Source: Candidatus Aminicenantes bacterium (lineage in GTDB: Bacteria; Acidobacteriota; Aminicenantia; Aminicenantales; Saccharicenantaceae). Taken from it: a stretch of DNA of 64,000 nt. Positions 1 to 64,000 of the stretch are shown here, piece by piece; the stretch's first letter is position 1, and each line of letters starts with the position of its first letter. The notes beneath the pieces are model-generated. The model was not told the origin of the DNA. It was given only the letters and a program-made list of their open reading frames with translations, and made no database searches. Location: assembly GCA_963736255.1 (NCBI GenBank), contig CAVTOI010000003.1, positions 1,684,400 to 1,748,399 on the forward strand. The letters run 5' to 3'. The position numbers were made by a program, and so were the translations under genes.

Positions 1-16
1 GATCGGACGGCCGCCG

Positions 17-400
17 TCAGGCCCCGAGGACCTGGCAGGCCCGCTCGATGTTGGAGACGTCCATGATGATCGCGACGCCGTTCCCCTTCCGGGAGAGGGT
101 GCCATAGCAGTATTCGATGTTGATGCCTTCGTCCCCGAGCTTGGACGTGAGCTCGGCCAGGGCGCCCGGGCGGTTCTCGAGATCGACCCTGAGGACGTCG
201 CGCAGCTCGGTCGTGTAATTCAGCTTGGCCAGGAGCTTGACGGCCTTGTTGAGCTGCTGGACGACGATCTTGGCCGTGTCGTGGAAGACGCCTATCGCGT
301 CGACATTGATCTCGTTCTCGGCCAGGAAGCTGCACAGGTCCCCCAGCTGGGACGGCTTGTTCTCCAGGATGACGTAGATCTCGGTGATCCGTTCGATCAT
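17..400 (-). CDS. ACT-domain protein with two ACT repeats, likely a small regulatory or ligand-binding protein
   Basis: 127-aa ORF with two ACT-like beta-alpha-beta-beta-alpha-beta halves; sits downstream of the glcD-like gene on the same strand. Confidence 0.7.
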   Translation of the reverse strand: MIERITEIYVILENKPSQLGDLCSFLAENEINVDAIGVFHDTAKIVVQQLNKAVKLLAKLNYTTELRDVLRVDLENRPGALAELTSKLGDEGINIEYCYGTLSRKGNGVAIIMDVSNIERACQVLGA

Positions 401-482
401 GCATGACCCCCTGTCAGGTCAGGATTTCATAAACCCCTCGGCCCTATTATTAGCACGATTCCCGGTCCTGCGCAAACGGCCT

Positions 483-1901
483 TCAATCGAAGATCTTGCC
501 CGGGTTCATGATCCCGTGAGGGTCGAAGACGCGCTTGATGCCGCGCATGATCTCGATCTGCCGGTCGTCCAGGACGACCGAGAGGTAGGGCTTCTTGACC
601 AGCCCGATGCCGTGCTCGCCCGAGATGACCCCGCCGCGCGCCTTGCAGTCCCGGAAAAGCTCCTCGCGGATGCGGTCGGCGTGGGGCCGCCACTCGCTCT
701 CCGGGACGGGGACCATCGTCCCGCTCTCATAACGGGCCTTCATGATGTGGGTATGGACGTTCCCGTCGGCGGCGTGACCGAACGTCGGCAGCCACATGCC
801 GTACCGGGCCGCGACCTCACGGACCTTGTGGACGTGGCCGGCCACTTCGGCCCGGGGCACGGCGATGTCCAGGATCTCGACCGTGCCGGACTTGATGGCG
901 TCGTAGATCTTGGAGCGGATGGCCAGCACCTCGTCCTGCTTGCTGGGGGTGTCGGCGATGAAAACGTCGATGGCGCCCTTTTCGACGCAGACCTCCGCCA
1001 CGGCTTGGGACAAGCGGTCCATCTCGTCGTCCGAAGGGGCGTCGAGGATGATCAGGAGGTGGGTTTTGCCGAGCTTCGTCGGCCACTTCTTGTGGATGTG
1101 CTCCTCGGTCAAGGTGATGGGCTCGATCTCGAGGAACTCGACGGCGAGGGGGACGATGCCCCGCTTCATAATGAGGGGGACGGTCTCGAGGGCCGGCTCG
1201 AGCGCTTCGAAGGGCACAACGAGCGAGCGCATGTTGCCGGGCCTGGCCTGGAGATGCAGGACGACTTTCGTGACGACGCCGAGGGTCCCCTCCGAGCCGA
1301 CGACGAGGTGCATCAAGTTGTACCCGGTGCTCGATTTCTCGAGCTTGCCCCCCAGCCACAAGACGTCTCCCGTCGGGGTGACAAGCTCGAGCCCGCGGAC
1401 GTAGTTGCGGATGGTGCCATACTTGACGGCCCGGCTGCCCCCGGCGTTGGTGGCAACGAGGCCGCCCATCATGGCGCTTTCGTCGCCGGGGTGGGGCGGG
1501 AAGTAGAGCCCCCCCTCTTCGACCGCCTTGGTAAAATCGGAAAGGCGGACGCCGGCCTCGGTCACGGCCATCTGATTGTCGGCGTCGATCTCGAGGACAC
1601 GGCTCATCCTCTCGAGCGAGAGGACGATGCCGCCGCAGACCGGAACGCACCCGCCGCAGAGGCCCGTCGCACCGCCCCTCGGGGTCACCGGGACGCCTTG
1701 GGCATCCGCGATCCTGAGCACGGCGGCGACCTCGGCGGTCGTCCCCGGGCGGACGACCACGTCAGGCTGCCGGGCGATCTCCGCGAGCGAGAACTCGTCG
1801 TGGCCGTAATCGAAGGTCCTGTCGGCGTCGGAAAAGACGTGGCCGGGACCGACGGCCCCTTCGAGAGCGGCGCGGACGGCGGGCGTGATCTTCGAGGCCA
1901 T
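483..1901 (-). CDS. glcD: FAD-linked oxidase of the GlcD / D-lactate dehydrogenase family
   Basis: 472-aa ORF with an FAD-binding PCMH-type N-terminus (GGATGLCGG) and the C-terminal FAD-oxidase domain ending ...RVFDPHGIMNPGKIF, which is typical of GlcD/Dld. Confidence 0.85.
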   Translation of the reverse strand: MASKITPAVRAALEGAVGPGHVFSDADRTFDYGHDEFSLAEIARQPDVVVRPGTTAEVAAVLRIADAQGVPVTPRGGATGLCGGCVPVCGGIVLSLERMSRVLEIDADNQMAVTEAGVRLSDFTKAVEEGGLYFPPHPGDESAMMGGLVATNAGGSRAVKYGTIRNYVRGLELVTPTGDVLWLGGKLEKSSTGYNLMHLVVGSEGTLGVVTKVVLHLQARPGNMRSLVVPFEALEPALETVPLIMKRGIVPLAVEFLEIEPITLTEEHIHKKWPTKLGKTHLLIILDAPSDDEMDRLSQAVAEVCVEKGAIDVFIADTPSKQDEVLAIRSKIYDAIKSGTVEILDIAVPRAEVAGHVHKVREVAARYGMWLPTFGHAADGNVHTHIMKARYESGTMVPVPESEWRPHADRIREELFRDCKARGGVISGEHGIGLVKKPYLSVVLDDRQIEIMRGIKRVFDPHGIMNPGKIFD

Positions 1902-1913
1902 GGCGGACTCCTT

Positions 1914-2702
1914 TCAATCGATGCGCTTGATCTGGAGAGGCACGCCGATCATGATCTGCGGGCGCCCCTGATAGAGCTCGATGAGCCCCGACGCCTCGAT
2001 CGTCTGGCCTTCGAGATCGAGCAGGCCGGGAAGCGACCGGTAGACCTCGAGGGGGATGGCCGCGTCGAAGGCCGCGCCATCGGCCTCGAGGATGCGGAAC
2101 CCGCCGCGCCGGAACGACCGGAGGCAGCGGAAACGGACGGTCAGGAGACCTCCGACCCGTCGGCCCGCGTCCGCGGCGTCGATCACGGGATACGGCTCCC
2201 GCCCCCAAAGGCCCTTCCCGTTCTGGCGGGCTTCGGTCTCGGCCGCCTTGAGCTCCTTCCTCAGCGTCTCGTCAAAGGGGAACTTGAGGTAGGCAAAGGC
2301 ATAGCCTTCCCGGACGAGGGTCACGTTGAACACTTCGCCGTCCGGGAGGCGGACGAAGGCGAGCAGCCGTCCGTACGAATCCCTCTCTTCGGGCCCGGGA
2401 AGGAGCTCGACCTGGGCCCGGTAGAGCCGGGTGAAGGCGAACCGCTTGGCCAGGAAGGCCATGAGCCGGACGCGCTCCCGGGCGTCGTCGAGCTCCTGGC
2501 TGTCGATCCCGATGAGGCGGACCTTCTCGTTGCCGCCGCCAGCCAACCGGACCCTGATCGTGTCCCCGTCGGTGACGGCGGTCACGGTGCCTTTTAGGGT
2601 TTCCCCCGGGGCGGTGGGGGCGGGCAGGGACGCGGCCGGGAGCGCAGCTGCGGCGAGGATCACCGCGAGCGTCAGCGCAGCGGAACGGGGGCGCGTTCTC
2701 AA
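1914..2702 (-). CDS. secreted nuclease of the thermonuclease (SNase-like) family
   Basis: The C-terminal ~260 aa of ORF 1914..3236 carry a signal peptide (LTLAVILAAAALPAAS) and an SNc-like core (GDTIRV...RLIGID...). The start is placed at a TTG that overlaps the tkt stop (TTGA), so the start is uncertain. Confidence 0.65.
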   Translation of the reverse strand: MRTRPRSAALTLAVILAAAALPAASLPAPTAPGETLKGTVTAVTDGDTIRVRLAGGGNEKVRLIGIDSQELDDARERVRLMAFLAKRFAFTRLYRAQVELLPGPEERDSYGRLLAFVRLPDGEVFNVTLVREGYAFAYLKFPFDETLRKELKAAETEARQNGKGLWGREPYPVIDAADAGRRVGGLLTVRFRCLRSFRRGGFRILEADGAAFDAAIPLEVYRSLPGLLDLEGQTIEASGLIELYQGRPQIMIGVPLQIKRID

Positions 2703-4528
2703 CGGCCGCAGAGCTCCCGCGCCGCCCGGGCGATATGCGAGGCGCTGATCCCGAACCGCTCCAGGAGCTCGTCCGGCTTCCCGGAGCGGGGAAGCTCGCG
2801 GATGCAGAGGTGGCGGAGGGCCGCCTGTCCGGCCAAGGCCTGGGCGACGGCCTCGCCGAGCCCGCCGGCGGCGTAATGGTCTTCGACGACGACCGCCCGG
2901 CCGCCGGTCCCGGAGACCTCCCGCAGGATCGTGGCCTTGTCCAGGGGCGCGACCGAATACGCGTCGATAACGCGGAGGCCGAGGCCCTCCTTCTTGAGAG
3001 CCTCGAACGCCTTTAGGGCTTCGTGAACGGTGATCCCCGCGGCGATGACGGTGACCGCGTCCCCCTCCCCTTTCCGCAGCACCTTGGAGCCGCCGATGGG
3101 GAAGGTCTCGTTGGCGGGATAAAGGACCGGCGTCGCCGGGCGCGAGGCGCGGATGTAGCACATCCCTTTGTGGGCCGCGGCGGCCGCGACGCAGGCCTCC
3201 GACGAGACCGCGTCGCTCGGGTAGAGCACGACGCATCCCGGGATGGGCCGGAACATGGCCAGGTCCTCGAGACCCATCTGGGACGGCCCGTCCTCGCCGA
3301 TGCTGACCCCGACGTGAGAGCCGCAGATCTTGAGGTTGGAGAACGAGTAGGCGGCCATCCGGATCTGGTCGTGGGCCCGGGTCAGGAAGGCGGCGAAGGT
3401 GGCCATGAACGGCAGGTAGCCTTTGGCGGCGAGCCCCATGCCCACGCCGACCATGTTCTGCTCGGCGATGTAGGATTGGAAGGACCGGCCCGGGAAGGCC
3501 TCGAAGAATTTGTCGGCGTAGGTCGAGTTCTTGACGTCGCCGTCGATGGCCACGACCTTGGCGTTGACCTTGCCCAGGCTGAGCAGGGCGTTGCCGTAGG
3601 CCAGTCGCGTCGCCGTCTTCTCGGTATAGGCCGTGCGGGGGAAATCGAGGGCCGCCGCGACCTTCTTTTTGACGAAGGGCTTGGGCCTATGGACGAACCG
3701 CTTGGAATCGACGTCGGGAAGGCAGCCGGTCTCCTCGAGGGCCCGGGCCAGCTCGTCGGCCTTGAGGGGCTTGCCATGCCAGCCGTTCTTGTCCTCGATG
3801 AAGCTCACGCCCTTCCCTTTGAGCGTCCGGGCCAGGATGACCGTCGGCTGGCCCTTCTTGCCGGTTAGCTTGAGGGCCGCCAGGATCCTGTCGATCTTGT
3901 GGCCGTCGACGATGAGGGCGTCCCAGCCGAAGGCCCGGAACTTGCGGGCCAGGGCGGGGAGATCGTGCTGGTGCATGGTCCGGTCCGACTGGCCGAGCCC
4001 GTTGACATCGACGACGGCGACGAGATTGCGGAGTTTCCAACAAGCCGCGGCGGCGGCCGCCTCCCAGACCTGGCCTTCGGCGCATTCGCCGTCGCCCATG
4101 AGGACGAAGGTCCGGGCCGGGGATCTATCGAGACGCTGGGCGAGGGCCATCCCGACGCCCACGGAGAGCCCCTGACCGAGCGAGCCCGTCGCGGCCTTGA
4201 CCCAAGGCATTCGGGGGGTCGGATGGCCCTCGAGGTCGCTCGTGATCTTCCTGAGATCGAGAAGGCTCTCGAGCGGGATTATGCCGGCCTCGGCGTAGAC
4301 CGCCCAGAGGAGGGGGGCGGCATGGCCCTTGGAGAGGACGAATTCGTCGCTCCCCGGGTCGCCCGGGTCCTTGGTATTCCAGCGCATCTCCGAGAAGAAC
4401 AGGCAGGCGGCGAGGTCGGCCGCGGAGAGGCAAGTTGTCGGGTGTCCCGAGCCGGCCACGGTGGTCTGGCGCAGGGAATGGATGCGGAGGCGGGTGGCGA
4501 TTTTGCGGAGATCGTCGATCTTGGCCAT
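2699..4528 (-). CDS. tkt: transketolase
   Basis: Full-length transketolase: thiamine-diphosphate-binding region GHP...GDG, pyrimidine-binding domain and C-terminal domain. Start taken at MAKIDDL, preceded by GAGGAG. Confidence 0.9.
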   Translation of the reverse strand: MAKIDDLRKIATRLRIHSLRQTTVAGSGHPTTCLSAADLAACLFFSEMRWNTKDPGDPGSDEFVLSKGHAAPLLWAVYAEAGIIPLESLLDLRKITSDLEGHPTPRMPWVKAATGSLGQGLSVGVGMALAQRLDRSPARTFVLMGDGECAEGQVWEAAAAAACWKLRNLVAVVDVNGLGQSDRTMHQHDLPALARKFRAFGWDALIVDGHKIDRILAALKLTGKKGQPTVILARTLKGKGVSFIEDKNGWHGKPLKADELARALEETGCLPDVDSKRFVHRPKPFVKKKVAAALDFPRTAYTEKTATRLAYGNALLSLGKVNAKVVAIDGDVKNSTYADKFFEAFPGRSFQSYIAEQNMVGVGMGLAAKGYLPFMATFAAFLTRAHDQIRMAAYSFSNLKICGSHVGVSIGEDGPSQMGLEDLAMFRPIPGCVVLYPSDAVSSEACVAAAAAHKGMCYIRASRPATPVLYPANETFPIGGSKVLRKGEGDAVTVIAAGITVHEALKAFEALKKEGLGLRVIDAYSVAPLDKATILREVSGTGGRAVVVEDHYAAGGLGEAVAQALAGQAALRHLCIRELPRSGKPDELLERFGISASHIARAARELCGR

Positions 4529-4624
4529 GGTGTGATGCTCCTCAGTGATCGTGGGACATGTTCCCCGAGGGAGGCATGATAACACGAAAGCCGGAGCGGG
4601 CAAAGACGGAGCGGGGCTTGGCGC

Positions 4625-5965
4625 TCAGCGCTCGAACGGCGTGTCGGGGAAGACGATCCGCGCCGGTTTCGGCTTGTCGACGGCCGCCATACGCAAGAGA
4701 AACGTCCCGATCCCGGCGGCGCCCTGCATGTAGCCGGTCTGGGCGAAAACATAGTCGGGTCGGGTCCGGTGTTCGGCCTGGACCCAGAACATGCGGCCAT
4801 CTTCCACGGTCGCCTTGGCCAGTAGGCGCGACGCGACTCGTTTCGAGAAATCGAGATACGCCTTATCGCCGAGCTCCTTGTAGAGGTCCAGGAAGAATTC
4901 CCCCACTCCGGCCAGGCCGCAACAGATGCCGGCGTTGTTCCAGAACCCGGGGGTCTCCTGCTCGGGAATGCCGCTCTGGATGAGTCCGTTGGCGGACCTG
5001 CGGACCCAGTCGAGCCACGACGCATCGCCGGTTACGCCGGAGAGCATGAAGAACAGCCGGGCCGTGCCGACCGGACCGTGGCACCAGCCGAGATAAAAGA
5101 GGTCCCTGTTGTCGGGCTCGTCGTGAAAGACAAGACAGCTGTCCGCATCGGTTTTAGCCACCGACAGAAGATACTTCGCCCCGGCCAGGGCCGCCTCGAG
5201 GAATTCTTTTCGCCGGGTCTCTTTGTAGAGCGCGGCCAGGAAATAGGCGATCCCCGCCGTGCCGTGCGAGAAGTTCGGCATGAGCCGGGGAAAATCCGGG
5301 TCCATGGCCCACTTCAGGCCGCCGTTCTCCGGCCGCCCGAGCTCGATGAGCCGGGTCCCGGCCCGCGCGGCGAGATCGAGCCAGACCCAGTCGCCCGTTC
5401 TGCGGAATGCGTGGATCAGGAAGAGGCCGGTGCCGGCGTTGCCGCTGATGATATCGGTCGTCGGGCTCCATTCGACCCCGCTCCCGGTTGCGGCCGCGCC
5501 TGAGGCGATCCGCTCCAGACAATCGCGAAATCCGCGACGGTATTTATCATCCTTGGAAGCGTCATAGGTTTCTTCGAGAGCGAAGGCGATCCCCGAGAGA
5601 CCCTCGTAGAGGCCAAAGCTGTCGACGGAGGCGGCCCTGGCCAGGAGATGATCGGCGCCGGCCCGAGCCTGGTCGAGATAGGCGGGCTCCCCCGTTATAC
5701 CGTGGAGCTGAAGAAGGAAGAGGATGACGCCGGGGACCCCGCTGTAGAGATCCAAGCCGACGGTCTCGCTGTCCTGAGGGGTGGCCGGCCAGGACAAGCC
5801 CTCCGGGCTGCGGATCTCGACGGACTTGACCCAGGCCGCTGACTTCACCGCGGCTTCAACGTAATACCTGTCGACCCCGGGCTTGCAGGACGCTGCGGCG
5901 GAAAGGATGAGAATCCCCGCCAGCCCGTCGCGCAAGATCCTTGAAGCGTGCTTATCCTGGCACAT
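4625..5965 (-). CDS. LanC-like lipoprotein (lanthionine synthetase C-like fold)
   Basis: Lipobox LSAAASC; repeated GxxG helix-hairpin motifs plus the LanC signature triad context SHG (NFSHGTAG), WCHG (GWCHGPVG) and CxG (NAGICCGLAGVG). Confidence 0.75.
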   Translation of the reverse strand: MCQDKHASRILRDGLAGILILSAAASCKPGVDRYYVEAAVKSAAWVKSVEIRSPEGLSWPATPQDSETVGLDLYSGVPGVILFLLQLHGITGEPAYLDQARAGADHLLARAASVDSFGLYEGLSGIAFALEETYDASKDDKYRRGFRDCLERIASGAAATGSGVEWSPTTDIISGNAGTGLFLIHAFRRTGDWVWLDLAARAGTRLIELGRPENGGLKWAMDPDFPRLMPNFSHGTAGIAYFLAALYKETRRKEFLEAALAGAKYLLSVAKTDADSCLVFHDEPDNRDLFYLGWCHGPVGTARLFFMLSGVTGDASWLDWVRRSANGLIQSGIPEQETPGFWNNAGICCGLAGVGEFFLDLYKELGDKAYLDFSKRVASRLLAKATVEDGRMFWVQAEHRTRPDYVFAQTGYMQGAAGIGTFLLRMAAVDKPKPARIVFPDTPFER

Positions 5966-5981
5966 GATGCGCTCCCGGAAT

Positions 5982-7013
5982 CTACAGGATCGGCCAGGCC
6001 TTCGGCAGGAAGATCTGCTCGTAGAGGGCCATGGCGTAGCGGTCGGTCATGCCGGCGATGAAGTCCCCGGCGCGGACGATGACCGGGTCGCCCGGGGGAT
6101 AGGGGCGGATGTAGTCCTCGGGACGCTCCATGATATAGCCAAAGAGGTCGGTGATGATCTTTTCGGTCTTGCGCAGCTCGTCGCGCGCCGCCGAGTTGAA
6201 ATAGACTTTCTGATAGAGATATTCCCGGAGCTCGACGACGGCCTTCATGATCCTCTCGCTCATGGCGATCCGCTCCAGGTCTGTCGCCAGGCTGGCCTCG
6301 ACGACGTCCATGACCATCCGGTCGATCCGCGTCGCGTGCCACTTGCCCAGGACCTTGACAAGGCCGGCCGGAATGTCCTCGTCCTTGATGATCCCGGCCC
6401 GGAGGGCGTCGTCAATGTCGTGGTTGACGTAGGCGATGACGTCGGAGACGCGGACGATCTGGCCTTCGAGCGTCAAGGGCATGTCCTCGACGTCCTCGTC
6501 GAAGATCTCGCCCCGGCCTTTGGAGTGTTTCTGGATGCCGTCGCGGACTTCGAAGGTCAGGTTGAGTCCCTTGCCGTCGTACTCGAGCTTCTCGACGACG
6601 CGCAGGCTCTGGTCGGCATGGTGGAAGCCGTGCGGCAGGAGCTTTCGCAGCGTCTGCTCGCCGGCGTGGCCGAACGGGGTATGGCCGAGATCGTGGCCCA
6701 GGGCTATGGCCTCGGTCAGGTCCTCGTTGAGGCGGAGGGCCTTGGCGATCGTCCGGGCGATCTGCGAGACCTCGAGGCAATGCGTCAGCCGCGTCCGGTA
6801 GTGGTCGCCGAACGGAGAGAGGAAGACCTGGGTTTTGTGCTTGAGGCGACGGAAGGATTTCGAGTGGATGATGCGGTCGCGGTCGCGCTGGAAGTCCGTC
6901 CGCAGGACGTGCTGAGCTTCGGGGCGGACGCGGCCCCTCGACTTGGCGCTGAGGCAGGCCTTGGGCGACAGGAACTGCTGCTCGGTATTCTCCAGCTCTT
7001 CGCGGATGGTCAT
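5982..7013 (-). CDS. dgt: dGTP triphosphohydrolase-like HD-domain phosphohydrolase
   Basis: 343 aa; HD motif ([10 protein letters not shown]...[11 protein letters not shown]) with the architecture of short Dgt-like dNTPases. Confidence 0.85.
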
Positions 7014-7065
7014 CGATTCTCTCCCCGGACGCGGCCGATTATAGCAGACGGGGGGCGTCGGGCGC

Positions 7066-7169
7066 CAGCCAAGACGGGGTCAAACCTTAATTCTTATAAT
7101 TTTATCCCCCGCCGATTGATAGCAATCCTAAGTTGCCAGGAAAAATTATAAGAATTAAGGTTTGACCCC
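7066..7169. repeat. AT-rich perfect hairpin: 28-bp stem, 48-nt loop, termini GGGGTCAAACCT / AGGTTTGACCCC
   Basis: Arm 7066-7093 is the exact reverse complement of arm 7142-7169. It lies between the divergent dgt and yggS starts and shares its termini with the hairpin at 50081-50172. Confidence 0.8.
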
Positions 7170-7189
7170 TTCTTTGATAAAATGAAGCG

Positions 7190-7852
7190 ATGAGCGGAAC
7201 GATCGCCTCGAACGTCAAGGCCATCCTGGCGGAGCTGCCGCCGGGGGTCGAGCTCGTCGCCGCGGCCAAGACCCGCTCCGCCGCCGAGATCCTCGAAGCC
7301 GTCGACGCGGGCGTCAAGACGATCGGCGAGAACTACGTCCAGGAGGCGGACGTCGTCTTCTCTGCCGTCGGCCATCGGGCCCGCTGGCATTTCATCGGCC
7401 ATCTCCAGACGAACAAAGCCAAGAAGGCCGTTGAGATCTTCGACCTCGTCGAGACCGTGGACTCGATCGCGCTCGGACGCGAGCTCGACAAGCGCGCAGC
7501 GGCGGCCGGAAAGACGATGGAGGTCCTGGTCGAGGTCAACAGCGGCCGCGAGCCCCAGAAAGCCGGCGTGATGCCCGACGAAGCGGAAGCCGTGGTCCGA
7601 TCCCTCGCAGCCCTGCCCCACCTTCGCGTCCTTGGCCTCATGACCATGGGCCCGTTCGAAGGCGATCCCGAGGATTCGCGGCCTTATTTCAAGGAGACGA
7701 AGCGCGTCTGGGACACGGTCAAGGCCCTGGCCATCCCCGGCGTCGAGATACGGCATTTATCCATGGGCATGTCCCATTCTTGGAAGATCGCCATCGAAGA
7801 GGGGGCCACCATGGTCCGCATCGGAACGGCCATCTTCGGACCGCGTCCCTAG
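7190..7852 (+). CDS. yggS: YggS-family pyridoxal-phosphate homeostasis protein
   Basis: 220 aa; alanine-racemase N-terminal-like PLP barrel (AAKTRS...IGHLQTNK...). Confidence 0.9.
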   Translation: MSGTIASNVKAILAELPPGVELVAAAKTRSAAEILEAVDAGVKTIGENYVQEADVVFSAVGHRARWHFIGHLQTNKAKKAVEIFDLVETVDSIALGRELDKRAAAAGKTMEVLVEVNSGREPQKAGVMPDEAEAVVRSLAALPHLRVLGLMTMGPFEGDPEDSRPYFKETKRVWDTVKALAIPGVEIRHLSMGMSHSWKIAIEEGATMVRIGTAIFGPRP

Positions 7853-7873
7853 CCGAGATCATTCACGAGACTG

Positions 7874-7907
7874 AGAAAACCGGCGTTTTTATGAATAGTC
7901 CAGGCTA
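7874..7907 (-). other. 3'-UTR element beginning at the rmuC stop codon (TAGCCTGGaCtATTCATAAAAACGCCGGTTTTCTC), also found after the OMP gene at 22049
   Basis: ~34 of 35 nt identical to 22049-22083 on the opposite strand. In both places it begins exactly at a TAG stop codon. Confidence 0.55.
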
Positions 7908-9140
7908 GTCCGGCTGTTCCTTGTCTTCGCCCGCCCCGAGCACGATGATCTCGGCGTCGCAAACGGCCGGTTCGGTCCCAATGCCCTTCAGCTGCTGCAG
8001 GTCCTCGATCTTCTGGATGGACTTGTCCAGCTTGTCGTGGCGCGTCGTCGTCATCTTCCGGTATTCCTCCCGGGCGCCGTCGAGCTTCTCCCCCATCTTG
8101 GACATGGACTCCGCGAACTTCTCCCATTCCTTCTTGAAGCCCTTGACGAGCCCCAGGATCTCGCCGGCCGTCTTCTCCATGCTGAAGTTGTCGAGCGACT
8201 GGCGGATGATGGCCAGGATGGCGAACAGGGTGAACGGCGAGCAGAGGATGACCTTGTTCTTGAGGGCCTCGTCCATGAGCCCCGGGTCGTTCTGGTTGAT
8301 GAAGGCGTAGACCTGCTCGTTGGGGATGAAGACGAGGACATAATCGAGCGTCTGCTCCTCCGGGTTGATGTAGTCCCGAGTCGTGACCTCCTTGATCCGC
8401 GTCCGGACGTCCCGGAGGAACTGCGTCCTGTGGGTCTCCCGGGCCGTATCGCTGTCGGACTCGAGATAGCGGAGGTAGCTGTTGAGGGGGAACTTGACGT
8501 CCATGTTGACCTTCAGGCCCTGCGGCAGCCAGAAGGTGTAGTCAGGCCGCGAGGCGGCCATGTCGAGGACCGTCTGTTTGATGTAGTTGACGCCTTCGAT
8601 GAAGCCGGCCAGCCGCAGGACGTCCTCGGCCATCCGTTCGCCCCACTGGCCGCGGGCCTTGGTGCTGACCAGAGCCTGGCGGAGGTGGTCGGCCGTGTCC
8701 TGGAGCCGCGACGTCTCCCGGGCTGCGGTCTTCAGCTGGACGTCCAACTCCCCGTATTGGCGGGACCGCTCGCTTTCGAAGCGCGACACGAGCTCCTGCA
8801 TCTTGTGGATGTCGCCCTTCATGGTCGCGAGGTTCTGGTCGATGAGCTGCTTCTTTGTCTCCAGGTCTTTCTCGCCGAGGTGGACCCGGCCGTCGAGGTT
8901 CTCCCGGGCCAGCTTGAGGAGCTCGTCCGTGCTGGCCTTGAGCGCGTCCTGCGACAGGGCCCCGAAGCTGTCCCTGACCCTGCCCATGAGGGCCTCGAGG
9001 TCCTGGACCTTTTCAGCCTCGGTCTCGCTGACCAGGGCCCGGGCGATCTCCCGCGAGTCCTTCTTCCGAAGGACATGGACGATGAGCACGACCAGGGCGC
9101 CGAAGACGACGCCGCCCGCGAAAAGCAGGATCTCAGTCAT
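7905..9140 (-). CDS. rmuC: DNA recombination protein RmuC
   Basis: 411 aa; N-terminal TM helix, long coiled-coil and RmuC C-terminal domain. Confidence 0.85.
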   Translation of the reverse strand: MTEILLFAGGVVFGALVVLIVHVLRKKDSREIARALVSETEAEKVQDLEALMGRVRDSFGALSQDALKASTDELLKLARENLDGRVHLGEKDLETKKQLIDQNLATMKGDIHKMQELVSRFESERSRQYGELDVQLKTAARETSRLQDTADHLRQALVSTKARGQWGERMAEDVLRLAGFIEGVNYIKQTVLDMAASRPDYTFWLPQGLKVNMDVKFPLNSYLRYLESDSDTARETHRTQFLRDVRTRIKEVTTRDYINPEEQTLDYVLVFIPNEQVYAFINQNDPGLMDEALKNKVILCSPFTLFAILAIIRQSLDNFSMEKTAGEILGLVKGFKKEWEKFAESMSKMGEKLDGAREEYRKMTTTRHDKLDKSIQKIEDLQQLKGIGTEPAVCDAEIIVLGAGEDKEQPD

Positions 9141-9489
9141 CGTCGCCCCCCTCGCCGGCTTCCTCGTCCCGCTCCGCGTCCTCCACGGCCTTGTCGACTT
9201 CTTCTTCGAAGGACTCGCCGGCCTCCTCCCCCATCTCCTTGCCCATTCTCTTCATCCAGCGGGCGACGCTTTTCGGATCGTTCTCGTCGAGCCCGCTCAA
9301 GGCGGACGGATCGGCCAGGCCCTCGAGCCGGCTTTCCTCGGACTTCCTGACGGCGACGCGCGAGACGAGCTTGGTCAGGTTCCGGCCGCCGCAGTGGCTG
9401 CAGACCGGATCGACAGCCACGCTCACCGCGAGCGTCACCACCGTCGTCTTCCTGCGGCAGTCGGCGCAGCGGTATTCGTAGATCGGCAT
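9133..9489 (-). CDS. FmdB-family zinc-ribbon protein
   Basis: MPIYEYRCADC...CSHCGG CxxC/CxxC ribbon followed by an acidic tail. Confidence 0.7.
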   Translation of the reverse strand: MPIYEYRCADCRRKTTVVTLAVSVAVDPVCSHCGGRNLTKLVSRVAVRKSEESRLEGLADPSALSGLDENDPKSVARWMKRMGKEMGEEAGESFEEEVDKAVEDAERDEEAGEGGDDD

Positions 9490-10398
9490 CTAGATCAGGA
9501 TCCCCTCGTCCCAGCCGAGCTTGACCAGCTCGATGCGGGCCGGGTCGCTCACGCCCAGATGATGGCGCGTGTCGGCCAGCTGGATGTGGTGCGGCGTCAT
9601 AGGGAGGGGCCGATCGTCGCCGAAGAAGGCCTTCCGCTTGGCCTGGATGATGCGCAAGCCCGTGGCGTCGGCCGCGACCGGGTCCCGGCTGACGATGAGG
9701 CCTTTGTACTCCCAAACGTATTCCTTGGCGTAGTTGTGCGGCCCGACGCTGTTGAAAAGCGGCGTGAACATGACCAGCACGTTAAGCCGGGTCTTGCCCT
9801 TGACCTCGGGCAGGCTCCAGATCGTGGCCAGGTCGGCGCAGGTGTCGCCGTGGTAGGCCGAGGGCTGGGGCACGAACATGATGTAGTTCTTGATCAGGCT
9901 GCCCACGCCCGACCAATGGTGGCTGCGCATCGGCCTGGCGTTGATGAGGGCCGTGGACTTCTGGAACACGGGATTACGGAGGACGCCGCGGTCGTCGATG
10001 CCGATCCTGTCCTCGGCGACGCCGGCGTCCATGACCCTCCGTTTGAGGGCCTGTTCGACCTCGGCCGTCGTCGGGATGTAGCGCCAGGCGTTCGTCTTGA
10101 TGCCGACAACATCCTCGGGCCTTATGAGCGTCTTCCAGGCCTTGGCGATGTCCTTCTCGCCGAGCAGGGCCCGGACGGCGTCGTCGAGCATCCTCTGGAC
10201 GACTTCGGCCGGCGGCGCGCCGCCCGAACCGAGCGGCGACGGATCGCGGACAAGCACGACTCGGACCTTTTCTTCCGCTGCGCCCGCCGCCTTCGACGGT
10301 CCCGGCGCTCCCTTGAGCGCGGGAACGAGCGCCCCGGCCAGCGGCGCCGCGGACGCGACCTTCAGGAAATCCCGGCGCGTGATCGTTCTGTTGCTCAT
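9490..10398 (-). CDS. Tat-secreted protein of unknown function, possibly DUF362-like
   Basis: Twin-arginine signal RRDFLKVASAAPLAGA; no recognisable catalytic motif; 4-bp overlap with the upstream gene. Confidence 0.6.
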   Translation of the reverse strand: MSNRTITRRDFLKVASAAPLAGALVPALKGAPGPSKAAGAAEEKVRVVLVRDPSPLGSGGAPPAEVVQRMLDDAVRALLGEKDIAKAWKTLIRPEDVVGIKTNAWRYIPTTAEVEQALKRRVMDAGVAEDRIGIDDRGVLRNPVFQKSTALINARPMRSHHWSGVGSLIKNYIMFVPQPSAYHGDTCADLATIWSLPEVKGKTRLNVLVMFTPLFNSVGPHNYAKEYVWEYKGLIVSRDPVAADATGLRIIQAKRKAFFGDDRPLPMTPHHIQLADTRHHLGVSDPARIELVKLGWDEGILI

Positions 10399-11327
10399 CG
10401 TTCTTTCCTCCCATCGGCGGACTTGGCCAACAGGGCCTCGAAGGCATCCAGGCGCTTGCCGGCCTTACCTTCACTCTCTTCATCGAAGACGACGGCGACA
10501 TGCCGGCCGCGGATGCGCACGGCCGTCCACTTGCCGTTCTCTGCCTTGACCTCGGCCTTCCCGCCGGCGTCGGGCATGTAGGCCCCGGCGAATGATGCAC
10601 CGGCCCTGCCCGCTTGGCCGGGATCGGCGTATTCGACGACGAGGAGCCGGCTCCGGCCGCTGCCGCTTCCCTTGTATTCGGCCAGGACCGCGGCGGCCGT
10701 CTGCCCGAGGAGCAGGATGTCCGCGTCGGCGACGAAGAAATGATAGTTGAGTACCGAGTGATTGTGGAAGAAGCGGACGCGCCCCGCCTCCACTCCCTCG
10801 GACGGCAGGAGCTTCAGCAGGCCGGGTTTCGGCCCCTCGCCGGGGATCGCTGCGGCGATGGCCCGGCCCAGCTCGAGCACCAGTTCCTTCGTCTCGGCGG
10901 TCTCCTCCTCGGCATAGACCGACAGGAAATAGCGGTCCTTCCAGAACGACAGGAGCCCGGCCTTGTACGTCGAACCCTGGCCGACCGCCGCGTCATCCCC
11001 GTCGAGGTCATGGGTGAAGACGCCGAAGGCATCCTCGGACGACCCCATGTCGAAGGCGTCCACCACCACGTCGGGCTTGCCGTCCTTGTGGAACCGGCGG
11101 GCCACGAGGATCTTCATATTGTAGGACCGGTAGACCTCGCCGGCCCCGTCGATGTAGTCGAAGATCGTCTCCGCATCGAAGACCTGGTCGGCCTCGGAGA
11201 GCCAAGGTCCGGCCGCCGTCGGGACATAGGAAGCGAGGACGCGGGCGTCGGGAGCTTTGGGTTGGCTCATCAGGGCGGGTCCTCCTAACCAGGCCAGGGC
11301 GGCGGCGAGAACGACGACCTTCTTCAT
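10395..11327 (-). CDS. secreted hypothetical protein
   Basis: Start chosen at MKKVVVLAAALAWLGG, a signal peptide, inside ORF 10395..11396; translationally coupled to the 9490..10398 gene. Confidence 0.55.
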   Translation of the reverse strand: MKKVVVLAAALAWLGGPALMSQPKAPDARVLASYVPTAAGPWLSEADQVFDAETIFDYIDGAGEVYRSYNMKILVARRFHKDGKPDVVVDAFDMGSSEDAFGVFTHDLDGDDAAVGQGSTYKAGLLSFWKDRYFLSVYAEEETAETKELVLELGRAIAAAIPGEGPKPGLLKLLPSEGVEAGRVRFFHNHSVLNYHFFVADADILLLGQTAAAVLAEYKGSGSGRSRLLVVEYADPGQAGRAGASFAGAYMPDAGGKAEVKAENGKWTAVRIRGRHVAVVFDEESEGKAGKRLDAFEALLAKSADGRKER

Positions 11328-11437
11328 TCCGCCCGATTGTACCATGCCCTTTCCGGAGTGACAAGGAAACGAACCGGGCGCCGCCTGCGTTTGCAAATTA
11401 GGAGCATTCCGTGAATAATATCCCGCAGGAGAGATGT

Positions 11438-12805
11438 ATGTCTGAGCGCCACTCGTTCGTTCCCGCCCTGATCGTCCTGGCCCTGGCCGTCATTCTCGGC
11501 GCGTGTTCCGCCAATAAGGACGGAGACGTGGTGACGCCGGTCGACATCCCCGCCGCTTCGATGTCCTATATCGTTCTCGCCTGGAGCGAGACGGGCATGC
11601 ATTTCATGAACCCGACCTATACCGCCGAGGTCCTCAGCCCCCCCTACAACACCATCCTCGCCCAAGTCGTCAGGCGGGGCGACCCGCCCGAGATCGTGAC
11701 GACCGGCGTCACGCTGGAATACACGATCGTCGGCAATACCTATTCGTATGGCAAGTCCACGGCCGCCCCCGACCCGGTCCGCGCCTACGCGCCCTTCTGG
11801 GACAATTCCCTCACTCTCTTCGGCGTCGACCTCGTCCATGACACCGGCCTCAATTTCGTCGATCCGGGCGTCCACAACGGCCTCTCCGGAACGATGCTCC
11901 TCAAGGGGGACCGCTTCGAGGTCGACGGCGTCCCGGTCGTCCCGATCACGGACCCGACGGTCGCGAACCCGGCGGGGGTCTGGGACCCCTATCAGGTCGC
12001 GGAGATCACGGTGCGCGACGCCACGACCGACGAAGTGCTGGCCACGACCCGTACGACCGTGGAAACCTCCGACGAGATCAACTGCGCCAAATGCCACGGT
12101 CAGACGGTCAACGACGTGGAGATCGGCTCCGTCCTTAGCGAGCACGACGAATCCCACGAGACGACGTTCGCCGCCGACGGCCAACCCGTGTTCTGCGCCT
12201 CGTGCCACGACAGTCTCGCCCTGGGGCGGACGGGCTCGACCACGGCGGAGGAGACCTTCTCCTACGCCATCCACATCTTCCACTACGATCAGACGATCGC
12301 CTGTTACGACTGCCATCCCGGAGCCACGACCAAGGCGAACCGGAGTACGGCGCACACGGCGGACGACGGCAGCTGCACGAACTGCCACGGCAACCTGACC
12401 AACCTGGCCGCCACCATCGCCGGCGGCCGCGTGCCCTGGCAGAACGAGCCCAAGTGCGTCGATTGCCACACCTTCGTGGCCGAGGTCGACACGGGGACGG
12501 CCCTGTACCGGAACGGCGTGGGCCACGGCGATCTGTCTTGCCCGGCCTGCCACGGACCGGCGCACGCCCAGGTCCCCTCCGGCAAGGATTCGGATAACTA
12601 CCAGGCAGTGCAGTACCAGAGCAAGGCCCTCTCGATCGGCAGCTGCAGGGTCTGCCACAGTACCGCAAAGGGTGGCGGATTATTGGGCGTCGTCGATGCC
12701 CACGGCGGCAGCCGGCCGACGGCCTGCACGGTCTGTCACACGGGGCCGATCACGACGACCAACCCCCTGCATTTTCCCCATCGGTTCCAGCACCGGGACC
12801 GCTGA
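11438..12805 (+). CDS. octaheme c-type cytochrome lipoprotein
   Basis: Lipobox LGACS. Eight CxxCH motifs: CAKCH, CASCH, CYDCH, CTNCH, CVDCH, CPACH, CRVCH, CTVCH. RBS AGGAGAG lies before the ATG at 11438. Confidence 0.85.
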   Translation: MSERHSFVPALIVLALAVILGACSANKDGDVVTPVDIPAASMSYIVLAWSETGMHFMNPTYTAEVLSPPYNTILAQVVRRGDPPEIVTTGVTLEYTIVGNTYSYGKSTAAPDPVRAYAPFWDNSLTLFGVDLVHDTGLNFVDPGVHNGLSGTMLLKGDRFEVDGVPVVPITDPTVANPAGVWDPYQVAEITVRDATTDEVLATTRTTVETSDEINCAKCHGQTVNDVEIGSVLSEHDESHETTFAADGQPVFCASCHDSLALGRTGSTTAEETFSYAIHIFHYDQTIACYDCHPGATTKANRSTAHTADDGSCTNCHGNLTNLAATIAGGRVPWQNEPKCVDCHTFVAEVDTGTALYRNGVGHGDLSCPACHGPAHAQVPSGKDSDNYQAVQYQSKALSIGSCRVCHSTAKGGGLLGVVDAHGGSRPTACTVCHTGPITTTNPLHFPHRFQHRDR

Positions 12806-12820
12806 CGGCCTCGCCCGTAG

Positions 12821-15128
12821 CTATCGTCCCCCCGCGCGGGACATGCGATCGACGTACATCCTCAGGAAGCGCATGGCCTCGTCGGCCCGCCGGAAGACCG
12901 GGATCCCGGCTTTCTCGAGGCGACCGGCCAGCGGGTCGTAGAGCGCGCCGGCGTCGATGTTGGCGATGACCGGCTTGTCCGTCGCCCGGAAGATCTCGAT
13001 CGTCCTCGCGGCGAAGCCCGCCGGGCCGGGTCAGGTCCTCGGAGTGCCCCTCCCCCGCCGGCAGCGTCTGCAGGGCCTTGGTCAGGGGGACGTTGGAGAT
13101 GACGGCGCAATCGACGCCGGGGTCATCAATGAAGGCCCGGACGCTGTCCATGAACGCCGCGTCGTCAGCGACGGGGGTCACGTCGAGCGGGTTGTGGATG
13201 TCGAGGAGGCGGTCGATGCCAAGCGGCCGGAGACTGGCCAGGATCCGCTCCCGAGTCTCCGGGGCGAACGTCGCCAGATCGAGCCCGGCGCCGTCCTTGA
13301 GGTTGTCGGCCATCATGACGCACTCGAAACCGGCGTTGCTGACGAGACCGACCCGCCGGCCCCGGACGACCCGCCCCTCGAGCCAGGCCAGGCCTTTCAT
13401 GAAGCTCTCGAACTCGAAGAGGTCCTCGGCCACGATGGCCCCGGCCTGGGCGCAGACGGCCTTGAAGACGCCATAATCGCCCGCCACGGAGGCGGTGTGG
13501 CTCGAGGTCGCCGAACGTCCCTCGGGGCTGCGGCCGGCCTTGTAGACGAGGACCGAACGGCCGGAGGCGGTGATCTCGCGGATGGCCCGCGCGAAGGCCA
13601 GCCCGTCGCCGGGCTTGAACCCTTCCATATAAACACTGAAGGTCCGGATCTTGGGGTCGTTCTTCAGGGCATTCAGGTAGTCGGAGGCCGTGAGGTCCAG
13701 CTGGTTGCCGAGGGAGACGGAATAGACCGGCTCGATCGCCGGCAGCTTGCTCATGCGGCAGATCATGAAGGCCCCGCTCTGGCTGATCATGGCGGTCGCG
13801 GAGCCGGCCTGCTTCGGGCGAGGCAGCTTGTGGTCGGGGATGAACAGCGTGTCGTAGAGGCCGGGCTTCGAGACGACGCCCAGGCAGTTGCCGCCGTTGA
13901 CGACCGGCGTCGTCCTGCCGCTCCTCCGGCCTTCGGCGAGGAGGTCGCGGATCCGGCCTTCGATCGATGCGCCGCCTTCCTTCTCGCCCATCCCTCCGGC
14001 GATGAGGATGACCGAGCGGGCCTTGCCGTGGTCGACGAGGTCCTTCATGACGTCATAGACTTGGTCGGCGCCGAGAGTCAGGACAAAGAGGTCGACCGTC
14101 CCCGGCATGGCTTCGACCGAGGGGACGCACCGGCAGCCCTCGATAGACTCGGCCCCGGGCTTGATCACGACCACATTGGCGGCCGCAAAACCGCCCTTGA
14201 GAATGTTCTTGAGGATGACGCGGCCGATGTTCATCTTCTCCGAGACGCCGATGATGCCGATCGTCGCCGGCTTGAGCAGGCGGCCGACGGCCTCGATGGG
14301 GCGCGTCGAGGGGGCGGCCTTCGCTCGGGAGAACCGGCACACGCCGTCCAGGGGAACGAGCCGCCCGCGGCGGACAACGAAGGGATTGACCTCGGCTTCC
14401 TCGAGGACGAACGGGGTCTCCGCGCTGAAGGCCGAAAAGGCCGCGGCCAGGTCGCGGAAACGAAGAAGGGTCTCGACCAGGACCTCGGGCGAGACGAGAG
14501 GCTTGCGGCCACGGAACTCCGCGGCGAGCTTGCCATAGAAGGTCAGCGGCGAGATAAGATCTTGGGCTCTAGCGTCGTCCAGGAGATGGGCGGAGGCGAT
14601 GGCCACGGCCCTCCCCTCCTTGAGCCGCGCGTTCATGTATTCGACGTCGAGGCCCCCCGAACCCATGGTCAGCACCGGCCCGAAGTCCTGGGAATTCCGC
14701 AGGCCGAGAAGGATCTCCGAGCCGAACCCGGCATTGTCGAACGCCACCTTCTCGACGAGGAGGAAACCGCGGATGGACCCCCGGACCTCCTTCCTCTTGG
14801 CCGCTGGGGTCCGGGATACGACGGCGCGCATCATGGCCGCGCAAGCCCTCTTCACGGCGGCGGGGTTGGCCTTGGCGAAAGCGACGCCGCCGACGTCGGA
14901 CTTGTGGATGACGAGGGGCGAGACGATCTTGACGACGACCTCGTCCGAGCCCAGCGCGCCGAGCTCCCGGCGGCCGACCGCTCCGCCGGCCTGAACGAAG
15001 AGGTGGCGGGGCGTCGGGATGCCCGCGTCCTTCAGGACCTCGTAGACTTCGGGCTCGAGGAGGACGCTCCGCCCGTCCTTCTCCGCCTTTTCGAGGACGC
15101 GGACCGTCCGGACCCAGGCGGTTTTCAT
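12821..15128 (-). CDS. ADP-forming acetyl/aryl-CoA synthetase (NDP-forming acyl-CoA ligase, fused alpha+beta) with an apparent frameshift near 12995
   Basis: MKTAWVRTV... CoA-binding, succinyl-CoA-synthetase-like and ATP-grasp domains. After ...GEGHSEDL the expected C-terminus (...IEIFRATDKPVIANIDAGALYDPLAGRLEKAGIPVFRRADEAMRFLRMYV) continues in the +1 frame to a TAG at 12821. The start overlaps the iorB stop (ATGA). Confidence 0.7.
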
Positions 15129-15703
15129 GAGCCGAGCGCCGCTTTCCTGCCGAGCTCGAAGGCCCTGAGGTTGGCCTCGAGGACGGTCGGGCCACGCCCA
15201 CGGAAGAGGGTGTCGATCGTTCTGAGGAGGCTCTCCTGTTTGAGGATCAGGAACCCCGCCGCCGCTCCGAGCAGGACGATGTTCTGGGCCTTGACCGTGC
15301 CGGCCTCTTTGGCCAGCTTCTCGGAATCGACGACGATGCTGCGCGGCGCCAGCCGCAGGGCTTCGATGACCTTGTCGACGTCGGGATAGTCGGGGATGTT
15401 CCGGAAAGGGGTCGAGCTGGTGATGACGATCCCGTCCGGCCGGAGATGGTCGATATAGCGCAGGGCCTCGAGCGGCTCGACGCTGAGGATCATGTCCGCT
15501 TCGCCCTTGGGGATGAGGTCGCTCCAGATCGTCCCGTCGGACAGCCGCATGTGGGACTGGACGGCGCCGCCGCGCTGGGCCATGCCGTGGACCTCGGCCT
15601 GCTTGAAGGACAGGCCGTCGGCGAGGGCCGCGTTGTCGATGACGTAAGCGATGGACAGGATACCCTGGCCGCCGACGCCCGCGAGGATGATGTCCTGTTT
15701 CAT
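15125..15703 (-). CDS. iorB: indolepyruvate:ferredoxin oxidoreductase subunit beta
   Basis: 192 aa; pyruvate/ketoisovalerate oxidoreductase gamma-like domain (GVGGQGI...). Confidence 0.85.
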   Translation of the reverse strand: MKQDIILAGVGGQGILSIAYVIDNAALADGLSFKQAEVHGMAQRGGAVQSHMRLSDGTIWSDLIPKGEADMILSVEPLEALRYIDHLRPDGIVITSSTPFRNIPDYPDVDKVIEALRLAPRSIVVDSEKLAKEAGTVKAQNIVLLGAAAGFLILKQESLLRTIDTLFRGRGPTVLEANLRAFELGRKAALGS

Positions 15704-15706
15704 ACC

Positions 15707-17299
15707 CTAGCTCCTTCTCTTCCGCTGTTCCTGGACGCACTCGCGGACGGCGACGACAACGGACAACCCGCGGTAGTCGATCTCGTCTTTGAGGACCTCA
15801 ACGTTCCTGTCGTGGTTCTTCGGCAGCGGCTCGATCGTCCGGATGTGATCCTTGGGGACGCCGAGGCTTTCGACGAGACGGAGCAGGCGCTCGCCGGAGC
15901 CGTAGGTCGGCTGGCCTCCGGTCATGGCCGTCGTGGCGTTGTCGAGGATGATGACGGTCATGTCGGTGTTCGCCGTGGCCGCGCTGAGGAGCGGCGTGAT
16001 GCCCGAGTGGGCGAACGTCGAATCGCCGATGACCGAGACGGCCGGGTGGAGGCCGACATCGGAAGCGCCGCGGGCCATGCCGATGCTCGCGCCCATGCAG
16101 ACGCAGCTATGGATGGCGTTATGGGGCGGCAGGGCGCCCAGCGTGTAGCACCCGATGTCGCTGAAGACGTTGGATCCCGTGCGCCCCTCGAGGGCCTTGT
16201 TGAGCGCCTTGAAGGTGTCGGTATGAGGACAGCCGACGCAGAGCTGGGGGGGCCGGTTCGCGAGCGGCAGCCCGCTCGCCTGAAGGGACGGGAGTGGATC
16301 GCGGCCGAGGGCCCGGCGGACGATGTCGGGCGTCAGCTCGCCGGAGGCCGGCAGGGCCCCGCTCATTTTGCCCCGGACGGTCTTCCCGGGGATCCCGAAA
16401 AGGCCCTGGATCTGCCGCTCGATGAAAGGATAGCCGTCCTCGAGGACGAGGATCGTGTCGACATGGCCGACGAGCTTGCGGATGAGCCCTTCGGGCAGCG
16501 GATAGGTCGAGATCTTGAGAAAGGACGGCGGGGCCGCGTCGCCGGCGACGGCCTCGCGAAAATAGTTGTACGCGATCCCCGAGGCGATAACGCCAAAGGA
16601 GCGGTCCTTATCGTCGAGCTTCAGGATGTTGAAGCGGGATTCGTCGGAGAAGCGGACCATCTCGCCCTGGCGGTCGAGGAGCTCCGTAAAGCGCCGGCGG
16701 GCGTTGACGGGAAGGAGGATCCAGTCCTTCCCGGCGCCCTTCTTCAGCTCGTTCTGCGGCCTCGGCTCCCGGGTCTCCACGGCCGAGCGGCTGTGGGACA
16801 GGCGCGTCACCAGGCGCATGAGCACGGGCAGACCGAGGCGCTCGGACAGGTCGAAAGCCTCCCGGGTCATGTCATACGCTTCCTGATGGTCGGACGGCTC
16901 ATAGCCGAAAATCTGGGCGAACTGGACGTAGAAGCGGCTGTCCTGCTCGTTCTGCGAGCTGTGCATGCCGGGGTCGTCGGCGCTGACGACAAGGAAGCCG
17001 CCGTTGGCGCCGGTGATGGCGGAGTTCATGAAGGGGTCCGCGGCGACGTTGAGGCCGACGTGCTTGAACGAGACGAGGGCCCTCTTCCCGGCGAACGAGG
17101 CGCCGAGGGCCTCTTCGTAGGCGACCTTCTCGTTCACCGACCAGACTGCAGGGAAGGCCTTGGTCTCGGCGGCCAGCCGCACGAGGTACTCGAGGATCTC
17201 GGACGCGGGCGTGCCGGGATACGAATAGGCCGCCGAGAGCCCGGCGTGAACGGCCCCCAGGGCCACGGCTTCATCTCCGAGGAGGATCTGACGGGGCAT
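15707..17299 (-). CDS. iorA: indolepyruvate:ferredoxin oxidoreductase subunit alpha (no ferredoxin domain)
   Basis: 530 aa; TPP-binding and transketolase-like domains of IorA/2-oxoacid:ferredoxin oxidoreductases (CPGCPH-type motif LCVGCPHTD). Confidence 0.85.
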   Translation of the reverse strand: MPRQILLGDEAVALGAVHAGLSAAYSYPGTPASEILEYLVRLAAETKAFPAVWSVNEKVAYEEALGASFAGKRALVSFKHVGLNVAADPFMNSAITGANGGFLVVSADDPGMHSSQNEQDSRFYVQFAQIFGYEPSDHQEAYDMTREAFDLSERLGLPVLMRLVTRLSHSRSAVETREPRPQNELKKGAGKDWILLPVNARRRFTELLDRQGEMVRFSDESRFNILKLDDKDRSFGVIASGIAYNYFREAVAGDAAPPSFLKISTYPLPEGLIRKLVGHVDTILVLEDGYPFIERQIQGLFGIPGKTVRGKMSGALPASGELTPDIVRRALGRDPLPSLQASGLPLANRPPQLCVGCPHTDTFKALNKALEGRTGSNVFSDIGCYTLGALPPHNAIHSCVCMGASIGMARGASDVGLHPAVSVIGDSTFAHSGITPLLSAATANTDMTVIILDNATTAMTGGQPTYGSGERLLRLVESLGVPKDHIRTIEPLPKNHDRNVEVLKDEIDYRGLSVVVAVRECVQEQRKRRS

Positions 17300-17394
17300 G
17301 GGTGTTCCTTTATCGAAGGGATTTCGGGGCTAGGATACTCATTGCGCGATGAGGGTGTCAAGCCGGCGCCGCCGGGCCTGCGGCCGCTTGAGAG

Positions 17395-17453
17395 TTGACT
17401 AAGTTGATAATTCCCATAGGTCTATGTTGATATTCACCGAAAACCTCTATAAT
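17395..17453 (+). promoter_or_regulatory. putative promoter/operator of the Rrf2 gene: TTGACT, direct repeats GTTGATAaTTCC / GTTGATATTCAC, and a TATAAT -10
   Basis: AT-rich island between divergent iorA and the Rrf2 gene; TATAAT at 17448-17453; the two GTTGATA repeats are 22 nt apart. Confidence 0.4.
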
Positions 17454-17475
17454 ATGAGTGGAAAAGGAGCCGGCC

Positions 17476-17925
17476 ATGATCAGACTCTCGACCAAGGGAC
17501 GCTACGGGACGCGCCTGATGCTGAACCTCGCCCGCCATCACGGCGTCGGCAAAGAAGCTGTCATTCTCAAGAACATCGCCGACGACGAGAGGATCTCGAT
17601 CCGCTACCTCGAGCAGATCATCATTCCCCTCAAGATCAATCGCCTCGTCAAGAGCATCCGCGGCGCCGGCGGCGGCTATACCCTGGCCCGCAAGCCCGAA
17701 GAGATCCGGATCAGCGAGATCCTGACCGCCCTCGAGGGCAACTGCTGTCTCGTCGAATGCATCGAGGACGGGACCTACTGCGAGTTCACGGAATCCTGCC
17801 CGACCCACGACATCTGGAAAGGCGCCACGGTTATCCTGAGGAATTACTTCGACAGCATCAGCCTCAAGGACGCCATGGTCATGGCCGAGAAGAAGGACAG
17901 GAAGCTCAAGGCCAAAGGCCGCTGA
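17476..17925 (+). CDS. Rrf2-family transcriptional regulator (IscR-like; Cys ligands present)
   Basis: MIRLSTKGRYG... winged-helix N-terminus and a C-terminal Cys cluster (CCLVEC...C...C); RBS AAAGGAG. Confidence 0.85.
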   Translation: MIRLSTKGRYGTRLMLNLARHHGVGKEAVILKNIADDERISIRYLEQIIIPLKINRLVKSIRGAGGGYTLARKPEEIRISEILTALEGNCCLVECIEDGTYCEFTESCPTHDIWKGATVILRNYFDSISLKDAMVMAEKKDRKLKAKGR

Positions 17926-17931
17926 GGTTCA

Positions 17932-18966
17932 TTAGGTCTTTTCCAACCCCCGGAAAAACGCCGGCCAGAACGGGTCCTGCTCCGGGACAGCGAGCGTTTC
18001 CGTCCGGCCGTCCGAACGACGGATCGTCCGGCAGCGGCGGTCCGCAAGGACCCGCCCAACGACCGAGGCGGCGATGCGCTTCCTCTTCAGCCGGGCCAGG
18101 ACGCCGGCGCTCTTCCCCGGCGTAACGGTGATGAGGAGGCTGCCTTCGGCGATGGCCCGGACCGGGTCGATGCCAAAAGCCTCGCAGACCATGCGGACCT
18201 CGTCCGGGTAGACGAAGAGCCGCTCGTCGATCTCCATGCCCACGCGGCTCGCGGCCGCGATCTCGAAGAGCCCCCCCATGACCCCGCCTTCCGTCGCATC
18301 GTGCATGGCCGTGACGCCTCCGGCCGCCGCGGCCGTGAGCGCGTCGTCGACGACCGTGATGGACCGGGCCAGGGCTTTCGCTTTATCGACGAGGGCGGCG
18401 GGATATTTCGCCAGCAGCTCTTCCTCGCGAAGGGCCGCCAGCAGGGCGGCCGTCTCGATGGCCGGGCCCTTGGTCAGGATGATCTCGTCGCCGGGCCGGG
18501 CCCCAGCCGGCGTGACGATGTCCTTCTTGCGTCCCACGGCGAAGACCGTGATGCCGCCGATCGTCGGCGCCGTGAAGCCCGGGTAGTACCCGGTGTGGCC
18601 GCCGATGATGGCGATCCCGAGGTCCCGGGCGGCCCGGTGGATCGCATCGATGATCCGCTTGATATCCTCGCGTGCCGTATCCGGCGGAAGGAGCAGCGAA
18701 TAGGTCATGTACCGCGGCTTGATGCCCATGACCGCGACGTCGCTCGCCCCGATGTGGACGGTGAAGCGGCCGAACATCTCCAGGGGCAGACGGGGCATGG
18801 TGAAGATCGGGTCCTCGGCGACGACAAGGACCCGGCCTCGGCCGAGATCGACGACGCCGGCATCGACGCCGGTCATGGGCGGGACAAGGACGCTCGGGTC
18901 GCGCCGGCCGAACTTCCCCATCACGAGCGAGCGGAAATCGGTTTCATCGATCTTGCCGATCTTCAT
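17932..18966 (-). CDS. AIR-synthase-related (PurM/HypE-like) protein
   Basis: MKIGKIDETDF... with PurM-like N- and C-domains, inside the longer ORF 17932..19302. Confidence 0.7.
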   Translation of the reverse strand: MKIGKIDETDFRSLVMGKFGRRDPSVLVPPMTGVDAGVVDLGRGRVLVVAEDPIFTMPRLPLEMFGRFTVHIGASDVAVMGIKPRYMTYSLLLPPDTAREDIKRIIDAIHRAARDLGIAIIGGHTGYYPGFTAPTIGGITVFAVGRKKDIVTPAGARPGDEIILTKGPAIETAALLAALREEELLAKYPAALVDKAKALARSITVVDDALTAAAAGGVTAMHDATEGGVMGGLFEIAAASRVGMEIDERLFVYPDEVRMVCEAFGIDPVRAIAEGSLLITVTPGKSAGVLARLKRKRIAASVVGRVLADRRCRTIRRSDGRTETLAVPEQDPFWPAFFRGLEKT

Positions 18967-18983
18967 GGCCGAGCCTCGACGGT

Positions 18984-19874
18984 TCAGGGCGCGAGGCCGG
19001 CCTTGCGTTCGGCGGCCTCGATGGTGTTCATCATCAGCATCGTCACCGTCATGGGCCCGACGCCGCCGGGCACCGGGGTGATGGCCGAGGCCTTCTCCTT
19101 GATGGGCTCGAAATCGACGTCGCCGACGAGGCGGAAGCCCTTGGCGCAGGTCGCGTCGGGCACGCGGTTGACGCCGACGTCGATGACGACGCAGCCATCG
19201 GGGACCATCTCGGCCTTGATCGCCCGCGGCACGCCCATGGCGGCGACGAGGATGTCGGCCTGGAGCGTGAACCGGGCGATGTCGGGCGTCGCTGTGTGAC
19301 AAATCGTCACCGTGGCGTTGGCCCCCTTCTTCTTCTGGATGAGCATGGCGGCCAGCGGCTTGCCGACGATGTTGCTCCGGCCGCAGATGACGACGTGCTT
19401 GCCGTCCGGGCCGTAGCCGCCGCGGACGAGGAGCTGGACGACGCCGTACGGCGTGCAGGGCAGAGGGCAGGGCTCGCCACGCAGCATCTTGCCGACGTTG
19501 ACCGGGTGGAAGCCGTCGACGTCCTTGTCCGGGGAGATGAGGTTGATGACCTTCCCGGAGTCGACGTACTTCGGCAAGGGCAGCTGGACGAGGAAGCCGT
19601 TGTACCGCTCGTCCCGGTTGAGGCTGTCGACCTGGCGGAGGATCTCCTCCTCGGACGAATCCGGCGCCATCCGGATCGTCGTCTCGAAGATGCCGATCTC
19701 CTCGGCCGCCTTGCCCTTGGCCGTCACGTAAGACACCGAGGCGGGGTCCTCGCCTACGAGGACGACGGCCAGTCCTGGCACGTGCCCTTTCTCTTTAAGA
19801 CGGGCCGCGCGGCCCTTGAGCTCTTCACGGATCTGGCAGGAAACGTCCCTGCCGCTGATGATCGTCGCCGCCAT
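18984..19874 (-). CDS. folD: bifunctional methylenetetrahydrofolate dehydrogenase/cyclohydrolase
   Basis: 296-aa FolD with conserved ...GRSNIVGKP...PGGVGPMT... Confidence 0.9.
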   Translation of the reverse strand: MAATIISGRDVSCQIREELKGRAARLKEKGHVPGLAVVLVGEDPASVSYVTAKGKAAEEIGIFETTIRMAPDSSEEEILRQVDSLNRDERYNGFLVQLPLPKYVDSGKVINLISPDKDVDGFHPVNVGKMLRGEPCPLPCTPYGVVQLLVRGGYGPDGKHVVICGRSNIVGKPLAAMLIQKKKGANATVTICHTATPDIARFTLQADILVAAMGVPRAIKAEMVPDGCVVIDVGVNRVPDATCAKGFRLVGDVDFEPIKEKASAITPVPGGVGPMTVTMLMMNTIEAAERKAGLAP

Positions 19875-19979
19875 GGTGTCCTCCTATTGAGATCGGTATC
19901 GACGCTCCCCTACCTTAAACAAAAGCGTCAGGACGGTCAAGGCTTGGCCGCGGCGAGGCGTCTGTCCTCTTGGGGCCGC

Positions 19980-20008
19980 TTGAAATGCCGGGACGTCGCG
20001 CGTATAAT
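19980..20008 (+). promoter_or_regulatory. sigma70-type promoter of pfk (TTGAAA, 17-nt spacer, TATAAT)
   Basis: TTGAAA at 19980-19985 and TATAAT at 20003-20008, about 48 nt upstream of the pfk ATG. Confidence 0.6.
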
Positions 20009-20055
20009 TTTTGGGACTTCACGGAGACGATGGACAAAGATCGGAGGTCCCCACC

Positions 20056-21084
20056 ATGAGAGTCGGCATCCTGACCGGGGGCGGCGATTGCCCCGGGCTC
20101 AACGCGGTCATCCGCGCCGTAACGCGCAAGGGCATCGTCTACTACGGTTTCGACATCCTGGGCATCAAGAACGGCTGGCTGGGCCTCATCGAGGGCAAGA
20201 TCTACCCTCTCGATCTCAACGCCATCTCCGGCATCCTGCCGCGCGGCGGCACCATCCTCGGCACGTCCCGCACCAACCCCTTCAAGGTCGAGGACGGGGT
20301 CGGAAAGATATTCTCCCAGGTCGAGAAGTTCGAGCTCGACGCCATCATCGCCATCGGGGGCGAGGACACGCTGGGCGTCGCCAAGAAGCTCTATGAAAAG
20401 GGCCTGCGGTGCCTCGGTGTCCCCAAGACGATCGACAACGACCTTTCGGGAACGGACTACACCTTCGGATTCGACACCGCCGTCTCCGTCGTGGCCGAGG
20501 CGCTCGACCGGCTCCACACGACGGCCGAGGCCCATCACCGGGTCATGGTCGTCGAGGTCATGGGGCGGCACGCCGGCTGGATCGCCATCGAAGGCGGCCT
20601 CGCCGGAGGGGCCGACATCATCCTCATCCCCGAGTTCCCTTTCGATCTCGACGAGATCTGCGCCCAGATCCAGAAGCGCCGGGAGCGCGGCAAGCTTTTC
20701 AGCATCGTCGTCGTGGCCGAGGGGGCCAACCCCAAGGACGCGAGCCTCATCCTCCAGTCGGGAGAGAAGGACGCCTTCGGGCACGTCCGCTTGGGCGGGA
20801 TAGGCAACATGATCGCCCGTGAGATCGAGATGCGCACGGCCATCGACACGCGGGTGACGGTCCTCGGCCACGTCCAGCGGGGCGGCTCGCCGACGGCCTT
20901 CGACCGCATTCTCGCCACCCGCTACGGGATCGCCGCGATCGATCTCGTCAAGGAAGAGAAGTTCGGCTTCATGGTCGGCCTGCGGGGCAACCGCATCGTG
21001 ACGGTCCCCCTCGAGGAGGCCCTGGCCCAGCCGAAGACCGTCGACGCCGAGCTCTACGAGATGGCCAAGGTCTTTTTCGGCTAG
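20056..21084 (+). CDS. pfkA: 6-phosphofructokinase (ATP- or PPi-dependent)
   Basis: MRVGILTGGGDCPGLNAVIRAV... the canonical PFK N-terminus, plus the GGDGS-type and MGR motifs; RBS GGAGG. Confidence 0.9.
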   Translation: MRVGILTGGGDCPGLNAVIRAVTRKGIVYYGFDILGIKNGWLGLIEGKIYPLDLNAISGILPRGGTILGTSRTNPFKVEDGVGKIFSQVEKFELDAIIAIGGEDTLGVAKKLYEKGLRCLGVPKTIDNDLSGTDYTFGFDTAVSVVAEALDRLHTTAEAHHRVMVVEVMGRHAGWIAIEGGLAGGADIILIPEFPFDLDEICAQIQKRRERGKLFSIVVVAEGANPKDASLILQSGEKDAFGHVRLGGIGNMIAREIEMRTAIDTRVTVLGHVQRGGSPTAFDRILATRYGIAAIDLVKEEKFGFMVGLRGNRIVTVPLEEALAQPKTVDAELYEMAKVFFG

Positions 21085-21190
21085 CACCCGCCGGCCCGAA
21101 AAGAGTTGATCTTAAAAGAGTTGGACGCGCCAAGGGATTGACATCCCGGCACGGGCGTGTTAGGCTCCCCTCGCAAGGAGGCCCAGGACC

Positions 21191-22051
21191 ATGACCAGGA
21201 AGCTCGCGTCGCTTTTTGCCCTATTCCTCCTCGTCGGGACCTCCGGTTCTCTCGCCGCGGCCGACATCCGGTTCGAGCTCGGCTTCGGCTGGACCCTGGT
21301 CGCTCCGACCATGAACGCGACCTACGTCAACCAATACCAGCCGACGCTCACACCCCTGGACCGCTACATCGCCAGCGCCGCAGACCAGACGGTCCGTTTC
21401 AAGGCCAAGACGACCTACGGCATGAACGGGTTTTTCAATGTCCTGTTCACGGAGAACGTCGGGCTTCAGGTCCTCGCGGACTACCATCGTCCGGGCATCG
21501 GCGGCTCGAACGCGCCCTATCTCATCGAAATGCAGTTCCGGACCTTCGGTGACACGGTCGAGACGTATGCCCGGTCAGTCCCCTGGGACAACTCGGTCGG
21601 GAATCTCACCGAGACGACGTTCAGTCTCAACGCCCTGGCCCGCTTCCGCGTCGCCGACACGCTCTCGCTGAGCGTTTCGGCCGGGCCGAGCGTTTTCCAT
21701 TTCGAAGGCAAGACCGGCCACATCGGCTACACCTACTTCGACCTCGCCCTCGTCGGAGAGCAGTATCAGCTGACCGGCGGGACCTATCGCATGGTCGTCG
21801 AATTCGGCCCGCAGACGAAGTACGGCATGAACGTGGGCGTCGAGGCGGCCTACGAGGCCTTCCGCCACGTCATCCTGGCCCTCGACCTGCGCTGGTACGG
21901 CGCCGCCAAGACGAACCTGCCGCTCCACATCGTCGAAGACGATATCATCACGGTCCCCCTCGACCAGATCGAGCAGACGATCGGCCTGGGGGGCTTGAGC
22001 GTGAATCCGTCCTATATCCGGGCTGGACTGGCCCTCCGCTTCGTCTTCTAG
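21191..22051 (+). CDS. outer-membrane beta-barrel protein
   Basis: Signal peptide, alternating amphipathic strands and a C-terminal Phe (...ALRFVF); preceded by TTGACA..TAGGCT and an AAGGAGG RBS. Confidence 0.65.
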
Positions 22052-24428
22052 CCTGGCCATTCATAAAAACGCCGGTTTTCTCTGTAAACAGAAGATCCAA
22101 GACCGGCGTTTTTACCCTTCGGGCAAGCCGATCCGGCGCATCGCTCGGCAAGGGTCCAGTCCGGTCGCCCCGCCGGAGCCGGAGGGAGTTGCTCACGACG
22201 GAGACAGAGCTCATGGCCATGGCCGCCGAAGCGATCATGGGATTGAGCAGCACCCCGAAGAACGGATAGAGCGCTCCCGCGGCCACCGGGATGCCGACGA
22301 CGTTATAGACGAAGGCCCAAAACAGGTTCTGCCGGATGGTCCGGATGGTCCGCCGGCTGAGCTCGACGGCGGCGACGACATTCCCCAGGTCCCCCGAGAT
22401 GAGGGTGATGTCCGCCGAGGCCATGGCCACATCTGTGCCCGTCCCGAGAGCGAGGCCGACGTCGGCCTGGGCGAGGGCCGGGGCGTCGTTGATGCCGTCG
22501 CCGACCATGGCCACGCGCCGCCCCTCGGACTGGAGAGCGCGGATGACCGCGGCTTTCTCCCCGGGCAGGACCTCGGCCCGAACCTCCTCGATGCCGGCTT
22601 CGGCGGCAAGAGCCCGCGCCGTCGGGGCGTTGTCCCCTGTCAACATGACCACGCGCCGTCCGGATCCGCGGAGACTATCGACCGCGTCGCGGGCGCCCGG
22701 CTTGAGCGTATCGGCCAGGGCCAGGAGACCGGCGGCCCGGCCGTCGACGGCGACGAAGGCGACGGTCTTCCCCTCCCCGGCCAGCCGTCCGGCAGGCCCG
22801 GTCAGCGCCGATATATCGATGCTCTCGGCCTCGGCGAGCCTGCGGCTGCCCACGAGGACCCGCCTTCCTCGGACAACGCCTTCGACCCCCATTCCTTCGA
22901 GGGCCCGGAAATCCGCCGCGGTCTCGACGGAGAATCCTTCGGCGCGGGCCCTGCGGACGACGGCCTGGCCGAGCGGGTGTTCGGACCCGTTCTCGACGGA
23001 AGCGGCCAGCGAAAGCAGCGTCTCGCGCTCTGTGCCGACGACCGGCAGGACATCGGTCGTCTCGGGCCGGCCGTTGGTCAGCGTCCCCGTCTTGTCGAAG
23101 ACGAACGTGTCGACCTTGTGGACGGTCTCGAGGCTCTCGCCGCTCCGGATCAGGATGCCCCGCTCGGCGCCCCGCCCCGTCGCGACCATGATGGCAGTGG
23201 GAGTCGCCAGACCCATGGCGCAAGGGCAGGCGATGATAAGGACGGCCACGAAATTGAGCAGGGCAAAGACGAGGCGCGGCTCCGGCCCGAACAGCGCCCA
23301 GACGACGAATGTCAGGATGGAGATGGCGATGACGGCCGGAACGAACCGGGCCGCGATGACGTCCGCGAGTCTCTGGATGGGCGCTTTGGAGCCCTGCGCT
23401 TCCTCGACCAGCCGGATGATCCTGGCCAACGCGGTGTCCTCGCCGACGCGGACGGCCCGGAAGCGGAAGCTCCCCCACTTGTTGAGAGTGGCCCCGACGA
23501 CCTCCTCCCCTGGCCCCTTGTCGATCGGCAGGCTTTCGCCGGTGATCATGGATTCATCAACGGACGAGCGTCCCTCGAGAATGACGCCGTCGACGGGGAC
23601 CTTCTCCCCCGGACGGACGACGAGGACGTCACCGGGGCGGACCTCTTCGACGGGAACTTCGCGCTCGATTTCCTTGTCCAGGATATGGGCCGTCCGCGGC
23701 CGCAAGCCCATGAGCCGGCGGATGGCGTCGGAGGTCTTGCCCTTGGCCCCGGCCTCGAGCATGCGTCCGAAGAGGACGAGGACGATGATGACGGCCGAAG
23801 TGTCGAAATAGACCTGGGGCTCGACCCCGGCCCCCCGGAAGAACCCGGGCATGACAGTGGCCGCAACGCTGAAGAGATACGCGGCCGAGGTGCCCACCGC
23901 GACGAGCGTGTTCATGTTGGCCGCACCGTGCCTGAGAGCGCTCCAGGCGCCGCGATAGAACCGCAGGCCGAGCACGAACTGAACGGGCGTCGCCAGGGCC
24001 CAGAGGACGAAGAAATTCTGGAGGAGGGCCGGCATCCAGGGGAACCAATGCCGCATGCTGCCCAGGAAGATGACCAGGGCCAGCAGGCCGCCCCAGATGA
24101 CCGAGGTCCTGAGCGAGCGGTACTCCCGGGCCGCGCCGGCGCCGGCCTCCTCGACCGCCGCGGCGACCCCGTAACCGGCCTCCCGGATGACCCGGACGAG
24201 GTCGGCGCGAGAGGCGAGGCCCGGATCGAAAAAGACCGTGGCGCGAGCGGTGGCCAGATTGACGTTGGCCCGGCGCACGCCTTCGAGAGTCCTGAGGGCC
24301 TTCTCGACGTTGGCGGCGCAGCCCGCGCAGCTCATTCCGGTGATGGACAGGTCGACCCTGGAGGCCTCCTCGTCGCCCACCGCTCTCTTCCCGGCGTCCT
24401 GCCTATCGCTCATCCCCCCGCCTTTCAT
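21948..24428 (-). CDS. copA: copper-translocating P1B-type ATPase; the 3' end is probably over-extended
   Basis: HMA domain GMSCAGC, CPC, DKTGT, GDGIND. The ORF reads ~70 codons beyond the usual ...SNSLRLRR end, through the 22052-22116 terminator hairpin and 100 bp into the convergent OMP gene. A TAA in the +2 frame sits at the hairpin edge. Confidence 0.8.
22052..22116 (+). terminator. hairpin terminator (AAAAACGCCGGTTTT ... AAGACCGGCGTTTTT followed by a T-run) that contains the shared 3'-UTR element
   Basis: Inverted arms 22063-22077 and 22100-22115, then TTTTTA, immediately after the OMP stop codon. Confidence 0.6.
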
Positions 24429-24473
24429 TTCTTTATCGCCTGAAACGGAATCCCGCCTCTCCGGAATTCGCGA

Positions 24474-24707
24474 TCAGACGTCGATCCGGGTCGTTCCGCC
24501 TTTCTTGCCGGGCTCCTTCGTCGAGATCCCGAAGGGCCTGTAAACCGGGCAGAACCCGACAAATGTCGTGATGACGAAGATCGCCGCGATGATGGCCAGG
24601 ATGATGGCCACGGTCCCCTTGAGGACCCCGACGACGAGCAGCACGGCGATGACGGCGGCCGCGGCGAGCCTGAGCGTCCTGTCCCAACGTCCCATATTTT
24701 GCTTCAT
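24474..24707 (-). CDS. DUF2892 (YgaP-like) small membrane protein
   Basis: MKQNMGRWDRTLR... two TM helices and a GFCPVY motif; RBS GGAGG; immediately upstream of copA. Confidence 0.65.
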   Translation of the reverse strand: MKQNMGRWDRTLRLAAAAVIAVLLVVGVLKGTVAIILAIIAAIFVITTFVGFCPVYRPFGISTKEPGKKGGTTRIDV

Positions 24708-24853
24708 GCCAGCCTCCTTTTTGTATCCCGAATTATAACGATATCTTGATTCTACCATAATCCCTACTCTTTCTGTAGGTTATCGCCGCAGCGGTTGCGC
24801 CTGTGGCCCCTTTGTGCTATTCTTTTGGGGCTCGAAAAGACAAGGAGATAAGC

Positions 24854-25609
24854 ATGTCCGGACATTCCAAGTGGGCGTCTATCAAGCATAAAAAGGCCGC
24901 GACCGATTCCAAGCGCGGCAAGATCTTCACCCGGCTGATCCGCGAGATCAGCATGGCCGCCCGGGCCGGCGGCGGGGACCCGGACAAGAACGCCAGTCTC
25001 CGCAAGGCCATGAACGACGCCAAGGCCGCGAACATGCCCGCCGACAACGTCAAGCGGGCCATCTTGAAGGGCACCGGCCAGCTCGAAGGCGCGGCCTTCG
25101 AGGAAGTCTCCTATGAGGGATACGGACCCGGCGGCGTCGCCATCTTCCTCCAGGCCGTGACCGACAACAAGAACCGGACCGTCTCGGAGATCCGCCACAT
25201 CTTCATGAAGAACGGCGGCCAGCTGAGCGAGAAGGGGTCCGTCGCCTGGATGTTCAAGCGCATGGGCTATATCGACGTCGAAAAGGCCAAGGCGTCGGAA
25301 GACATCCTCATGGACATCGCCCTCACCGCCGGCGCCGACGACCTCAAGGATGAAGGCTCCCTGTTCGAGGTCACCACCTCGCCCGAGAAGTACGAGGCCG
25401 TCCTCGAAGCCGTCAAGAAGGCCGAGATCGAGATCGCGACCTCGGAGGTCGGGTTCCTGCCGCAGAATTACGTCAAGGTCGAGGGCAAGGAAGCCCAGCA
25501 GGTCCTCCGGCTGATCGACGAGCTCGAAGAGCACGACGACGTCAATTCCGTGTCCGGCAACTTCGACATCTCGGACGAAGAGATCGCCACCTTCTCTCAG
25601 GCCGGGTGA
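24854..25609 (+). CDS. yebC: YebC/PmpR-family DNA-binding transcriptional regulator
   Basis: MSGHSKWASIKHKKA... the canonical N-terminus; RBS AAGGAG. Confidence 0.9.
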   Translation: MSGHSKWASIKHKKAATDSKRGKIFTRLIREISMAARAGGGDPDKNASLRKAMNDAKAANMPADNVKRAILKGTGQLEGAAFEEVSYEGYGPGGVAIFLQAVTDNKNRTVSEIRHIFMKNGGQLSEKGSVAWMFKRMGYIDVEKAKASEDILMDIALTAGADDLKDEGSLFEVTTSPEKYEAVLEAVKKAEIEIATSEVGFLPQNYVKVEGKEAQQVLRLIDELEEHDDVNSVSGNFDISDEEIATFSQAG

Positions 25610-25624
25610 CCCCCGGCGTATGCC

Positions 25625-26128
25625 ATGCGGGTCCTCGGCATCGATCCCAGCCTCCAGTCCACGGGGTTCGGGATCGTCGAGGAACAGAACGGCCGCCTCC
25701 TCCCCGTCGCCTTCGGCGTCATCAAGCCGACAGCCAAGCTCCCGCTTCATCTGAAGCTCGCCGAGATCAAGAGCGAGCTCGAGGAGCTCATCCGGACCTA
25801 CAGCCCGGAGGAAGCCTCGATCGAGAATGCGTTCTACGCCCAGAACATGAAGACGGCCCTGCTTCTCGGACAGGTCCGTGGGGCGATCCTCGTCGCCGTG
25901 GCCGCGACGGGCTGCGGCCTGGCCGAGTACTCCGCCCTCGAGATCAAGAAGGCCGTCACGGGCTACGGCCAGGCGGACAAAGAGCAGGTCCTGACCATGG
26001 TCCGCTCGCTCCTCGGCCTCGACGACGACCGGATCCCGCTCGATGCCTCGGACGCCCTGGCCACCGCCATTTGCCACCTCAATTGCCGCCTGTACCAGGC
26101 CAAGATCGCAGATAAGGACCCGACATGA
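25625..26128 (+). CDS. ruvC: crossover junction endodeoxyribonuclease RuvC
   Basis: MRVLGIDPSL...; 167 aa. Confidence 0.9.
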   Translation: MRVLGIDPSLQSTGFGIVEEQNGRLLPVAFGVIKPTAKLPLHLKLAEIKSELEELIRTYSPEEASIENAFYAQNMKTALLLGQVRGAILVAVAATGCGLAEYSALEIKKAVTGYGQADKEQVLTMVRSLLGLDDDRIPLDASDALATAICHLNCRLYQAKIADKDPT

Positions 26129-26712
26129 TCGCCTACCTCAAGGGGACCCTCATCGACAAGACTCCGGGACGCGTCGTCATCGACACCGGAGGCGTCGGCT
26201 ATACCGCGGCCATCCCCATATCGTCCTTCGTCCATCTGGGCGAGCTCGGCGGGACGGTCGAGCTCTTCATCCACACCCATCTCTCCGACGACGCCCTGGC
26301 CCTCTACGGTTTCGTCTCGCACGAAGAGAAGGACATGTTCCTCAAGCTCATCGGCATCTCGGGGATCGGGCCCAAGCTGGCGCTGAACATCCTTTCGGGC
26401 ATCGCGCCGGCGGACCTCGAGGACGCGGTCCGGGCAAGCGACCTGGCCCGGATCTCTCTCGTGCCCGGGATCGGCAAGAAGACAGCCCTGCGCATCACCA
26501 TGGAGCTCCAGGACAAGCTGGAGAAGAAGGAGAAGCTCTTGGCGGGCCAAGGCACGCCCGAGAAAGAGGACCTTCTCTCGGCCCTCCAGAACATGGGCTT
26601 CCGGCGCAAGGAGGCCGAGCGGGCCGTCGACCAGACGCTCGCCGCCCTCAAGCCGGGCACGGAGTTCGAGAAGCTCCTTCGCGACAGCTTGACGCGCCTG
26701 GCTAAACTTTAG
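26125..26712 (+). CDS. ruvA: Holliday junction DNA helicase RuvA
   Basis: MIAYLKGTL... with an HhH pair; overlaps ruvC by 4 bp. Confidence 0.9.
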
Positions 26713-26894
26713 ACTCATCATCCGTTTTTGGGCCGTCCGTCTATCGGCTGCGCAACGGATATCGCTCCTTGCCCCCGCGCCCCGGAAACCTCCTTATACG
26801 GTTTCCCCCGCCTTCGGCGGGTCCCCCTTCCCTCACGGGGGCCTTGGAGCGACATCCGTCGCCGCCTCACGACGGACTTGCCCAAAAACAAGAG

Positions 26895-27962
26895 ATGAGT
26901 AGAATAACAGCGATGCCCGCCATTCTCAGCCCGATCAGGACGAAAGAGGATATCCTCTTCGAGGACAGCCTCCGTCCGAGGACATTCGACGAGTTCGTCG
27001 GCCAGGAAAAGGTCAAGGCGAACTTGCGGGTTTTCATCGAGGCGGCCAGGAAGCGCGACGAGCACCTCGACCACGTCCTCCTCTACGGGCCGCCGGGATT
27101 GGGCAAGACAAGCCTCGCCTACCTCATCGCCAAGGAGATGGGCGTCGGCATCAAGCCCACGGCGGGGCCGGTCATCGAGCGGACCGGCGACCTCTCGGCC
27201 ATCCTGACCAACATGCAGACCAAAGAGGTCCTGTTCATCGACGAGATCCACCGCCTCCAGCCCTCGATCGAGGAGATCCTCTACTCGGCCATGGAGGATT
27301 TCAGCCTGGACATCCTCATCGGCCAGGGACCGGGCGCGCGCAGCCACAAGCTCAAGATCAAAAAGTTCACTCTGATCGGGGCGACGACGCGGGCCGGGCG
27401 CATTACGGCCCCCCTGAGGGGCCGGTTCGGCATCATCCACCGCCTCGACTACTACCAGGATGAGGACCTGAAGAAAGTCATCCAGCGCTCGGCCCAGATC
27501 CTCAAGGTCAAGGTCGATGACGCCGGCGCCGGCGAGATCGCCTTGCGGTCACGGGGGACGCCGCGCGTCGCCAACCGCCTGCTGCGCCGCGTCCGCGATT
27601 ACGTTGACGTCAAGGGCGACGGCGTCATAACGGCCAAGGAGGCCCAGCGGGCCCTGGACATGATGGAGGTGGACGCCCTGGGCCTCGACGACGTCGACCG
27701 CAAGATCCTCTCGACCATCATCGAGAACTTCGGCGGCGGGCCGGTCGGGATCGGCACGATCGCCGCGGCCATCGACGAGGAGAAGGACACGATCGAGAGC
27801 ATCTACGAGCCCTTCCTCATGCGCATCGGCTTCCTCGACCGGACGATCCGGGGCCGGGTCATCACGCCGCGGGCCTACGCCCACCTAGGCTATGACCACC
27901 GCGAGCCTGGCACGCGCGGCAAAGCCAAGCCCGACGGGCAGAAGAAGCTGTTCAAGGACTGA
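26895..27962 (+). CDS. ruvB: Holliday junction DNA helicase RuvB
   Basis: Walker [12 protein letters not shown]; start taken at MSRITAM (ATG at 26895). Confidence 0.9.
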
Positions 27963-27981
27963 GAAAGCCCCCCGACCGGCC

Positions 27982-29031
27982 ATGACCTCCGGCAAACCCC
28001 TTCGCGTCTCGGATTTCGACTACGATCTCCCTCCGGAGCTCATCGCCCAACATCCCCTCCCCCATCGCGACGACTCGCGCATGATGATCGTCGACCGGAA
28101 CGCCGGCACGATCCGGCACGGCCGGTTCCGCGAGTTCGCCGATCACATGGACCCCGGCGGCCTTTTGGTCCTCAATGACACCCGCGTCCTGCCGGCCAGG
28201 CTCTGGGGCACGAGCGGCGAGGCCAAGATAGAATTTCTTTTCATCCGCGAGGCCGGCCCGGGGGTTTGGGAGGTCCTCTGCCGGCCGGCGAAAAGGGTCC
28301 ACGAAGGCGGCGCCGTCCGCTTCGCCGTCGGCGTCTCAGCCCGAGTGGCGGCAACCGGAGACGAGGGCCGTCGCATTCTCGATTTCGGAAGGATCGATGT
28401 CCGCGCCCTTCTCCACGAAGCCGGCTATGCCCCCTTGCCTCCCTACATCAAACGCGCCAGGCAAGACGAAAGCGCGAGGCCGGAGGACATCGACCGGTAC
28501 CAAACTGTCTTTGCCAGGAAGGAAGGCGCGATAGCCGCGCCGACCGCGGGCCTTCACTTCACTGAAAAAGTCCTGCGCGGACTCAAGGCCAAAGGCGTCG
28601 ACGTCCGGCGCGTCACGCTCGACGTCGGCCTGGCCACCTTCCACCCCGTCCGTGTGGATCTCGTCGAAGACCACAGGATGCTCGGAGAGACCTACGGCAT
28701 CGCGCCGTCCGCGGCCAAGGCCATCGACGCCGCGAAGTCCGAAGGCCGGCCCGTCACGGCCGTCGGCACTACAGTCGTGCGGGCGCTCGAAAGCGCCTGG
28801 TGGGAGGGCAGAATCCGCTCGGGCCGGCGATCGACGTCCCTCTTCATCCGCCCGGGATCCGAGTTCCATGTCGTCGACCGCCTGCTGACGAACTTCCACC
28901 TGCCCCGATCGACCCTGCTGATGCTCGTTTCCGCCTTCGCCGGCTACGACCTCGTCATGCGGGCCTACCGCGAGGCGGTCAAGGAGCGCTACCGCTTCTT
29001 CTCCTACGGCGACTGCATGCTTCTGATCTGA
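27982..29031 (+). CDS. queA: S-adenosylmethionine:tRNA ribosyltransferase-isomerase
   Basis: MTSGKPLRVSDFDYDLPPELIAQ... a canonical QueA start. Confidence 0.9.
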   Translation: MTSGKPLRVSDFDYDLPPELIAQHPLPHRDDSRMMIVDRNAGTIRHGRFREFADHMDPGGLLVLNDTRVLPARLWGTSGEAKIEFLFIREAGPGVWEVLCRPAKRVHEGGAVRFAVGVSARVAATGDEGRRILDFGRIDVRALLHEAGYAPLPPYIKRARQDESARPEDIDRYQTVFARKEGAIAAPTAGLHFTEKVLRGLKAKGVDVRRVTLDVGLATFHPVRVDLVEDHRMLGETYGIAPSAAKAIDAAKSEGRPVTAVGTTVVRALESAWWEGRIRSGRRSTSLFIRPGSEFHVVDRLLTNFHLPRSTLLMLVSAFAGYDLVMRAYREAVKERYRFFSYGDCMLLI

Positions 29032-29034
29032 CCG

Positions 29035-31386
29035 CTATCTCTCGATGGCCTCGACGGCCCCCATGAGCTTCACCGTCCCTTTGATAACGGGACCGTCCCC
29101 GGCGAACCTGGCCTCGATAGCGACCGAATGTTTCCCTTTCTTCAGGAGCGGCAGGCCCGTACCGATGGATACGTCCTCGATCTTCCGGCCCTTCTCGTCG
29201 TAAATGATCATACGATCCGATCCGTCCCAGACCAGGGATTGCCCCTTGTTCAGCGTCGCAGGGACACTGATCTTGAAGAAGCGATCGACCTCGATCTCGA
29301 TCCTTTGGGCTTGAGAATCTGCCCCTCCCGTCAGCAGGAGATGGAGGTGCAGAGGCTGAGGGCCGGAGGCGTTCTCGAAGGGCCATTCCGATTGGGCCGG
29401 CTGTCCCGGCTGCAGGACTTTTCTGGTGTGCTCGAAGCGGAATTGCTCGTAACTCTGCAGGGTCCACCGGTTCTTTTCATGCCTCTCAAGGTGGAAGTCC
29501 TTCTCGGGATCTTTCAGCCGGGTCCTCTGTTCGTCGCTGAAGATGCCCAGCCGCTTGGCCTCTTCCCAAGTCCTGATGGAGGCGATGATGGCGTCCGTGT
29601 CGGGGTTCTTCTCGAAGGCCTCGGGATCGGCGACGAAAGCGTAGCCGGCCCGATAGCCCGCGGCCCGGGCCAGCATCCATTCGATGTCCTCGAGCCGTGT
29701 GTCGGGCGTCATGAGGAACCAGCCGAGCATGTTGGGCAGGTAGTTGCGCTCGAGGAACGGCTGGTGCTTGAACCGCTGCTCGGACTGGCTCTCCCGGAAG
29801 CTCGCGTACCACGGCTCGCCCCAGTTGATATAGCTGTTGGCATGCCAATAGAAGTGACCGATGTTGCTCGAGCCGTTGACGACCAGGTGATCGACCTGTG
29901 ACAGGAAGGCCTCGACGAAATGATCGTGGCCGTAGTCTCCACGGCCCAGGTAGCAGGTTCCCTCGTGGCCGTCGAAGTCCATGTGGGAGACCCCGGTCTC
30001 GTTGAAGAGTGCGGCCAGGTTCCGGATGAGCTCCTCCTGCATGGGCCAATCGGGGAACAAGGTCTTGTACGGGTGATCCATGAGCTTCTTGGCCGGGTCG
30101 CCCTTGGCGTGGGCCGCCGCGGCTGTCCCGAAAGCCCCCCGGACGCAGTTCGTCAGGGCCCAGGGCCCGCTCCCGGTCACGTCCTGATAACGGATGATCT
30201 CGGCGCCGATAAGCAGGCTGCTGAGGGTCGATCCCTGCCGGAAATAATCTTCGCGGTCCACGACGATCTCGGTCGCCGCGGCGTCGATGTCCTTCTGAAG
30301 CGTGGCGATACCCGCGGCCATCAGCCCCTTGTTGGCCGTGGTCGTCACGAAGGGGTCGTTCGTGGTGATGAAATTCGTCAGCGTATGGACCCCTATCCGG
30401 ATGCCCTTGGCCCGGGCCTTGTCCACGCATAGCTTCATCCCGGCCCTGCCGTTGGGGAACAGGTCCTCCATGAGGTCGAAGTGGCCCCAGGTCTTGAACG
30501 GTCCGCTATGGTAGAGCGAATAAAATCCCAGGCGCCGGGCATATTCCAGCATCTCGTCGACATTCTTTTCGCCGAAATTGGCGATGAGATAGGGCCGGCC
30601 CGTCGCGCCGGAGGTCTTGATCCATTCACCGTCGATCATGGGGTGCGGCAGGCCTTCGGCCAGCTCGATCCTGCCGATCAAGGGCAGCGCGTCGGCCGGA
30701 GCGGAGCCGAAAACGGCCAGGGCGCTCCCCTCCAGGCTGAATCCAGGCAAGGCCTTGACCGGCACTTTCTTGTGCTGCTGCCAGACCGTCATGACCCGGT
30801 CCCTGGCCTGGTTGACGCAGAAGGCCTGGAGGCTCGAGCCGGACCCCTCCTTGGTGGCCGTTGTCATTCCCCCCGTCGTGCCTTCCTCGTTGACCAGCCT
30901 GCCGCCGCACGTTTTCGAATTCAGGGTCTGGATGCCGATGGCGAAATCGGCGTTCCGGACGACTCCGACCACCTCTCCGACGGTCTCGTCGATCGTCGTC
31001 AAGATCGGGCCCCACAAGACCGCGTCGATCTTCTCGGGGTAGGCCACGTCGATTAGCTCAAAACGCAGGTATTCGGGCTTCTGGGCGGCCCGGACCGTGA
31101 GCTCGATCCCGCCATCAAAAGCGAAGGTCAACAGGCCTTTTGTGGCTTTGAACGCCGTCGGCAGGATCTCGGCGCCACCGATGCTCTTGACCCGGACGAG
31201 ATAACCGGGATGGCCATCGGGCGCGTAGTTCCGCTGGCCCTTCAGATCGGCCAGCTTGACGATCTCTCCGCGGCCGTTGATCTCCATGGCGAAACCCGGC
31301 GTCGTGTAGACATGCTGGGCCTGCGCGGCAGCGCTCAGGCCAAGGCCGCAGATGATGGCGATGAGCTGTTTTCTTCTCACGTTCAT
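29035..31386 (-). CDS. large secreted protein of unknown function, possibly a glycoside-hydrolase-like TIM barrel
   Basis: Signal peptide MNVRRKQLIAIICGLGLSAAAQA; 783 aa; it sits in a glycan-degradation neighbourhood. Confidence 0.65.
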   Translation of the reverse strand: MNVRRKQLIAIICGLGLSAAAQAQHVYTTPGFAMEINGRGEIVKLADLKGQRNYAPDGHPGYLVRVKSIGGAEILPTAFKATKGLLTFAFDGGIELTVRAAQKPEYLRFELIDVAYPEKIDAVLWGPILTTIDETVGEVVGVVRNADFAIGIQTLNSKTCGGRLVNEEGTTGGMTTATKEGSGSSLQAFCVNQARDRVMTVWQQHKKVPVKALPGFSLEGSALAVFGSAPADALPLIGRIELAEGLPHPMIDGEWIKTSGATGRPYLIANFGEKNVDEMLEYARRLGFYSLYHSGPFKTWGHFDLMEDLFPNGRAGMKLCVDKARAKGIRIGVHTLTNFITTNDPFVTTTANKGLMAAGIATLQKDIDAAATEIVVDREDYFRQGSTLSSLLIGAEIIRYQDVTGSGPWALTNCVRGAFGTAAAAHAKGDPAKKLMDHPYKTLFPDWPMQEELIRNLAALFNETGVSHMDFDGHEGTCYLGRGDYGHDHFVEAFLSQVDHLVVNGSSNIGHFYWHANSYINWGEPWYASFRESQSEQRFKHQPFLERNYLPNMLGWFLMTPDTRLEDIEWMLARAAGYRAGYAFVADPEAFEKNPDTDAIIASIRTWEEAKRLGIFSDEQRTRLKDPEKDFHLERHEKNRWTLQSYEQFRFEHTRKVLQPGQPAQSEWPFENASGPQPLHLHLLLTGGADSQAQRIEIEVDRFFKISVPATLNKGQSLVWDGSDRMIIYDEKGRKIEDVSIGTGLPLLKKGKHSVAIEARFAGDGPVIKGTVKLMGAVEAIER

Positions 31387-31531
31387 GTTCCTCGGACTCC
31401 CGGCCTGACCGCTCGTTTTGCGGCCTTCGGCCTTTCGTTCCGTCCGTGATGTTATCATAATCGCCCCGGCTGTCCGGACCCCTTTTTTGACAAGGATTTT
31501 CGTTCTGAATTATCATAGGCCCCGATCGATC

Positions 31532-32719
31532 ATGGATATCAACGCCAGAATCGCCAAGGCCGTCGAAGATCGCCGGACCGAGATCCTCGAGCTGAGCCGC
31601 AAGATCCACGCCGACCCCGAGCTTGCCTTCGAAGAGGTACGGACATCGCGCCTGCTCCAAGCGGTCCTTCTGGCCGAGGGCTTCGACCTCTCCCCCGCCT
31701 CCGAAGGGCTGCCGACCTCGTTCCGGGCCGTATTCGGTCCCTCTCCAAACGGTCCCCGGGTGACGTTCACGGCCGAGATGGACGCTCTCCCTGGCCTGGG
31801 GCACGCCTGCGGCCACAACATCATCGGCACGGCCGGGACCTATGCCGCCATCGTCCTGAAATCCGTCCTGGGTTGCGATATCCCCGGGACGATCGAGGTC
31901 GTCGGGACTCCGGCCGAGGAGCGCGGCAGCGGCAAGGTCCGCATGATCCAGGACGGGATCTTCTCCCGATCGGACGTCGTTCTCCAGATCCACCCCCACT
32001 CGATAGACACCGTCATCGGCCAGGCGCTGGCCCGGCGCTCGCTCATCGTCGAGTTCTTCGGCCAGAAGGCCCACGCCGCGGCCGCGCCCCTCCAGGGCCG
32101 GAACGCCCTCGACGCCCTGGTCCTCTTCTATCATTCGGCCGCCCTGCCGCGGACAAAATTCCCGGCGGGAACCCTCTTTCACGGCATCATCGAATCGGGC
32201 GGCGAGGCGCCGAACATCATCCCGGATTACGCCCGCGGCCGGTTCTCCCTTCGCTCCGACACCATGTCCAAGCTCGGGAGCCTCGTCGCCGAGGTCAGGC
32301 GCCTCGCCGAAAGGGCCGCTGAAGAAACCGGATGTCGAGCCAAGATCAGCGAGCCCGGGCCCGGGGTAACGACCTTCCGCCGCAACCGTGTCCTCGAAGA
32401 GATCTTCGCCCCGCTGTTCGTGGAACGGGGCCGGTCCGATCCGGCAAAAGTCCGGGAGACCTACGGCTCGACGGATCTGGCCAATGTCTCCTGGGTCGTC
32501 CCGACGATCGAGCCGATGATCAAGGCCAGCGACTTCCCCATCCACACCGAGGGCTTCGCCCGCGATGCCATAGCGGCCGGCGGCGAGAAGGCCCTCCTCG
32601 ACGGCGTCTACTTCCTGGCCGCCGCGGCGGCCCGCATCCTGACCGGGCCCCCCCTCCTCGAGCGCGTCCGCGCGGATTTCCGGGCCAAGGTAGAGGACGC
32701 CCCGGAAGGGACCGCCTGA
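31532..32719 (+). CDS. M20-family amidohydrolase/peptidase (M20D, aminoacylase or hippurate-hydrolase-like)
   Basis: MDINARIAKAV...; metal ligands HACGHN...E..G; a TTGACA promoter-like box at 31487. Confidence 0.85.
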   Translation: MDINARIAKAVEDRRTEILELSRKIHADPELAFEEVRTSRLLQAVLLAEGFDLSPASEGLPTSFRAVFGPSPNGPRVTFTAEMDALPGLGHACGHNIIGTAGTYAAIVLKSVLGCDIPGTIEVVGTPAEERGSGKVRMIQDGIFSRSDVVLQIHPHSIDTVIGQALARRSLIVEFFGQKAHAAAAPLQGRNALDALVLFYHSAALPRTKFPAGTLFHGIIESGGEAPNIIPDYARGRFSLRSDTMSKLGSLVAEVRRLAERAAEETGCRAKISEPGPGVTTFRRNRVLEEIFAPLFVERGRSDPAKVRETYGSTDLANVSWVVPTIEPMIKASDFPIHTEGFARDAIAAGGEKALLDGVYFLAAAAARILTGPPLLERVRADFRAKVEDAPEGTA

Positions 32720-32732
32720 GGCCTCCGTCCCC

Positions 32733-33650
32733 ATGAGAAGCCTCCTCGATTTCGGCAGGAAGTCCGGCGCGGTCACCGTCGTGATCACGGATTCGGGCCT
32801 CGGCGGCCTCCTCGTCTGCGCCGACCTCGACCGCCGGCTGCGGGAGACCGCCGGGGAAGGCAGCGTCCGCCTCATCTACGTCAACGCCTGGCCTGACGCC
32901 CACCATGGCTACAACGACCTGCCCGATCTCGCCGCACGCGCCGCGGTCTTCGACGGGGCGCTGGCCGCGATGACGGCCTTTCATCCCGACTTCGTCCTCA
33001 TCGCCTGCAACACGCTGTCGGTGATCTACGAGGCCACGGCCTTCAGCCGGGCCCCCGGCGTCCCCGTGACAGGCATTCTGGAAGCCGGCACCGAGCTTTT
33101 CTTCGAGGCCCTGGCCCGGGACCCCGATGGCGTCCTGGCACTGTTCGGGACACGGACGACCATCGGTTCGGGCGAGCACGTCCGGAGGCTGGCCGAGAGG
33201 GGTATCGAGCCGAAGCGGATCGTCGCCGAGCCGTGCCACGGCCTGGCCGCGGTCATCGACAAGGACCCCGATTCTCCGCTGATCCCGGGCCTCGTCGATG
33301 AGTGCGTCCTTCGGGCCGCGCCGAGGCTCCCGACCGCGGCGCTACTCTATGCCGGGCTCGCCTGCACCCATTACGCCTACGTCGCCGAGGCATTCCGGAC
33401 GGCGCTTTGCCGGCACACCGGAGCGGAGATCGAGATCCTCGACCCCGGCCGGCGTCTTGTCGAAGTCCTCATGAGTGGGATCGGCCATCGGCGGACTGTC
33501 AGCGGAGACAGGGACATCGCCGTCGAGGTCGTCTCCAAAGTCGATCTGCCGGAGGCCCAACGGCAGGCCGTGGCGCGGCGCATCGAACCCGTCTCGGCCA
33601 CGACGGCCCGCGCCTTGCTCGAATACCGCCGGATACACGATCTTTTCTGA
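32733..33650 (+). CDS. Asp/Glu racemase-family protein (MurI-like glutamate racemase paralogue)
   Basis: DSGLGGL N-motif with paired catalytic Cys motifs ACNTLS and ACTHY. Confidence 0.75.
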   Translation: MRSLLDFGRKSGAVTVVITDSGLGGLLVCADLDRRLRETAGEGSVRLIYVNAWPDAHHGYNDLPDLAARAAVFDGALAAMTAFHPDFVLIACNTLSVIYEATAFSRAPGVPVTGILEAGTELFFEALARDPDGVLALFGTRTTIGSGEHVRRLAERGIEPKRIVAEPCHGLAAVIDKDPDSPLIPGLVDECVLRAAPRLPTAALLYAGLACTHYAYVAEAFRTALCRHTGAEIEILDPGRRLVEVLMSGIGHRRTVSGDRDIAVEVVSKVDLPEAQRQAVARRIEPVSATTARALLEYRRIHDLF

Positions 33651-33662
33651 GGGAGAACCGCC

Positions 33663-34646
33663 ATGAAGATACTGCTCCTGACCGGCCCCGGCGGCGACGC
33701 CCAGGGCTGGGGCGACATGAAGGTCACCGAATCCATGCGCGAGGCCACGGAATCCCTCGGCCACCCGACCCGGATCGCCCAAGTCGCCGACGAAGCGGAG
33801 TTATTCCGCCTCGTCGACAAGCCCGATTTCGACATCGTCTGGAGCGCCCTCTACCACATCACGACGAACGAAGCGTTCATCGGACGGAACGCCGCCGGGA
33901 CCTGGGTCGCCGACGTTCTCGACGAAAGACAGATCCCCTACATCGGCTCGAACAGCCGGACGATGCGGGCCATGATCGACAAATTCGAGACCCACGAGAT
34001 CCTGGCCGCGGGGGGGGTCGCCGTCCCGGCGCACGTCCTCCTCCATTCGGGCGACGACGTTTCGATGGTCACCTATCCCGCCTTCGTCAAGCCGATCTGC
34101 GAATCGCGGTCGGTCGGCATCTCCGACGAAAGCGTCGTGCACAACGAGGAGGAGCTGAGGCGGCGCGTCGCCTTCATCGAGAAGGAGTTCGACGAGCCGG
34201 CCCTGGTCGAGGAGTTCCTCCCGGGCGACGAATACACGGCCCTCATCGTCGGGAACGGCAAGACCCGAGAGTGCCTGCCCGGCCTGGTCACGGTCGAGGA
34301 CACGCACTACAGGAATTATCGCATCCTGCGGAGCGACCTCAGGGGCGTCGGCCTGACGAGGATCAGCCTGGCCGGGGCGAGAACGGATGAAGCCCGGATT
34401 CTCGGCGACGCGGCGGCCGAGGCCATGGGCTGCCTCGACCACGTCCGCATCGACATGCGCGTCGACCGGACCGGGAAGCTTCGCATCATCGAGGTCAACG
34501 GCATCCCCGGGCTCAAGCCCCACAAGAGCTGGGCGCCGCAGATCTACACGCTCTACCACGGCTCGCCGCTCGGCGAGGGTGAGGATTACCGGCAACTCAT
34601 CGGCGCGATCGTCGATTCGGCCGGCCGGCGCTACGGGTTCGCCTAG
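33663..34646 (+). CDS. ATP-grasp ligase, D-Ala-D-Ala-ligase-like
   Basis: Ddl-like N-domain; ATP-grasp core EEFLPGDEYTALIVG ... IEVNGIPG. Confidence 0.75.
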   Translation: MKILLLTGPGGDAQGWGDMKVTESMREATESLGHPTRIAQVADEAELFRLVDKPDFDIVWSALYHITTNEAFIGRNAAGTWVADVLDERQIPYIGSNSRTMRAMIDKFETHEILAAGGVAVPAHVLLHSGDDVSMVTYPAFVKPICESRSVGISDESVVHNEEELRRRVAFIEKEFDEPALVEEFLPGDEYTALIVGNGKTRECLPGLVTVEDTHYRNYRILRSDLRGVGLTRISLAGARTDEARILGDAAAEAMGCLDHVRIDMRVDRTGKLRIIEVNGIPGLKPHKSWAPQIYTLYHGSPLGEGEDYRQLIGAIVDSAGRRYGFA

Positions 34647-34650
34647 GCCG

Positions 34651-35823
34651 TCAGTTAGCCTTCGGCGTGAGCGGCTTCGTGAGCCACTCGTCGATGAGGC
34701 GGGTCCAGGCCGGCCGCGCGGGGGCCGGTTTCTCGGACATGAACCGCGTCAGGGCGTCGCGCCAGAGCTCGGCGTGCTGCAGGGTCGTGATGCGGTTGCG
34801 GAACATGGCCGCGCCCTTCCGGGGCTCCGAATCCATCTTTTCGAGGATACCGAGGACCTCCTTCTTGAAACCCTCGGGGCCGTAATAGGCAAGATAGGCC
34901 TGCCAGGACTCGGCGACCCCGCGCGCGGTCTTGAGCGGACCGGAAACGCGGCGGAGCGCCTCGCGGAACGAGCGCTCCTCTCCCCTGTCGAGCGGACGGA
35001 GCCCGTTCTCGGCGATGCGATAGGGATGGATCCTGTAAGAGGCCAGACAGCCGGCGCGCACGTCGAGCGAGAGGCAGAACCCGGTCCGGCGGTACTGGAG
35101 CTCGGGCGGCTGGAAGAAGGCGAAGTTCCCCAGGCTGTAGGCGATGAGCCGGCCGCGGCGCATTTCCAGGCCCTGAGGAACATGCGGGTGATGGCCGACG
35201 ACGCAGTCGGCACCGGCGTCCGAGAGGGCCCGGAAGGCCGCGACGACATAAGGCGGCGGGAACGGGACGTACTCGAGACCCGCATGCCCTATGGCGATGA
35301 CGAAGTCGCCCCGTTTCTTGGCCTTGCGGATGAGGTGGGCCAGCCGATCGATCTCCCAGCCGCAGACGCCCGGCCCCCCCGCGGACGCCGTGAGGTCCTC
35401 GCCTTCGCCGAAATTGACGATGGTGAGGCGCGCACCCTTGACGGTCAGTCTCAGCGGGGCTGTGGCCTCCTCGAACGTCATCCCCGCACCGATCGTTCTT
35501 ATCCCATTCCGGCGCAGGACCTCGAGCGTCTCCCGGAATCCGGCCAGGCCATAATCGAAGACATGGTTGTTGGCGAGCGTCGCCACCTCGAACGGGACCG
35601 CAGCGAGAGCCGCGGCGTGGGCCGGGAGCCCCTTGAAGACGGCGCCGCTCTTCCAGACGGGCTTGCGGGCCGCCGTCAGGGCGCATTCGCAGTTGACGAT
35701 CCTGAGGTCGGCGGCGCGAAGGATCGGGAGCACGTCGCCGTAGACAGACTCCGGTTCCCGGGATATGACGGGTTCGAGGGCCCGGATAGGCGCCCAATCC
35801 GAAGCGACAAGGATCCTGGTCAT
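34651..35823 (-). CDS. CapA-family metallophosphatase (poly-gamma-glutamate biosynthesis accessory protein family)
   Basis: MTRILVASDWAPIR... calcineurin-like motifs GNHVFDYG...GHHPH. Confidence 0.8.
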   Translation of the reverse strand: MTRILVASDWAPIRALEPVISREPESVYGDVLPILRAADLRIVNCECALTAARKPVWKSGAVFKGLPAHAAALAAVPFEVATLANNHVFDYGLAGFRETLEVLRRNGIRTIGAGMTFEEATAPLRLTVKGARLTIVNFGEGEDLTASAGGPGVCGWEIDRLAHLIRKAKKRGDFVIAIGHAGLEYVPFPPPYVVAAFRALSDAGADCVVGHHPHVPQGLEMRRGRLIAYSLGNFAFFQPPELQYRRTGFCLSLDVRAGCLASYRIHPYRIAENGLRPLDRGEERSFREALRRVSGPLKTARGVAESWQAYLAYYGPEGFKKEVLGILEKMDSEPRKGAAMFRNRITTLQHAELWRDALTRFMSEKPAPARPAWTRLIDEWLTKPLTPKAN

Positions 35824-35824
35824 G

Positions 35825-37126
35825 CTATTTCATGAGCTCCGCAATTCGCTTGGCATGATCGCCGATGACGGCCAGGGTCGAGGCATCGGCGTCATAGACC
35901 GAGTACCAGCCGGCGGGTTCGTGCGGCGGGTCCCCGACCCACGTCATACCCGGCCTGGCTTCGCCTGCCCAGGCCCAAAAGTTGTCCCCCATCGCCGGGC
36001 CGCCTGACGCGATCGAGTCCATGACGAGCTTGTAGAGGGCCGCATAATAGAGATCCTTATTCGTCGTCGGCGAGGCGGGGTCGAGGTTGTTCTTGCGGGG
36101 CAGCCACTCGCGGGCCAGGCCGAACTCCTCGAGGACGAGGGGTTTCCCCATACCCTTCGCTTCCCTGGCGTGCTCCAGGAAATAGGCGATGGCCAGCGGC
36201 TCGGCGGCCTTGTAGGTCGCGGGGCGCTTCGGATCGTACCAGCCCCAGTTCTGGGGCCAGATGTGGATGGTGACGTAATCGATGCCGGGAGAGCTATGGG
36301 TCCGGACGAAATCCTGCGTCGGCTCGCCGGGCGGCTTGCCCTCCGAGCCCGTCGTCACCATGTGGTTCGGGTCGAGGGACTTGATGTAGGCGGCCGTGTC
36401 GTCGATCCAGCTCTGGGGGTAACGCCGCGGCTCGTTCCCAAGCTCCCATGAGAAGACGGCCGGATCGTCGCGGTATTTGACGCGGGTATAAGGATTGGTC
36501 CGGCCGGTGATCATGGCGATGTGGTCCCGGAACCAGTCCTGGCACTCCGGGTAGGTATAGAACTTCGCCGCATAGGTGATGAATTTCTCGTAATCCCCGG
36601 GATACGGGATGGGCGTCTTCTCGCGCCAGGAGACGTACTGGGCCATGCCGCCCGACCACTGCCAGAAGTTGTTAAGGACCATGACCGCGCGCATCCCTCG
36701 CTTGCCCATCTCGGCCAGCAGGAAGTCGAGGCCGTCGAGGACGCTGCCGTCGTATTCTCCCGGGGACGTCATCAGGGCCGGGACCGTCCGGTAAGGCTCG
36801 GTATTTGGGCCCTCGGAGGAAGCCATGACGCGGAGATTGGTCAGGCCGAGGTCGCGCATACGGTCGAGCTCCCGCAGGAGCCGGGCCCTGTCGCCGCTCT
36901 CGCCGTCGACGCCGAGGTTCATCCCCTGCCAGAAGTTGGCCCCGACGAAGTAATAGGGTTTTCCGGCCAGCACGAATCGGCCGTCCTTGACAGTCACGAA
37001 CGAGGCGGCGGCCGGAGCGTCCGTGCCCGGCTCCTGGCCCTTGGCCGCGGGACCCTGGTCCCGGTCGCCCCGGCAGCCCCAGGCGGCCAGGCTGAACAGA
37101 AGAACGAGGAGGACTGTCTTGCGCAT
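35825..37126 (-). CDS. glycoside hydrolase family 5 lipoprotein (mannanase-like)
   Basis: Lipobox AAWGC; GH5 catalytic motifs WELGNEPR and LEEFG. Confidence 0.8.
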   Translation of the reverse strand: MRKTVLLVLLFSLAAWGCRGDRDQGPAAKGQEPGTDAPAAASFVTVKDGRFVLAGKPYYFVGANFWQGMNLGVDGESGDRARLLRELDRMRDLGLTNLRVMASSEGPNTEPYRTVPALMTSPGEYDGSVLDGLDFLLAEMGKRGMRAVMVLNNFWQWSGGMAQYVSWREKTPIPYPGDYEKFITYAAKFYTYPECQDWFRDHIAMITGRTNPYTRVKYRDDPAVFSWELGNEPRRYPQSWIDDTAAYIKSLDPNHMVTTGSEGKPPGEPTQDFVRTHSSPGIDYVTIHIWPQNWGWYDPKRPATYKAAEPLAIAYFLEHAREAKGMGKPLVLEEFGLAREWLPRKNNLDPASPTTNKDLYYAALYKLVMDSIASGGPAMGDNFWAWAGEARPGMTWVGDPPHEPAGWYSVYDADASTLAVIGDHAKRIAELMK

Positions 37127-37268
37127 GGCGTTTGCTCCCTCCGCGGTCGGATGCCGGAATCATAGACCGCGGCCGAGGAGACTGTCAACCCGATCACGGC
37201 CTTGACTTGGGTCCGGGGGGCCGATACTATCGCGTTGTCCGCATCGAAATCCGCCAAGGAGGCCCTCC

Positions 37269-39678
37269 GTGAATAAAGCCGGAATAGCCCGCGTATCGCT
37301 CTTGGTCGTGATCTTAATGGTTGTCTTGGCTGCGGCCGGTTGCTCCACCGCCGCGTCAACGGGACGCAAGACGACCGGCCCGGAGGTCGTCCCGGCCCCG
37401 GTACGCCTCGAAACCCGCCCGGGGACCTTCGCTCTCGGGCCGTCGACGCGGATCGTCATCCTCGAAAGCCAGGTCGATCTCCTGCCCGTGGCCTCCGCCC
37501 TCAAAGACATGCTCCGTCGTCCGACCGGATACGACTTCGGCATCGATGTCTCGACCGAGCTCGCCGGAGAGATACCGATCGCGGCGGGCTCCATCATCCT
37601 CCACCTCGAGGACCTGGGAGACCGTCTGGGAGACGAAGGCTACCTCCTGGACATTGAGACGGACAAGATCCGGATCCGGGGCGCCGCCCCCGCCGGGATC
37701 TTCTACGGCGTCCAGACCCTCCGTCAGCTCCTGCCCGCCGCGATCGAGGGCGCGGCGGGGGCCGCGGCGACGCCGGCCTGGACGGTCCCGTGTGTCAGCG
37801 TCGAGGACAAGCCGCGGTTCTCCTGGCGGGGAGGGATGCTCGACTGCTCGAGGCATTTCTTCCCCAAGGAATTCGTCAAGCGCTGGATCGACATCCTGGC
37901 CATGCACAAGCTGAACACCTTCCACTGGCATCTGACCGACGACCAGGGTTGGCGCATCGAGATCAAGAAATATCCGAAGCTGACCGAGATCGGCGCCTGG
38001 CGCGTCGACCGTGAGGACCAGCACTGGAACGCCCGGGAGCCTCAGCAGCCGGGCGAGGCCGCGACCTACGGCGGCTTCTACACCCAGGACGACATCCGCG
38101 AGATCGTCGCCTACGCCGCGGCCCGCTACGTGACCGTCGTGCCCGAGATCGAGATGCCCGGTCATGCCAAGGCGGCCCTGGCGGCCTATCCGGAATTCTC
38201 GTGCACTGGCGGACCCTTCACCGTCACGCCGGGCGGCTACTGGCCCATCACGGACATCTTCTGCCCCGGCAACGAGGGCACGTTCGCGTTCCTGGAAAAC
38301 GTACTGGCCGAGGTCGGTCGAGCTTTTCCCGGGCTCATTCATCCACATCGGCGGCGACGAGGCCAACAAGACCGAGTGGAAGCGCTGCCCCCAGTGCCAG
38401 GCCCGGATCAAGGCCGAGGGGCTCAAGGACGAAAGCGAGCTCCAGAGCTATTTCGTCCGGCGGATCGAGAAGATCCTCAACGCCAAGGGCCGGCGTCTCA
38501 TCGGCTGGGACGAGATCCTCGAGGGCGGCTTGGCCCCCCAGGCGACGGTCATGTCCTGGCGCGGCACTGAAGGCGGCATCGCCGCGGCCAAGGCCGGGCA
38601 TGACGTCGTCATGTCGCCGACCTCCCACTGCTACATCGATTACTATCAAGGGAACCCGGCCTATGAGCCCCCGGCCATCGGCGGCTACCTCCCCCTCAGC
38701 AAGGTTTATTCCTTGGAGCCCGTACCCGATGTCCTGACCGAGGCGGAAGCGGCCCACATCCTGGGCGCTCAGGTCAATCTCTGGACCGAGTATGTGCCGG
38801 ACGGGAAGCACGCCGAGTACATGGCCCTGCCCCGCCTGGCCGCCCTGTCCGAGGCGGTCTGGTCGCCGAAGAGTGCGACGGGACTGGAACAGATTCTCAG
38901 CCGGCGTCCAAGGGCTCCTCGCCCGCTATCAGGCCGCCGGCCTGAACTTCGCCCGGAGCGCCTATCTCGTCGGCATCCGAGCCGCCGTGTCGCCCGGCTC
39001 GAAACAGGCCACCATGACGCTCGAGACCGAGATCCCGGGGCTCGACATCCGCTATACGACGAACGGCACCGATCCCGGTCCCTCTTCGAAGCGCTATAAG
39101 AAGCCCATTGTGCTCAGGAAGACGACCGAGATCCGGGCGGCGGCCTTCGACGGGACCGAGCGTCTGAGCCCGGCCGTCGTGACCGAGCGCTTCGTCGTCC
39201 ATGCCGCCTCTGGCCGCACGCCGGTGCTGACAGCGCCGTTCAGCCCGGACCGCGCGGGCGGCGGCGACACCGCCCTCACGGACGGCCTCCTCGGATCGCG
39301 GAATTCCGAGGACGGACGCTGGCAGGGCTTCGAGGGCGTCGACCTCGACGCCGTCGATCGATCTCGGCGCGCCTCGGTCCGTGCGCACGATCGCCGTGAG
39401 GTGCCTGCAGAACATCAACTCATGGATCTTCCTGCCGGCGTCGGTCGAATTCGCCGTCTCTTCCGACGGCCTGACCTACGAGACCGTGGCCGAGGTCAGG
39501 AACGACGTCTCGCCTCGCCTGGCCGAAGCGGTCATCAAGGGATTCGAGGCCGCGCTTCGAGGCGCGCCAGGCCCGATACGTCCGGGTCCGGGCCAAGACC
39601 ATCGGCGCCGTCCCCGACTGGCATTACGGGGCGGGCGGCAAGTCCTGGCTCTTCGCCGACGAGATCGTCGTCGAATAG
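37269..39678 (+). pseudogene. GH20 beta-N-acetylhexosaminidase lipoprotein gene broken by at least four +1 frameshifts
   Basis: Frame 0 runs to ...ENVLAEV at ~38318 (extra G in GAGGTCGGTCGAG). It continues in frame 1 (ELFPGSFIHIGGDE...AVWSPK), frame 2 (DWNRFSAGVQGLL...) and frame 0 (RTIAVRCLQNINSW...), with a further shift at ~39555 before a discoidin-like end ...YVRVRAKTIGAVPDWHYGAGGKSWLFADEIVVE*. Confidence 0.75.
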
Positions 39679-42116
39679 ACGATCTCCTGGCCGGGCCGTG
39701 TCTCGAGCTCGATCATCCCCTGCCGGGGAAGAGCGCTCGACGGGTCCGCGCCGGTGACCTTGACCTCGCGCGCGGCGAAGGGATCGGCCAGCCGCAGCCG
39801 CCCACCCGCCTTCGAACGGACCCGGAGCTCGACGATCCGTCCCCCGCTCCAGTCGGCGTCGAGCTCGAAGCCGCCCCGGGCGCATAGCCCCTTGAACCGG
39901 CCCTCGGCCCAGGCCGCGGGCAGCGCCGGGAGGACCTGGATGAAGCCCCGATGGGACTGGACGAGCATCTCGGCGATGCCGGCCGTCCCGCCGAAGTTCC
40001 CGTCGATCTGGAAGGGAGGGTGGGTGTCGAAGAGGTTCTTGAGGGTCGATCTCCGGAGGAGCGTCAGCAGGTTCCGGTGGGCCGTTTCGCCCTCGAGCAG
40101 CCGCGCATAGAAGCTGACGATCCAGGCCCGGCTCCAGCCGGTCTGGCCGCCGCCATGCTCGAGCCGGCGGGCGATCGTCCGGCGGGCCGCTTCGAAGAGC
40201 TCGGGCGTTTCGGGCGTTATCTGGGCCAGGGGGTAAAGGGCCAGCATATGGGACATGTGGCGATGCCCGGGCTCGGCCTCGTCGTAGTCCCTTGATCCAT
40301 TCACGGAGATTGCCGTGCTTGCCGATCTGGAGGGGCGGCAGCTGCTTTTCGAGCTCTTTCAGCCGGGCGGAGAATTCCGCGTCGACACCGAGGATCCCGG
40401 CGGCGCGAATGCAATTCTCGAACAGGGCCCGGGCGATCTCGACGTCGATCGTCGCGGCGTAGGTCAGCGATTCCGGCTTTGCCCGTCTTCGGGTCGATGT
40501 AGGCGTTCTCCGGCGAATGGGAGGGCGCGGTGACCAGCCAGCCGTCGGGGGACGGGACGAGGAAGTCGGCGACGAATTCGGCCGAGCCCTTCATGATCGG
40601 GTAGGCGACGTTCGCGGAGAAAGGCCGTGTCGCCGGTGAACTCGTAGTGGTCCCAGAGAGGGAAGGTCATCCACGGTCCGGCCATGGGCGAGACGCCCCA
40701 GACGCCGTCGGCGACGCCGGTCCGTCCGAAGGGGTCGGTCAGATGGTGGAGGGTCCAGCCGCGGGTGCCGTAGGTCTTGCGGGCCGTCACGGCGCCGGGG
40801 ACGGTCAGGCGGCCGACGAAGTCCGCCAGGGGTCCGACGGTCTCCGGGAGATTAGTGACTTCGGCCGGCCAATAGTTCATCTGCAGATTGATGTTGGTGT
40901 GGAAGTCGGAATTCCAGGCCGCCTCGAAGTCCTGGTTCCAGATCCCCTGGAGATTGGCAGGAAGCGACGGCCGGCCGGCGCGACGAGCCCATGAGCAGGT
41001 AGCGGCCGTACTGGAAGTAAAGGGCCGCCAGGCCCGGGTCCCCGCCGCCGGCCTTGACCCTCTCGAGCCGTTCGTCGGTCGGCAGGCCGGAGGCGTCCGG
41101 CGAGCCGCCGAGGTCGAGGGAGACGCGATCGTAGAGCGCCCGGTGTTCGGCGATGTGGCGGTCCCGGAGCTCCCGAAAGGAGAAGCGCCGGGCCCGGGCC
41201 AGGGTCTCGGCGGTCTTCGCGACCGGGTCGGCGCCGGCGTCGAAGTCGAGCCGGGCCGGGTCATAGTCCGTCGCCGCCGCCAGGAGGATGGTCACCTCCC
41301 GCGCGCCCTTGACACGGACGGCGTCCCCGTCCGCCTTAACGCGTCCCCCTTTGGTGCGCACGCTGAGCGAAGCCGCGAATCGCATGTGCTCGCCCCCGGG
41401 CCCGCTGAGAGGATCCGCCTTGTCGGCGATGCGGCCGGAAAGGACGATCCCGTTGCGGGAGATCGTCCGGACCGTGGCGTCCCTGGCCCTGGTCAGGCGA
41501 ATGGTCCCCGTGATCCCGGCGCCGCGACCGGCCGCTATCCCGACGGCCAGGACATCGTCCGTCGCCGAAGAGAAGACCTGCCGCTCGATCACGACGCCAT
41601 CCGGCGTCTCGCAGACGACCGAGGCGATGCCGTCCCTGAGATCGAGGTCCCGCTCGTACTCGGCTCCCGCCCGGACGTCCTCGAGATCGATGAGAAGGTC
41701 GGCCAGCGGCTGGTAGGACCTTATCCGTGGCGGCGTTCCGAGCAATGACTTTTCGGCCAAGGCCGAGGCCCGGGCGTGATCGCCCTCGAAAAGGGCCTGC
41801 CGGATGAGGGGTAAGGCCTCGAGGGCCGCCGGGTTGTTGTTGTCGACGGGCGAGCCGGCCCAGACCGTCTCTTCGTTGAGCTGGAGCTTCTCGTGTCCGG
41901 AGTACCCGAAGACCATGGCCCCGAGCCGGCCGTTCCCGACGGGAAGGGCTTCGTCCCAGTCGGCGGCCGGCTGGCGGTACCAGAGCCGGTCCGGACCGGC
42001 GATCCGGCTCATCCCCGTGGTGCCCGTCGGATCGGGCGAGCAGGCGCCGAGGCAAAGGAGCAGCGCGGCGAGGGCAAAACAGGGAGTAGCGAGAAGGCGG
42101 CAGGGTTTGGCGTTCA
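39624..42116 (-). pseudogene. GH95 alpha-L-fucosidase-like lipoprotein gene broken by at least three frameshifts
   Basis: The N-terminal GH95 domain (LWYRQPAADWDEALPVGNGRLGAMVFG), the middle (SLPANLQGIWNQDFEAAWNSDFHTNINLQMNYWPAE) and the C-terminus (DYDEAEPGHRHMSHMLALYP...) lie in three different frames, ORFs 40852..42507, 40464..41264, 40301..40594 and 39624..40304. Confidence 0.75.
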
Positions 42117-42176
42117 TGGCCTCGTTATAACGCCGGCATCCAGGGGTGTCAATCAAGGCGGAGGGCGACAATATTA

Positions 42177-43304
42177 TCAGTCGAGCTTCTTCTGGAAGCG
42201 GGCGACGCTCAGGGCCAGGATGAGCGTCCCCAGGACCATGAGCGCCGCGGCCTGGGGCCAGAGGTGCCGCCAGCCCGCCCCCTTGAGCATGATGCCGCGG
42301 ATGATGACGAAGAAATAGCGGAGCGGGACGATCGTCGTCACCGCCTGGAAGAACTTGGGCATGTTCTCGATGGGAAAGACGAAGCCGCTGAGCATGATCT
42401 GGGGCATCATGAAGAAGAGCGAGGTCAGCATGGCCTGCTGCTGGGTCCGGGAGATCGTCGAGATGAAGAGGCCGACGCCCAGGGTGTTGAGCATGAAGGC
42501 CACGCACAGCGCGAAGAGGAGCGGCACACTGCCCCGGACCGGGACGCCGAACCAGCCTCGGGCTACGGTGATGACGAAGGTCGCGTCGACGAGCCCGATA
42601 AGGACGAACGGCAGGAGCTTGCCGATGATGAGCTGGTACGGACGGACCGGCGTCACGATGAGCTGCTCCATCGTCCCCGCCTCGCGCTCCCGGACGATGC
42701 CGATCGACGCCAGAACCGTGGTCATGATCATCAGGATGAGGCCGAGGACGCCGGGGACCATGAAGTTCCGGCTGCGCAGCTCCGGGTTGTACCAGACCCG
42801 GACCTCGGCCTTGACCAGCACCGGCTTCAGGCCGAGCCCCCGGGCCCGCTCGAACGTCTCCAGGATGATCTTCTGGTTGTGCCGCGCCGCGATCATCGTT
42901 CCGTAGTTGACGCCGATCGACGCCGACTGGCTCTCCGAACCGTCGGCGATGAGCATGAGGGAGGCCCGCCTCCCCGCCGCGAGGTCGTCGCCGAAGCCTC
43001 TGGGGATGACGAAAGCCATGGCCGCGTGGCCGTTGTCGAGGTAGCGATCGATCTCGGCCATGCGCTCGACCCGGGCCGCGACCGTGAAATAGCCGGAATT
43101 CACATACTCGTCGATGAGCCCTCGGCTTTCCACCGATCGGTCCATGTCGCAGACGACCGAGGGGATGTTCTTGACGTCGAGGTTCGCGGCATAGCCCAGG
43201 AGGAGGAGCTGGAGAATGGGCGAGATGAAGATGACCGGAAAGAGCTTCGGGTCGCGGCGAAGCTGGAGGAACTCTTTCCAGAGTATGGACAGGATGGCCC
43301 TCAT
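42177..43304 (-). CDS. ABC-2 type transporter permease
   Basis: MRAILSILWKEFLQLRRDPK... six TM helices; start overlaps the upstream stop (ATGA). Confidence 0.8.
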   Translation of the reverse strand: MRAILSILWKEFLQLRRDPKLFPVIFISPILQLLLLGYAANLDVKNIPSVVCDMDRSVESRGLIDEYVNSGYFTVAARVERMAEIDRYLDNGHAAMAFVIPRGFGDDLAAGRRASLMLIADGSESQSASIGVNYGTMIAARHNQKIILETFERARGLGLKPVLVKAEVRVWYNPELRSRNFMVPGVLGLILMIMTTVLASIGIVREREAGTMEQLIVTPVRPYQLIIGKLLPFVLIGLVDATFVITVARGWFGVPVRGSVPLLFALCVAFMLNTLGVGLFISTISRTQQQAMLTSLFFMMPQIMLSGFVFPIENMPKFFQAVTTIVPLRYFFVIIRGIMLKGAGWRHLWPQAAALMVLGTLILALSVARFQKKLD

Positions 43305-44438
43305 GCGGCCCTCCCCGCCTGCCGCCGTCCCCGCTCGCCGCCCCGGCGGAGCAGGATCACGCTCAAGGCCAAGGTCGACGCGGCGAACGCGGCGAGCAGG
43401 AGCATCTGTTCCCAAAAGGCCTGAAGCCCGGCGCCCTTGAGGATGACCGACCGCAGGACGACGAGAAAATACCGGGCCGGGACGAGATAGGTCACGGCCT
43501 GGACGGCCATGGGCATGTTCCGGATCGGGAAGACGAAGCCGGACAGGATGAAGGTCGGCAGGATCGTCGTCAGGACCGAGAGAAGGAACGCGACCTGCTG
43601 GGTCCGCGTGAGGGCCGAGATGAGGATGCCCTGGCCGAGCCCGGAGATGAGGAACAGGACCATGCCCAGCAGCAGAAGAAGATAGTTGCCTTTGACCCCC
43701 ACGCCGAAGAGGACCCAACCGAGCCCCAGGACGAGATGGGCCGAGAGCGAGGGAGATCACGACGTAGGGAACGAGCTTGCCGACGATGAGCGCCGAGGCC
43801 GGCAGGGGCGAGACGGCGATCTGTTCCATGGTCCCCCGTTCTTTCTCCCTGACGATGGAGAAGGCCGTCGATGTCGTCAGGATGACCATGAGAATGAAGG
43901 CCATCAATCCGGGCAGGAGGAACCGGGCGCTCTTGAGCTCGGGGTTGTACCAGACGCGGACCTCGGTCGCGAGGGGAAGCGTCACGCTGCCCGCCCCGCG
44001 GCGCTCCAGCGCTTCGAGCGTCGTCCGCTGCGAGTAGCTCTGGAGGATGGCCGCCGCGTAGCCCGCGGCCGTCGTCCCGCTCATGGCGTTGGCGCCGTCG
44101 AGGAGGAACTGGACCGAGGGGCTCCGCCCGGCCAGGAGGTCCTCGGAGAAGGTCGCCGGGATAACCAGCGCGGCCTTGATCTTCTCCCGGGCCATGAGGT
44201 CGTCGATGTCCCCGGTCCGGTCAAGCGTCGCCTTGACGTCGAAATACTCCGTCGTCCGGAACTTTTCGGCCAGCTCCCGGCTCAGGCGGCTGCCATCCAG
44301 GTCGACGACGGCCAGGGGGACGTGCTTGATGTCGAAGTTCAGGGCGAAGCCGAATACGATGAGCAGGAAGGCCGGGATGAAGATCATGAAGACGAGCGAG
44401 CGGCTGTCCCTCCTGATCTGGCGGATCTCCTTCCGCAT
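43301..44438 (-). CDS. ABC-2 type transporter permease with an apparent frameshift near 43735
   Basis: The N-terminal part (MRKEIRQIRRDSRSLVFMIFIP...) is in the frame of the 1084-aa ORF. The C-terminal TM helices (...GNYLLLLLGMVLFLISGLGQGILISALTRTQQ...) are in the frame of ORF 43301..43702. Confidence 0.6.
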
Positions 44439-45431
44439 GACCGGACCGATGAAGGCGTGAGGCGCGGTCTTCACGGCGCCGCCTCCGCGCTCGCCCCGTC
44501 CCGGGGTCTGTTCCTCGATCTTGTGAATGAAGACGTCCTCGAGCGACGGGACGATCCTGTCGATCCGGTCAGGCGTGATGCCTTTCGCGGCCAGCCGCTC
44601 GCGGATGAGCCGGCGGCCCTCCTCTTCGTCCGCGACGCCGACGTGAAGGGCGGTCCCGAAGATGGACGTCTCCAGGACCCAGGGCTCCTTCCGGAGGATC
44701 GCGAGGGCGTCGACGGCCCGGTCCGTCGCGACCTCGAGGATGGGATTGCGGATGACCTCCTCCTTGAGCTGGCGCGGGCTCCCGCCGGCCACGATCCGGC
44801 CGGCATGGATGAGCCGGATGTCGTTGCAGTATTCCGCCTCGTCCAGGTAGTGGGTCGTGACGAAGACGGTGACCTTCCGTTCGGAAAGCTCGTTGATGAG
44901 CTCCCAGAAGCGGCGGCGCGAGGCCGGGTCGACCCCGCCCGTGGGCTCGTCGAGGAAGACGATCTCAGGCTCATGGAGGACGGCGCAACCGAGCGCCAGC
45001 CGCTGCTTCCAGCCGACCGAGAGCGTTCGCGTCAGGCTCCGCTCCCGTCCCTCGAGCCCGGCCAATTCGAGGACCCAGGCGAGCCGCGCCTGAATGGCCT
45101 TGGCTGCGAGCCCATAAATCCCGCCGAAGAAGCGGATGTTCTCGAGAACGGTCAGGTCCTCGTAGAGGGAGAACTTCTGGGACATATAGCCGATCACCCG
45201 TTTGACCTTCTCGGGCTCGCGGCCGACGTCGAACCCGCCGACCGTGGCCGTCCCCGAGGTCGGGTCGAGCAGGCCGCAGAGCATACGGATCGTCGTCGAC
45301 TTGCCCGCCCCGTTGGCGCCGAGGAAGCCGAAGATCGCGCCGCGTCGGACGTCGAAGCTGACGGAGTCGACCGCCGTGAAGCCGCCGAACATTTTGGTCA
45401 GCGACTTGACGGTGATCGAATGGTCGGGCAC
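44439..45431 (-). CDS. ABC transporter ATP-binding protein; no in-frame stop before the permease (fusion or frameshift)
   Basis: Walker A GANGAGKST, signature LSVGWKQRL, Walker B IVFLDEP. A TGA in the adjacent frame lies 8 codons before the permease ATG. Confidence 0.75.
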
Positions 45432-45458
45432 GATCCTCTCCTCCGCTCTCCCCTGCTC

Positions 45459-46793
45459 TCAAACCCCCAAAGCCTTTTCCAGCCGGGCCTGAGCCAGGAC
45501 CTGGTCGATCGCGGCCTGGGTCCGGCCGAGCTTGGCCTGGAGGAGAGCCACTTCGGCGTCGAGGACGTCCGCGCTCAAGGCGACGCCCTGCTTGAATCGC
45601 TCGCGTGTCACCCGGAGGTTCTCCTCGGCCTGGCCGACGGCCTGGCCGGCGACGCGGACCTTCTCTCCGGCACGGGCCAGGCTCAGCCGGCACTGCGTGA
45701 TCTCGAGAACGGCCTGGTCCTCGAGGGCCTTGCGGGCGTCGTGGGCCTGGCCCAGCCGGGCCTCGGCCTGTTCCGCCTGGCGCTTCGTCTGCCCCCAATT
45801 CCAGACGTCGAAGGATACGGAGACGCCCACGTCCCAGGTCCCTTTGAAGCGGTCGAGGGCGGGCAGGAAGCGCGGGTTCGGACGCAGGTAGTAATAGTTG
45901 CCGGTCAGGAAGACTTGAGGATAGAAACCGGACCGGGCCGCCTTGACTCCCTGCTCGGCGGCGTTGATCCTGAACTCGGCCGATTTGATCTCCGGGCGCC
46001 TCGTCAGCGCCGTCTCGACCGAGGAGACCTCTGCGATCCCGGCGTCCTCCGGGAGCCGCGACGCCTGGCTCTCGACGGGCGTCGTCAGGTCGACGTCGGC
46101 ATCGAGCGGCAGGCCGATGAGGCTGACGAGCCCGGTCAGCGCGATCTCGGCCGCGTTGCGGGCGTCGATCCTCATGATCTCGGCGTTTGAAAGCTCGAGC
46201 TCGGTCCGAAGCACGTCGTTCCTGGTCACCAGGCCCTGATCGAAGAAGGCCCTGACGTCCTTAAGGTGCTCGGCGACCTGCCGGACGTTCTCCTCGATGA
46301 CCTTCTCGAATTCCCTGGCCCGGGCCAGGCCCCAATAGGCGTTCTTGAGCGCAAAGACGAGCTCGGCCCGGTCCTTGGCGAGGTCCTGGCCGGCCGCGGC
46401 CTCGAGCATCCGGGCGGACCCCTCGCCGGCCTGAAGCCGGAAGCCCATGAACAGCGGCTGCTGGACGCCGAGGCGCAGATTGAAATTGTTGAAATAGCTC
46501 TGCGAGACGACGACCGGGTTGGGAGAGATGGGCAGGGTCACCTGGAAGTCCGGCACTTCGCTCAGCCTGGTGTAACCGCCGCCGAGCTTGAGCGCGGGCA
46601 GGCGGCCGGCGGCGATCTCCCGGGCGTTGGCCGAAGCCGCTTCGAGCTTCAGGCGCGAGGCGTGGAGCCCCGGGCTCGACTCGAGCCCGGCGGCCAAGGC
46701 CTCCTCCAGGGACAGCGGCTTCTTCTGGGCACCCGCCGTGACCGGCAGGGCCAGAGAGATGGCGACGGCAAAGGTGAGGATCCTTTTGGTCAT
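45459..46793 (-). CDS. TolC-family outer-membrane efflux protein
   Basis: Signal peptide plus two OEP repeats; 444 aa. Confidence 0.85.
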   Translation of the reverse strand: MTKRILTFAVAISLALPVTAGAQKKPLSLEEALAAGLESSPGLHASRLKLEAASANAREIAAGRLPALKLGGGYTRLSEVPDFQVTLPISPNPVVVSQSYFNNFNLRLGVQQPLFMGFRLQAGEGSARMLEAAAGQDLAKDRAELVFALKNAYWGLARAREFEKVIEENVRQVAEHLKDVRAFFDQGLVTRNDVLRTELELSNAEIMRIDARNAAEIALTGLVSLIGLPLDADVDLTTPVESQASRLPEDAGIAEVSSVETALTRRPEIKSAEFRINAAEQGVKAARSGFYPQVFLTGNYYYLRPNPRFLPALDRFKGTWDVGVSVSFDVWNWGQTKRQAEQAEARLGQAHDARKALEDQAVLEITQCRLSLARAGEKVRVAGQAVGQAEENLRVTRERFKQGVALSADVLDAEVALLQAKLGRTQAAIDQVLAQARLEKALGV

Positions 46794-47722
46794 GAAAGGC
46801 CTCCGGAGGATTCAGTGGTGATGGAGATGAAGACGTTCTCGAGGGACGGCGTGAGGCGACGTTCCGCGAGGACCGGGATCCCGGCCCCGGCCAGGGCGGC
46901 TTCGATAAAGGGGATTTGCGCTTCGGGATCGTCCACGACGACGTTCAGGCGGTCCCCGAAGAGCTGGACCTCACGGATGCCGGGAAGGGTCTTGAGGATG
47001 CCGAAGGCCCGGCGGATCTCCGGGCAGACGATCTCGACGACCGTCCCCCGCATCAGGGCCTTGACAGCCTGGGGCGTATCCGCGGCGATGAGCCGCCCGC
47101 CGGCGATGAGCCCGACCCGCGACGACCGCTCGGCCTCGTCCATGTAAGGCGTGGACATGACGATCGTGACCCCGTCTTTGAGAAGAGCCGAGAGGATGGC
47201 CCAGAAGTCGCGCCGCGAGACCGGGTCGACGCCCGTCGTGGGCTCGTCGAGGAATATCAGCCGGGGCGTGTGGACGAGAGTGCAGGCCAGGGCCAGCTTC
47301 TGGCGCATGCCGCCCGACAGGCGCTCGGCCAAGCGGCCGCGGAAAGGCGTGAGCCGGGTGAACTCGAGCAGCTCCTCGCGGCGCTTGCGGAAGTCCCGGA
47401 CGAGGTGGATCTCGGCGAAGAACTCGATATTCTCGTCGACGGTCAGGTCGCCGTAGAGGCTGAATTTTTGCGACAGGTAGCCGATGCGGTTCCTGATCTC
47501 CCCGGCCTGCCGGACGAGGTCATAGCCCAGCACCGTGGCCCCGCCCGCCGTCGGCGGCAGAAGGCCGCAGAGCATGCGGATCGTCGTCGTCTTGCCCGCG
47601 CCGTCCGGTCCGACGAGCGAGAACATCTCCCCCTCGCGGACCTCGAGGTCGAGCGAACGGACGGCTTCGACGGACTCGAAGCGCTTCGCGAGTCCGCGGG
47701 TTTCGACGGCGAGCGGGCCCAT
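46790..47722 (-). CDS. ABC transporter ATP-binding protein
   Basis: Walker A GPDGAGKTT, signature LSGGMRQKL, Walker B IFLDEPT. Confidence 0.85.
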   Translation of the reverse strand: MGPLAVETRGLAKRFESVEAVRSLDLEVREGEMFSLVGPDGAGKTTTIRMLCGLLPPTAGGATVLGYDLVRQAGEIRNRIGYLSQKFSLYGDLTVDENIEFFAEIHLVRDFRKRREELLEFTRLTPFRGRLAERLSGGMRQKLALACTLVHTPRLIFLDEPTTGVDPVSRRDFWAILSALLKDGVTIVMSTPYMDEAERSSRVGLIAGGRLIAADTPQAVKALMRGTVVEIVCPEIRRAFGILKTLPGIREVQLFGDRLNVVVDDPEAQIPFIEAALAGAGIPVLAERRLTPSLENVFISITTESSGGLS

Positions 47723-47736
47723 GCCTTGGCGCCCTG

Positions 47737-48714
47737 TTAGCGCCCTTCCGGAGCGGGCCGGAGGACCGCATCGGCGGGCAGGCCCGGCTTGAGCAGCCCG
47801 TCCTTGTTCCCGATCTCGACCTTGACCCCGAAGACGAGCTTGACCCGGTCCTCCTTCGTCTGGACATTCTTGGGCGTGAACTCGGCCTCGGGCGAGATGT
47901 AGGTGATCTGGCCCTCGAAGGGCCTGTCGGGGAAAGCATCGATCCTGATCTCGGCCGTGTCACCGAGCCGGACGCGTCCGAGCTCCTTCTCGGTGACATA
48001 GATCATGACGTAGACGCTGTCAAGGTCGGCCAGGGTGAGGATGGTCGACCCGGGCGTCACCAGCTCGCCCGCCTCGAAGGCTTTGTGGGTGACGATGCCG
48101 CCGGCGGGGGCCGTGACGGTCGAGTCGGCGATCGTCTTGGCCAGGAGATCGGCCCCGGCCCGGGACTGGGCCAGTCGGGCTTCGGCAGCCTGGATCTCCT
48201 CAGGCCGGGCCAGCCGGCGGACCTTGCTCAGCGCTTCGGCGGCGCCGCTCTGCTGGGCCGTGGCGACAGTGAGCCGGGCCTCGGCGTCATCGCGCTGCTT
48301 CGACGTCACGCTCCCCGTCGCGAAGAGCTCGCGCATCCGGCGGGCGTCGTCCGCGGCGGTCTTGAAGGCCGAATCGGCCTGCTTCAGCGCGGCTTCCGCC
48401 TGCCGGATGTCCTCGCTCCTCGCCCCTTTGACGAGGAGGGCCAGCTGGGCTTCGGCCAGACGGACGCCGGCCTCGGCTTGACGGAGCTGGATGTCGGCCG
48501 TCGCGTGATCGACCGTGGCCAGGATATCCCCGGGCTTGACCCTCGCCCCTTCATCGACGGCGAGCGTGAGGAGCTGGCCCGCGACCTTGGAGGCGACGTT
48601 GACCTCGACCGCCTCGATCGTTCCCGATGCCGTGATGACGGCCTTCTCCGACGGGGAGGAGCAGGCCAGGCCCGCTGCGGCGACAAGCGCGAGCGCCGCG
48701 ATCTTCATTCTCAT
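47737..48714 (-). CDS. HlyD-family periplasmic adaptor (membrane fusion protein)
   Basis: Lipoprotein-like signal (LACSS), coiled-coil and barrel-sandwich hybrid domains. Confidence 0.85.
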   Translation of the reverse strand: MRMKIAALALVAAAGLACSSPSEKAVITASGTIEAVEVNVASKVAGQLLTLAVDEGARVKPGDILATVDHATADIQLRQAEAGVRLAEAQLALLVKGARSEDIRQAEAALKQADSAFKTAADDARRMRELFATGSVTSKQRDDAEARLTVATAQQSGAAEALSKVRRLARPEEIQAAEARLAQSRAGADLLAKTIADSTVTAPAGGIVTHKAFEAGELVTPGSTILTLADLDSVYVMIYVTEKELGRVRLGDTAEIRIDAFPDRPFEGQITYISPEAEFTPKNVQTKEDRVKLVFGVKVEIGNKDGLLKPGLPADAVLRPAPEGR

Positions 48715-49397
48715 GACGCGCCCTCCTTTCGGGGCTCGAACAGGCCCGGGGTGCCGGACGAAAAATCGAGACGCCCCTTGTCCGTCAGCACGCCCTGGAA
48801 AAAGACCTTGATGACCGATTCGAACGTTTCGGTGGGGGTCCGCCCCGAGCGGAGCATCTCCGCGGGACTGACGAAGCCCTCGACGAGACGGATGAACATC
48901 GCCACCATCAGATCGTCGTCGACATCGCCCCGGAAAAGCCCCTGCTTATGGCCGTCCGCCAGGAAGGTCTTGAAGTTCGTGAGGAGCTTGTCGCGGCGGA
49001 AGTCCTCGATCTCGCGCCAGATCTCCGGGGCGCTCTTCTGGATGTCGCGAAAGAACACCGGGCCGAGCAGGGAGAGGCGGCCGCCGACGAACGCGAACAG
49101 CGCGACCAGTCTCTCGACAAGGCTCTGCTCCTCGTTTTCGATGATCGCGTCGACGCGGGCGACGATCTCGGCCATGAGGCCGCGGACGACCGCCCTGAGG
49201 ATGTCCTCCTTGCCGGCGAATTCCTTGTAGAGCGTGGCCTTGCTGACGCCGATCTCCGCGGCGATGTCGTCGGCCGTCACCCGGACGAAACCCCGGCTCA
49301 GGAACAGCCCCCGGGCCGCCTCGACGATGCGCGGCCGGAGCAGGGACCGCGCGGGGGCTTCCTGCTTTGAAACTATGGAAACTCTTTTGGTTTTCAC
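48711..49397 (-). CDS. TetR/AcrR-family transcriptional regulator
   Basis: HTH FVRVTADDIAAEIGVSKATLYKEF. The start may be a GTG inside the operator palindrome, so the 5' end is uncertain. Confidence 0.8.
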   Translation of the reverse strand: MKTKRVSIVSKQEAPARSLLRPRIVEAARGLFLSRGFVRVTADDIAAEIGVSKATLYKEFAGKEDILRAVVRGLMAEIVARVDAIIENEEQSLVERLVALFAFVGGRLSLLGPVFFRDIQKSAPEIWREIEDFRRDKLLTNFKTFLADGHKQGLFRGDVDDDLMVAMFIRLVEGFVSPAEMLRSGRTPTETFESVIKVFFQGVLTDKGRLDFSSGTPGLFEPRKEGAS

Positions 49398-49402
49398 AGT
49401 TT
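49370..49402. promoter_or_regulatory. probable TetR operator, imperfect palindrome AAACTATGGAAAC-N7-GTTTTCACAGTTT, next to a TATAAT box
   Basis: The two 13-nt half-sites match at 11 of 13 positions as reverse complements and overlap the 5' end of the tetR-efflux operon. Confidence 0.5.
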
Positions 49403-49494
49403 TATTATAGGCCCGGATCGCCCTTTGTCAAGCGCGTTCCCCATCCCGGTATCGACGGCCCGATCTGGTCCTGTGCTATCATGATGTCACCTCG

Positions 49495-50073
49495 ATGGAC
49501 GCAAAACCGCGGCTGTTCAAGACCAAGCAGGCCTGGCGGGCGTGGCTCGCTGCCAACCACGATAGATCCAACGGGATCTGGCTCGCCTATTACAAAAAGG
49601 GGAGCGGAAAGACTTCCGTTACGTACGAGGAGGCCCTGCAGGAGGCGCTCTGCTTCGGCTGGATCGACTCGTTGGTCCGGAGTCTCGACGAGGAGCGCTA
49701 CGCCCAGAAGTACACGCCCCGGAACTTGAAGTCCATTTGGTCGGCGGCCAACAAGGCCCGCGTCAGCAAGCTCATCGCCGAGGGCCGTATGTCCCCTCCC
49801 GGCCTGGCCAAGATCGAAGCCGCCAAGCGCAATGGTTCCTGGGACCGCCTCAACGACATCGACAGGATCGGCCGGGGCGCGGCCGTTCCCCCGGACCTTC
49901 TCGAGGCCCTGGGCAAGGTGCCCCGGGCCCGAGCCCTCTTCGAGGGACGGCCCCCGTCGGAAAAGAAGCTCTGGACTTTCTGGATCCTCACCGCGAAAAG
50001 GCCGGAGACACGGGCCCGCCGGATCGCGGAAACGGTCCAGCGCGTCCTGGCCGGCCGCCGGCCGGGGATATAA
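49495..50073 (+). CDS. YdeI/OmpD-associated family protein
   Basis: 192 aa; conserved ...ALCFGWIDS... core of the YdeI-like family. Confidence 0.7.
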   Translation: MDAKPRLFKTKQAWRAWLAANHDRSNGIWLAYYKKGSGKTSVTYEEALQEALCFGWIDSLVRSLDEERYAQKYTPRNLKSIWSAANKARVSKLIAEGRMSPPGLAKIEAAKRNGSWDRLNDIDRIGRGAAVPPDLLEALGKVPRARALFEGRPPSEKKLWTFWILTAKRPETRARRIAETVQRVLAGRRPGI

Positions 50074-50080
50074 AACGAGA

Positions 50081-50172
50081 GGGTCAAACCTACACCTTTT
50101 TAGTTTTTAGTTTTTTCCGGCCGGAATTCATCCAGTTGCCCGGCAAAAACTAAAAAGGTGTAGGTTTGACCC
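50081..50172. repeat. AT-rich perfect hairpin: 28-bp stem, 36-nt loop, termini GGGTCAAACCT / AGGTTTGACCC
   Basis: Arm 50081-50108 is the exact reverse complement of arm 50145-50172. It lies between the convergent ydeI-like and GH109-like genes, and its termini and CCCTTCTT flank match the hairpin at 7066-7169. Confidence 0.8.
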
Positions 50173-50180
50173 CTTCTTCC

Positions 50181-51539
50181 CTAGGCCTCGATGATCCCCA
50201 GGGGCGGGTTCGTCTTCCACTTGCCCCTTGTGAAATCGGGGATCTCGATCGGCCGGCCCTTGCCCGCGACGCTTTTCACACTGGCGCCGACGATGGCGCT
50301 CCAGGCGGCGGCGTCGTAGACGTCCTGATCGAGCGGCTCGCCCTTGCGGAGAGACTGGATGAGCCGATAGTCCTCGATGTAGTCCATGCCGCCGTGGCCT
50401 CTCCCCTCGCCCTTCGAAGCGATGGCCTTCCAGAGCGGGTGCTCGAACTCGGCGGCGAACTTCTCGAAATCGTCCCATTGATGGGGTTTCTCCGCCTTGC
50501 CCTCGATGTAGATCCGGTCGGGCCACTTGTGGGCCAGGCCCTTGGTGCCCTGGACGAGGTTGATCCGCGTGTAGGGCCGCGGCAGGTTGGTGTCGTGGAT
50601 GAGGATGATCGTCTTGCCGAGCTTGGTCTTGATGAGGCTGGTGTTGACGTCGCCGAGGACGTAGCGTTCTTTCGCCTGCGGCGAGTCCGCCCCGAACGTC
50701 GCCACCGCGTACTCATGGAGGCCGCGCGTCGGGGAGCTCAGCGAGACGAGATAATCGAAGGCGTCGCCGCGGTTGACGTTCATGCACTGGGCCACGGGCC
50801 CGAGACCGTGCGTCGGATAGAGGTTGCCGTTGAGCTTCTCGGACCAGGCCCGCCGCCACAGCCCCTCGCCGTCGCTCGAGAACTTGACGCCGCGGAGGTC
50901 ATGGAGGTAGCCGGCCTCGCCGTGGAGGACCTCGCCGAGGACGCCTTTGCGGACGAGATTGAGCGTCATGAGCTCGATCCGGTCGTAGCAGCAGTTCTCC
51001 ATCATCTGGCAGTGCTTCTTGTATTTTTCGGCCGCTTCGACGAGGGCCCAACAGTCCTCGATCGACATGGCCGCCGGCACCTCGGTCGCGGCGTGCTTGC
51101 CGTTGCGCATCGCGGCCAGACACACCGGCACGTGCCACTCCCACGGCGTCGCCGTCATGACCAGATCGAGGTCCTCGGTCGCGCACATGCGCTCGAAATC
51201 GCGTTCCCCGTTCGAATAACCGGCAGGCTTCGGCTGCCCGGCCTCGACGATCCATTTCTGGGCCCTTTCCACGTGGGCCGGGCGGATGTCACAGATGGCC
51301 TTGATCTCGACGCCCTCGATATTGAGGTAGTTCTGGACATGGGCCGAACCCATGCCGCCGACGCCGACAAAGCCGACCTTGACGGTGGGGATGGCCGGGG
51401 CCGTGAACTGCGATCGGGCTTCGCCCGGAATGGACGGCTTGGCCTCGAGGCCGAGACCGGCCACCGCGGCGCCCAATCCGGCGGCCGCCCCGATCTTGAG
51501 GAAATCCCTCCGGCTCTGGTTCTTGGTCGATTCGCTCAT
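50181..51539 (-). CDS. Tat-secreted Gfo/Idh/MocA-family oxidoreductase (GH109 alpha-N-acetylgalactosaminidase-like)
   Basis: RRDFLKIGAAAGLGAAVA Tat signal; Rossmann motif GFVGVGGMG. Confidence 0.8.
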   Translation of the reverse strand: MSESTKNQSRRDFLKIGAAAGLGAAVAGLGLEAKPSIPGEARSQFTAPAIPTVKVGFVGVGGMGSAHVQNYLNIEGVEIKAICDIRPAHVERAQKWIVEAGQPKPAGYSNGERDFERMCATEDLDLVMTATPWEWHVPVCLAAMRNGKHAATEVPAAMSIEDCWALVEAAEKYKKHCQMMENCCYDRIELMTLNLVRKGVLGEVLHGEAGYLHDLRGVKFSSDGEGLWRRAWSEKLNGNLYPTHGLGPVAQCMNVNRGDAFDYLVSLSSPTRGLHEYAVATFGADSPQAKERYVLGDVNTSLIKTKLGKTIILIHDTNLPRPYTRINLVQGTKGLAHKWPDRIYIEGKAEKPHQWDDFEKFAAEFEHPLWKAIASKGEGRGHGGMDYIEDYRLIQSLRKGEPLDQDVYDAAAWSAIVGASVKSVAGKGRPIEIPDFTRGKWKTNPPLGIIEA

Positions 51540-51571
51540 AAGTCCTCCTGATGGATCCTAGTATGGCGGCC

Positions 51572-52159
51572 TTAGAAGACCCGGAACTCGAGACCTCCGA
51601 GCACCTGGAAGCCGCCCAGATTGATGCTCGCGTCGGGAAGGGAACTCTCCCCGGTGCGGATGGATTCGAAGCTCCCCGAACAAAACAATGAGACCCGCTT
51701 GAGAACGGCCGCGGAGACGGCGAGAACGATCCGCGGCGATATCTTATGTCCTCCGAAATCGAGATCGACCGTCTGCCAGGTCTCCCGGTATCTGTGGATG
51801 CCGGCTCCCGCCCCGAGTCGGATCGCGACGGGTCCGGCGTCGATCTGATAGAAAACAAGGAGGGGGATGGACGTCCGCCAGAATTCCACCGCGTACGTTT
51901 CCGTGCCCCCGTCCATGGGCTCCGCGACGCCCTTATCGGCCGTCCGGCCGAAGCCGGCGGCGAACCCGATGGGGCCCTTGAGCTTGAGCCAGAGGTCCCC
52001 GGCGAGCGACAGGCTCGATCCGTAGATCTCGCGGTAAGCGCCCTCCGAGGGGAAGAAGACTCCGGCCCCGAAGGATACCGACAGCTCCTGCGCGGGCGCG
52101 GCAGCGGCCAGGCCCCCCACGAAGAGAACCAATCCTGCCGCGAGGCAGCCGGCCTTCAC
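51572..52159 (-). CDS. small outer-membrane beta-barrel protein
   Basis: A GTG start overlapping the upstream stop (GTGA) gives a signal peptide (VKAGCLAAGLVLFVGGLAAAAPA). Amphipathic strands and a C-terminal ...GGLEFRVF. Confidence 0.55.
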   Translation of the reverse strand: MKAGCLAAGLVLFVGGLAAAAPAQELSVSFGAGVFFPSEGAYREIYGSSLSLAGDLWLKLKGPIGFAAGFGRTADKGVAEPMDGGTETYAVEFWRTSIPLLVFYQIDAGPVAIRLGAGAGIHRYRETWQTVDLDFGGHKISPRIVLAVSAAVLKRVSLFCSGSFESIRTGESSLPDASINLGGFQVLGGLEFRVF

Positions 52160-53916
52160 CGGATGCCTCTCAAGACCGGGAAACTGAAGATCGGGACGGC
52201 CAATGACGCCCCTATCGAGGCGGAGCGTGTCGCCGGCCGATCCAGGCGTGCGGCCATCCATTCAGCGTCGCGCGAACGATTGCTCTCGAGCCCCGCCGGG
52301 CCCACGGCCGTGACGGCGTAGGAAAATGTCGGTTCCGACCCGGCATTCGTGTCGGAGAAGGCCGTCCCGGTCACGGGCGTCGTATTGATCTTGACGTAAC
52401 CGAGATGAGGGGTGTTCGTCCTATAGATATTGTAGCTTGTCGCGTCCGTTTGCGCCGTCCAATGCAGCCGGACGGTGTGCAGGGAGTTGAAGAGCGATCT
52501 GTAGACGAACAAGTCGGCGTAGAGGCCGACCGGCGTCCGGGGGTAGCCGTCCTTGATCGGCTGGGCCAGCTCGGCGAGGAGCCCGACGGAGGCCCGCGTG
52601 GCACTGGTGAGGAAGTCGAGGTTGAGCGTGTCGAGCGTATCGGTCGTCCGATGGTAATAGGGATTGGTCAGGGGATTGTCCTCGATGGCCAGTAGGGCCG
52701 GATAGCCGTTGTCCCAGAAGGGCGAGTGATCGGAGTAGACGAACGACTGATCCACGGTCTTCGTCGCCCCGACAACGCCGTAATGCGCGCCGGCGGCCAG
52801 GAAGAGATCGGCCAGCCAGGTCGAGTTGCCGTTGACGATGATCTGGAGGTCTTCGGGCATGGCATCCGCATAGCCGATCATGTCCAGGTTAATGACGCCG
52901 AGGATGTGCTGGCCGCCCAGACGGGCATATCCGGCGTAGGCCCGGCTCCCCCAGAGCCCCCATTCCTCGGCCGAAAAGGCGATGAAGCGGACGGTGTAAT
53001 CCAGCGGATAGGGCGCCAGGACCCGGGCCGCCTCGAGGACCGCAGCTGTGCCGCTGGCGTTATCGTCGGCCCCGGGGGCCAGCGTCAGCCGCGATGGGGA
53101 CGTCGAGTCATAGTGCGAACAGATGATGTAGACGTCGTTCGGGTAGGTCTCGCCCCTCTTTTCGGCGACGACGTTGCGCGATGTATTAGAGCCGGAGAAC
53201 GTGAACGGCTCGAAACGGACATTGTCGAGGCCGAGGGCCGAGAACGCGGCGAAGAGGGCCTCGCCGGCGGCTTCGCAGTTCGTCGTCGAAGCGTAGCGCG
53301 TCTGGAAATCCTGGAGGGTCTGGACGCCGGCGGCCAGGTTGGAGCTCGAAACGAGAGAGACGATCGTCTCGACGAGCGGGTCCTGGGCTGAGGTCGTGTC
53401 CGGGGCAGGAGCGACGGCGGTGCGCGTCCGGACATACGGAAGAACAGAACGGGGCGGGAGGGCCTTGCGCGGCAGACCGGCCGGTACGGCTTCCAGAGCG
53501 CTCCCCTCCTCGGTCCAAAAGACGGCCGTCGAGGGCTCCACGGCCGCGGCGTGGCCGGCGGCGCGGAGGGAGGCCAGGGCGCCCGGAGCGGCGATCCCGA
53601 CGACGAGAAACTCGCGCCGGGCCGCGTTCCGATCGAGGACCGTGAAGCGCACGCCGTTCCGGCGCAGGAGGTCGATATCGTCCCTATCGGCAAAGGCCAG
53701 CAGGCAGGTGGTCAACTCCTGCCGGACGTCGATCTGGAGCCGAGTCAGGAGCTGAATAGGCAGGGCCGGGGTCTTGGCGATGCGGATGAGGGCGAGCGAT
53801 CCGCCGCTTCCCGGGGCGGCCGACCCGGACGTCTCGGACGACGCGACCGGAAGGCCCGCGGCGATGACGAGGCCGCAGACCAGGATGACCGGAAGGACGG
53901 ACCCTGAATGCCTCAT
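52156..53916 (-). CDS. M28-family peptidase with a C-terminal Fn3/Ig-like domain
   Basis: Signal peptide; Zn ligands in HYDS...DDNASG...EEWGLWGS...H. Confidence 0.8.
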   Translation of the reverse strand: MRHSGSVLPVILVCGLVIAAGLPVASSETSGSAAPGSGGSLALIRIAKTPALPIQLLTRLQIDVRQELTTCLLAFADRDDIDLLRRNGVRFTVLDRNAARREFLVVGIAAPGALASLRAAGHAAAVEPSTAVFWTEEGSALEAVPAGLPRKALPPRSVLPYVRTRTAVAPAPDTTSAQDPLVETIVSLVSSSNLAAGVQTLQDFQTRYASTTNCEAAGEALFAAFSALGLDNVRFEPFTFSGSNTSRNVVAEKRGETYPNDVYIICSHYDSTSPSRLTLAPGADDNASGTAAVLEAARVLAPYPLDYTVRFIAFSAEEWGLWGSRAYAGYARLGGQHILGVINLDMIGYADAMPEDLQIIVNGNSTWLADLFLAAGAHYGVVGATKTVDQSFVYSDHSPFWDNGYPALLAIEDNPLTNPYYHRTTDTLDTLNLDFLTSATRASVGLLAELAQPIKDGYPRTPVGLYADLFVYRSLFNSLHTVRLHWTAQTDATSYNIYRTNTPHLGYVKINTTPVTGTAFSDTNAGSEPTFSYAVTAVGPAGLESNRSRDAEWMAARLDRPATRSASIGASLAVPIFSFPVLRGIR

Positions 53917-53981
53917 ACGCCGTTATTAGAACAGATTTCGGCCGCGGCGGTCAACAGAGGTATAATCGGCCGGGAGGGACC

Positions 53982-54470
53982 ATGAAAGCGAAGCCGGCAT
54001 CACCCGAAGGCCGTTTCATGGACAGGGCCATCCGCGAAGCGCGCAAGAACCTCGTCCGGCCGGACGGCGGGCCCTTCGGCGCCTGCATCGTCAAGGACGG
54101 CCGCATCGTCGCCGTGGCCCGGAATACCGTCCTCGCGAGCGACGCCACGTCCCACGCCGAGGTCAACGCCATCCGTAAGGCCTCGAAAAAGCTGGGGACC
54201 TTCGACCTCACCGGCTGCGAGATCTATTCGACGACCGAGCCCTGCCCGATGTGCTTCGGGGCCATCCACTGGGCCCGGATCGGCACGGTCTATTACGGCA
54301 CCGGCATCCGCGATGCGGCCCGGGCCGGGTTCCACGAGCTCAGGATATCGAACGCGCAGATGAAGGCCCTCGGCGGAAGCAAGATCCGGCTCGTGCCGGG
54401 ATTCATGCGCGCCGAGTGCCAGAGGCTTTTCGACGCCTGGCTCGACATGCCGGACAAGAGCCGCTACTGA
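53982..54470 (+). CDS. CMP/dCMP-type nucleoside deaminase (guanine/tRNA-adenosine-deaminase-like)
   Basis: HAE...PCPMC zinc-binding motifs. Confidence 0.8.
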   Translation: MKAKPASPEGRFMDRAIREARKNLVRPDGGPFGACIVKDGRIVAVARNTVLASDATSHAEVNAIRKASKKLGTFDLTGCEIYSTTEPCPMCFGAIHWARIGTVYYGTGIRDAARAGFHELRISNAQMKALGGSKIRLVPGFMRAECQRLFDAWLDMPDKSRY

Positions 54471-54484
54471 GGTCTTTCAAACAC

Positions 54485-54513
54485 TTGACAAAGCCGGCGG
54501 CGGGGCTTATGAT
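54485..54513 (+). promoter_or_regulatory. consensus sigma70 promoter (TTGACA, 17-nt spacer, TATGAT) driving the trp leader and trpB2
   Basis: TTGACA at 54485-54490 and TATGAT at 54508-54513. Confidence 0.65.
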
Positions 54514-54522
54514 GCTTCGGAA

Positions 54523-54609
54523 ATGGACAGCTTGAAGGATCCTCGCGTCACCGCCGTCGTGCTGTCCTCTTGGCTTTGGAACTGGTGGGCGGTCCCAACC
54601 GCCCGATAA
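54523..54609 (+). CDS. Trp-rich leader peptide MDSLKDPRVTAVVLSSWLWNWWAVPTAR (attenuation-type)
   Basis: The ATG lies ~10 nt after the -10 box. Four Trp codons fall within six codons. GC-rich alternative hairpins (GGGCGGTCCCAACCGCCC, CGGGCTTTGACGCGCCCG) follow, before the trpB2 RBS AAAGGA. Confidence 0.55.
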   Translation: MDSLKDPRVTAVVLSSWLWNWWAVPTAR

Positions 54610-54756
54610 GACCGTTCCCCCCGCCCATTCCCTTTCTTGGGACAGGTGCGCTCGCCCGCCTTGTGATCATCGCCGGGCTTTGACGCGCCCGCCCCGAAAG
54701 CCCAGGCCCCCCGCCGGCGACGACGGGGCTGAAGTCATGAAAGGACATTGACCATC

Positions 54757-56049
54757 ATGCGATTCGCATCGAGAAAACCGGAATTCCTCCCCCGGGCCTT
54801 CTACAACATCAAGGCCGATCTCCCCTCTCCGCCCAAGCCACCCCTTCATCCGGGGACGAAAGAACCCCTCAAGCCCGAGGACCTCGAGCCCATTTTCCCC
54901 AAGAGCTTCATCCGCCAGGGGGGCGAGACGGCCCGCGAGATCCCCATCCCCGGGCCCGTCCTCGAGGCCTTCGAGATCTTCCGGCCGACGCCGCTCATCG
55001 AGGCCACCGCCCTGCGGAAGGCGCTCGACACGCCGGCCCGCATCTTCTACAAGTACGAGGGGGTCGGCCCGGTCGGCAGCCACAAGACGAACACGGCCGT
55101 CATGCAGGCTTATCTCGCGGCCCAGGACGGCGTCAGGACGCTGGCCACGGAAACGGGCGCCGGTCAGTGGGGCTCCGCTCTGGCCTATGCCGGCTCGCGC
55201 TTCGGCATCGAAACGAAGATCTTCATGGTCCGCTCGAGCTTCCGGCAGAAGCCCGGACGCCGCGTCATCATGGAGATGTTCGGCGGCACGGTCCTCGAAA
55301 GCCCGAGCCCGACGACGGACGCCGGCCGCAAGTTCTACGATCAGGACCACGATCACCCCGGCAGCCTCGGCATCGCCATCGCCGAGGCGGTCGAGCTCAC
55401 GGTCAAGACCCCCGGCGTCAAGTACGCCCTGGGCTCGGTCCTCGACAGCGTCCTCATGCACCAGACGGTCATCGGGCTCGAGGCCGAAAAGCAGATGGAG
55501 GAGATGGGAGCCGTCCCCGACACGGTCATCGGCTGCGTCGGCGGCGGCTCGAACTTCGCCGGGCTGGCCTTCCCGTTCGTCCGGCATGATCTCGCAGGCG
55601 AAAGAAAGACGCGCTTCATCGCCGTCGAGCCGGAGGCCTGTCCCTCGCTGACGCGGGGCAAGCTGTGCTACGACTTCGGCGACAGCGTCGGGATGACCCC
55701 TCTCCTCTACATGCACACGCTGGGCATGGACTTCGTGCCGCCGCCGCTTCACGCCGGGGGCTTGCGCTACCACGGCATGGCCCCGCTCGTCAGCCACCTT
55801 GCAGACATGGGGATCGTGGAGGCGCGGGCGGTCGACGAGAAGACCGTCTTCGAACGGGCCGTCCTGTTCATGAAGACGGAAGGCATCCTGCCGGCCCCTG
55901 AATCCTCCCACGCCATCTCCGTCGCCGTCGACGAGGCCCTGGCGGCGAAAAGGGACGGGCGCGCGCGGACGATCCTCTTCAATCTGAGCGGACACGGCTT
56001 CCTCGACATCAGCGCCTACGCCCGGAACGGCCAAGGCGGGAAGACTTAG
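54757..56049 (+). CDS. trpB: TrpB2-type tryptophan synthase beta-like PLP enzyme
   Basis: Long TrpB2 N-extension (FYNIKADLPSPPKPPLHPGT...RPTPL...) and the PLP-lysine region GSHKTNTA. Confidence 0.85.
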   Translation: MRFASRKPEFLPRAFYNIKADLPSPPKPPLHPGTKEPLKPEDLEPIFPKSFIRQGGETAREIPIPGPVLEAFEIFRPTPLIEATALRKALDTPARIFYKYEGVGPVGSHKTNTAVMQAYLAAQDGVRTLATETGAGQWGSALAYAGSRFGIETKIFMVRSSFRQKPGRRVIMEMFGGTVLESPSPTTDAGRKFYDQDHDHPGSLGIAIAEAVELTVKTPGVKYALGSVLDSVLMHQTVIGLEAEKQMEEMGAVPDTVIGCVGGGSNFAGLAFPFVRHDLAGERKTRFIAVEPEACPSLTRGKLCYDFGDSVGMTPLLYMHTLGMDFVPPPLHAGGLRYHGMAPLVSHLADMGIVEARAVDEKTVFERAVLFMKTEGILPAPESSHAISVAVDEALAAKRDGRARTILFNLSGHGFLDISAYARNGQGGKT

Positions 56050-56150
56050 CGGACCGGGCCGGGGCCCGGACCGGGCAGGCGGGGAACATGTTGCCAGATG
56101 CCGCCGTAGTGTATTAAGGTGTCTCCGGACTTACAGGAGGTCGTTCACAT

Positions 56151-57854
56151 ATGACAAAACGCATGTCCCTGCCGGTTCTCGTCCTTCTCGCCCTCGCGCT
56201 CTCCGGTTTTTCGCCCCGGGCCTCGACGGCCGGACAGGCGGCCACGGCCAACGACAGCGCCCTGCCCGCTAAGATCGACGCCGTCATGGCCGAGATCTAC
56301 AAGCCCGGCGAACCCGGGGCGGCCGTCATCGTCCGCAAGGACGGGCAAACGATCTTCCGCAAGGGCTACGGCATGGCCGACCTCGAGCTCGGCGTGCCGG
56401 TGGATCCGGACATGGTCTTCCGCCTCGGCTCGATCACCAAGCAGTTCACGGCCGTGTCCATCCTCATGCTGGCCCAGGACGGCAAGCTCAAGCTCCAGGA
56501 CGAGATCACGAAGTTCCTGCCGGACTATCCGACCCAAGGCAGGAGGATCACGGTCGAGCATCTCCTGACCCACACGTCCGGCATCCAGAGCTACACGGAC
56601 ATGCCCGAGTGGCTGCCGCTCTGGCGCAAGGATTTCACGGTCAAGGAGCTCGTCGACCTCTTCAAGGACAAGCCCATGCAGTTCGAACCGGGACGGAGCT
56701 GGGCCTACAATAACTCCGGTTACGTCCTGCTCGGGGCCATCATCGAGAAGACCTCGGGAAAGACCTACGAGGACTTCGTCGCGGACAATATCTTCAAGCC
56801 GCTGGGCATGAAGGGCTCCTGTTACGGCAACACCGACCCCGTCATCCCCCGGCGCGTCCCGGGCTATCAAGCCGCCAAGGGCGGCTTCGTCAATGCTCCC
56901 TACCTCAGCATGACCCAGCCCTATGCGGCCGGATCGCTCCTCTCGACGGTGGACGACCTGGCCATCTGGAGCGACGCCGTCTTCGCCGGGAAGCTCGTCC
57001 GCAGGGAATGGCTCAGCAAGGCGTTCACTCCCTACAGACTTCAAAACGGGGAGCTGTCGGGTTACGGCTACGGGTGGTTCGTCGGAGATCTCGCCGGCCA
57101 CCGCTCGATCGAACACGGCGGGGGCATCAACGGCTTCACAAGCTACGAGATGACCTTCCCGGAGGACGGCATCTTCATCGCCATTCTGACCAACAGCGCC
57201 ATCGCCGGCCGCGATCCTGAACCCCGGGCGGTCAAGATAGCCTGGCTCACGCTCGGCCTGACGGAGCCGGAACGGAAGACGGCCACGCTTGCGGCCGGTG
57301 ATCTCGACAAGGTCGCCGGCGTCTACGTCAACGAAAGGAAGCAAGAATATTATTTCAGCCGTGAGGGCACGAAGCTCTTCGCCCAAAGGCAGGGCGGCTC
57401 GAAGAACGAGATCTATCCCGCCTCGCCGACGGAATTCTTCCTGAAGGATAACCCGGCCCGCTTCATGTTCGTCAAGGACGCCGGAGGCCGCGTGAACGGC
57501 CTGAGGATCAAATCCCGCATCGGCCCCGCCCAGGTCTTCACGAAGTCCGACAAGCCCCTCCCTGCGGCGCGCGAAGAGGCGGCCGTCGACCCCAAGCTTT
57601 ACGATCGCCTGACCGGGGACTATGAGCTGGCGCCTCAGTTCATCCTCACCATCCTCCGGCGGGGCGACAAGCTCATCTCCCAGGCCACGGGCCAGCCCGA
57701 AGTCGAGCTCTTCCCCGAGTCCGAGACGAAGTTTTTCCTCAAGGTCGTCGATGCCCAGGTCGACTTCATCATCGACGCCTCGGGCCTCGTGACCGGGCTC
57801 GTCCTCCATCAGGGGGGACAGGACCTGCCGGCCAAGAAGATCCGGAGGCCCTGA
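56151..57854 (+). CDS. secreted serine hydrolase (class-C beta-lactamase-related) with a DUF3471-like C-terminal domain
   Basis: Signal peptide; SITK (SxxK), YNN-type (YNNSGY) and HGG motifs. Confidence 0.8.
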   Translation: MTKRMSLPVLVLLALALSGFSPRASTAGQAATANDSALPAKIDAVMAEIYKPGEPGAAVIVRKDGQTIFRKGYGMADLELGVPVDPDMVFRLGSITKQFTAVSILMLAQDGKLKLQDEITKFLPDYPTQGRRITVEHLLTHTSGIQSYTDMPEWLPLWRKDFTVKELVDLFKDKPMQFEPGRSWAYNNSGYVLLGAIIEKTSGKTYEDFVADNIFKPLGMKGSCYGNTDPVIPRRVPGYQAAKGGFVNAPYLSMTQPYAAGSLLSTVDDLAIWSDAVFAGKLVRREWLSKAFTPYRLQNGELSGYGYGWFVGDLAGHRSIEHGGGINGFTSYEMTFPEDGIFIAILTNSAIAGRDPEPRAVKIAWLTLGLTEPERKTATLAAGDLDKVAGVYVNERKQEYYFSREGTKLFAQRQGGSKNEIYPASPTEFFLKDNPARFMFVKDAGGRVNGLRIKSRIGPAQVFTKSDKPLPAAREEAAVDPKLYDRLTGDYELAPQFILTILRRGDKLISQATGQPEVELFPESETKFFLKVVDAQVDFIIDASGLVTGLVLHQGGQDLPAKKIRRP

Positions 57855-57924
57855 GAGGGAACCCGGCGCCTGGCGGTTTCGTATATTGGGGTGAACGTAT
57901 CATTCCATCGAGGGAGGCCTGGCC

Positions 57925-58665
57925 ATGTCATTGATTCGCATGAAGGTCGGTATCGCCATCCTTTGCCTGGTCGGTTTCCTCGCCGCCTGCGACGACTTCC
58001 GGGATGACCGGAACAGGATGACGGAAACTCACACGGTCGCCCTCGAGGGAGCGGCCCGGGCCGAGGTGGGCGTGCATATGGGGACCGGCGAGATGAAGCT
58101 CCGGGGCGCCGTCCAAGAGGCGCTGCTCGAGGCCTCGTTCTCTTTCAACCGGGAGCGCAATCGCCCTGAAGTCGACTACCGCATGTTCGGCGACAAGGGC
58201 ATTCTGGAGGTCCGGCACGCCCGGCGGCGCGGCATCAACTTCGGCGGCAGCCGGAACAACTGGGACCTCGTCCTGGGCAACTCCGTGCCGATCGACCTCA
58301 AGGTCGATCTCGGCGCCGGCCGGAGCGAGATCGACCTGCGGGGCCTCACGCTCGAACGGGTCGAGATCGACATGGGCGTCGGTGAGACTGAGCTCGATCT
58401 GCGCGGCCCGCACAAGACGGGATTCCTGGTCAAGATCGACGGCGGCGTCGGCAGCGGCAAGATCGTCCTGCCCGCCGAGGTCGGCGTCCGGGTCAAGGTC
58501 GACGGCGGCCTCGGCTCGGTCGACGCCCACGGCCTGACCAAGCAATCCGGCGCCTGGGTCAACGACCTTTACGGGAAAAGCCCCATCACGATCGAGGTCG
58601 ACATCGACGCCGGCATCGGCAGCCTCGACCTCCGGGTCGAGCCCTCCTCGCAAATCCGGACATGA
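57925..58665 (+). CDS. lipoprotein of the DUF4097/toast-rack beta-helix family
   Basis: Lipobox LAAC; repeated (I/V)DLxxGxGxxELDLRG units. Confidence 0.6.
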   Translation: MSLIRMKVGIAILCLVGFLAACDDFRDDRNRMTETHTVALEGAARAEVGVHMGTGEMKLRGAVQEALLEASFSFNRERNRPEVDYRMFGDKGILEVRHARRRGINFGGSRNNWDLVLGNSVPIDLKVDLGAGRSEIDLRGLTLERVEIDMGVGETELDLRGPHKTGFLVKIDGGVGSGKIVLPAEVGVRVKVDGGLGSVDAHGLTKQSGAWVNDLYGKSPITIEVDIDAGIGSLDLRVEPSSQIRT

Positions 58666-58671
58666 CCAGTA

Positions 58672-58738
58672 AATGGGGACGCTTCTATTCTTTAAATTAA
58701 TGCAATTTTTTTAAAAATAGAAGCGTCCCCATTTTTTC
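58672..58738. terminator. bidirectional rho-independent terminator: 18-bp stem AATGGGGACGCTTCTATT, AT-rich loop, T-run
   Basis: Arms 58672-58689 and 58716-58733 are perfect complements, flanked by A/T runs, between the convergent toast-rack and tnaA genes. Confidence 0.7.
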
Positions 58739-58883
58739 CCCCATTATTTTCCTGTCTCGCCAATCGTGAGCGCATTCAGCTGATCCTGCAAAGGCGCCGG
58801 AATGAGGCCGCGGAAAAAGGGGCGAGGGTGATCCTCAGCGAATAGAGATGAGCCCCGAGACCCCTCAGCGACCGTTATTGGAC

Positions 58884-60266
58884 CTAGACTTCTTCGAGCC
58901 GGGCGGTGAAGTGCCGCAGGAACGGCGATTCGCGGACGATGCGCAGCCCCCTGACCTTGTCGCGGTTCTTGTAGAGCTCGATCAGGGCGTCCGCGACGTA
59001 GCGGAGATGCGAGGCCGTATAGACCCGGCGCGGGATGGCCAGCCGGACAAGCTCCAGCTCCGGAAAGGTCTCGGCCTTCCCCTTTCCCGACTTCTGCCCG
59101 AACATGACCCCGCCGATCTCGACGGCCCGGATGCCGTATTCCCGGTAGAGCGCCACCGTCAGGGCCCAGCCGGGATATTGAGCCCGGCGGATGTGCGGCA
59201 GGAACCGGTCGGCCAGGATATAAACGGCGTGTCCGCCGAAAGGCTTGAAGACGGGCACGCCGGCCTGATCGAGCAACCCGCCGAGGTAGGCCGTCTGGGC
59301 CATCCGGTGATCGAGGTAGTCCTCGTCGAGCACTTCCTTCAGTCCCCGGGCCATGGCCTCGAGGTCGCGGCCGGCCAGGCCGCCGTAGGTCGGGAAGCCC
59401 TCGCTGATGATGAGGTTGTTCTTGATCTTCTCGGCCAGCGCGTCGTCGTCGAGGGTGACGAAGCCGCCGATGTTGACCAGGGCATCCTTCTTGCCGCTCA
59501 TCGTCGCCCCGTCGGCGTAGGAGAACATCTCCTGGGCGATCTCCAGGACGCTCTTCTTGGCGTAGGCCTTCTCGCGCTTCTTGATGAACCAGGCGTTCTC
59601 GGCGAAGCGGCAGGCGTCGAAGAAGAACGGGATGCCGTAGTGGGCGCAGACCTCGCTCGTCTCCTTGATGTTCTTCAGCGAAACGGGCTGCCCGCCGCCG
59701 CTGTTGTTGGTCACGGTCATCATGACCAGCGGGACCTTCTCCGCGCCCCGCTTGTCGATGAATCTCTTGAGCTTGGCCACGTCGATGTCGCCCTTGAAGG
59801 GCAGGTCGGAGTCGGGGTCGTAGGCGGCAGCGGCGGCCAGGTCCTCCGCGCGGGCCTCGAGGACCTCGATGTTGGCCCGGGTCGTGTCGAAGTGGATGTT
59901 GCTCGGGACGCTGTCCCCTTTCCTGAGGATCGAGCCGAAGAGGATCCGCTCGGCCGCCCGTCCCTGGTGCGTGGGGATGACGTGGCTGAAGCCGAAGATC
60001 GCCCGGACGGAATCCTCGAGGTGATAGAAGTTGCGCGCCCCGGCGTAGGACTCATCACCGGTCATGATGCCCGCCCATTGGTCGTCGCTCATCGCCGAAG
60101 TCCCGGAGTCCGTCAGGAGGTCGATCGTGACCTTCTCGGCCGGAATGCCGAAGGGATTGAAGCCCGACTGCTTGAGGAGCGTCTCCCTCTCCCGTCGTGA
60201 CGTCGAGCGCAGCGGCTCGATCATTTTGATGCGGAAAGGCTCCATCGGCGGCTTGATGTCTGCCAT
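58884..60266 (-). CDS. tnaA: tryptophanase / tyrosine phenol-lyase family beta-eliminating lyase
   Basis: EPFRIKMIEP...LLTDSGT...IPTHQGRAAE... is canonical TnaA/TPL; the PLP lysine context SGKKD is present. Confidence 0.85.
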   Translation of the reverse strand: MADIKPPMEPFRIKMIEPLRSTSRRERETLLKQSGFNPFGIPAEKVTIDLLTDSGTSAMSDDQWAGIMTGDESYAGARNFYHLEDSVRAIFGFSHVIPTHQGRAAERILFGSILRKGDSVPSNIHFDTTRANIEVLEARAEDLAAAAAYDPDSDLPFKGDIDVAKLKRFIDKRGAEKVPLVMMTVTNNSGGGQPVSLKNIKETSEVCAHYGIPFFFDACRFAENAWFIKKREKAYAKKSVLEIAQEMFSYADGATMSGKKDALVNIGGFVTLDDDALAEKIKNNLIISEGFPTYGGLAGRDLEAMARGLKEVLDEDYLDHRMAQTAYLGGLLDQAGVPVFKPFGGHAVYILADRFLPHIRRAQYPGWALTVALYREYGIRAVEIGGVMFGQKSGKGKAETFPELELVRLAIPRRVYTASHLRYVADALIELYKNRDKVRGLRIVRESPFLRHFTARLEEV

Positions 60267-60313
60267 GCATATCCTCCCTGGCCGGCCCCGGCCTCGCCGG
60301 AGCGGCGCGTATC

Positions 60314-61213
60314 TTAGAATGTCATCAACTTGCGGAACTGCCGGAACCGGGCCTCGACGAGGTCCCTGTCAAGCGACAGGAAGCGGCCGATGCCGAAATC
60401 CTCGATGGCGAACGAGGCCATGACGCTGCCGTAGACCGCCGCGCGGCGGACGTCCCGAGCGGAAAGGCCCGGCTTCTTGTCGAGATACCCCAGGAAGCCG
60501 CCGGCGAAGCTGTCCCCCGCCCCGGTCGGGTCGATGACGTGTTCGCAGGGATGGGCCAGGACGCCGAAAACGAAATCCCGGCCGAATACGAGGGCGCCGT
60601 GCTCGCCCTTCTTGAGCAGGACGAGCGAGGGGCCGAGCCCGACCAGGGCCTTGCCGGCACTGATGAGGTTCATCTCGCCGGTGATCAGCCGGGCCTCTTC
60701 GTCGTTGGCGAAGAAGATGTCGACCCGGCCGAGCTCCTTGAGCAGGGCCTCCCGCTTCGTGTCGATCCAGAGGCGGATCGTGTCCATGGCCACGACAGCC
60801 GGCTTGCGGAACTGGTCCAGGACGAAGCCGTGATGCTCGGGATTGAGGTTGGCCAGATAGACGATGCGCGAGCCCCGGTACGGCGCCGGGACCTTCGGCC
60901 GGAAGTCGGCGAAGACGTTGAGGTCCGTCCGCAGGGTCGTCCGGCGGTTGGGGTCCTCCTCATATTTCCCTTCCCAATGGAAGGTCTTTCCGGCCTTGAT
61001 CTTGAGGCCCGTGAGGTCGACGCCGCGCGAGCGGAGGAGAGTCAGGGTCTTGCGCGGGAAATCGCGGCCGATGACGCCGACGATGCGGGGCCGGGTGAAA
61101 TAGCTGGCCGCGAGGGAACAGTAGGTGCCCGACCCGCCGACGATCTTCTCCCGGTCGCCCCACGGCGTCCGGATGGTGTCAAAGGCGACCGACCCGACGA
61201 TGACGAGACTCAT
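60314..61213 (-). CDS. PfkB-family (ribokinase-like) carbohydrate or nucleoside kinase
   Basis: GG N-motif GGSGTY; C-terminal DPTGAGDSFAGGF anion-hole motif. Confidence 0.8.
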   Translation of the reverse strand: MSLVIVGSVAFDTIRTPWGDREKIVGGSGTYCSLAASYFTRPRIVGVIGRDFPRKTLTLLRSRGVDLTGLKIKAGKTFHWEGKYEEDPNRRTTLRTDLNVFADFRPKVPAPYRGSRIVYLANLNPEHHGFVLDQFRKPAVVAMDTIRLWIDTKREALLKELGRVDIFFANDEEARLITGEMNLISAGKALVGLGPSLVLLKKGEHGALVFGRDFVFGVLAHPCEHVIDPTGAGDSFAGGFLGYLDKKPGLSARDVRRAAVYGSVMASFAIEDFGIGRFLSLDRDLVEARFRQFRKLMTF

Positions 61214-61228
61214 GAAGATCCCCCGAGG

Positions 61229-62119
61229 TTAGCGCAGGTATTTGTCGACGAGGAGCCCCAGCTTTTTCCGGGTCGCGGCCGGGATCGCGGACGGGGCCGT
61301 GACGATCGTGTTCTTGAGCGCGGCGCCGCAGTCGCAGCCCGGCGCTTCTTTCTTCCCCATCTCCGCCAGGGCCTTTTTGATGACCGCCTTGGCATTGGCG
61401 ATGTTGTAAGACAGGTTCTGGAGGACGAGCTCGACCGTGACGGGCTCCTCTGTCTCATGCCAGACGTCGTAATCCGTGGCCAGGCTCAAAGTGGCATAGC
61501 AGATCTCGGCCTCGCGGCAGAGCTTGGCTTCGGTGGCGCTTGTCATGCCGATGACGTCGCATCCCCAGGTCCTGTAGGCCAGCGACTCGGCTTTCGTGGA
61601 AAAGGCCGGTCCGTCGATGCAAATGTAGGTCCCGCCGCGATGGGCCCTCAGCCCGAGGCCGACGGCCGTATCGTACAGGGTTTTCGCGAGAGACGGACAG
61701 ACCGGCTGTCCCAGGCTGACATGGGCCACGATCCCGCCGCCGAAGAACGTGTTCGGCCGCCGGGTCCGATCGAAGAACTGGTCCGGGAGGACGATGTCCC
61801 GCGGGTGAATGTCCTTACGGAGCGAGCCGACGGAGTTGACCGAGATCAGGCTATCGACTCCCAACTTCTTGAAACCGTAGATGTTAGCCCGATAGTTGAC
61901 CTCGTCCGGAAGCAACCGATGCCCTTTGCCGTGGCGGGCCAGGAAGGCCACCCGTCGGCCTTCGAGCGTGCCGACGACATAGGCGCAGGACGGGTCGCCG
62001 AAGGGCGTGCGGAGCCGGACTTCCCGCTTGTTCTTGAAGCCCTCGATCTCGTACAGCCCGGTCCCGCCCAGGATGCCGATCGTCGCTTTGGGCAGTCTGG
62101 TCGTCTTGTTCCCGGCCAT
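61229..62119 (-). CDS. mtnP: S-methyl-5'-thioadenosine phosphorylase
   Basis: IGILGGTGLY...GMTSATEAKLCREAEICYA... is canonical MTAP; RBS GGAGG. Confidence 0.85.
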   Translation of the reverse strand: MAGNKTTRLPKATIGILGGTGLYEIEGFKNKREVRLRTPFGDPSCAYVVGTLEGRRVAFLARHGKGHRLLPDEVNYRANIYGFKKLGVDSLISVNSVGSLRKDIHPRDIVLPDQFFDRTRRPNTFFGGGIVAHVSLGQPVCPSLAKTLYDTAVGLGLRAHRGGTYICIDGPAFSTKAESLAYRTWGCDVIGMTSATEAKLCREAEICYATLSLATDYDVWHETEEPVTVELVLQNLSYNIANAKAVIKKALAEMGKKEAPGCDCGAALKNTIVTAPSAIPAATRKKLGLLVDKYLR

Positions 62120-62212
62120 GGATCCTCCTCGATTCCATATACCTTTTTCGGCGAGGTGGGTCAAGGGCCGGTCTTTGCATTTTTCCGACGAAAACGATAT
62201 TCTAAATGAACT

Positions 62213-63382
62213 ATGAAGTACGTCTATCTCGACGCATCCTCGGGGATCAGCGGAGACATGTGTCTCGGCGCGCTCCTCGACCTGGGGGTCGATCCGGCCC
62301 TCTTTAAGGAGAGGATGGCCGGTCTCCGCCTGCCCGTCGAGATCGCCGTCCGCCGGGTCCGACGGGGCGGGTTCGCCGCGGTCAAGGTCGACGTCGAGAT
62401 CCACGGCCACGAGCACGTCGAGCGCAATTTCGGCGACGTCGAGCGCATCATCCTCAAGGGCCGCTTCATGCCCGCCGTCAAGGACCGGGCCCTGCTCATC
62501 TTCCGGCGGCTTTTCGAGGCCGAGGCCAAGGTCCACGGCCGGACGTTCAAGGCGGCGCACCTTCACGAGGCCGGGGCGGATGATGCCCTGGTCGACATCG
62601 TCGGAACGGCCTTTCTCCTCGAGGAACTGGGCGTCTCCGAGGTCTATTGTTCGCCGCTCAACGTCGGCTCCGGCTGGGTCCAGACGTCCCACGGCCGGCT
62701 GGCCGTCCCTCCCCCGGCCGTTGCCGAGCTCCTGAAAACGGCGCCGGTCTATGCGGCCTGGGTCGAATCGGAGCTCGTGACGCCGACCGGGGCGGCCATC
62801 GTCGCGGCCCTGACGAAGCGGTTCACGAAGCTGCCCGAGCTCGTCTACGAGAAGATCGGACGCGGCGCCGGGTCGAAGGAATTCCCCGAGATCCCGAATA
62901 TCCTGAGGATCTACTACGGCGACGCCGCGGCCTTCGATGAAGCGAAGAGCGTCTTCATCGTCGAGGCGACGGTCGACGACGCTTCGCCGCAGCTTCTGGC
63001 CCACTTCCTCGAGCGGGCCCTCGAAGAGGGCGCCCTCGACGCCACCCTCTCCCCCGTCGTCATGAAGAAGAACCGCCTGGGGACGAAGCTTTCGCTGCTC
63101 GTCGGTGCCGACCGCATGGATGCCCTGATCGAGGCCGTGTTCCGGGAGACGACGTCGATCGGCGTGCGTTACTATCCCGTCGGCCGGCGGGTGCTCGAGC
63201 GCGAGTTCCGGACCGTCCGCGTCGGCGGCGAGAAGATCGGCATCAAGATCGCGGCCCTCGGCGGAACGACGGTCAACGTCCAGCCGGAGTACGAGGACGT
63301 CCTCAAGGCGGCCCGCAAGACCGGCAAGCCTCTCAAGGAGATCGCCCACAAGGCCGTCTGCGAGTTCCACAGGAAGCGCTAG
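62213..63382 (+). CDS. larC: LarC-family nickel-pincer cofactor insertion protein (DUF111)
   Basis: [26 protein letters not shown]-terminus; 389 aa. Confidence 0.8.
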
Positions 63383-63408
63383 CGGCGGCCGGGGGCGGAA
63401 GGATCACG

Positions 63409-63990
63409 ATGGACACCAAGAAGATCGAAAAGGGCGTGAGCCTCATCCTCGAGGGCGTCGGCGAGGACATCCGCCGCGCCGGCATCCGGGCCACCCCCCG
63501 CCGCGTGGCCCGCATGCTGGCCGAGATCCTCGGCGGCTCCGAGAAGGAGGCGACGCGCAACCTCCGGACGATCGAGGACGAGAAGCACGACGAGATGGTC
63601 CTCATCAAGAACATCCCCCTCTACTCGATGTGCGAACATCACCTCCTCCCCTTCGCGGGAGTGGCCCACGTGGCCTATATTCCAAAAGCCGGGCGCATCG
63701 TCGGCTTGAGCAAGATCGCCCGTGTCGTGGAGGCCCTGTCCAGGCGGCTCCAGGTCCAGGAGCGGTTGACGAAACAGATCGCCGACCTGCTCGACAAGCA
63801 CCTGCAGCCCCTGGGCGTCATGGTCGTCATCGAGGCCGAGCACATGTGCATGTCGATGCGCGGGGCGAAGAAGCCCAAGTCGATCACGGTGACCTCGGCC
63901 GTCCGCGGCTCGTTCCGGAAGAACCCGGCGACGCGGGCCGAGGCCATGATGCTCATCCGGGGAGGACCCATCAATGTCAACGAACGCTAA
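63409..63990 (+). CDS. folE: GTP cyclohydrolase I
   Basis: ...[12 protein letters not shown]...HMCMSMRG... is canonical FolE. Confidence 0.9.
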
Positions 63991-64000
63991 GAAAACATTC

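Follow-up and report, generated by a model that had tools for sequence, protein, structure and literature searches.

A putative lipoprotein of the LanC superfamily encoded outside any lanthipeptide gene context in Aminicenantes

A LanC-like gene between dgt and tkt

The locus lies on the minus strand of the window (the whole 64 kb stretch of DNA that was analysed) and holds a stand-alone gene for a LanC-like protein, with dgt directly upstream and tkt downstream (Table 1). The open reading frame has exactly the boundaries given in the preliminary description, and its reality was confirmed by the ATG start, a Shine-Dalgarno sequence, a Pfam LANC_like match and a GC3 of 0.81, which is typical for real genes of the window (66% GC). 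The product is 100% identical to database protein P0001, and its close homologues (67–100% identity) are nearly all 446 aa long. The dgt stop codon (TAG) occupies positions 5982–5984, leaving 16 nt between the two genes, and because this gap is so short, dgt and the LanC-like gene are likely co-transcribed. The ATG of tkt (position 4528) is accompanied by a ribosome-binding site (GAGGAG) and is separated from the LanC-like gene by 96 nt. Both neighbours had been named correctly from the sequence, as judged by NCBIfam equivalog matches. An Rfam scan of positions 1–12000 returned nothing at E ≤ 0.1.

Table 1 Coordinates of the features at the locus (positions in the window).
Feature	Position	Strand	Basis or remark
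tkt (transketolase), downstream	2699..4528	-	NCBIfam equivalog, 867 bits (cutoff 488)
Promoter-like site between LanC-like gene and tkt	4576-4603		
Stand-alone LanC-like lipoprotein gene, 446 aa	4625..5965, including stop codon	-	ORF with ATG start
Family-conserved blocks, HMMER-unaligned to any solved LanC-type structure	4634..4945	-	Family alignment
C-terminal FPDTPF block	4634-4651	-	
QTGYMQGAAG block	4712-4741	-	
AEHRTRPD block	4754-4777	-	
FWNN block	4934-4945	-	
CCG (348-350), Cys348 and Cys349 predicted zinc ligands 2 and 3	4916..4924	-	LANCL1 alignment
WCHG (294-297), Cys295 predicted zinc ligand 1, His296 of enolate-stabilising type (LanCL/ProcM)	5075..5086	-	LANCL1 alignment
SHG (233-235), His234 predicted general acid/base	5261..5269	-	LANCL1 alignment
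DIISG motif, Asp171 probable partner of catalytic His	5441..5455	-	Profile alignment; at least 90% conserved
Signal peptide (residues 1-26) and lipobox Cys27 (AAS-C), predicted lipidation site	5885..5965	-	Sequence; homologue conservation
Shine-Dalgarno GGGAG	5972..5976	-	Sequence inspection; 6 nt 5' of ATG at 5965
dgt (dGTP triphosphohydrolase), directly upstream	5982..7013	-	NCBIfam equivalog, 515.9 bits (cutoff 393)

Superfamily membership and predicted fold

Judged by profile searches and a predicted structure, the protein belongs to the LanC superfamily, as had been proposed from its motifs. Pfam LANC_like (PF05147) matched it full length, in a single stretch from residue 69 to 431 that corresponds to profile positions 3–342 of 350 (E = 3.8e-46, 157.7 bits, cutoff 23.2). 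The best NCBIfam matches were the cyclase domains of LanL (6e-53) and LanM (7e-48). The LanL, LanM and LanKC models (180 bits with a cutoff of 650, 163 with 304 and 129 with 575, respectively) were matched only through their C-terminal cyclase parts (for LanL, for example, positions 481–846 of 851), and the LanL and LanM scores fall far under the whole-protein cutoffs since our protein lacks the dehydratase parts. A family profile searched against the PDB ranked CuvL first (1e-23), followed by LANCL1 (1.6e-21), LANCL2 (7e-21) and NisC (1.7e-13).

In the AlphaFold model (pLDDT 95, pTM 0.91) the mature domain comprises 14 helices, a high-confidence prediction of a LanC-type seven-hairpin alpha/alpha toroid. 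Seven GxxG caps, at G76, G122, G175, G235, G297, G350 and G415, immediately precede the starts of helices and are wholly or almost invariant. With this model as Foldseek query, ranks 1–20 were all LanC-type.

The preliminary description had left room for a related six-hairpin glycosidase-like fold. We considered a glycoside hydrolase or lyase of GH127-, GH88- or GH76-like type, possibly with a cysteine nucleophile held by zinc, as in GH127. The zinc site of GH127 consists of Cys3 plus Glu, and weak local Pfam matches to GH127 (32 bits), GH88, GH76 and pectate lyase, GH76 proteins and sugar epimerases from Foldseek rank 21 onwards, and a GH29 fucosidase domain fused to one family member all point in this direction. 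However, the GH127 match spans 34 residues (347–380 versus profile positions 173–206) and contains no stretch that passes individually, the scores for GH88 (18.3 bits) and GH76 (14.2 bits) stay under their cutoffs, far from the LANC_like score, and GH127 is absent among the 50 Foldseek matches listed. TM-scores for such folds are about 0.50 (GH76, TMq 0.50 at rank 21) versus 0.63–0.69 for LanC-type structures, the hairpins number seven rather than six, and the alignment with LANCL1 covers the acid/base His of LanC as well as the three zinc-ligand positions. The GH127/GH88 reading was discarded on the grounds of profile, fold and number of hairpins, and we regard a six-hairpin enzyme of any of these types as extremely unlikely.

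Catalytic residues and a predicted all-cysteine zinc site

By alignment, the residues for LanC-type chemistry are all present and conserved, namely the D171/H234 pair, C295, H296, C348 and C349. D171 aligns with the Glu of LANCL1 'NEMLYG' in the profile alignment and, like H234, is at least 90% conserved; NisC, CylM and CuvL, all of them Zn-dependent cyclases, are described as keeping a His-Asp pair (PMC11330476). H234 aligns with His219 in 'aaHGLAG' of LANCL1, where this residue serves as the acid in enolate protonation (PMC9934072), and SHG is found in 119 of 120 close homologues. WCHG aligns with the WCHG of LANCL1 (Cys276 and His277, the latter involved in enolate stabilisation; PMC9934072) and is kept in all 120 close homologues and in 126 of 150 representatives.

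The motif set listed from the sequence (GxxG repeats, SHG, WCHG and CCG) was thus complete, with one amendment: CCG differs from the canonical third LanC motif, CHG, of which it is, on the aligned sequences, a Cys3 zinc-site variant. It aligns with LANCL1 'GLCHGSAG' (Cys322 and His323), with Cys349 in place of the canonical His ligand, and the suggested check of the zinc ligands came out in favour of a LanC-type site, as C295, C348 and C349 line up with the LANCL1 zinc-ligand positions. CCG occurs in 120/120 close homologues; among the representatives with a detectable motif it was scored in 117 and CHG in 1 (117/118 scorable). Conservation of the motifs in a 72-sequence family alignment was at least 90%. 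CCG has been reported for ProcM-type LanMs, in which the all-cysteine zinc site is associated with broad substrate tolerance (PMC10027976).

Family-specific C-terminal blocks

In the region of the family-conserved blocks, W342, N344, W394, E398, R400, P403, Q409, Q414, P440 and D441 are at least 90% conserved, and the FWNN, AEHRTRPD, QTGYMQGAAG and FPDTPF blocks are candidate substrate-binding determinants. CuvL has an alignment gap opposite the AEHRTRPD block and its RTRPDYV stretch. Two of the five glutathione (GSH) residues of LANCL1 are replaced (His274 by Gly293 and His323 by Cys349), and the HMMER alignment to LANCL1 in the region of Arg364, Asp367 and Glu374 did not extend into the C-terminal block. 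By eye, HRTRPD...QGAAG resembles CRTPD...EGMAG of LANCL1, a likeness without HMMER statistical support.

These blocks bear on a zinc-thiolate enzyme of the alkyl- or prenyl-transfer type. Such an enzyme would rely on the conserved zinc site and acid/base residue as well, but its Zn(Cys)3-activated thiol would attack a different kind of electrophile, for instance a lipid, a quinone or an epoxide. Thiol-alkylating enzymes typically have Cys-rich zinc sites, and the barrel of LanC is similar to the beta subunit of protein farnesyltransferase. That FWNN, AEHRxxPD and QTGxMQG are unaligned to LanC and LanCL structures suggests a different substrate, and the gene adjoins those for an acyl-CoA synthetase and a PMT-type glycosyltransferase in Thermoanaerobaculia. 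However, no prenyltransferase or terpene-cyclase Pfam match was obtained at E ≤ 0.1, and the protein keeps His296, whose LANCL1 equivalent stabilises the enolate of a Michael acceptor. To our knowledge, the characterised relatives all perform thia-Michael addition, and we consider alkyl or prenyl transfer unlikely.

A lipoprotein signal and predicted export in most of the family

The N-terminus reads MCQDKHASRILRDGLAGILILSAAAS followed by C27, with the basic residues K5, R9 and R12 preceding a hydrophobic stretch and AAS-C27, and thus shows the basic n-region, hydrophobic h-region and Cys-terminated lipobox of bacterial lipoproteins (signal peptidase II substrates). The protein had been called a lipoprotein at the outset, and this assignment stands: a Cys is found at positions 12–40 in 112 of 120 close homologues. 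The lipobox-type Cys is kept in the clade with variants such as AASC, VASC, LMSC and LATC, and residues 9–25 form a separate N-terminal helix in the AlphaFold model. The -3 residue of the lipobox is Ala, which is allowed, though not the commonest.

Signal calls were made with our own heuristics rather than with SignalP or LipoP. On this scoring, an export signal is present in 115 of 120 close homologues and in at least 107 of 150 diverse representatives, some of which carry clear twin-arginine motifs; about one quarter of the representatives scored without one, partly from start-codon or heuristic errors. Lipobox, Sec or Tat signals are thus, as far as sequences can tell, a trait of most of the family and not just of this protein. 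Export is not universal, since relatives from Streptomyces, Nonomuraea and Mesobacillus (33–39% identity) are without a signal peptide.

A few family members are fused to other domains, i.e., CARDB (n = 3), HZS_alpha (n = 1) and GH29 (n = 1), all of extracytoplasmic types, and neither a kinase nor a dehydratase was found among the fused partner domains. Putative Rosetta-stone fusions were uninformative: the N-terminal extensions of P0126, P0224, P0251, P0213, P0143 and P0255 are linkers, mis-called starts before Tat signals or contig-edge fragments. A correlation between the AEHR..PD block and the export signal was too noisy for use. One Streptomyces relative without a signal peptide has a version of this block.

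Genomic context

The 64 kb window yielded no gene for LanB (Lant_dehydr), LanM (DUF4135-type dehydratase), a kinase/lyase or a C39 transporter. A search for a precursor-like small ORF was negative as well; the largest nearby intergenic gap is 176 nt and holds no Cys/Ser/Thr-rich ORF. The lack of a lanthipeptide context that had been noted at this locus extends to its relatives, as no LanB-, LanM- or kinase-like family recurs across 80 related loci. The survey of orthologue neighbourhoods that had been proposed gave neighbours that vary with lineage: dgt adjoins the gene in 7 of the 80 loci and tkt in 5, in close Aminicenantes relatives only, whereas the neighbours elsewhere are an acyl-CoA synthetase and PMT_2 in Thermoanaerobaculia and ribosomal L21/L27 in other Acidobacteriota. 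When the neighbours from all 80 loci were clustered de novo, no family-wide partner gene emerged. A functional link to tkt, dgt or SNase was discarded, given that the adjacency is confined to close Aminicenantes relatives, and the tkt/dgt adjacency is a conserved gene order within Aminicenantes without functional meaning at the family level.

PADLOC gave no defence-system match, which leaves a role in defence unsupported. A mobile-element search returned one unannotated phage-collection match together with plasmid matches to distant Gram-positive LanC or LanM proteins, and a mobile-element role was dismissed on this basis.

The complete LanC catalytic set would also fit an ordinary class I LanC with genes for its LanB dehydratase and LanA precursor at another site in the genome, and unclustered lanthipeptide genes are known in the case of proteases (PMC8960859). 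Several observations run against it. The lipoprotein signal would take the protein out of the cytoplasm, the compartment in which LanB and tRNA-dependent dehydration work, and the residue after the first zinc Cys is His, versus the Tyr that predominates in stand-alone LanCs (PMC9934072). LanL and LanCL score closer than NisC, and the gene has a conserved housekeeping synteny at 67–100% identity across many species, with neither a LanB-like partner recurring in the 80 loci nor a precursor-like small ORF in the window. We consider a class I LanC very unlikely.

The protein could instead serve mainly in binding, either as an immunity-like envelope lipoprotein, trapping lanthipeptides or other peptides from outside, or as a periplasmic Cys3 metal binder. 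The lantibiotic immunity proteins NisI and SpaI are lipoproteins, LanCL proteins were for years described solely as binding proteins, and the 80 loci yielded no gene for an enzymatic partner or a substrate. However, H234, D171 and H296 are conserved besides the metal ligands in very divergent members, which argues for catalysis, and neither the PADLOC result nor the stable housekeeping synteny, as opposed to variable islands, favours such a role. A protein devoted mainly to binding is, in our judgement, quite unlikely.

A large stand-alone bacterial family

The protein is a member of a large uncharacterised stand-alone bacterial family, of which 543 clusters were recovered at E ≤ 1e-30 from Acidobacteriota, Gemmatimonadota, Planctomycetota and other phyla, with cytoplasmic relatives in Actinomycetota and Bacillota. 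Among 12,705 RefSeq LanC-like proteins, Walker et al. (2020, BMC Genomics) found 3,052 without LanB, LanM or a kinase within seven genes, and 1,392 of these stayed unexplained and were set aside undescribed as 'unclassified' (PMC7268733). Like the protein at this locus, that set consists of LanC-like Pfam matches lacking LanB, LanM or a kinase nearby. In literature searches, with most subscription journals outside their scope, we found no work on exported, lipoprotein or other non-lanthipeptide bacterial LanC-like proteins, and no earlier report of the export signals, the CCG/WCHG signature or the phylum distribution of the family.

Comparison with characterised LanC-type proteins

CuvL, a class IV LanL of Thermomonospora curvata (PDB 8CAR/8CAV), is the best match in both sequence and structure (Foldseek E = 7e-13). 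It shares the CCG zinc motif; it also depends on Zn and keeps the His-Asp pair (PMC11330476). In contrast to CuvL, a cytoplasmic lyase-kinase-cyclase fusion of 865 aa that acts on a leader-bearing precursor, the protein described here is a single domain of 446 aa with a lipoprotein signal and without kinase, lyase or precursor, and it has WCHG where CuvL has FCQG.

LanCL1 and LanCL2 are likewise stand-alone single-domain proteins outside lanthipeptide synthesis, with Foldseek TM-scores of 0.64–0.67 (query) and 0.70–0.73 (target). They have WCHG too, the residue after the first zinc Cys in LanCLs being always His (PMC9934072), and their catalytic His and zinc-ligand positions align with those of our protein. 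Identity is 17–19%, however, and LanCLs are cytosolic, whereas this protein carries an export and lipid-anchor signal; the third zinc ligand of LanCL1, His323, also contacts GSH and is Cys349 here.

ProcM-type LanMs have the same all-cysteine zinc site with CCG for CHG (PMC10027976) and His after the first zinc Cys (PMC9934072), but ProcM itself is a cytoplasmic protein of about 1000 aa that carries a dehydratase domain at its N-terminus and has dozens of precursors encoded in the genome. NisC, SpaC and MadC are stand-alone proteins too, about 400–450 aa long, and share the toroid and the zinc/His architecture; they differ in being cytoplasmic, in adjoining LanB, LanA and LanT, and in having CHG and mostly Tyr after the first zinc Cys, and NisC (see the PDB search above) is a weaker profile match than LanL or LanCL.

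Proposed function and implications

Taken together, we propose, with a probability of about 0.55, that the gene encodes an exported, lipid-anchored LanC-superfamily protein that would carry out zinc-dependent thiol addition of the thia-Michael type without acting as a lanthipeptide cyclase. Thiol addition to electrophiles had been suggested in the preliminary description and stays the best reading of the chemistry; we infer it from conserved residues only, as the searches brought up neither a substrate nor a thiol donor nor a partner gene. Following export and lipidation at Cys27, the protein would face the periplasm, where a Cys3 zinc site is unusual given the oxidising conditions. The Zn(Cys)3 centre would bind and activate a substrate thiol (a small thiol or the cysteine of a peptide or protein), and the thiolate would add to an electrophilic carbon, most probably a Michael acceptor of the dehydroalanine or dehydrobutyrine type. 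By analogy with LANCL1 and ProcM, His296 may stabilise the enolate, and His234 may protonate it. The reaction would leave a thioether on a substrate in the envelope or periplasm, serving in capping or cross-linking and not in the building of a lantibiotic.

More tentatively, zinc-dependent thia-Michael chemistry could be a shared activity of envelope LanCL-like enzymes in diderm phyla (Acidobacteriota including Aminicenantes, Gemmatimonadota, Planctomycetota, Armatimonadota and some Bacteroidota), a generalisation that is possible and still rather doubtful. These enzymes might cap or cross-link dehydroalanine and dehydrobutyrine arising in exported proteins or, alternatively, neutralise incoming electrophilic peptides such as lantibiotics, thiopeptides and microcystin-type toxins.

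The known roles of LanC-type proteins are those of cytoplasmic lanthipeptide cyclases and of cytosolic eukaryotic LanCLs, which clear dehydroamino acids from the proteome with glutathione. Eukaryotic LanCLs group with the class IV clade. About one quarter of bacterial LanC-like proteins fit neither known role and are 'unclassified' (PMC7268733), and the locus offers a clean handle on one large part of this set. The family also matters for genome mining, as its genes are named lanthipeptide synthetase though they lie outside any biosynthetic cluster. If active, the protein would bring thioether-forming or electrophile-quenching chemistry to the bacterial envelope, with a bearing on envelope protein damage control, on resistance to dehydroamino-acid-containing antibiotics and toxins, and on the evolutionary origin of the eukaryotic LanCLs. 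Should the envelope activity hold across the diderm phyla, it would represent a compartment and a physiological role so far undescribed for the LanC superfamily.

A solitary LanC-like gene between dgt and tkt

The ORF agreed exactly in position, strand and length with its preliminary description, with an ATG start. A GGGAG Shine-Dalgarno sequence lies 6 nt 5' of this ATG, the GC3 of 0.81 is that expected of real genes in this window (GC 66%), and the product is 100% identical to a database protein (P0001). More than 100 homologues (67–81% identity; source names Aminicenantes or Acidobacteriota) are nearly all 446 aa long. Together, the ribosome-binding site, GC3 and these >100 length-conserved homologues identify it as a genuine gene on which purifying selection is strong. 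The neighbours named earlier were also found, with the dgt stop codon only 16 nt upstream and a 96-nt gap with a promoter-like site before the tkt ATG (4528). No Rfam element was found at E≤0.1 in a scan around the gene (window positions 1-12000).

The order dgt, LanC-like gene, tkt and nuclease-like gene (SNase) was kept in relatives with 70–75% identity, even where outer flanks differed. In a set of 80 genome loci drawn from different species, the LanC-like gene adjoined dgt just 7 times and tkt just 5 times, always in close Aminicenantes relatives. De novo clustering of neighbours in these loci revealed no family-wide partner; the biggest cluster was an upstream acyl-CoA synthetase in Thermoanaerobaculia-type loci, and others were ribosomal L21/L27, ECF sigma factors, BNR/sortilin proteins and TonB-type barrels. 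In Thermoanaerobaculia-type Acidobacteriota (loci L045, L049, L050, L051 and L061) the synthetase-like gene precedes the LanC-like gene on the same strand, and a PMT_2 family glycosyltransferase also lies ahead of it in several such loci. This neighbourhood is lineage-specific and may point to a connection with envelope lipids or glycans.

A Pfam scan of all sizeable genes of the 64 kb window detected housekeeping and general metabolism genes (among others FAD oxidase, SNase, tkt, dgt, YggS, RmuC, multihaem cytochrome, acetyl-CoA synthetase-like, POR, FolD, PFK, P-type ATPase, RuvB, QueA, glycosidases and an efflux system), and no LanB, LanM, kinase/lyase or C39 transporter. No plausible precursor ORF was found in the intergenic gaps (≤176 nt) near the LanC-like gene, so the reported absence of lanthipeptide genes nearby held in both the Pfam and small-ORF checks. 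The protein had no PADLOC match. We conclude that the gene is solitary, chromosomal and stably inherited, and lies outside any biosynthetic cluster or defence island.

Fold and predicted zinc site

Pfam LANC_like matched along its whole profile length (E 3.8e-46, 157.7 bits; cutoff 23.2). The NCBIfam LanL, LanM and LanKC models matched through their C-terminal cyclase domains only, far under their whole-protein cutoffs, which identifies the protein as a LanC domain on its own. With the 72-sequence family alignment as input, AlphaFold2 gave a very confident model (mean pLDDT 95, pTM 0.91). The mature domain in this model comprises 14 helices, and seven invariant or nearly invariant GxxG motifs each stand immediately ahead of a helix start, which indicates a seven-hairpin LanC-type toroid in the predicted structure.

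A six-hairpin glycosidase-like fold had been raised as an alternative, to be favoured if profiles preferred a glycoside hydrolase. Weak Pfam glycosidase matches do occur, and we interpret them as generic alpha/alpha-hairpin likeness: the GH127 match spans only 34 residues, with no stretch passing alone, and GH88 and GH76 score under their cutoffs. The top 20 Foldseek matches in the PDB were exclusively LanC-type (CuvL, LanCL2, LicM2, MadC, LanCL1, NisC, GCR2 and ThurKC), GH76 mannanases, whose TM-scores were lower, began at rank 21, and none of the 50 matches listed was GH127. On these results, with seven predicted hairpins rather than six, we reject the glycosidase reading. The LanC-like assignment stands, and every sequence and fold criterion places the protein in the LanC-like superfamily.

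Searched against the PDB, the family profile retrieved CuvL (class IV; 1e-23), LANCL1 (1.6e-21), LANCL2 (7e-21), NisC (1.7e-13) and also GCR2. In the LANCL1 alignment H234 falls on the catalytic His219 ('aaHGLAG'), C295-H296 on the WCHG residues Cys276 and His277, and C348-C349 on Cys322 and His323 ('CH' in GLCHGSAG). The zinc-ligand check proposed in the preliminary description thus supports a predicted LanC zinc site, with Cys in place of His as third ligand. WCHG and CCG were present in 120/120 close homologues, and diverse representatives had CCG in 117 cases versus CHG in 1. CCG has been reported in the substrate-tolerant ProcM-type LanMs (PMC10027976), and the CuvL sequence also shows it. 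LanCLs and ProcM likewise have His directly following their first zinc Cys, a position mostly occupied by Tyr in stand-alone bacterial LanCs (PMC9934072).

Predicted export and family breadth

The N-terminus (MCQDKHASRILRDGLAGILILSAAAS, then C27) runs from basic residues through a hydrophobic core to a lipobox-type Cys that is shared by 112/120 close homologues, bearing out the earlier lipoprotein claim. Searching 1.84 billion cluster representatives returned 7,388 relatives, 543 at E≤1e-30. Of the best 150, almost every one is a stand-alone protein 400–500 aa long (34–51% identity), and a simple heuristic predicted export signals in at least 107 (~22 lipobox, 65 Sec-like, 22 Tat), several negatives being Tat signals missed by the pattern (e.g., SRRELL, TRRDFL, RRRDFL...LLGC). 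Such Tat signals would be consistent with metal being bound before export. Domains fused to multi-domain members were of extracytoplasmic types (CARDB, n = 3; HZS_alpha, n = 1; GH29 fucosidase, n = 1), and no kinase or dehydratase fusion was found among them.

Export is not universal. Streptomyces, Nonomuraea and Mesobacillus relatives (33–39% identity) lack a signal peptide, align across the whole mature domain and retain CCG. In the annotated Mesobacillus and Streptomyces records the LanC-like genes are solitary, with no lanthipeptide neighbours. One 15.9-kb human faecal contig, recorded as 'Bacteriophage sp.' and carrying no annotation, also encodes a LanC-like protein.

Proposed activity

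By analogy with LANCL1 (PMC9934072), from which residue roles were assigned, zinc binding and catalysis are predicted, and we infer periplasmic Zn-dependent thiol addition. Export and lipidation at Cys27 would leave the toroid facing the periplasm, where the Zn(Cys295, Cys348, Cys349) centre would bind and activate a substrate thiolate. Addition of the thiolate to a Michael acceptor (Dha or Dhb being the likeliest) would give an enolate stabilised by His296 and protonated by His234, which Asp171 would orient. An all-Cys zinc site has been linked to broad substrate tolerance (PMC10027976). Four blocks conserved across the family (FWNN, AEHRxxPD, QTGxMQGAAG, FPDxPF), which HMMER left unaligned to solved LanC-type structures, probably define the substrate. 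The LANCL1 glutathione contacts His274 and His323 are not kept in the profile alignment, and HMMER gave no alignment across the rest of that pocket; glutathione specifically is thus unsupported as thiol donor.

Other features of the window

The GH20 and GH95 genes both look frameshifted, whether through pseudogene formation or through indel errors in the assembly; the syntenic locus L004 carries an intact 799-aa orthologue. Immediately 3' of tkt, the nuclease-like gene has a PADLOC match, to candidate defence protein C3a212 'SNc+LTD' (E 8e-26), and in relatives there is a 4-nt overlap between it and the tkt stop codon; an ORF listed at 1914-3236 is this gene over-extended into tkt. dgt matches the PADLOC dGTPase model, yet passes the NCBIfam housekeeping dgt equivalog. 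The multihaem cytochrome, conserved in L004 beside DUF6599 and DUF362 genes, may be an extracellular electron-transfer component. The efflux-type cluster was rejected as a lanthipeptide exporter, its transporter being of a generic type and not C39-peptidase.

Coordinates of features in the window and in relatives
Feature	Location	Strand	Description
LanC-like gene	4625..5965	minus	446 aa
Staphylococcal-nuclease-like gene	~1914-2702	minus
Multihaem c-type cytochrome	11411-12805	plus	464 aa; several CxxCH; MtrC/MtrF-like, c7, c3 Pfam matches
ORF	21191-22051	plus	286 aa; coding-like GC3; no Pfam family at thresholds used
ORF	29035-31458	minus	807 aa; coding-like GC3; sub-threshold Rcc01698_C match only
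ORF	35825-37126	minus	433 aa; coding-like GC3; no Pfam family at thresholds used
GH20, first ORF	37269-38570	plus	profile 1-160
GH20, overlapping ORF	38164-39099	plus	profile 156-347
GH95, second piece	39624-40304	minus	catalytic 296-408 + C-domain
GH95, first piece	40852-42507	minus	N-domain + catalytic 2-71
Efflux-type cluster	42177-50073 (range includes the OmdA/YdeI gene)	minus	TetR regulator, HlyD adaptor, ABC ATPase, outer-membrane efflux protein, fused ABC-ATPase/ABC-2 permease (1084 aa)
OmdA/YdeI 'bacteriocin-protection' family protein	49495-50073	plus	after efflux-type cluster
ORF	51572-52261	minus	229 aa; coding-like GC3; no Pfam family at thresholds used
Neighbourhood with long-chain acyl-CoA synthetase-like gene (AMP-binding), L045	7923-9845
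LanC-like gene, L086, Mesobacillus foraminis	7905-9233		stand-alone, CCG-type
LanC-like gene, L087, Streptomyces sp. NBC_00984	7917-9158		stand-alone, CCG-type
LanC-like gene, L088, Nonomuraea gerenzanensis	~8001-9188		stand-alone, CCG-type
LanC-like protein, MT835884.1 (H16)	12842-14020		30.6% identity over 85% of length, E 6e-47

Relationship to known LanC-type systems

LanL cyclase domains and LanCLs are the systems that the protein resembles most. CuvL, the best PDB profile match, shares its CCG, whereas LANCL1 has His323 as third zinc ligand where this protein has Cys349. Human LanCLs fall in the class IV clade of Walker et al. (PMC7268733), who left 3,052/12,705 bacterial LanC-like proteins 'unclassified', 1,392 of them unexplained. 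A class I cyclase is rejected, as the protein has a predicted export signal, no LanB/LanA nearby and His, not Tyr, following its first zinc Cys; a class II–IV synthetase is rejected by the lack of a dehydratase or kinase domain, and a eukaryotic-type LanCL by the differing third ligand and compartment and a GSH pocket that is not demonstrably present. No description of an exported or lipoprotein LanC-like family was found in the literature searched, the coverage of which was incomplete. Because orphan LanC-like proteins are already known, the protein is not surprising in kind; we rate its family as an exported LanC-superfamily branch that is well defined, widespread and uncharacterised. The predicted envelope location, three-Cys site, strong conservation and breadth offer a concrete entry to the role of non-lanthipeptide bacterial LanC-like proteins, and the cultured Gram-positive Mesobacillus, Streptomyces and Nonomuraea carriers make the function of the family tractable.

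Follow-up and report, generated by a model that had tools for sequence, protein, structure and literature searches.

AT-rich hairpins of an Aminicenantes genome carry the same conserved ends as the inverted repeats flanking RayT-type transposase genes

What is a long, AT-rich and perfectly self-complementary hairpin doing between two divergent genes of a GC-rich Aminicenantes genome, and why does a second hairpin in the same stretch of DNA carry the same ends around a different inner stem? The window analysed here is the whole stretch of 64,000 nucleotides that contains both hairpins; its lineage is Aminicenantes, the YggS relatives (80-98% identical) being named as such at NCBI.

Anatomy and distribution of the hairpins

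The first hairpin (copy 1, 7071-7174) was delimited by an inverted-repeat search and by its DNA fold (z about -10). Its left arm (7071-7103, + strand) consists of the outer flank AAGACG, the core GGGGTCAAACCT (7076-7087) and the inner arm TAATTCTTATAATTTT; a GC-rich loop or spacer of 38 nt (7104-7141) follows, and the right arm (7142-7174, + strand) is the reverse complement of the left one, with the core AGGTTTGACCCC at 7158-7169 and the flank CTTCTT. The arms pair perfectly over 28 bp (7076-7103 and 7142-7169), and the inverted repeat reaches 33 nt when one mismatch is allowed (7071-7103 / 7142-7174, 97% complementary). The preliminary description of this DNA had given the 28-bp perfect arms correctly, but with a loop of 48 nt, which is 10 nt too long, and with a start at 7066, about 5-10 nt too far to the left. 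The second hairpin (copy 2, 50081-50178) has arms at 50081-50108 and 50145-50172, paired at 28 of 28 positions, a loop of 36 nt (50109-50144) and the flank CTTCTT at 50173-50178.

The common termini reported for the two hairpins were recovered in full: GGGTCAAACCT...AGGTTTGACCC is common to both, as is CTTCTT on the right, and the distance from GGGTC to GACCC is exactly 92 nt in each. The inner stems (16-17 nt) differ in sequence between the copies and are perfectly self-complementary within each, also as described. Copies 1 and 2 are the two longest inverted repeats within the 64 kb, and the core occurs four times in the window versus 0.76 times expected, a count reached in none of 100 shuffles. 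DNA folding of either strand gave -32 to -36 kcal/mol for the two copies, the z-scores relative to shuffled sequences being -8.7 to -10.9. As described, copy 1 sits between divergent starts, those of a dgt-like HD gene (5982-7013, - strand) and of yggS (7190-7852, + strand), as identified by their Pfam families. Copy 2 stands between two convergent ORFs, one of 192 aa (49495-50073, + strand) and one of 452 aa that is oxidoreductase-like (50181-51539, - strand), and takes up essentially all of the space between their stop codons.

A third long AT-rich hairpin, formed by AAATGGGGACGCTTCTATTCTTTAAA and its reverse complement around a 12-nt spacer, was located at 58671-58734, 6 nt past a stop codon. 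It starts with GGGGACGC, belongs to another sequence family and had no copy in the other loci; it may represent a related class of element. The window had no Rfam match at gathering thresholds, and below threshold only plant miRNA precursor models were matched, as generic long hairpins. Several readings of single segments were also tried and set aside. Read as a promoter -35 box, TTGACC lies just 10 nt from the yggS -10 box, and a scan found no promoter at copy 1; a tRNA T-loop-like fold of AAGGTTTGACCCCTT lacks a conserved C56 and had no other support; and a CRISPR-like repeat-spacer-repeat reading of the loop, whose GC content is host-like, found no evidence.

A pattern scan with GGGTCAAACCT-N55-85-AGGTTTGACCC, using one genome per species, was performed to look for further members, and it matched at least 116 loci. 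Among the 116 matches listed, 69 loci in 22 assemblies were labelled Aminicenantes or Acidobacteriota (a tally of record titles), while the other labels were Desulfobacterota, Actinomycetota, Verrucomicrobiota, Nitrospirota, Planctomycetota, Auribacterota and Gammaproteobacteria, some being uninformative. Viral contigs gave no match to the pattern, a plasmid collection showed no similarity to the window element or to the Methylomonas-type MITE considered below, and a literature search for the core string found only primers. The dispersed family with conserved termini that had been proposed is therefore real, and the shared end GGGGTCAAACCT is no coincidence, the possibility that the preliminary description had left open for the case that no further copies turned up: they are many and widespread.

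Over 122 copies, the palindrome extends about 6 nt past the core, as AAGAnG | GGGTCAAACCT ... AGGTTTGACCC | CnTCTT, and 243 arms gave the consensus AAGAnG-GGGTCAAACCT-nnAnTTTTnnAnTTTT. The outer flank AAGAnG is kept on both sides of the element; CGTC is found in only about 23% of the right flanks. Inside the core, 14-18 more paired bases form AT-rich inner arms that fit nnAnTTTT nnAnTTTT, that is, two units of about 8 nt, and their self-similarity is highest at lags 7-9 (0.44-0.47, versus 0.25-0.31 at lags 3-5, 11 and 12). In the Aminicenantes copies the arms measure 27-33 nt. The stem pairs comprise 1594 Watson-Crick, 22 G-T and 74 mismatched pairs; G-T thus makes up 22 of the 96 exceptions, close to chance, and this lack of enrichment points to a palindrome of two-stranded DNA, with no sign of compensatory selection on RNA. 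The loops (22-54 nt) are GC-rich, with a host-like GC content, and most of those from Aminicenantes cannot be aligned together, even where the arms are identical. The string TAATTCTTATAA is common to 11 copies, and pairwise alignment of the loops revealed relatedness only in the Methylomonas-type and Actinomycetota copies and in the pairs L081a/c and L003/L093. The earlier statement that the structure rather than the sequence is conserved was half right, since the inner arms form discrete, recurring sequence families with a periodicity of about 8 nt, and change at a lower rate than loop and flanks do.

Transposase genes bounded by the same ends

A profile search of all the ORFs in the fetched loci detected three Y1_Tnp ORFs (in L081, L033 and L065). 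The 338-aa ORF of L081, a Desulfobacterium MAG, matched Y1_Tnp (PF01797, E 1e-11) and the NCBIfam model for REP-associated tyrosine transposases (E 6e-20, at 71.6 bits, below the cut-off of 80); it sits between two complete hairpins of the family, with a third 1.6 kb off. At the homologous gene of L033, a Syntrophaceae MAG, a hairpin follows the stop codon at a distance of 12 nt, and a lone arm, GGGGTCAAACCTCCACTATTGAC, precedes the start codon by about 25 nt; the loop of this hairpin resembles the 5' leader of the transposase gene. The Y1_Tnp ORF of L065, an Aminicenantes MAG, shares only 21-24% identity with the others and falls into a different subfamily; upstream of it there is no arm.

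A profile built from the L081 and L033 proteins retrieved at least 7990 relatives, many of which combine PF01797 with PF08299 (Bac_DnaA_C) and bear the JGI name 'REP element-mobilizing transposase RayT'. Three homologues (P0164, P0141 and P0216) were picked blind to their flanks. The P0164 gene (L207-216) was flanked by AGGGGTCAAACCTTAAC ... GTTAAGGTTTGACCCCT, and the P0141 gene (L217-222) by GGGGTCAAACCTAAACTATTGAC ... AAGGTTTGACCCC, so that inverted GGGGTCAAACCT was present on both sides of each; the P0164 element was found in the company of two alternative neighbours upstream and two downstream, and showed no target-site duplication. The flanks of P0216 (L223) were the variant CATTGGGGTCAACTCTCGACACTTG and its reverse complement, that is, GGGGTCAACTCT in place of GGGGTCAAACCT. 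In all, inverted GGGGTCAA(A)C arms were present at five of the five RayT-like Y1 genes (L081, L033, P0164, P0141 and P0216).

The window itself contains no RayT gene. Within the Aminicenantes sequences examined, no RayT of the matching subfamily was found, the sole Y1_Tnp ORF being that of L065, and there were no Aminicenantes names among the best 120 proteins listed in either of two homologue searches. P0216 was also considered as an Aminicenantes RayT, being the best candidate by amino-acid composition (a proxy for a GC-rich genome), and was discarded as such: its contig has 54% GC and is not from Aminicenantes, with arms present.

In the transposases known as TIRYT, RayT-like genes stand between long terminal inverted repeats (TIRs) sharing GGGG[AT][CG]A[CG] (GGGGWSAS); the TIR repeat families are moderately abundant and organised as dimers, the spacers of which can differ both in length and in sequence, and a separate Acidobacteria group has been described among them (Di Nocera et al. 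2013, PMC3733652). TIRYT are equivalent to subclass 2.1 of TnpA_REP, members of which bear HTH domains, of the Bac_DnaA_C or another type (Quentin et al. 2018, PMC6006769). Of the 8 positions of the published motif, the core GGGGTCAA fits 7; the exception is the final one, with A in place of the expected C or G. Judged by its sequence, each arm is a terminal inverted repeat of the RayT-like Y1 (HUH) family (TIRYT, TnpA_REP subclass 2.1). On the strength of the ends that they share with the inverted repeats at RayT-type genes, the window hairpins were assigned to this RayT/TIRYT kind; they probably represent an Aminicenantes member of the known REP/REPIN-RAYT elements and no novel sort of signal. 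We consider it likely that they are non-autonomous, REPIN-like palindromic repeats ('TIR dimers') moved as single-stranded DNA by a RayT/TIRYT enzyme.

Turnover and symmetry at orthologous sites

Ten relatives were compared at the dgt-yggS site of copy 1. The same element as in the window was present in L117, L120 and L121, and the site was empty in L122 and L126, where the intergenic region measures 59-62 nt. L124 and L125 carried another arm family (ATTTTTCGTTACTTT) and another loop at the same left junction, L123 had lost the right arm (truncated), and L118 and L119 had a different palindrome (AAAAAGAAGGGACCAGGTCTTCG...). For the copy 2 site, 76 of the 80 relatives retrieved had a readable downstream region. 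Besides the window, the family element was found in this set only in L131 and L127 (98% and 95% amino-acid identity of the neighbour gene, respectively), and it was absent in L128 (97%); in L128, as in many others, the two stop codons lie just 4-7 nt apart. A short variant with the core GGGTCAGATCT was detected in two relatives and other palindrome families in at least six, and 66 of the 76 had no perfect hairpin of 12 bp or more.

Both window loci therefore have filled and empty orthologous sites in relatives whose neighbour gene is 79-98% identical at the amino-acid level, the presence/absence variation for which the preliminary description had suggested looking, and turnover is thus fast, on the scale of a few percent of protein divergence. 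The left junction (GGCGCCAGCC|AAGAAGGGG) stays constant while arm families replace each other. Tandem remnants of outer ends were also seen to pile up.

The arms are the slowest part of the element to change. Between the window and L120, 24 of 121 positions have changed in the loop plus flanks and 0 of 54 in the arms; according to our own calculation, the probability of 0/54 at the flank rate is about 7e-6. Over about 210 nt, only two differences separate L124 from L125, both in the core and complementary to each other as mirror images (GGGTCAAATCT / AGATTTGACCC), which implies that one arm was copied from the other. The 38-nt loop of copy 1 is kept in orthologous copies. Loops reverse-complemented with their flanks in place were observed between the window and L121, for copy 1, and between the window and L131, for copy 2, and two paralogous copies within one MAG (L003 and L093) differ by an inverted loop and one compensated change. 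Mutation by template switching is well established for quasi-palindromes, and it would yield both perfected stems and flipped spacers. Arm-to-arm conversion probably keeps the stems perfect, as the pattern of substitutions suggests.

A mechanism for the preferred reading, movement by a RayT/TIRYT enzyme, can be proposed in five steps. As the sequence shows, the two arms can pair on single-stranded DNA into one long stem. A transposase supplied in trans would then recognise the conserved GGGGTCAAACC of this stem, the catalytic domain reading the core and the HTH probably reading the lineage-specific inner 8-nt units, and would cut at the foot of the stem, within or adjoining AAGAnG / CnTCTT. 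Transfer would follow in single-stranded form by a 'peel and paste' of the IS200/IS605 type, a route suggested by the enzyme family, leaving no target-site duplication, and none was observed in the Aminicenantes copies. Copying from arm to arm, by template switching or by gene conversion in the palindrome, would maintain the symmetry and flip the loop, giving the mirror-image changes and the inversions seen at the orthologous sites. Finally, where a copy closes the gap between the stop codons of two convergent genes, as copy 2 does, the host may have taken it over as a gene-end hairpin, serving as an RNA 3' end or a terminator; such co-option probably happened to some members of the family.

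Identical arms around loops that cannot be aligned, as in most Aminicenantes copies, are not predicted by simple copying of whole elements. It is conceivable, if rather unlikely, that the core is more than a transposon end, being a site where the Y1 enzyme or replication template switching repeatedly swaps or flips a module of inner arm, loop and inner arm while the outer junction remains fixed. Such an exchange in place would account for identical arms with unrelated loops, for different arm families at the one junction GGCGCCAGCC|AAGAAGGGG, and for the tandem outer-end remnants, the frequent loop inversions and the mirror-image double substitutions. If this were true, the Aminicenantes would maintain a hairpin cassette edited in place, as a domesticated gene-boundary element.

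Other readings and comparison with known systems

The genomic context was used to weigh a second alternative, a functional hairpin of the host (bidirectional terminator, mRNA 3'-end stabiliser or RNase III site) conserved for its function and not for mobility. All of the copies (n = 122) are intergenic; as to the neighbour genes, 45 pairs are co-directional, 27 convergent and 23 divergent. Where a side of the element faces the 3' end of a gene, the stop codon is usually just 4-10 nt from the core, and between convergent pairs the element makes up about the whole intergenic region; furthermore, the same stem can be formed from both strands, followed by CUUCUU. On the other hand, the sides facing 3' and 5' ends are balanced (99 vs 91), the 23 copies between divergent genes include copy 1, and no canonical terminator or terminator-like site was called at copy 1 or copy 2, the AT-rich stems of 28-33 bp having no U-tract; the reading as an intrinsic terminator was rejected on these grounds. 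Nor does termination explain a 12-nt core that crosses phyla and is identical to transposase TIRs, and most close relatives have no hairpin at the same site. A host function as the primary reason for conservation is thus improbable, although it can coexist with movement by a RayT/TIRYT enzyme as a secondary, co-opted role.

The family is short, dispersed and intergenic, has terminal inverted repeats and is variably present in close relatives, all of which would suit a classical MITE, that is, an internal-deletion derivative of an insertion sequence with a DDE transposase, moved by cut-and-paste with staggered target cuts. One Methylomonas-labelled MAG contains six near-identical 101-nt copies with the core, five of them with perfect 8-bp target-site duplications. 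In contrast, direct repeats of 2-9 bp were not in excess among the other ~113 copies at any offset from 0 to 15, no DDE transposase recurs near the elements, the recurrent neighbour proteins belonging only to ordinary families (ABC ATPases, kinases, epimerases and permeases), and all the autonomous elements found with these ends encode a Y1 enzyme. The Methylomonas set has the behaviour of a DDE-type MITE, and it may be unrelated, matching the pattern by chance; we estimate that about two chance families are expected for such a pattern in a database this large, which could account for this case, and its 8-bp duplications mean that the core alone is no proof of mechanism. Hairpin MITEs co-opted as RNA elements are known, such as the Correia elements of Neisseria and ERIC/IRU. 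They resemble the present family as small, palindromic intergenic repeats that can enter transcripts as processing or termination signals, and differ from it in being DDE-type, with target-site duplications and a conserved interior. A classical MITE is accordingly a distinctly poor candidate. The MITE-like mobile family of the preliminary description stands as a non-autonomous mobile element, but not as a classical MITE, given a Y1/HUH partner instead of a DDE one and the absence of target-site duplications (2-9 bp, offsets 0-15) in the Aminicenantes copies.

We give very little credence to a non-mobile operator or architectural site in which a host DNA-binding protein recognises two inverted half-sites. 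The arms are better conserved than the loop and flanks, and the two ~8-nt units of the inner arm resemble iterated binding sites; against this, relatives whose neighbour gene is 97-98% identical at the amino-acid level differ in carriage, different arm families occupy the same site, the copies adjoin unrelated genes, and the cross-phylum distribution follows the transposase family. An IHF site was rejected as well, WATCAANNNNTTR being no fit. The protein-recognised site proposed at the outset is best read as a non-autonomous mobile element recognised by a protein, and there was no indication that this protein is IHF/Fis, Xer or an integron integrase.

The R''/R' consensus of integron attC sites is RYYYAAC / GTTRRRY. 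A recombination site acting as folded DNA, of the attC type or Xer/integrase-like, is scarcely credible: the elements share with attC, which works as folded single-stranded DNA, the conserved ends and the variable stem and loop, GTCAAAC / GTTTGAC is one position off the consensus and the loops invert as expected between inverted recombination sites, but the stems pair perfectly, without extrahelical bases or an unpaired spacer, solitary copies stand tens of kb from one another among housekeeping genes, there are no cassette arrays, no integrase recurs nearby, and the only recurrent flanking enzyme is the Y1 transposase.

With movement by a RayT/TIRYT enzyme as the preferred reading, GGGGTCAAACCT and the lineage-specific inner arms provide a concrete sequence identity for the ends of the RayT+DnaA_C (TIRYT, subclass 2.1) transposase family, which is large and poorly characterised, and whose hairpin derivatives are spread through the intergenic DNA of an uncultured phylum. 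In annotation, elements of this family account for the AT-rich hairpins of Aminicenantes genomes with their high GC content; they serve as marks of operon boundaries and can cause assemblies to break. The series of orthologous sites, with gain, loss, replacement, loop inversion and mirror-image substitutions, constitutes natural data on the upkeep of long palindromes, and the hairpin copies are defined substrates for RayT biochemistry.

Among the known systems, IS200/IS605 and their palindrome-associated miniatures share with the family described here the enzyme superfamily (PF01797) and the expected 'peel and paste' without target-site duplication. They differ in having separate, dissimilar subterminal hairpins instead of terminal inverted repeats, whereas the proteins found here best match the NCBIfam REP-associated tyrosine transposase and have an extra HTH domain. 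Classical REPs are units of 20-40 nt, each of them palindromic and with an unpaired GTAG tag, whereas here the stem is formed only between the arms; a strict REP/REPIN reading was rejected because a single arm is not self-complementary, GTAG is lacking, and the flank is AAGAnG / CnTCTT, the alternative tag CGTC being confined to about 23% of right flanks. The REPIN-RAYT system (Bertels & Rainey 2011, PMC3116915), together with the REP/BIME of E. coli with TnpA_REP, shares with the present family inverted doublets that fold into a long hairpin, a strictly extragenic location, many copies without target-site duplication, a transposase gene flanked by its own repeats, as in L081, and variable dimer spacers (PMC3733652).

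The TIRYT (subclass 2.1) likewise have a Y1/HUH RayT-like gene with long TIR flanks, dispersed inverted dimers and a C-terminal Bac_DnaA_C or HTH domain. Compared with them, the core found here, GGGGTCAAACCT, which matches the published motif except at its last position, is kept over 11-12 nt across phylum labels, and the Aminicenantes copies are many hairpin dimers with arms of 27-33 nt, unrelated GC-rich loops and an AAGAnG flank.

Copy 1 and the divergent dgt/yggS promoters

The surroundings of copy 1 (window 7013-7190) were compared with two dgt-yggS sites of other genomes that lack the element, L122 (2441-2500) and L126 (2438-2500). At these empty sites the dgt -10-like box (TATAAT, minus strand) lies about 15-25 nt from the yggS -10-like box (TGATAAAAT, plus strand). 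A GC-rich sequence of about 20 nt (GGGCG..GCGCCAGCC), located to the left of copy 1, is missing from both. In the window, the two divergent promoters are now set apart by copy 1 and this GC-rich sequence. In L117, the closest relative of the window (YggS identity 98%), the dgt-like gene (1292-1792) was called at only 166 aa, versus 343 aa elsewhere, which may reflect a frameshift or an assembly error.

Tandem duplications and RayT-like genes

Beside a complete element there was frequently a tandem duplicate of the outer flank together with the core (e.g. AAGAAGGGGTCAAACC), as seen in loci L013, L019, L042, L085, L131, L014, L032 and L081 (3134-3185), and in the Actinomycetota loci L027, L043, L044, L106 and L107 the entire left arm was repeated in tandem. 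These duplications could be leftovers of successive insertions, or of slippage.

An internal tandem duplication was observed in the RayT-like gene of P0216 (L223, 4001-5347), where approximately the first 130 codons are repeated and MARPIRVEFPGAVYH... is present twice. The RayT+DnaA_C genes (proteins P0121-P0320) were mostly found on contigs of just 1-4 kb, consistent with multi-copy repeats breaking metagenome assemblies.

Other element families

Several other palindrome families (GGGGACAYGTAC..., GGTGNCAGACAAC... and GGGGGATACAATAC...) were seen in relatives at exactly the same intergenic sites, in loci L137, L154, L157, L118 (inner hairpin), L183, L188, L193, L184 and L169/L172/L204; behind the oxidoreductase orthologue, the stretch covered was the 160 nt that directly follow it. 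In the window's lineage, gene-end hairpins apparently form a zone where multiple element families turn over.

A 101-nt MITE was detected in CAYZUM01, a MAG labelled Methylomonas with about 40% GC, at L018 (2549-2649) and in L021, L054, L091, L095 and L104. Its terminal inverted repeat is GGTAGTGGGTCAAACCTGTG, its interior is conserved, and a perfect 8-bp target-site duplication borders five of the six copies. In this the MITE behaves in a DDE-like manner, in contrast to the rest of the hairpin family, and its match to the core may be a coincidence.

A third hairpin in the window

A third long AT-rich hairpin of a different sequence family occupies window positions 58671-58734 (AAATGGGGACGCTTCTATTCTTTAAA and its reverse complement, with a 12-nt spacer; fold -23.9 kcal/mol, z -10.9), 6 nt past the stop codon of the ORF at 57925-58665 and ahead of the ORF at 58848-60200. 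No copies were found among the 223 other loci. The hairpin begins with GGGGACGC, near the terminal inverted repeat motif GGGGWSAS published for TIRYT, the RayT-like genes flanked by such repeats (PMC3733652).

Follow-up and report, generated by a model that had tools for sequence, protein, structure and literature searches.

Introduction

Genes for a dedicated racemase beside an ATP-grasp ligase that uses its D-product are known from Rac/Asl of Enterococcus faecium and from VanT/VanC, and the VanC-type architecture comprises a racemase, a ligase and a dipeptidase. For salvage, the MpaA/YcjG/PepD pathway of E. coli is established. A further published operon type is hmrA/ldmS of Staphylococcus, in which an M20D gene lies upstream of the gene for an ATP-grasp dipeptide ligase, the L-Asp-L-Met ligase LdmS; HmrA was originally reported as a methicillin-resistance factor (PMC9486568). 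Finally, the authors of the work on MslH suggested a peptide-epimerase function for CapA (PMC8179263).

Here we describe a locus from an uncultured sediment bacterium, Candidatus Aminicenantes, in which genes for an M20D amidohydrolase, a MurI-like racemase, a Ddl-like ligase and a CapA-like protein lie together. We found no publication on the trio of CapA-like protein, racemase and ligase, a gene set so far uncharacterized and common to several bacterial phyla. Its CapA-like member offers a soluble model for probing the function of the long-mysterious CapA family. Judging from the sequences, we tentatively favor a cytoplasmic module for making and trimming a D-amino-acid peptide, probably one with D-glutamate.

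Four genes and a conserved promoter

All four genes are intact and real, with GC3 values of 0.83-0.91 that match the other real genes of the window (the whole 64,000-nucleotide stretch of DNA that was analyzed). Three run co-directionally on the forward strand, separated by gaps of 13 and 12 nt: the M20D amidohydrolase of the HmrA/PM20D2-like carboxydipeptidase family (31532..32719, 395 aa), the two-cysteine, cofactor-independent racemase (32733..33650, 305 aa) and the Ddl-like ATP-grasp amide ligase (33663..34646, 327 aa). The CapA-like gene (34651..35823, reverse strand, 390 aa) converges on them, its stop codon 4 nt from that of the ligase. A first-pass annotation had described just this arrangement, three tightly spaced co-directional genes followed directly by a capA gene on the opposite strand. 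It had also assigned the same four families, correctly so according to profile matches (Pfam, TIGR) and solved-structure relatives. Sequence prediction places neither a signal peptide nor a transmembrane segment in any of the four proteins.

The M20D reading frame spans 31418-32719; translation almost certainly begins at the ATG at 31532, because the same length is called in two relatives (L084 and L085). Directly upstream of this start codon, a scan returned a sigma-70-type promoter match, TTGACA-18-TATCAT (31487..31516, forward strand, 11/12 matches), which would leave an M20D 5′ untranslated region of only ~9 nt. In an alignment with L004, L084 and L085, both promoter boxes (-35 and -10) and the spacer between them hardly vary, despite differing upstream genes. 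The M20D, racemase and ligase genes of the window thus appear to form one operon under this predicted promoter. A direct repeat that had been reported twice in this region, at 31452 and 31512, dissolves on inspection: with up to two mismatches allowed, the pattern occurs once, as TTATCATAATCGCCCCG (31452..31468, forward strand), and the same alignment shows that this copy is not kept in the related genomes. It lies in a region beside a divergent gene specific to the window. The second site, TTATCATAGGCCCCG (31510..31524, forward strand), starts at 31510, overlaps the -10 hexamer TATCAT (31511-31516) and shares just TTATCATA in register with the first, after which a 1-nt indel follows. By its sequence, it is essentially the -10 box of the conserved operon promoter.

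A racemase and a ligase distinct from MurI and Ddl

The racemase belongs with MurI in PF01177 (43 bits, cutoff 31) and has the DSGxGG, ACNT, GTxxT and CTH motifs. Across 30 homologues, D20-S21-G22, C92-N93-T94, T140, T143 and C211-T212-H213 are invariant, so that both catalytic cysteine motifs noted in the first-pass annotation (A91-C92-N93-T94 and C211-T212-H213) are present and conserved. Against the MurI equivalog TIGR00067, however, the protein reaches only 30.5 bits (cutoff 146.65). It differs from MurI in an extra invariant cysteine (Cys168), in a C-terminus longer by ~40 residues, and in the substrate-holding loop, where HGYN takes the place of PYG; glutamate is therefore not assured as its substrate.

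The ligase shares the ATP-grasp fold with Ddl and VanA over its full length (PF07478, 69 bits). These two are its best solved relatives: a PDB search at E <= 1e-3 returned Ddl and VanA chains only, and the best 50 fold matches of its low-confidence model are all Ddl or VanA. Its K107, K143, E183, E190, R262, D264, E277 and N279 correspond to the ATP, Mg and catalytic residues of DdlB, the catalytic Arg, Asp, Glu and Asn included, and the same acyl-phosphate amide-ligation chemistry is therefore expected. By contrast, identity is only ~20-25%, the protein reaches 92.7 bits with the best Ddl model (cutoff 243), and the D-Ala-binding triad of DdlB, E15/S150/Y216, is replaced by Q14 (40/40), R149 (39/40) and I/V221 (I221 in the window). 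The nearly invariant arginine would fit an acidic substrate in the first substrate site. Together with R149, a new N-terminal GPxGxxQGWGD motif and 8 residues inserted behind NGIPG are hallmarks of the family, whose members score 170-420 bits against the window ligase and 45-77 bits against E. coli DdlB. With 54 representative proteins at E <= 1e-30 among 1.84 billion, the family is small, and its distribution is patchy; a MurI-like racemase gene accompanies the ligase gene in every case, and a CapA-like gene usually does so too.

These features bear on whether the pair might simply be the housekeeping glutamate racemase and D-Ala-D-Ala ligase of cell-wall synthesis. MurI and Ddl are indeed the nearest families in Pfam and the PDB, and Desulfobacterota relatives co-encode alanine racemase, another cell-wall D-amino-acid enzyme. 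Yet both proteins fall far below the curated equivalog cutoffs, the substrate triad is exchanged, the ligase family is rare, dcw context is absent and one genome (L001) appears to hold just a racemase remnant, all of which makes this explanation scarcely credible. On sequence grounds, we do not count the ligase among housekeeping Ddl enzymes but assign it to a small family of its own, in agreement with the first-pass annotation, which had doubted that these were the genuine murI and ddl.

Another alternative is peptidoglycan-precursor remodeling in the manner of VanC/VanT/VanXY or Asl/Rac. Here the racemase would provide an uncommon D-amino acid for the ligase to attach to D-Ala or a UDP-MurNAc-peptide, and the hydrolase would clear away the normal precursor. 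The locus resembles a VanC-type architecture of racemase, ligase and dipeptidase and would follow the same racemase-beside-ligase logic; VanA and Ddl are the ligase's closest solved relatives, and Desulfobacterota operons hold an alanine racemase. HmrA, to which the M20D protein is closest among solved structures, was moreover initially reported as a factor for methicillin resistance (PMC9486568). But neither the ligase nor the racemase is of the same family as in Rac/Asl and VanT/VanC: every Van ligase model lies far under its cutoff (55-58 bits versus 495-750), and the racemase is not of the PLP-dependent VanT type. M15 VanX, VanRS regulators and mur/fts neighbors are absent from the window and from the relatives' loci examined, and the CapA-like third partner has no place in Van-type systems. 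Because the carriers are diderm, glycopeptide resistance would bring no gain, and we regard remodeling as improbable.

A soluble CapA-like protein

The CapA-like protein (PF09587, 201 bits) has a predicted MslH-like metal-dependent fold (AF2 model, pLDDT 78.9, pTM 0.86). Like MslH it is soluble, and MslH is its best structural match over the whole length (E 2e-15, query-normalized TM-score 0.6). Its invariant D9, E46, N86, H87, D90, H180 and H214 correspond to MslH D11, E44, N87, H88, D91, H259 and H295, so that seven of the eight catalytic or metal residues are kept and both His/Asp dyads are present. Since these residues are common to the whole PGA_cap/metallophosphoesterase superfamily, they are no proof of epimerase activity. 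The two proteins differ in other respects: identity is ~19-20%, NF038314 scores 67.8 bits (cutoff 700), and in place of MslH H261 the window protein has the CapA-typical HxGxEY motif.

The setting differs, too, from those of MslH, CapA and PgsA. No lasso-peptide cluster is present, and the gene is partnered by those of a racemase and an ATP-grasp ligase. A classical poly-gamma-glutamate capsule locus is what the PF09587 match and the source annotations ('poly-gamma-glutamate synthesis protein') suggest, and both the adjoining glutamate-racemase-like gene and the relatives' hydrolases aimed at gamma-glutamyl bonds would agree with it. However, no gene for CapB/PgsB (Mur-ligase family) or CapC was found among those called in L001-L003 and L084-L086 or among conserved neighbors, and a membrane anchor is missing from the CapA-like protein. 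Classical poly-gamma-glutamate synthesis is therefore unsupported. With all components cytoplasmic and no exporter conserved, we consider it very unlikely. Of the D-amino-acid peptide or polymer module first proposed for this locus, the poly-gamma-glutamate-type polymer thus falls away, and D-amino-acid metabolism is supported by the synteny and accessory genes described below.

A conserved trio with an exchangeable hydrolase

CapA-like, racemase and ligase genes occur together in 35 loci from Acidobacteriota, Desulfobacterota, Lentisphaerota and Leptospirales, frequently as one co-directional operon. In 37 loci the racemase gene directly precedes that of the ligase, the two at most some tens of bases apart, and L018 is a 38th locus with both in one operon. 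The CapA-like gene converges on the pair in Aminicenantes, Vicinamibacterales and Terriglobia and runs in the same direction as the pair in the other lineages; Desulfobacterota, Lentisphaerota, Leptospirales and Holophagaceae have it ahead of the racemase in the same operon. Adjacency thus outlasts inversion, and CapA belongs to the core of the conserved unit and is no bystander.

The M20D gene, by contrast, which the first-pass annotation had counted as part of the module, is confined to Aminicenantes (the window, L004, L084 and L085). Elsewhere its place is taken by one of three unrelated hydrolases: FGase-like (PF05013, 12 loci), peptidase C26 (3 loci) or D-aminoacylase-like (Amidohydro_3, 2 loci). 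Amidohydrolases of four unrelated families thus join the operon, with overlaps or short gaps, and about half of the loci have none. FGase acts on N-acyl-glutamate and C26 enzymes on gamma-glutamyl amides; their presence therefore points to glutamate. In ~12 Desulfobacterota and Leptospirales loci, an alanine racemase (TIGR00492, 387 bits, cutoff 168) and a class IV aminotransferase are encoded upstream of the CapA-like gene. The two form the classical indirect route to D-glutamate, although the aminotransferase is indistinguishable from a branched-chain aminotransferase. By their sequences, the relatives' accessory genes point to D-amino-acid metabolism and to glutamate.

The window M20D protein itself matches TIGR01891 (179.6 bits, cutoff 153.75), PF07687 and PF01546; its best solved-structure match is HmrA (E 1e-66), and Xaa-Arg dipeptidase follows at E 4e-54. 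As in hmrA/ldmS, an HmrA-type gene stands directly upstream in one operon with an ATP-grasp ligase, presenting the same seeming contradiction between a ligase and a hydrolase encoded together. Unlike that operon, the window has the racemase gene between the two and a CapA-like gene attached, its Ddl-like ligase has no detectable relation to LdmS, and M20D is dispensable across the wider module family.

Synthesis or salvage

From the gene identities, conserved catalytic residues, synteny and distinctness from Ddl and MurI, we infer an anabolic direction, the amino acid and the parts of the CapA-like protein and the hydrolase. The racemase would supply a D-amino acid, most probably D-glutamate. 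The ligase would turn a carboxylate into an acyl-phosphate and then an amide bond, yielding a small peptide with a D-residue. The CapA-like enzyme would act on this product, plausibly by epimerizing the residue with the free C-terminal carboxylate. In a fourth, exchangeable step, an amidohydrolase (M20D in Aminicenantes; FGase-like, peptidase C26 or D-aminoacylase-like in other lineages) may re-cleave the amide for turnover, recycling or proofreading.

The abundant hydrolases, the alanine racemase and aminotransferase inside the operon, and a GntR/FCD regulator directly upstream in L085 suit a catabolic route equally well. The module might salvage D-amino-acid peptides, such as murein stem peptides from cell-wall turnover or dead cells. 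The exchangeable amidohydrolase would then cut gamma-D-Glu or N-acyl-D-Glu bonds, the CapA-like protein would epimerize the C-terminal D-residue of a dipeptide, as does the E. coli L-Ala-D/L-Glu epimerase YcjG, the racemases and aminotransferase would convert freed D-Glu and D-Ala, and the ATP-grasp enzyme would re-ligate salvaged D-amino acids. Each of the four hydrolase families could cut a bond of L-Ala-gamma-D-Glu-mDAP, and MpaA/YcjG/PepD is a step-by-step analogue. In L018, a D-aminoacylase-like gene accompanies that of a secreted SxxK serine hydrolase, which resembles DD-peptidases in sequence, and a GH20 hexosaminidase and other glycosidases neighbor the module in the window. On the other hand, the cluster is anchored by an ATP-consuming ligase tightly coupled to a racemase, which is atypical of catabolism, roughly half of the loci carry the trio without any hydrolase, and no transporter is conserved with the module. 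The glycosidase neighbors, too, are restricted to Aminicenantes. We consider salvage possible but somewhat unlikely, and retain synthesis and trimming of a D-amino-acid peptide as our tentative reading.

In the window, the CapA-like gene sits behind a GH5 gene.

A compact locus of four intact genes

The region contains four genes, all of them intact. On the plus strand, an M20D amidohydrolase gene (ORF 31418-32719, start at 31532; TIGR01891, PF07687, PF01546) is followed in the same direction by a gene of the Asp/Glu racemase family (32733-33650; PF01177) and a Ddl-like ATP-grasp ligase gene (33663-34646; PF07478), with gaps of 13 nt and 12 nt between them. The fourth gene, of the PGA_cap/CapA family (34651-35823, minus strand; PF09587), converges on the ligase gene, leaving 4 nt between the two stop codons. 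Both this layout and the four family assignments agree with the first-pass annotation, which had been made from the sequence without database searches. GC3 lies at 0.83-0.91 in all four genes, a range shared by the other real genes of the window, whose GC content is 65%. Homologues 83-93% identical to the window proteins carry the source names Candidatus Aminicenantes or Acidobacteriota, which assigns the window to an Aminicenantes bacterium. None of the four proteins displays a signal peptide or hydrophobic segment. Across the window there are no tRNA genes and no Rfam matches, and a terminator scan revealed no enrichment (2 sites observed vs 2.4 expected).

The M20D protein consists of an M20 catalytic domain and a dimerisation domain, scores 179.6 bits with TIGR01891 (cutoff 153.75) and exceeds the respective cutoffs of PF01546 and PF07687, and thereby qualifies as an HmrA-like carboxydipeptidase. 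Among solved structures it is nearest to HmrA (E 1e-66), followed by the Xaa-Arg dipeptidase PM20D2 (E 4e-54). Because gene calls in relatives and the HmrA alignment agree, its true start is almost certainly the ATG at 31532, giving a protein of 395 aa.

Upstream of this start, a direct repeat had been reported to occur twice. Searching with up to two mismatches, we found the 17-mer in a single copy, at 31452-31468. The second reported site begins at 31510 and reads TTATCATAGGCCCCG, the in-register overlap of the two copies being TTATCATA only, and it coincides with the -10 hexamer of a promoter match, TTGACA-18-TATCAT (31487-31516), that scores 11/12. We aligned this region with three related genomes in which different genes lie upstream of the M20D promoter (queA in L004 and L084, a GntR regulator in L085; all three are Aminicenantes loci). 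Both promoter boxes and the 18-nt spacer between them are near-invariant, whereas the sequence above the -35 box, including the first reported copy, is not alignable. For these reasons we dismiss a meaningful direct repeat and predict a conserved promoter, its spacer notably well preserved, just ahead of the start codon of the M20D gene. That spacer (31493-31510, 18 nt, AGGATTTTCGTTCTGAAT), almost invariant in the four genomes, may carry an operator.

The ligase retains the catalytic residues of Ddl and replaces its D-alanine triad

The solved relatives of the ligase are VanA and Ddl enzymes, from E 6e-15, and it matches PF07478 at 69 bits (cutoff 24). Models of the individual enzymes score far lower than their cutoffs: the best Ddl model, NF002378, yields 92.7 bits vs a cutoff of 243, TIGR01205 yields 79 bits vs 245.65, and the Van ligase models yield 37-58 bits vs 495-775. 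Out of 1.84 billion representative proteins, searched exhaustively, only 54 scored E <= 1e-30, which marks a small family. Scores to the window ligase are 170-420 bits for full-length members of this family, which reach only 45-77 bits to E. coli DdlB, and then drop sharply to about 100 bits for unrelated tandem ATP-grasp proteins. The window ligase thus groups with its own family and apart from Ddl.

We added DdlB, its sequence first confirmed to be identical to PDB 2dln, to an alignment of 40 family members. Every ATP, Mg2+ and catalytic residue of DdlB (K97, K144, E180, E187, R255, D257, E270 and N272) is kept in the family, and K107, K143, E183, E190, R262, D264, E277 and N279 of the ligase are invariant in the 40 members. 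By contrast, the D-Ala-binding triad E15/S150/Y216 is replaced by Q14 (40/40), R149 (39/40) and I/V221. Because the catalytic residues are kept but the D-alanine triad is not, the ligase is predicted to apply Ddl chemistry to different substrates, and an acidic one may be among them, given the invariant arginine at the first substrate site. The family also bears an N-terminal signature of its own, GPxGxxQGWGD, and the ligase has an 8-residue insertion after the NGIPG motif relative to DdlB. An AF2 model of the ligase, derived from a shallow alignment and of low confidence (pLDDT 61.7), is too poor for pocket analysis and served only to define the fold class; its top 50 Foldseek matches in the PDB are all Ddl or VanA.

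Longer proteins that might have served as Rosetta-stone fusions were rejected. P0155 and other longer relatives of the ligase are tandem ATP-grasp or GNAT proteins without a racemase or CapA domain, the ligase relative P0097 (556 aa) is a read-through extension and not a racemase fusion, and an apparent 648-aa CapA-racemase ORF in locus L033 is a frame artefact.

The racemase is MurI-like with an altered substrate loop

The racemase matches PF01177 at 43 bits (cutoff 31), and its solved relatives are exclusively glutamate racemases. It keeps the MurI motifs DSGxGG, ACNT and CTH, which include the two catalytic cysteines, as well as GTxxT. These hallmarks (D20-S21-G22-x-G24-G25, A91-C92-N93-T94, T140/T143 and C211-T212-H213) are invariant in 30 homologues, as is an extra cysteine, Cys168. 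The MurI substrate loop PYG, however, aligns to HGYN, and specificity for glutamate is therefore not assured. The MurI equivalog model TIGR00067 yields 30.5 bits vs a cutoff of 146.65, and NF002035 yields 23.9 bits vs 328.

That racemase and ligase are simply the housekeeping MurI and Ddl is barely credible: both fall far below the curated equivalog cutoffs, as the first-pass annotation had anticipated in setting them apart from the cell-wall genes, and no mur or fts genes neighbor the ligase in the window or in the examined loci of relatives. Remodelling of peptidoglycan precursors is another reading, which we consider quite improbable. A VanC-type resistance operon comprises a Van ligase, the PLP-dependent racemase VanT, the M15 dipeptidase VanXY and the regulators VanRS. 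The window differs in that its racemase belongs to PF01177 and its hydrolase to M20D, and no two-component genes were seen around the module.

CapA-like protein, racemase and ligase form a core conserved across phyla

Scanning a genome collection with the ligase-family alignment yielded 80 loci, and look-ups of close relatives added six more; all were searched by tblastn with the window proteins, and their ORFs were clustered. Synteny was counted over 50 loci, those with a ligase identity of 43% or more. The racemase is present in 38 of these and lies directly upstream of the ligase gene in 37, mostly no more than tens of bases away. In 35 loci a CapA-like gene joins racemase and ligase to complete the trio. 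Two loci (L024 and L037) have racemase and ligase only, five have the ligase alone (L030, L031, L040, L044 and L001, the last with a racemase remnant), and the rest end at contig ends.

The orientation of the CapA-like gene varies with lineage. It is convergent in Aminicenantes, Vicinamibacterales and Terriglobia, as in the window, and forms a co-directional operon (CapA > racemase > ligase) in Desulfobacterota (Desulfotignum, Desulfospira, Desulfobacula, Desulfosarcinaceae and Desulfomonilia), Holophagaceae and Lentisphaerota. In the Leptospirales locus L018 all genes are co-directional, and the ligase precedes the CapA > racemase block. Adjacency across phyla despite inversion is strong evidence of functional coupling, and from it we conclude that the CapA-like gene is a core member of the module and not a mere neighbor. 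The membership first proposed for the module thus stands for the racemase, the ligase and the CapA-like gene, whose synteny spans several phyla, and does not extend to the M20D gene, which we found in Aminicenantes only (the window, L004, L084 and L085).

Some loci show irregularities of their own. On a 2.4-Mb Aminicenantes contig (GCA_041320535.1; L001, 6844-8004), about 116 codons remain from the end of the racemase gene and abut a truncated class II aminoacyl-tRNA synthetase gene downstream of ribH and nusB. L002 and L003 encode a ligase identical to that of L001 and keep the racemase; the loss in L001 reflects either a true deletion or a chimeric assembly. L004 and L047 come from metagenome-assembled genomes labelled 'uncultured Eubacteriales' and carry an Aminicenantes-type locus with 84% identity and the same synteny, so that the label or the binning is probably wrong.

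The CapA-like protein resembles the epimerase MslH

The CapA-like protein scores 201 bits with PF09587 (cutoff 27), and its only solved relatives are MslH entries. Across 35 homologues, D9, N44, E46, N85-N86-H87, D90, H180, E184, H211, H212 and H214 are invariant. In MslH, H88/D91 and H295/D11 form the catalytic dyads, and E44, N87, H259 and H261 ligate metal (PMC10406935). The dyads align to H87/D90 and H214/D9, and the ligands E44, N87 and H259 to E46, N86 and H180. The sole differing site is H261, which is G182 in the CapA-like protein, with E184 nearby. An AF2 model (pLDDT 78.9, pTM 0.86) matches MslH (8gq9/8itg) in Foldseek at E 2e-15, with a query-normalised TM-score of 0.6 over about 434 aligned columns, along its whole length, the C-terminal helical domain included; the next matches, at E 4e-9 or weaker, are YmdB-like phosphatases and 5'-nucleotidases. 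Fold and most catalytic and metal residues are thus common to both proteins, whereas the lasso-peptide context of MslH is lacking: no lasso-peptide genes lie near the CapA-like gene, and the MslH-type model NF038314 yields 67.8 bits vs a cutoff of 700. The conserved residues are general to the PGA_cap family and indicate an active enzyme, not specifically an epimerase.

PgsA, the family member of the poly-gamma-glutamate (PGA) synthetase, is membrane-anchored. The CapA-like protein shares the PGA_cap domain with CapA/PgsA but differs in having neither the CapB/CapC partners nor an anchor. Its highest 19-residue Kyte-Doolittle hydropathy is 1.39 and its N-terminus is not hydrophobic; CapB/PgsB and CapC/PgsC are absent among the called genes of L001-L003 and L084-L086 and among the conserved neighbor clusters. 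Classical PGA synthesis, which the CapA family brings to mind, is for these reasons very improbable.

Unrelated amidohydrolases occupy the same operon position

The operons of other lineages contain closely linked amidohydrolase genes from three unrelated families. In 12 loci the gene directly after the ligase encodes an FGase-like protein (PF05013, 55 bits), the gene for a peptidase C26 of the gamma-glutamyl hydrolase type (PF07722, 159 bits) overlaps the ligase or racemase gene in three Lentisphaerota loci, and an Amidohydro_3, D-aminoacylase-like protein occurs in L036 and L018. None of the FGase-like, C26 and Amidohydro_3 proteins reaches an NCBIfam cutoff. Roughly half of the loci lack an operon-encoded hydrolase. 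This non-orthologous displacement at one operon position argues that amide hydrolysis, although dispensable, is a genuine step. Enzymes of the FGase family cleave N-acyl-glutamate, and those of C26 gamma-glutamyl amides; a substrate that would suit all four hydrolase types is a gamma-D-Glu di- or oligopeptide. As a clean case of displacement, the swapping of four unrelated families can guide the search for that substrate.

Two further genes, for an alanine racemase and a class IV aminotransferase, lie ahead of the CapA-like gene in about 12 Desulfobacterota/Leptospirales loci. The alanine racemase is bona fide (TIGR00492, 387 bits vs a cutoff of 168); for the aminotransferase, the NCBIfam scan cannot separate the branched-chain from the D-amino-acid type. 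Alanine racemase and D-amino-acid aminotransferase together constitute the classical indirect route to D-glutamate. Because the hydrolase families, this route, the MurI-like racemase and the PGA-linked CapA family all point the same way, D-glutamate is most likely the amino acid handled by the module.

The richest version of the cluster is that of L018 (2349-11990), in the order D-aminoacylase-like protein, SxxK hydrolase, ligase, FGase-like protein, class IV aminotransferase, alanine racemase, CapA-like protein and racemase, the last apparently split into two ORFs. Its SxxK protein is a putative secreted serine hydrolase of the beta-lactamase/DD-peptidase family. In L085 (465-3718), the M20D gene is directly preceded, in the same direction, by a gene for a GntR/FCD regulator, and beyond the regulator gene are a divergent aminotransferase gene and a proline-racemase-family gene. 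These neighbors are a further hint of local D-amino-acid metabolism and of possible regulation.

A possible D-amino-acid-peptide pathway

We tentatively favor, at a little under an even chance, an anabolic module that makes a D-amino-acid peptide. The MurI-like racemase would supply a D-amino acid, probably D-Glu, which the ATP-grasp ligase would couple into a small peptide via an acyl-phosphate intermediate. The CapA-like enzyme would act on the ligase product and, like MslH, plausibly epimerise the residue whose C-terminal carboxylate is free, and the amidohydrolase, where present, would recycle or proofread that product. PM20D2, a solved relative of the M20D protein, proofreads an ATP-grasp ligase. 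A direct precedent for pairing an M20D hydrolase with such a ligase is the Staphylococcus hmrA/ldmS operon, in which the gene of the M20D enzyme HmrA precedes that of an ATP-grasp L-Asp-L-Met ligase (PMC9486568).

The same genes could instead salvage murein or other D-amino-acid peptides, a possible but doubtful role. In its favor are the diversity of hydrolases, the L085 regulator of GntR type and the L018 gene that resembles DD-peptidases; the close coupling of racemase and ligase and the existence of loci that lack a hydrolase speak against it. If the module does salvage murein peptides, it bears on how sediment bacteria recycle dead cell material rich in D-amino acids.

A more specific and unlikely proposal is that the CapA-like protein is a C-terminal epimerase of small peptides working in series with the ligase and, with the exchangeable, stereospecific amidohydrolase, part of an ATP-driven 'ligate, epimerise, hydrolyse' route. 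If true, this would serve to set or invert an amino acid's configuration, or to deliver a D,D-dipeptide or oligo-gamma-D-glutamate, in either case without a membrane complex. Its logic parallels that of the LysX/LysK carrier-protein, N-succinyl-amino-acid racemase and DgcN/DgcA pathways, and the enzyme set is unrelated to theirs. What proteins of the CapA/PgsA family do has long been a gap in knowledge. The team that discovered MslH put CapA forward as a peptide epimerase of PGA synthesis, whose membrane-bound synthetase has resisted biochemistry (PMC8179263). A soluble CapA-like protein, encoded in a minimal cytoplasmic operon with the enzymes that likely supply its substrate, renders that proposal testable in vitro and, if the epimerase route is true, would offer the first direct biochemical handle on these proteins.

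Each enzyme comes from a known superfamily, and pairs of racemase and ligase are of a known kind. The trio is conserved in at least four phyla, mostly in uncultured anaerobes, and a full-text literature search found no description of a CapA-like protein, MurI-like racemase and Ddl-like ligase together; we therefore regard it as an unrecognised piece of D-amino-acid metabolism.

Genes flanking the module

A gene for a GH5 mannosidase-like lipoprotein (35825-37126, minus strand; lipobox LAAWGC) ends 1 nt before the start codon of the CapA-like gene, and in L084 (8167-9468) the two overlap by 4 nt. In Aminicenantes the CapA-like gene thus appears, from this spacing, to be co-translated with an exported glycosidase; the pairing is absent outside Aminicenantes.

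Frameshifts cluster in the neighboring GH20-GH95 stretch, while the four module genes are intact. The GH20 beta-N-acetylhexosaminidase gene (37269-39757, plus strand) is divided among at least two reading frames, probably three (37269-38570, 38164-39099 and 38792-39757). Its homologue in the related locus L086 is intact (797 aa), and relative to it a 1-nt insertion near 38316 causes the first break; the window gene is either a pseudogene or an assembly error. The GH95 (alpha-L-fucosidase-type) gene (39624-42507, minus strand) is interrupted as well, with at least three or four separate frames (39624-40304, 40301-40594, 40464-41264 and 40852-42507), and its L086 homologue is one called gene of at least 864 aa.

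On the other side, between queA and the M20D gene, a minus-strand gene (29035-31386) encodes a 783-aa secreted protein with the signal peptide MNVRRKQLIAIICGLGLSAAAQA and no convincing Pfam or NCBIfam match. Because queA abuts the M20D promoter directly in L004 and L084, this gene is a lineage-specific insertion. The locus is preceded by a conserved yebC-ruvC-ruvA-ruvB-queA housekeeping block (24803-29031, plus strand) that is syntenic with L084. Compared with the 349-aa genes called in L084, the window ORFs of ruvB (397 aa) and queA (379 aa) have about 30-50 extra codons, and the shorter gene calls place the true starts further downstream.

Follow-up and report, generated by a model that had tools for sequence, protein, structure and literature searches.

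The window analysed here, a stretch of 64,000 nucleotides, lies on a 2.1-Mb contig of an environmental metagenome-assembled genome (MAG) of Candidatus Aminicenantes. It carries two convergent glycosidase genes, whose 3' ends overlap by 55 nt, next to the genes of an ABC exporter (Table 1). The first glycosidase gene encodes a GH20 protein with an N-terminus that resembles a lipoprotein signal (LAAAGC) and with the domains GH20b, GH20 catalytic (GGDE motif present), CHB_HEX_C and F5/8 type C. The second encodes a GH95 protein with the lipobox LGAC. Four genes of the locus are broken by frameshifts, and the breaks are genuinely present in the deposited sequence, since Pfam matches, a GC3 frame plot and a GC-periodicity HMM agree on them. 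The GH5 gene and the gene of a 783-aa protein beside the patch are intact, as a reading of the sequence only had already stated.

Table 1. Genes, inserted bases and SNP-dense tract at the locus, in positions of the window.
Feature	Position	Strand	Description
GH20 beta-N-acetylhexosaminidase gene	37269..39678	+	Pfam on fragments and corrected protein; 801 aa without the 4 spurious bases
Spurious base 1, GH20	38319	+	window GTCGGTCGAG; L001 GTC-GGTGAG; all others GTC-GTGGAG
Spurious base 2, GH20	38879	+	window GCGACGGG = L001 allele A + allele C of others
Spurious base 3, GH20	39355	+	window GTCGATC; L001 GTG-ATC; four others GTC-ATC
Spurious base 4, GH20	39554	+	window GCGCTTC; L001 GCC-TTC; four others GCG-TTC
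SNP-dense tract	37934..41074	none	window vs L001/L002 ~1.8%; flanks ~0.16%
GH95 alpha-L-fucosidase-like gene	39624..42117	-	Pfam on fragments and corrected protein; 829 aa without the 4 spurious bases
Spurious base 5, GH95	40294	-	window CCCTTGATCC = CCCTT-ATCC (L001/L002/L165) + CCTTG-ATCC (L083/L164/L010)
Spurious base 6, GH95	40476	-	window CCGGCTTTGCCC = CC-GCTTTGCCC (L001/L002) + CC-GGCTTTCCC (L010)
Spurious base 7, GH95	40614	-	window TTCGCGGAG; polymorphic Arg codon: AGG in L001/L002, CGG in L010
Spurious base 8, GH95	40967	-	adjoins a three-allele synonymous Ala site GCG/GCC/GCT
ABC-2 permease 2	42177..43304	-	375 aa, intact; falsely joined into a 1084-aa ORF
ABC-2 permease 1	43301..44474	-	390 aa in L002; broken at 43748
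Spurious base 9, ABC-2 permease 1	43748	-	window GAGAGCGAGG = L002 allele G + L010 allele C
ABC transporter ATPase	44471..45431	-	319 aa after correction
Spurious base 10, last codons of ABC ATPase	44492	-	window GCTCGCCCCG = GCT-GCCCCG (L002/L164) + GCT-CGCCCG (L083/L165)

Pfam searches place one part of the GH20 catalytic domain in ORF 37269-38570 (profile positions 1-160) and the other in ORF 38164-39099 (positions 156-347); CHB_HEX_C sits in a third frame (ORF 38792-39757), and the GH95 domains are scattered over four minus-strand ORFs. The frame switches were located by GC3 plot and HMM at 38316, 38873, 39358 and 39555 in the GH20 gene, at 40291, 40479, 40621 and 40955 in the GH95 gene and at 43749 in the ABC permease. 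Alignment to near-identical contigs gave the exact bases, with an uncertainty of up to 3 nt in their placement, and identified ten single-base insertions: four in GH20, four in GH95 and two in the ABC exporter. The sequence-only reading had counted at least four frame changes in the GH20 gene and at least three in the GH95 gene, and exactly four are located by alignment in the one and four in the other. It had also described the junctions as single-base indels in non-homopolymer sequence, which is correct, all being insertions, but its imperfect duplication of ~13 bp does not hold: tandem-repeat search and alignment resolve it into a native 12-nt imperfect repeat, TTCGAGGCCGCC/TTCGAGGCGCGC (FEAA/FEAR), and the insertion at 39554. 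The insertion at 44492 puts the ATPase stop codon out of frame and fuses the ATPase to the downstream frames, giving the false 1084-aa ORF at 42177-45431. The ten lesions span 6.2 kb across two unrelated gene sets, glycosidases and ABC exporter. Against the same comparators we found no indels in 25825-38318 (12.5 kb) or from 44493 to about 52100 (7.6 kb), and elsewhere in the window the HMM gives a single further possible frame switch, a candidate near 13000, so that the clustering of disruptions described before is real and falls at about 38.3-44.5 kb. For the window's first 25 kb, exact look-ups with the proteins 15125-15703 and 11411-12805 found no near-identical comparator.

Once the ten bases are deleted, the ORFs regain their full length and match Pfam profiles from end to end, and no premature stops or further lesions were found in the corrected genes. 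The corrected GH20 protein matches PF00728 over positions 1-347 of 348 (413 bits) and also PF02838, and has the motif HIGGDE; judged by its domains, catalytic Asp-Glu pair included, it is a predicted GH20 beta-N-acetylhexosaminidase. Its GH95 counterpart matches Glyco_hyd_65N_2 (PF14498), GH95_cat (PF22124, positions 2-408 of 408, 559 bits) and GH95_C (PF21307). It is by the same domain-based assignment a GH95 alpha-L-fucosidase / alpha-L-galactosidase with an (alpha/alpha)6 catalytic domain, the substrate being a prediction, and intact GH95 relatives have 829 or 843 aa.

All ten insertions are absent from the related contigs L001, L002, L083, L164, L165 and L010. In a six-sequence alignment the ten indels are without exception insertions private to the window, with zero deletions, and L001 and L002 are free of private indels. 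L001 is 99.5% identical to the window, and in both L001 and L002 the genes of GH20 (801 aa; the L001 orthologue is 98.8% identical), GH95, ATPase (319 aa) and permeases are intact. At 90% identity or more GH95 is unbroken in five other assemblies, and GH20 and GH95 are both unbroken in six to seven further Aminicenantes MAGs, in which the pair is conserved. The broken fragments (P0001, P0126 and P0128) were found solely on the 2.1-Mb source contig. The comparison with orthologous loci that the sequence-only reading had proposed thus returns intact orthologues in relatives, and the earlier framing of the locus as one for host glycans finds no support, the genome being an environmental MAG and the GH20-GH95 pair staying intact across Aminicenantes MAGs. 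Over 8.6 kb the branch of the window holds 10 insertions versus 3 derived substitutions, while the L001/L002 branch holds 31 derived substitutions and zero indels. In the SNP-dense tract the differences are mostly derived GC-to-AT changes on the L001/L002 side, most of them synonymous. We considered the synonymous excess (35/47) as proof of constraint on the window genes and discarded it, because the substitutions polarise mostly to the L001/L002 branch, so that the excess bears on that lineage; what does count for the window is that insertions outnumber substitutions 10:3 on its own branch.

We show here that the inserted bases carry a specific signature. Nine of the ten sit at positions that are polymorphic among the relatives, and the window holds both alleles in tandem. 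The local sequence of the window is that of L001/L002 with one base more, which recreates the allele of L083, L164, L165 or L010, and at seven sites the result is exactly the union of alleles that were sampled. At 39355 the window stacks the two alleles of a synonymous Val codon (CG; one haplotype has G, all others C), and at 39554, within the native repeat, those of a synonymous Ala codon. Site 38319 is a multi-nucleotide polymorphism (Gly GGT versus Val GTG) and may be a union with an unsampled, hypothetical GTC allele; an equally hypothetical, unsampled CGC allele could account for site 40614. Stacking was measured as delta = lev(W,C) - lev(A,C), with 20,000 random insertions as null: delta is 0 or below at 9/10 sites versus 14% of the random insertions (binomial P ~2e-7), and 40967 (delta = +1) is the sole site unexplained as an allele union. 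Unstacked transversion SNPs between the two haplotypes also exist, for example at 32692, 32936, 34141 and 36914. Homopolymer error was rejected, since no site lies within a run of three or more. Several insertions create CpG or GATC, and an error of Nanopore reads at methylation motifs was therefore considered, but the ten contexts share no common motif.

Two further contigs of the lineage carry the same kind of error. In L083, which belongs to a neighbouring ENA assembly accession, about 14-17 single-base insertions are private, versus 2 deletions, and many of the insertions stack G/C alleles. The Microflora Danica MAG L010 contains two +1 insertions in its own GH20. Both contigs probably came out of the same pipeline as the window. 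The long-read MAGs of Microflora Danica rest on Nanopore reads only, with Flye as the assembler and one round of Medaka (PMC12313526). Long-read metagenome assemblers are reported to concatenate variants of sub-populations and to create indels that disrupt ORFs (bioRxiv 10.1101/2025.04.22.649783). L001, L002 and L164 are three related contigs that were all obtained from sample ERZ25039554, although the window contig's own sample may be a different one. L001 ends at window position 40865, and L002 joins foreign sequence of 36% GC at 39651. A scan of Metagenome_contigs with the corrected GH95 returned relatives of at most 59% amino acid identity and no second-haplotype sequence.

Taken as a whole, the sequence comparisons argue that the breaks are a collapsed two-haplotype consensus error in a long-read metagenome assembly and not gene decay, a reading to which we give a probability of roughly 0.9. 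The organism almost certainly has intact genes for GH20, GH95 and the ABC transporter. The patch of low-quality assembly that had been offered as one of two explanations is supported, in the sharper form of stacked alleles from two haplotypes. At about 38.3-44.5 kb, reads of two closely related strains living side by side would have gone into one consensus. Where the strains differed by an ordinary SNP, one allele would have won, while at some transversion or multi-nucleotide differences consensus or polishing may have kept one base per haplotype, with a net +1 stacked allele as the result. The relatives and the contig naming point to an assembly of the Nanopore/Flye/Medaka type. Contigs of the alternative haplotype break off at 39.65-40.87 kb, and reads of that haplotype across the break might have been recruited to the main contig, which would make the patch local. 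It seems plausible that a consensus model in which a read deletion scores cheaper than a G/C transversion would favour the two-base solution.

Generic noise of long reads, that is random unpolished indels in a thinly covered stretch without any strain mixing, would account for the tight clustering of the errors and for the noise that runs throughout L083. Such noise would however include deletions and changes of homopolymer length, random substitution errors would be expected alongside, and it would not coincide with inter-strain polymorphism; here 10/10 lesions are insertions outside homopolymers, no such substitutions accompany them and 9/10 match an alternative allele. We regard this explanation as quite improbable. 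Recent pseudogenisation, in which real frameshifts would have inactivated GH20, GH95 and the ABC exporter in a decaying glycan-utilisation locus, as the sequence-only reading had considered, is very improbable. The frameshifts are indeed in the deposited sequence, their contexts are unlike those of classic Nanopore homopolymer error, and four neighbouring genes are broken while nearby genes are intact. Yet ten insertions and zero deletions run against the deletion bias of bacterial pseudogenes, which Mira, Ochman and Moran are said to have reported in 2001. Stop codons are absent, the window branch has just 3 substitutions, and the broken genes belong to two unrelated units. The recreation of another strain's allele beside a polymorphic base is far beyond chance, and we know of no mutational process with this effect. 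The lesions are confined to a single contig and not reproduced in independent sequence of the lineage. Sampled relatives are intact at these ten sites (the other +1 insertions being those of L083 and of the L010 GH20), and the signature recurs in other contigs, with hardly a gene there left unaffected.

Two further readings would leave the frameshifts real. Heteroduplex mismatches misprocessed in vivo after recombination between diverged strains could leave tandem alleles at transversion mismatches, and if so, one recombination event would inactivate several genes in a single tract; we consider this a remote prospect. Expression of the genes by programmed ribosomal frameshifting or transcriptional slippage has next to no probability. 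The coding signal does continue over each junction, but the ten sites in four genes differ in context and have no slippery motif in common, and every orthologue is single-frame, on which grounds we reject it.

Trigodet et al. (bioRxiv 10.1101/2025.04.22.649783) described comparable cases, in which variants of two sub-populations both appear in one contig and the indels corrupt ORFs, and which arise where related populations co-exist. Their chimeric joins with a GC shift have a parallel in the comparator contig L002. Their cases mostly concern long variable regions of PacBio HiFi assemblies that were found by read clipping, whereas in the window the concatenation is at single-nucleotide scale, is net +1 and was detected from sister haplotypes without reads. 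Frameshifted, truncated proteins are also known from Nanopore-derived MAGs (Sereika et al., 2022, PMC9262707), where coverage sets consensus quality and microdiversity affects MAG quality. The classic residual Nanopore errors, however, are homopolymer-length changes, mainly deletions, unlike the ten insertions described here, which fall on polymorphic sites. In decaying loci, such as those of host-restricted pathogens, genuine pseudogenes likewise show adjacent genes with multiple frameshifts and domain remnants in several frames, but true decay brings deletions, stop codons, IS insertions and raised non-synonymous change and is reproducible across isolates, none of which is seen in the window.

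The frameshift cluster is hence best explained as an artefact of low biological interest and not as a real feature, and nothing supports a loss of glycan use by this Aminicenantes genome. Pseudogene calls call for caution, because public long-read MAGs, including species representatives like L010, can, where strains co-exist, hold clusters of false frameshifts, which mimic pseudogene-rich 'decaying loci'. Given a close relative, the diagnostic needs no reads: +1 insertions only, at polymorphic sites, with alleles in tandem and no accompanying substitutions. This stacked-allele signature could serve to flag or repair affected regions.

The window has about 66% G+C with a GC3 near 0.9, and therefore the coding frame is readable from composition alone. 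Frame switches were located by a GC3 frame plot and a seven-state GC-periodicity HMM, which place the onset of a plus-strand coding signal near 37.3 kb, frame jumps at ~38316, ~38873 and ~39358, a passage to the minus-strand gene at ~39555, and minus-strand jumps at ~40291, ~40479, ~40621, ~40955 and then 43749. In Pfam searches, the catalytic domain of the beta-N-acetylhexosaminidase (GH20) is divided over two overlapping ORFs, one matching profile positions 1-160 and the other 156-347; CHB_HEX_C lies in a third frame, and four minus-strand ORFs together hold the pieces of one alpha-L-fucosidase-like (GH95) protein. In the 1084-aa ORF 42177-45431 an ABC ATPase and two ABC-2 permeases are falsely joined, and the first permease has its C-terminus in a different frame. 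Thus, the frame disruptions that the sequence-only reading claimed for GH20 and GH95 are borne out by all three analyses.

Two near-identical contigs of ENA sample ERZ25039554 define the lesions. L001 (contig_43672), recovered by exact-protein match to the intact GH5 neighbour, aligns to window 25825-40852 with 99.5% identity, and L002 (contig_51837), recovered likewise through the intact outer-membrane-factor gene, aligns to 39651-52520. Between them, the two contigs carry intact genes for GH20 (801 aa), GH95 (843 aa), the ATPase (319 aa) and the permeases (390 and 375 aa). Over ~26 kb, with the diverged L002 end past ~52.1 kb left out of the count, every indel is a single base added in the window, ten in all. 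The observation holds and is slightly enlarged, to 4 + 4 + 2 lesions, where at least four frame changes had been claimed for GH20 and at least three for GH95. Deletion of the ten bases yields GH20 of 801 aa, GH95 of 829 aa and ATPase of 319 aa, free of stop codons and further lesions and with end-to-end Pfam matches. When six sequences are aligned, none of the ten insertions occurs outside the window, which itself has no private deletions; L001/L002 show no private indels whatever.

Single-base insertions in the window with their local alleles, and the neighbouring operon
Feature	Window position	Window	L001/L002	Other haplotypes
GH20 (+)	38319			
GH20 (+)	38879			
GH20 (+)	39355	GTCGATC	GTG-ATC	GTC-ATC (all four)
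GH20 (+)	39554	GCGCTTC	GCC-TTC	GCG-TTC (all four)
GH95 (-)	40294	CCCTTGATCC	CCCTT-ATCC	CCTTG-ATCC
GH95 (-)	40476	CCGGCTTTGCCC	CC-GCTTTGCCC	CC-GGCTTTCCC
GH95 (-)	40614			
GH95 (-)	40967			
Permease 1	43748	GAGAGCGAGG	GAGAG-GAGG	GAGAC-GAGG (L010)
Last ATPase codons	44492	GCTCGCCCCG	GCT-GCCCCG	GCT-CGCCCG
Efflux-type operon (-): TetR regulator, HlyD/YbhG-like adaptor, ABC ATPase (310 aa), outer-membrane factor (444 aa), second ABC ATPase (319 aa), two ABC-2 permeases	42177-49427			

A genome-collection scan assigns the locus to Candidatus Aminicenantes. Comparison with orthologous loci, proposed in the sequence-only reading, finds the convergent GH20-GH95 pair kept and single-frame in L003, L004, L006, L007, L008 and L019, and intact also in L164 (ERZ25039554 contig_51835, 113 kb) and L165 (a JGI metagenome contig). 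Broken fragments, searched as 90%-identity protein clusters, occur only in the 2,100,303-bp source contig and in the related contig L083. GH20 and GH95 share 55 nt at their 3' ends (39624-39678), an overlap of the same length as between the called genes of L164 and L165, where it is kept. The conserved efflux-type operon lies directly upstream of GH95 on the same strand, and its gene order is identical in L002, L164 and L165.

Within +/-8 nt of every site but 40614, the window equals L001/L002 plus exactly one base, and the added base recreates the allele of other haplotypes at the adjoining polymorphic position. For each site we calculated delta, the Levenshtein distance of the window to a relative minus that of L001/L002, taking the minimum over four relatives (L083, L164, L165, L010); +1 is the value expected of a random insertion. 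Delta was <=0 at 9/10 sites, against a fraction of 0.14 among 20,000 random insertions into L001/L002 (binomial P ~2e-7), stable at flanks of 6, 8 and 10 nt. Seven sites exactly combine two sampled alleles, and 38319 and 40614 would fit a union involving a putative unsampled synonymous allele. The one site unaccounted for, 40967, adjoins a three-allele synonymous site.

The same error mode is found in other contigs. L083 (ENA ERZ25039513 contig_39708) has nearly all locus genes in fragments and, over an 8.6-kb stretch (37-45.6 kb), carries ~14-17 private single-base insertions versus 2 deletions; many of these insertions place G and C together where relatives differ. Its 20.6-kb locus corresponds to window 29622-50222, with 132 gap positions against the window and with HlyD, ABC ATPase, OEP, permease, GH95, GH20, PGA_cap, racemase and M20 fragmented. 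L010 (CAWJKR010000005.1) belongs to the GTDB species-representative Aminicenantes MAG MFD05674.bin.2.115; its GH20 (10001-12405) has two +1 insertions, which follow the equivalents of window 38037 and 38162, and therefore the called protein P0003 is only 379 aa. The adjoining GH95 of L010 is intact (829 aa). Microflora Danica long-read MAGs derive from Nanopore-only data assembled with Flye and one Medaka round (PMC12313526), and a benchmark of long-read metagenome assemblers describes chimeric contigs with GC shifts, indels that break ORFs, and haplotyping errors that concatenate sub-population variants (bioRxiv 10.1101/2025.04.22.649783).

Genuine gene decay, which the sequence-only reading had left open beside low-quality assembly, is very improbable. 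Judged with four outgroups, the window branch has 3 derived substitutions in 8.6 kb versus 10 insertions, and the L001/L002 branch 31 derived substitutions without indels. Real bacterial pseudogenes are deletion-biased, and insertions to substitutions of 10:3, without deletions or stops, is unlike the product of decay. Window-private insertions that recreate alternative alleles at polymorphic sites, and the same error mode in L083 and L010, also contradict it. Plain low-coverage noise is very improbable as well, leaving the match with polymorphic sites and the lack of deletions unaccounted for. Programmed frameshifting we regard as next to negligible, given ten sites without a common motif and single-frame orthologues. 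The assembly-patch reading is upheld by the match with alternative alleles at nine sites and by the same error mode in L083 and L010, and now has a candidate mechanism.

Window and L001/L002 differ by ~1.8% in a SNP-dense tract (37934-41074, 3.1 kb) that spans the GH20 3' two-thirds and the GH95 3' part. The figure is ~0.16% for the 12 kb to the left, and differences are very few in 41.1-50 kb. Tract differences are mostly derived GC-to-AT on the L001/L002 side and largely synonymous; L001/L002 alleles common to L164/L165 at ~10 tract sites suggest recombination between co-existing lineages. Overall, 35/47 differences are synonymous, an excess dropped as evidence on the window because derived substitutions fall mainly in the L001/L002 lineage, where it mostly reflects selection. 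We infer that reads of two such strains, ~0.16% apart generally, were stacked onto the main contig around the tract. The majority allele would be taken at most SNPs. A consensus of two bases at some of the G/C transversions and multi-nucleotide differences would fit both read sets, costing each read a cheap one-base deletion rather than half of them an expensive transversion, and would leave a +1 union. Such a consensus would give only insertions, at non-homopolymer sites, crossing functional boundaries and without accompanying substitutions. Localisation may reflect minor-haplotype reads that cross the break separating the two short contigs of that haplotype and so are placed on the main contig, assuming that the window shares an assembly with these contigs.

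L001 terminates at window 40865 and L002 has a foreign join at 39651; thus, the ERZ25039554 assembly graph is broken exactly within the locus. The final 508 bp of L002 (12866-13373; 36% G+C versus ~66% elsewhere in the contig) have no match in the window or relatives and look like a chimeric contig end. The join swaps out the last GH95 residues, and the protein ends ...STMISSAKYKINEK... (843 aa versus 829). Outside the patch, an ADP-forming acyl-CoA synthetase-like gene (12750-15740, minus strand; ATP-grasp_5, CoA_binding_2, Succ_CoA_lig) shows a GC-periodicity frame switch at ~13000, possibly an eleventh frameshift: a stop at 12821 ends the alternative frame, and the open frame continues to 12750, overlapping a convergent gene. 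A search for comparator sequence for this gene found none.

Judged by these comparisons, the broken GH20, GH95 and ABC genes are very probably not a biological feature of this organism. Their sole wider value is a signature by which strain-collapse errors in long-read MAGs can be recognised without reads.
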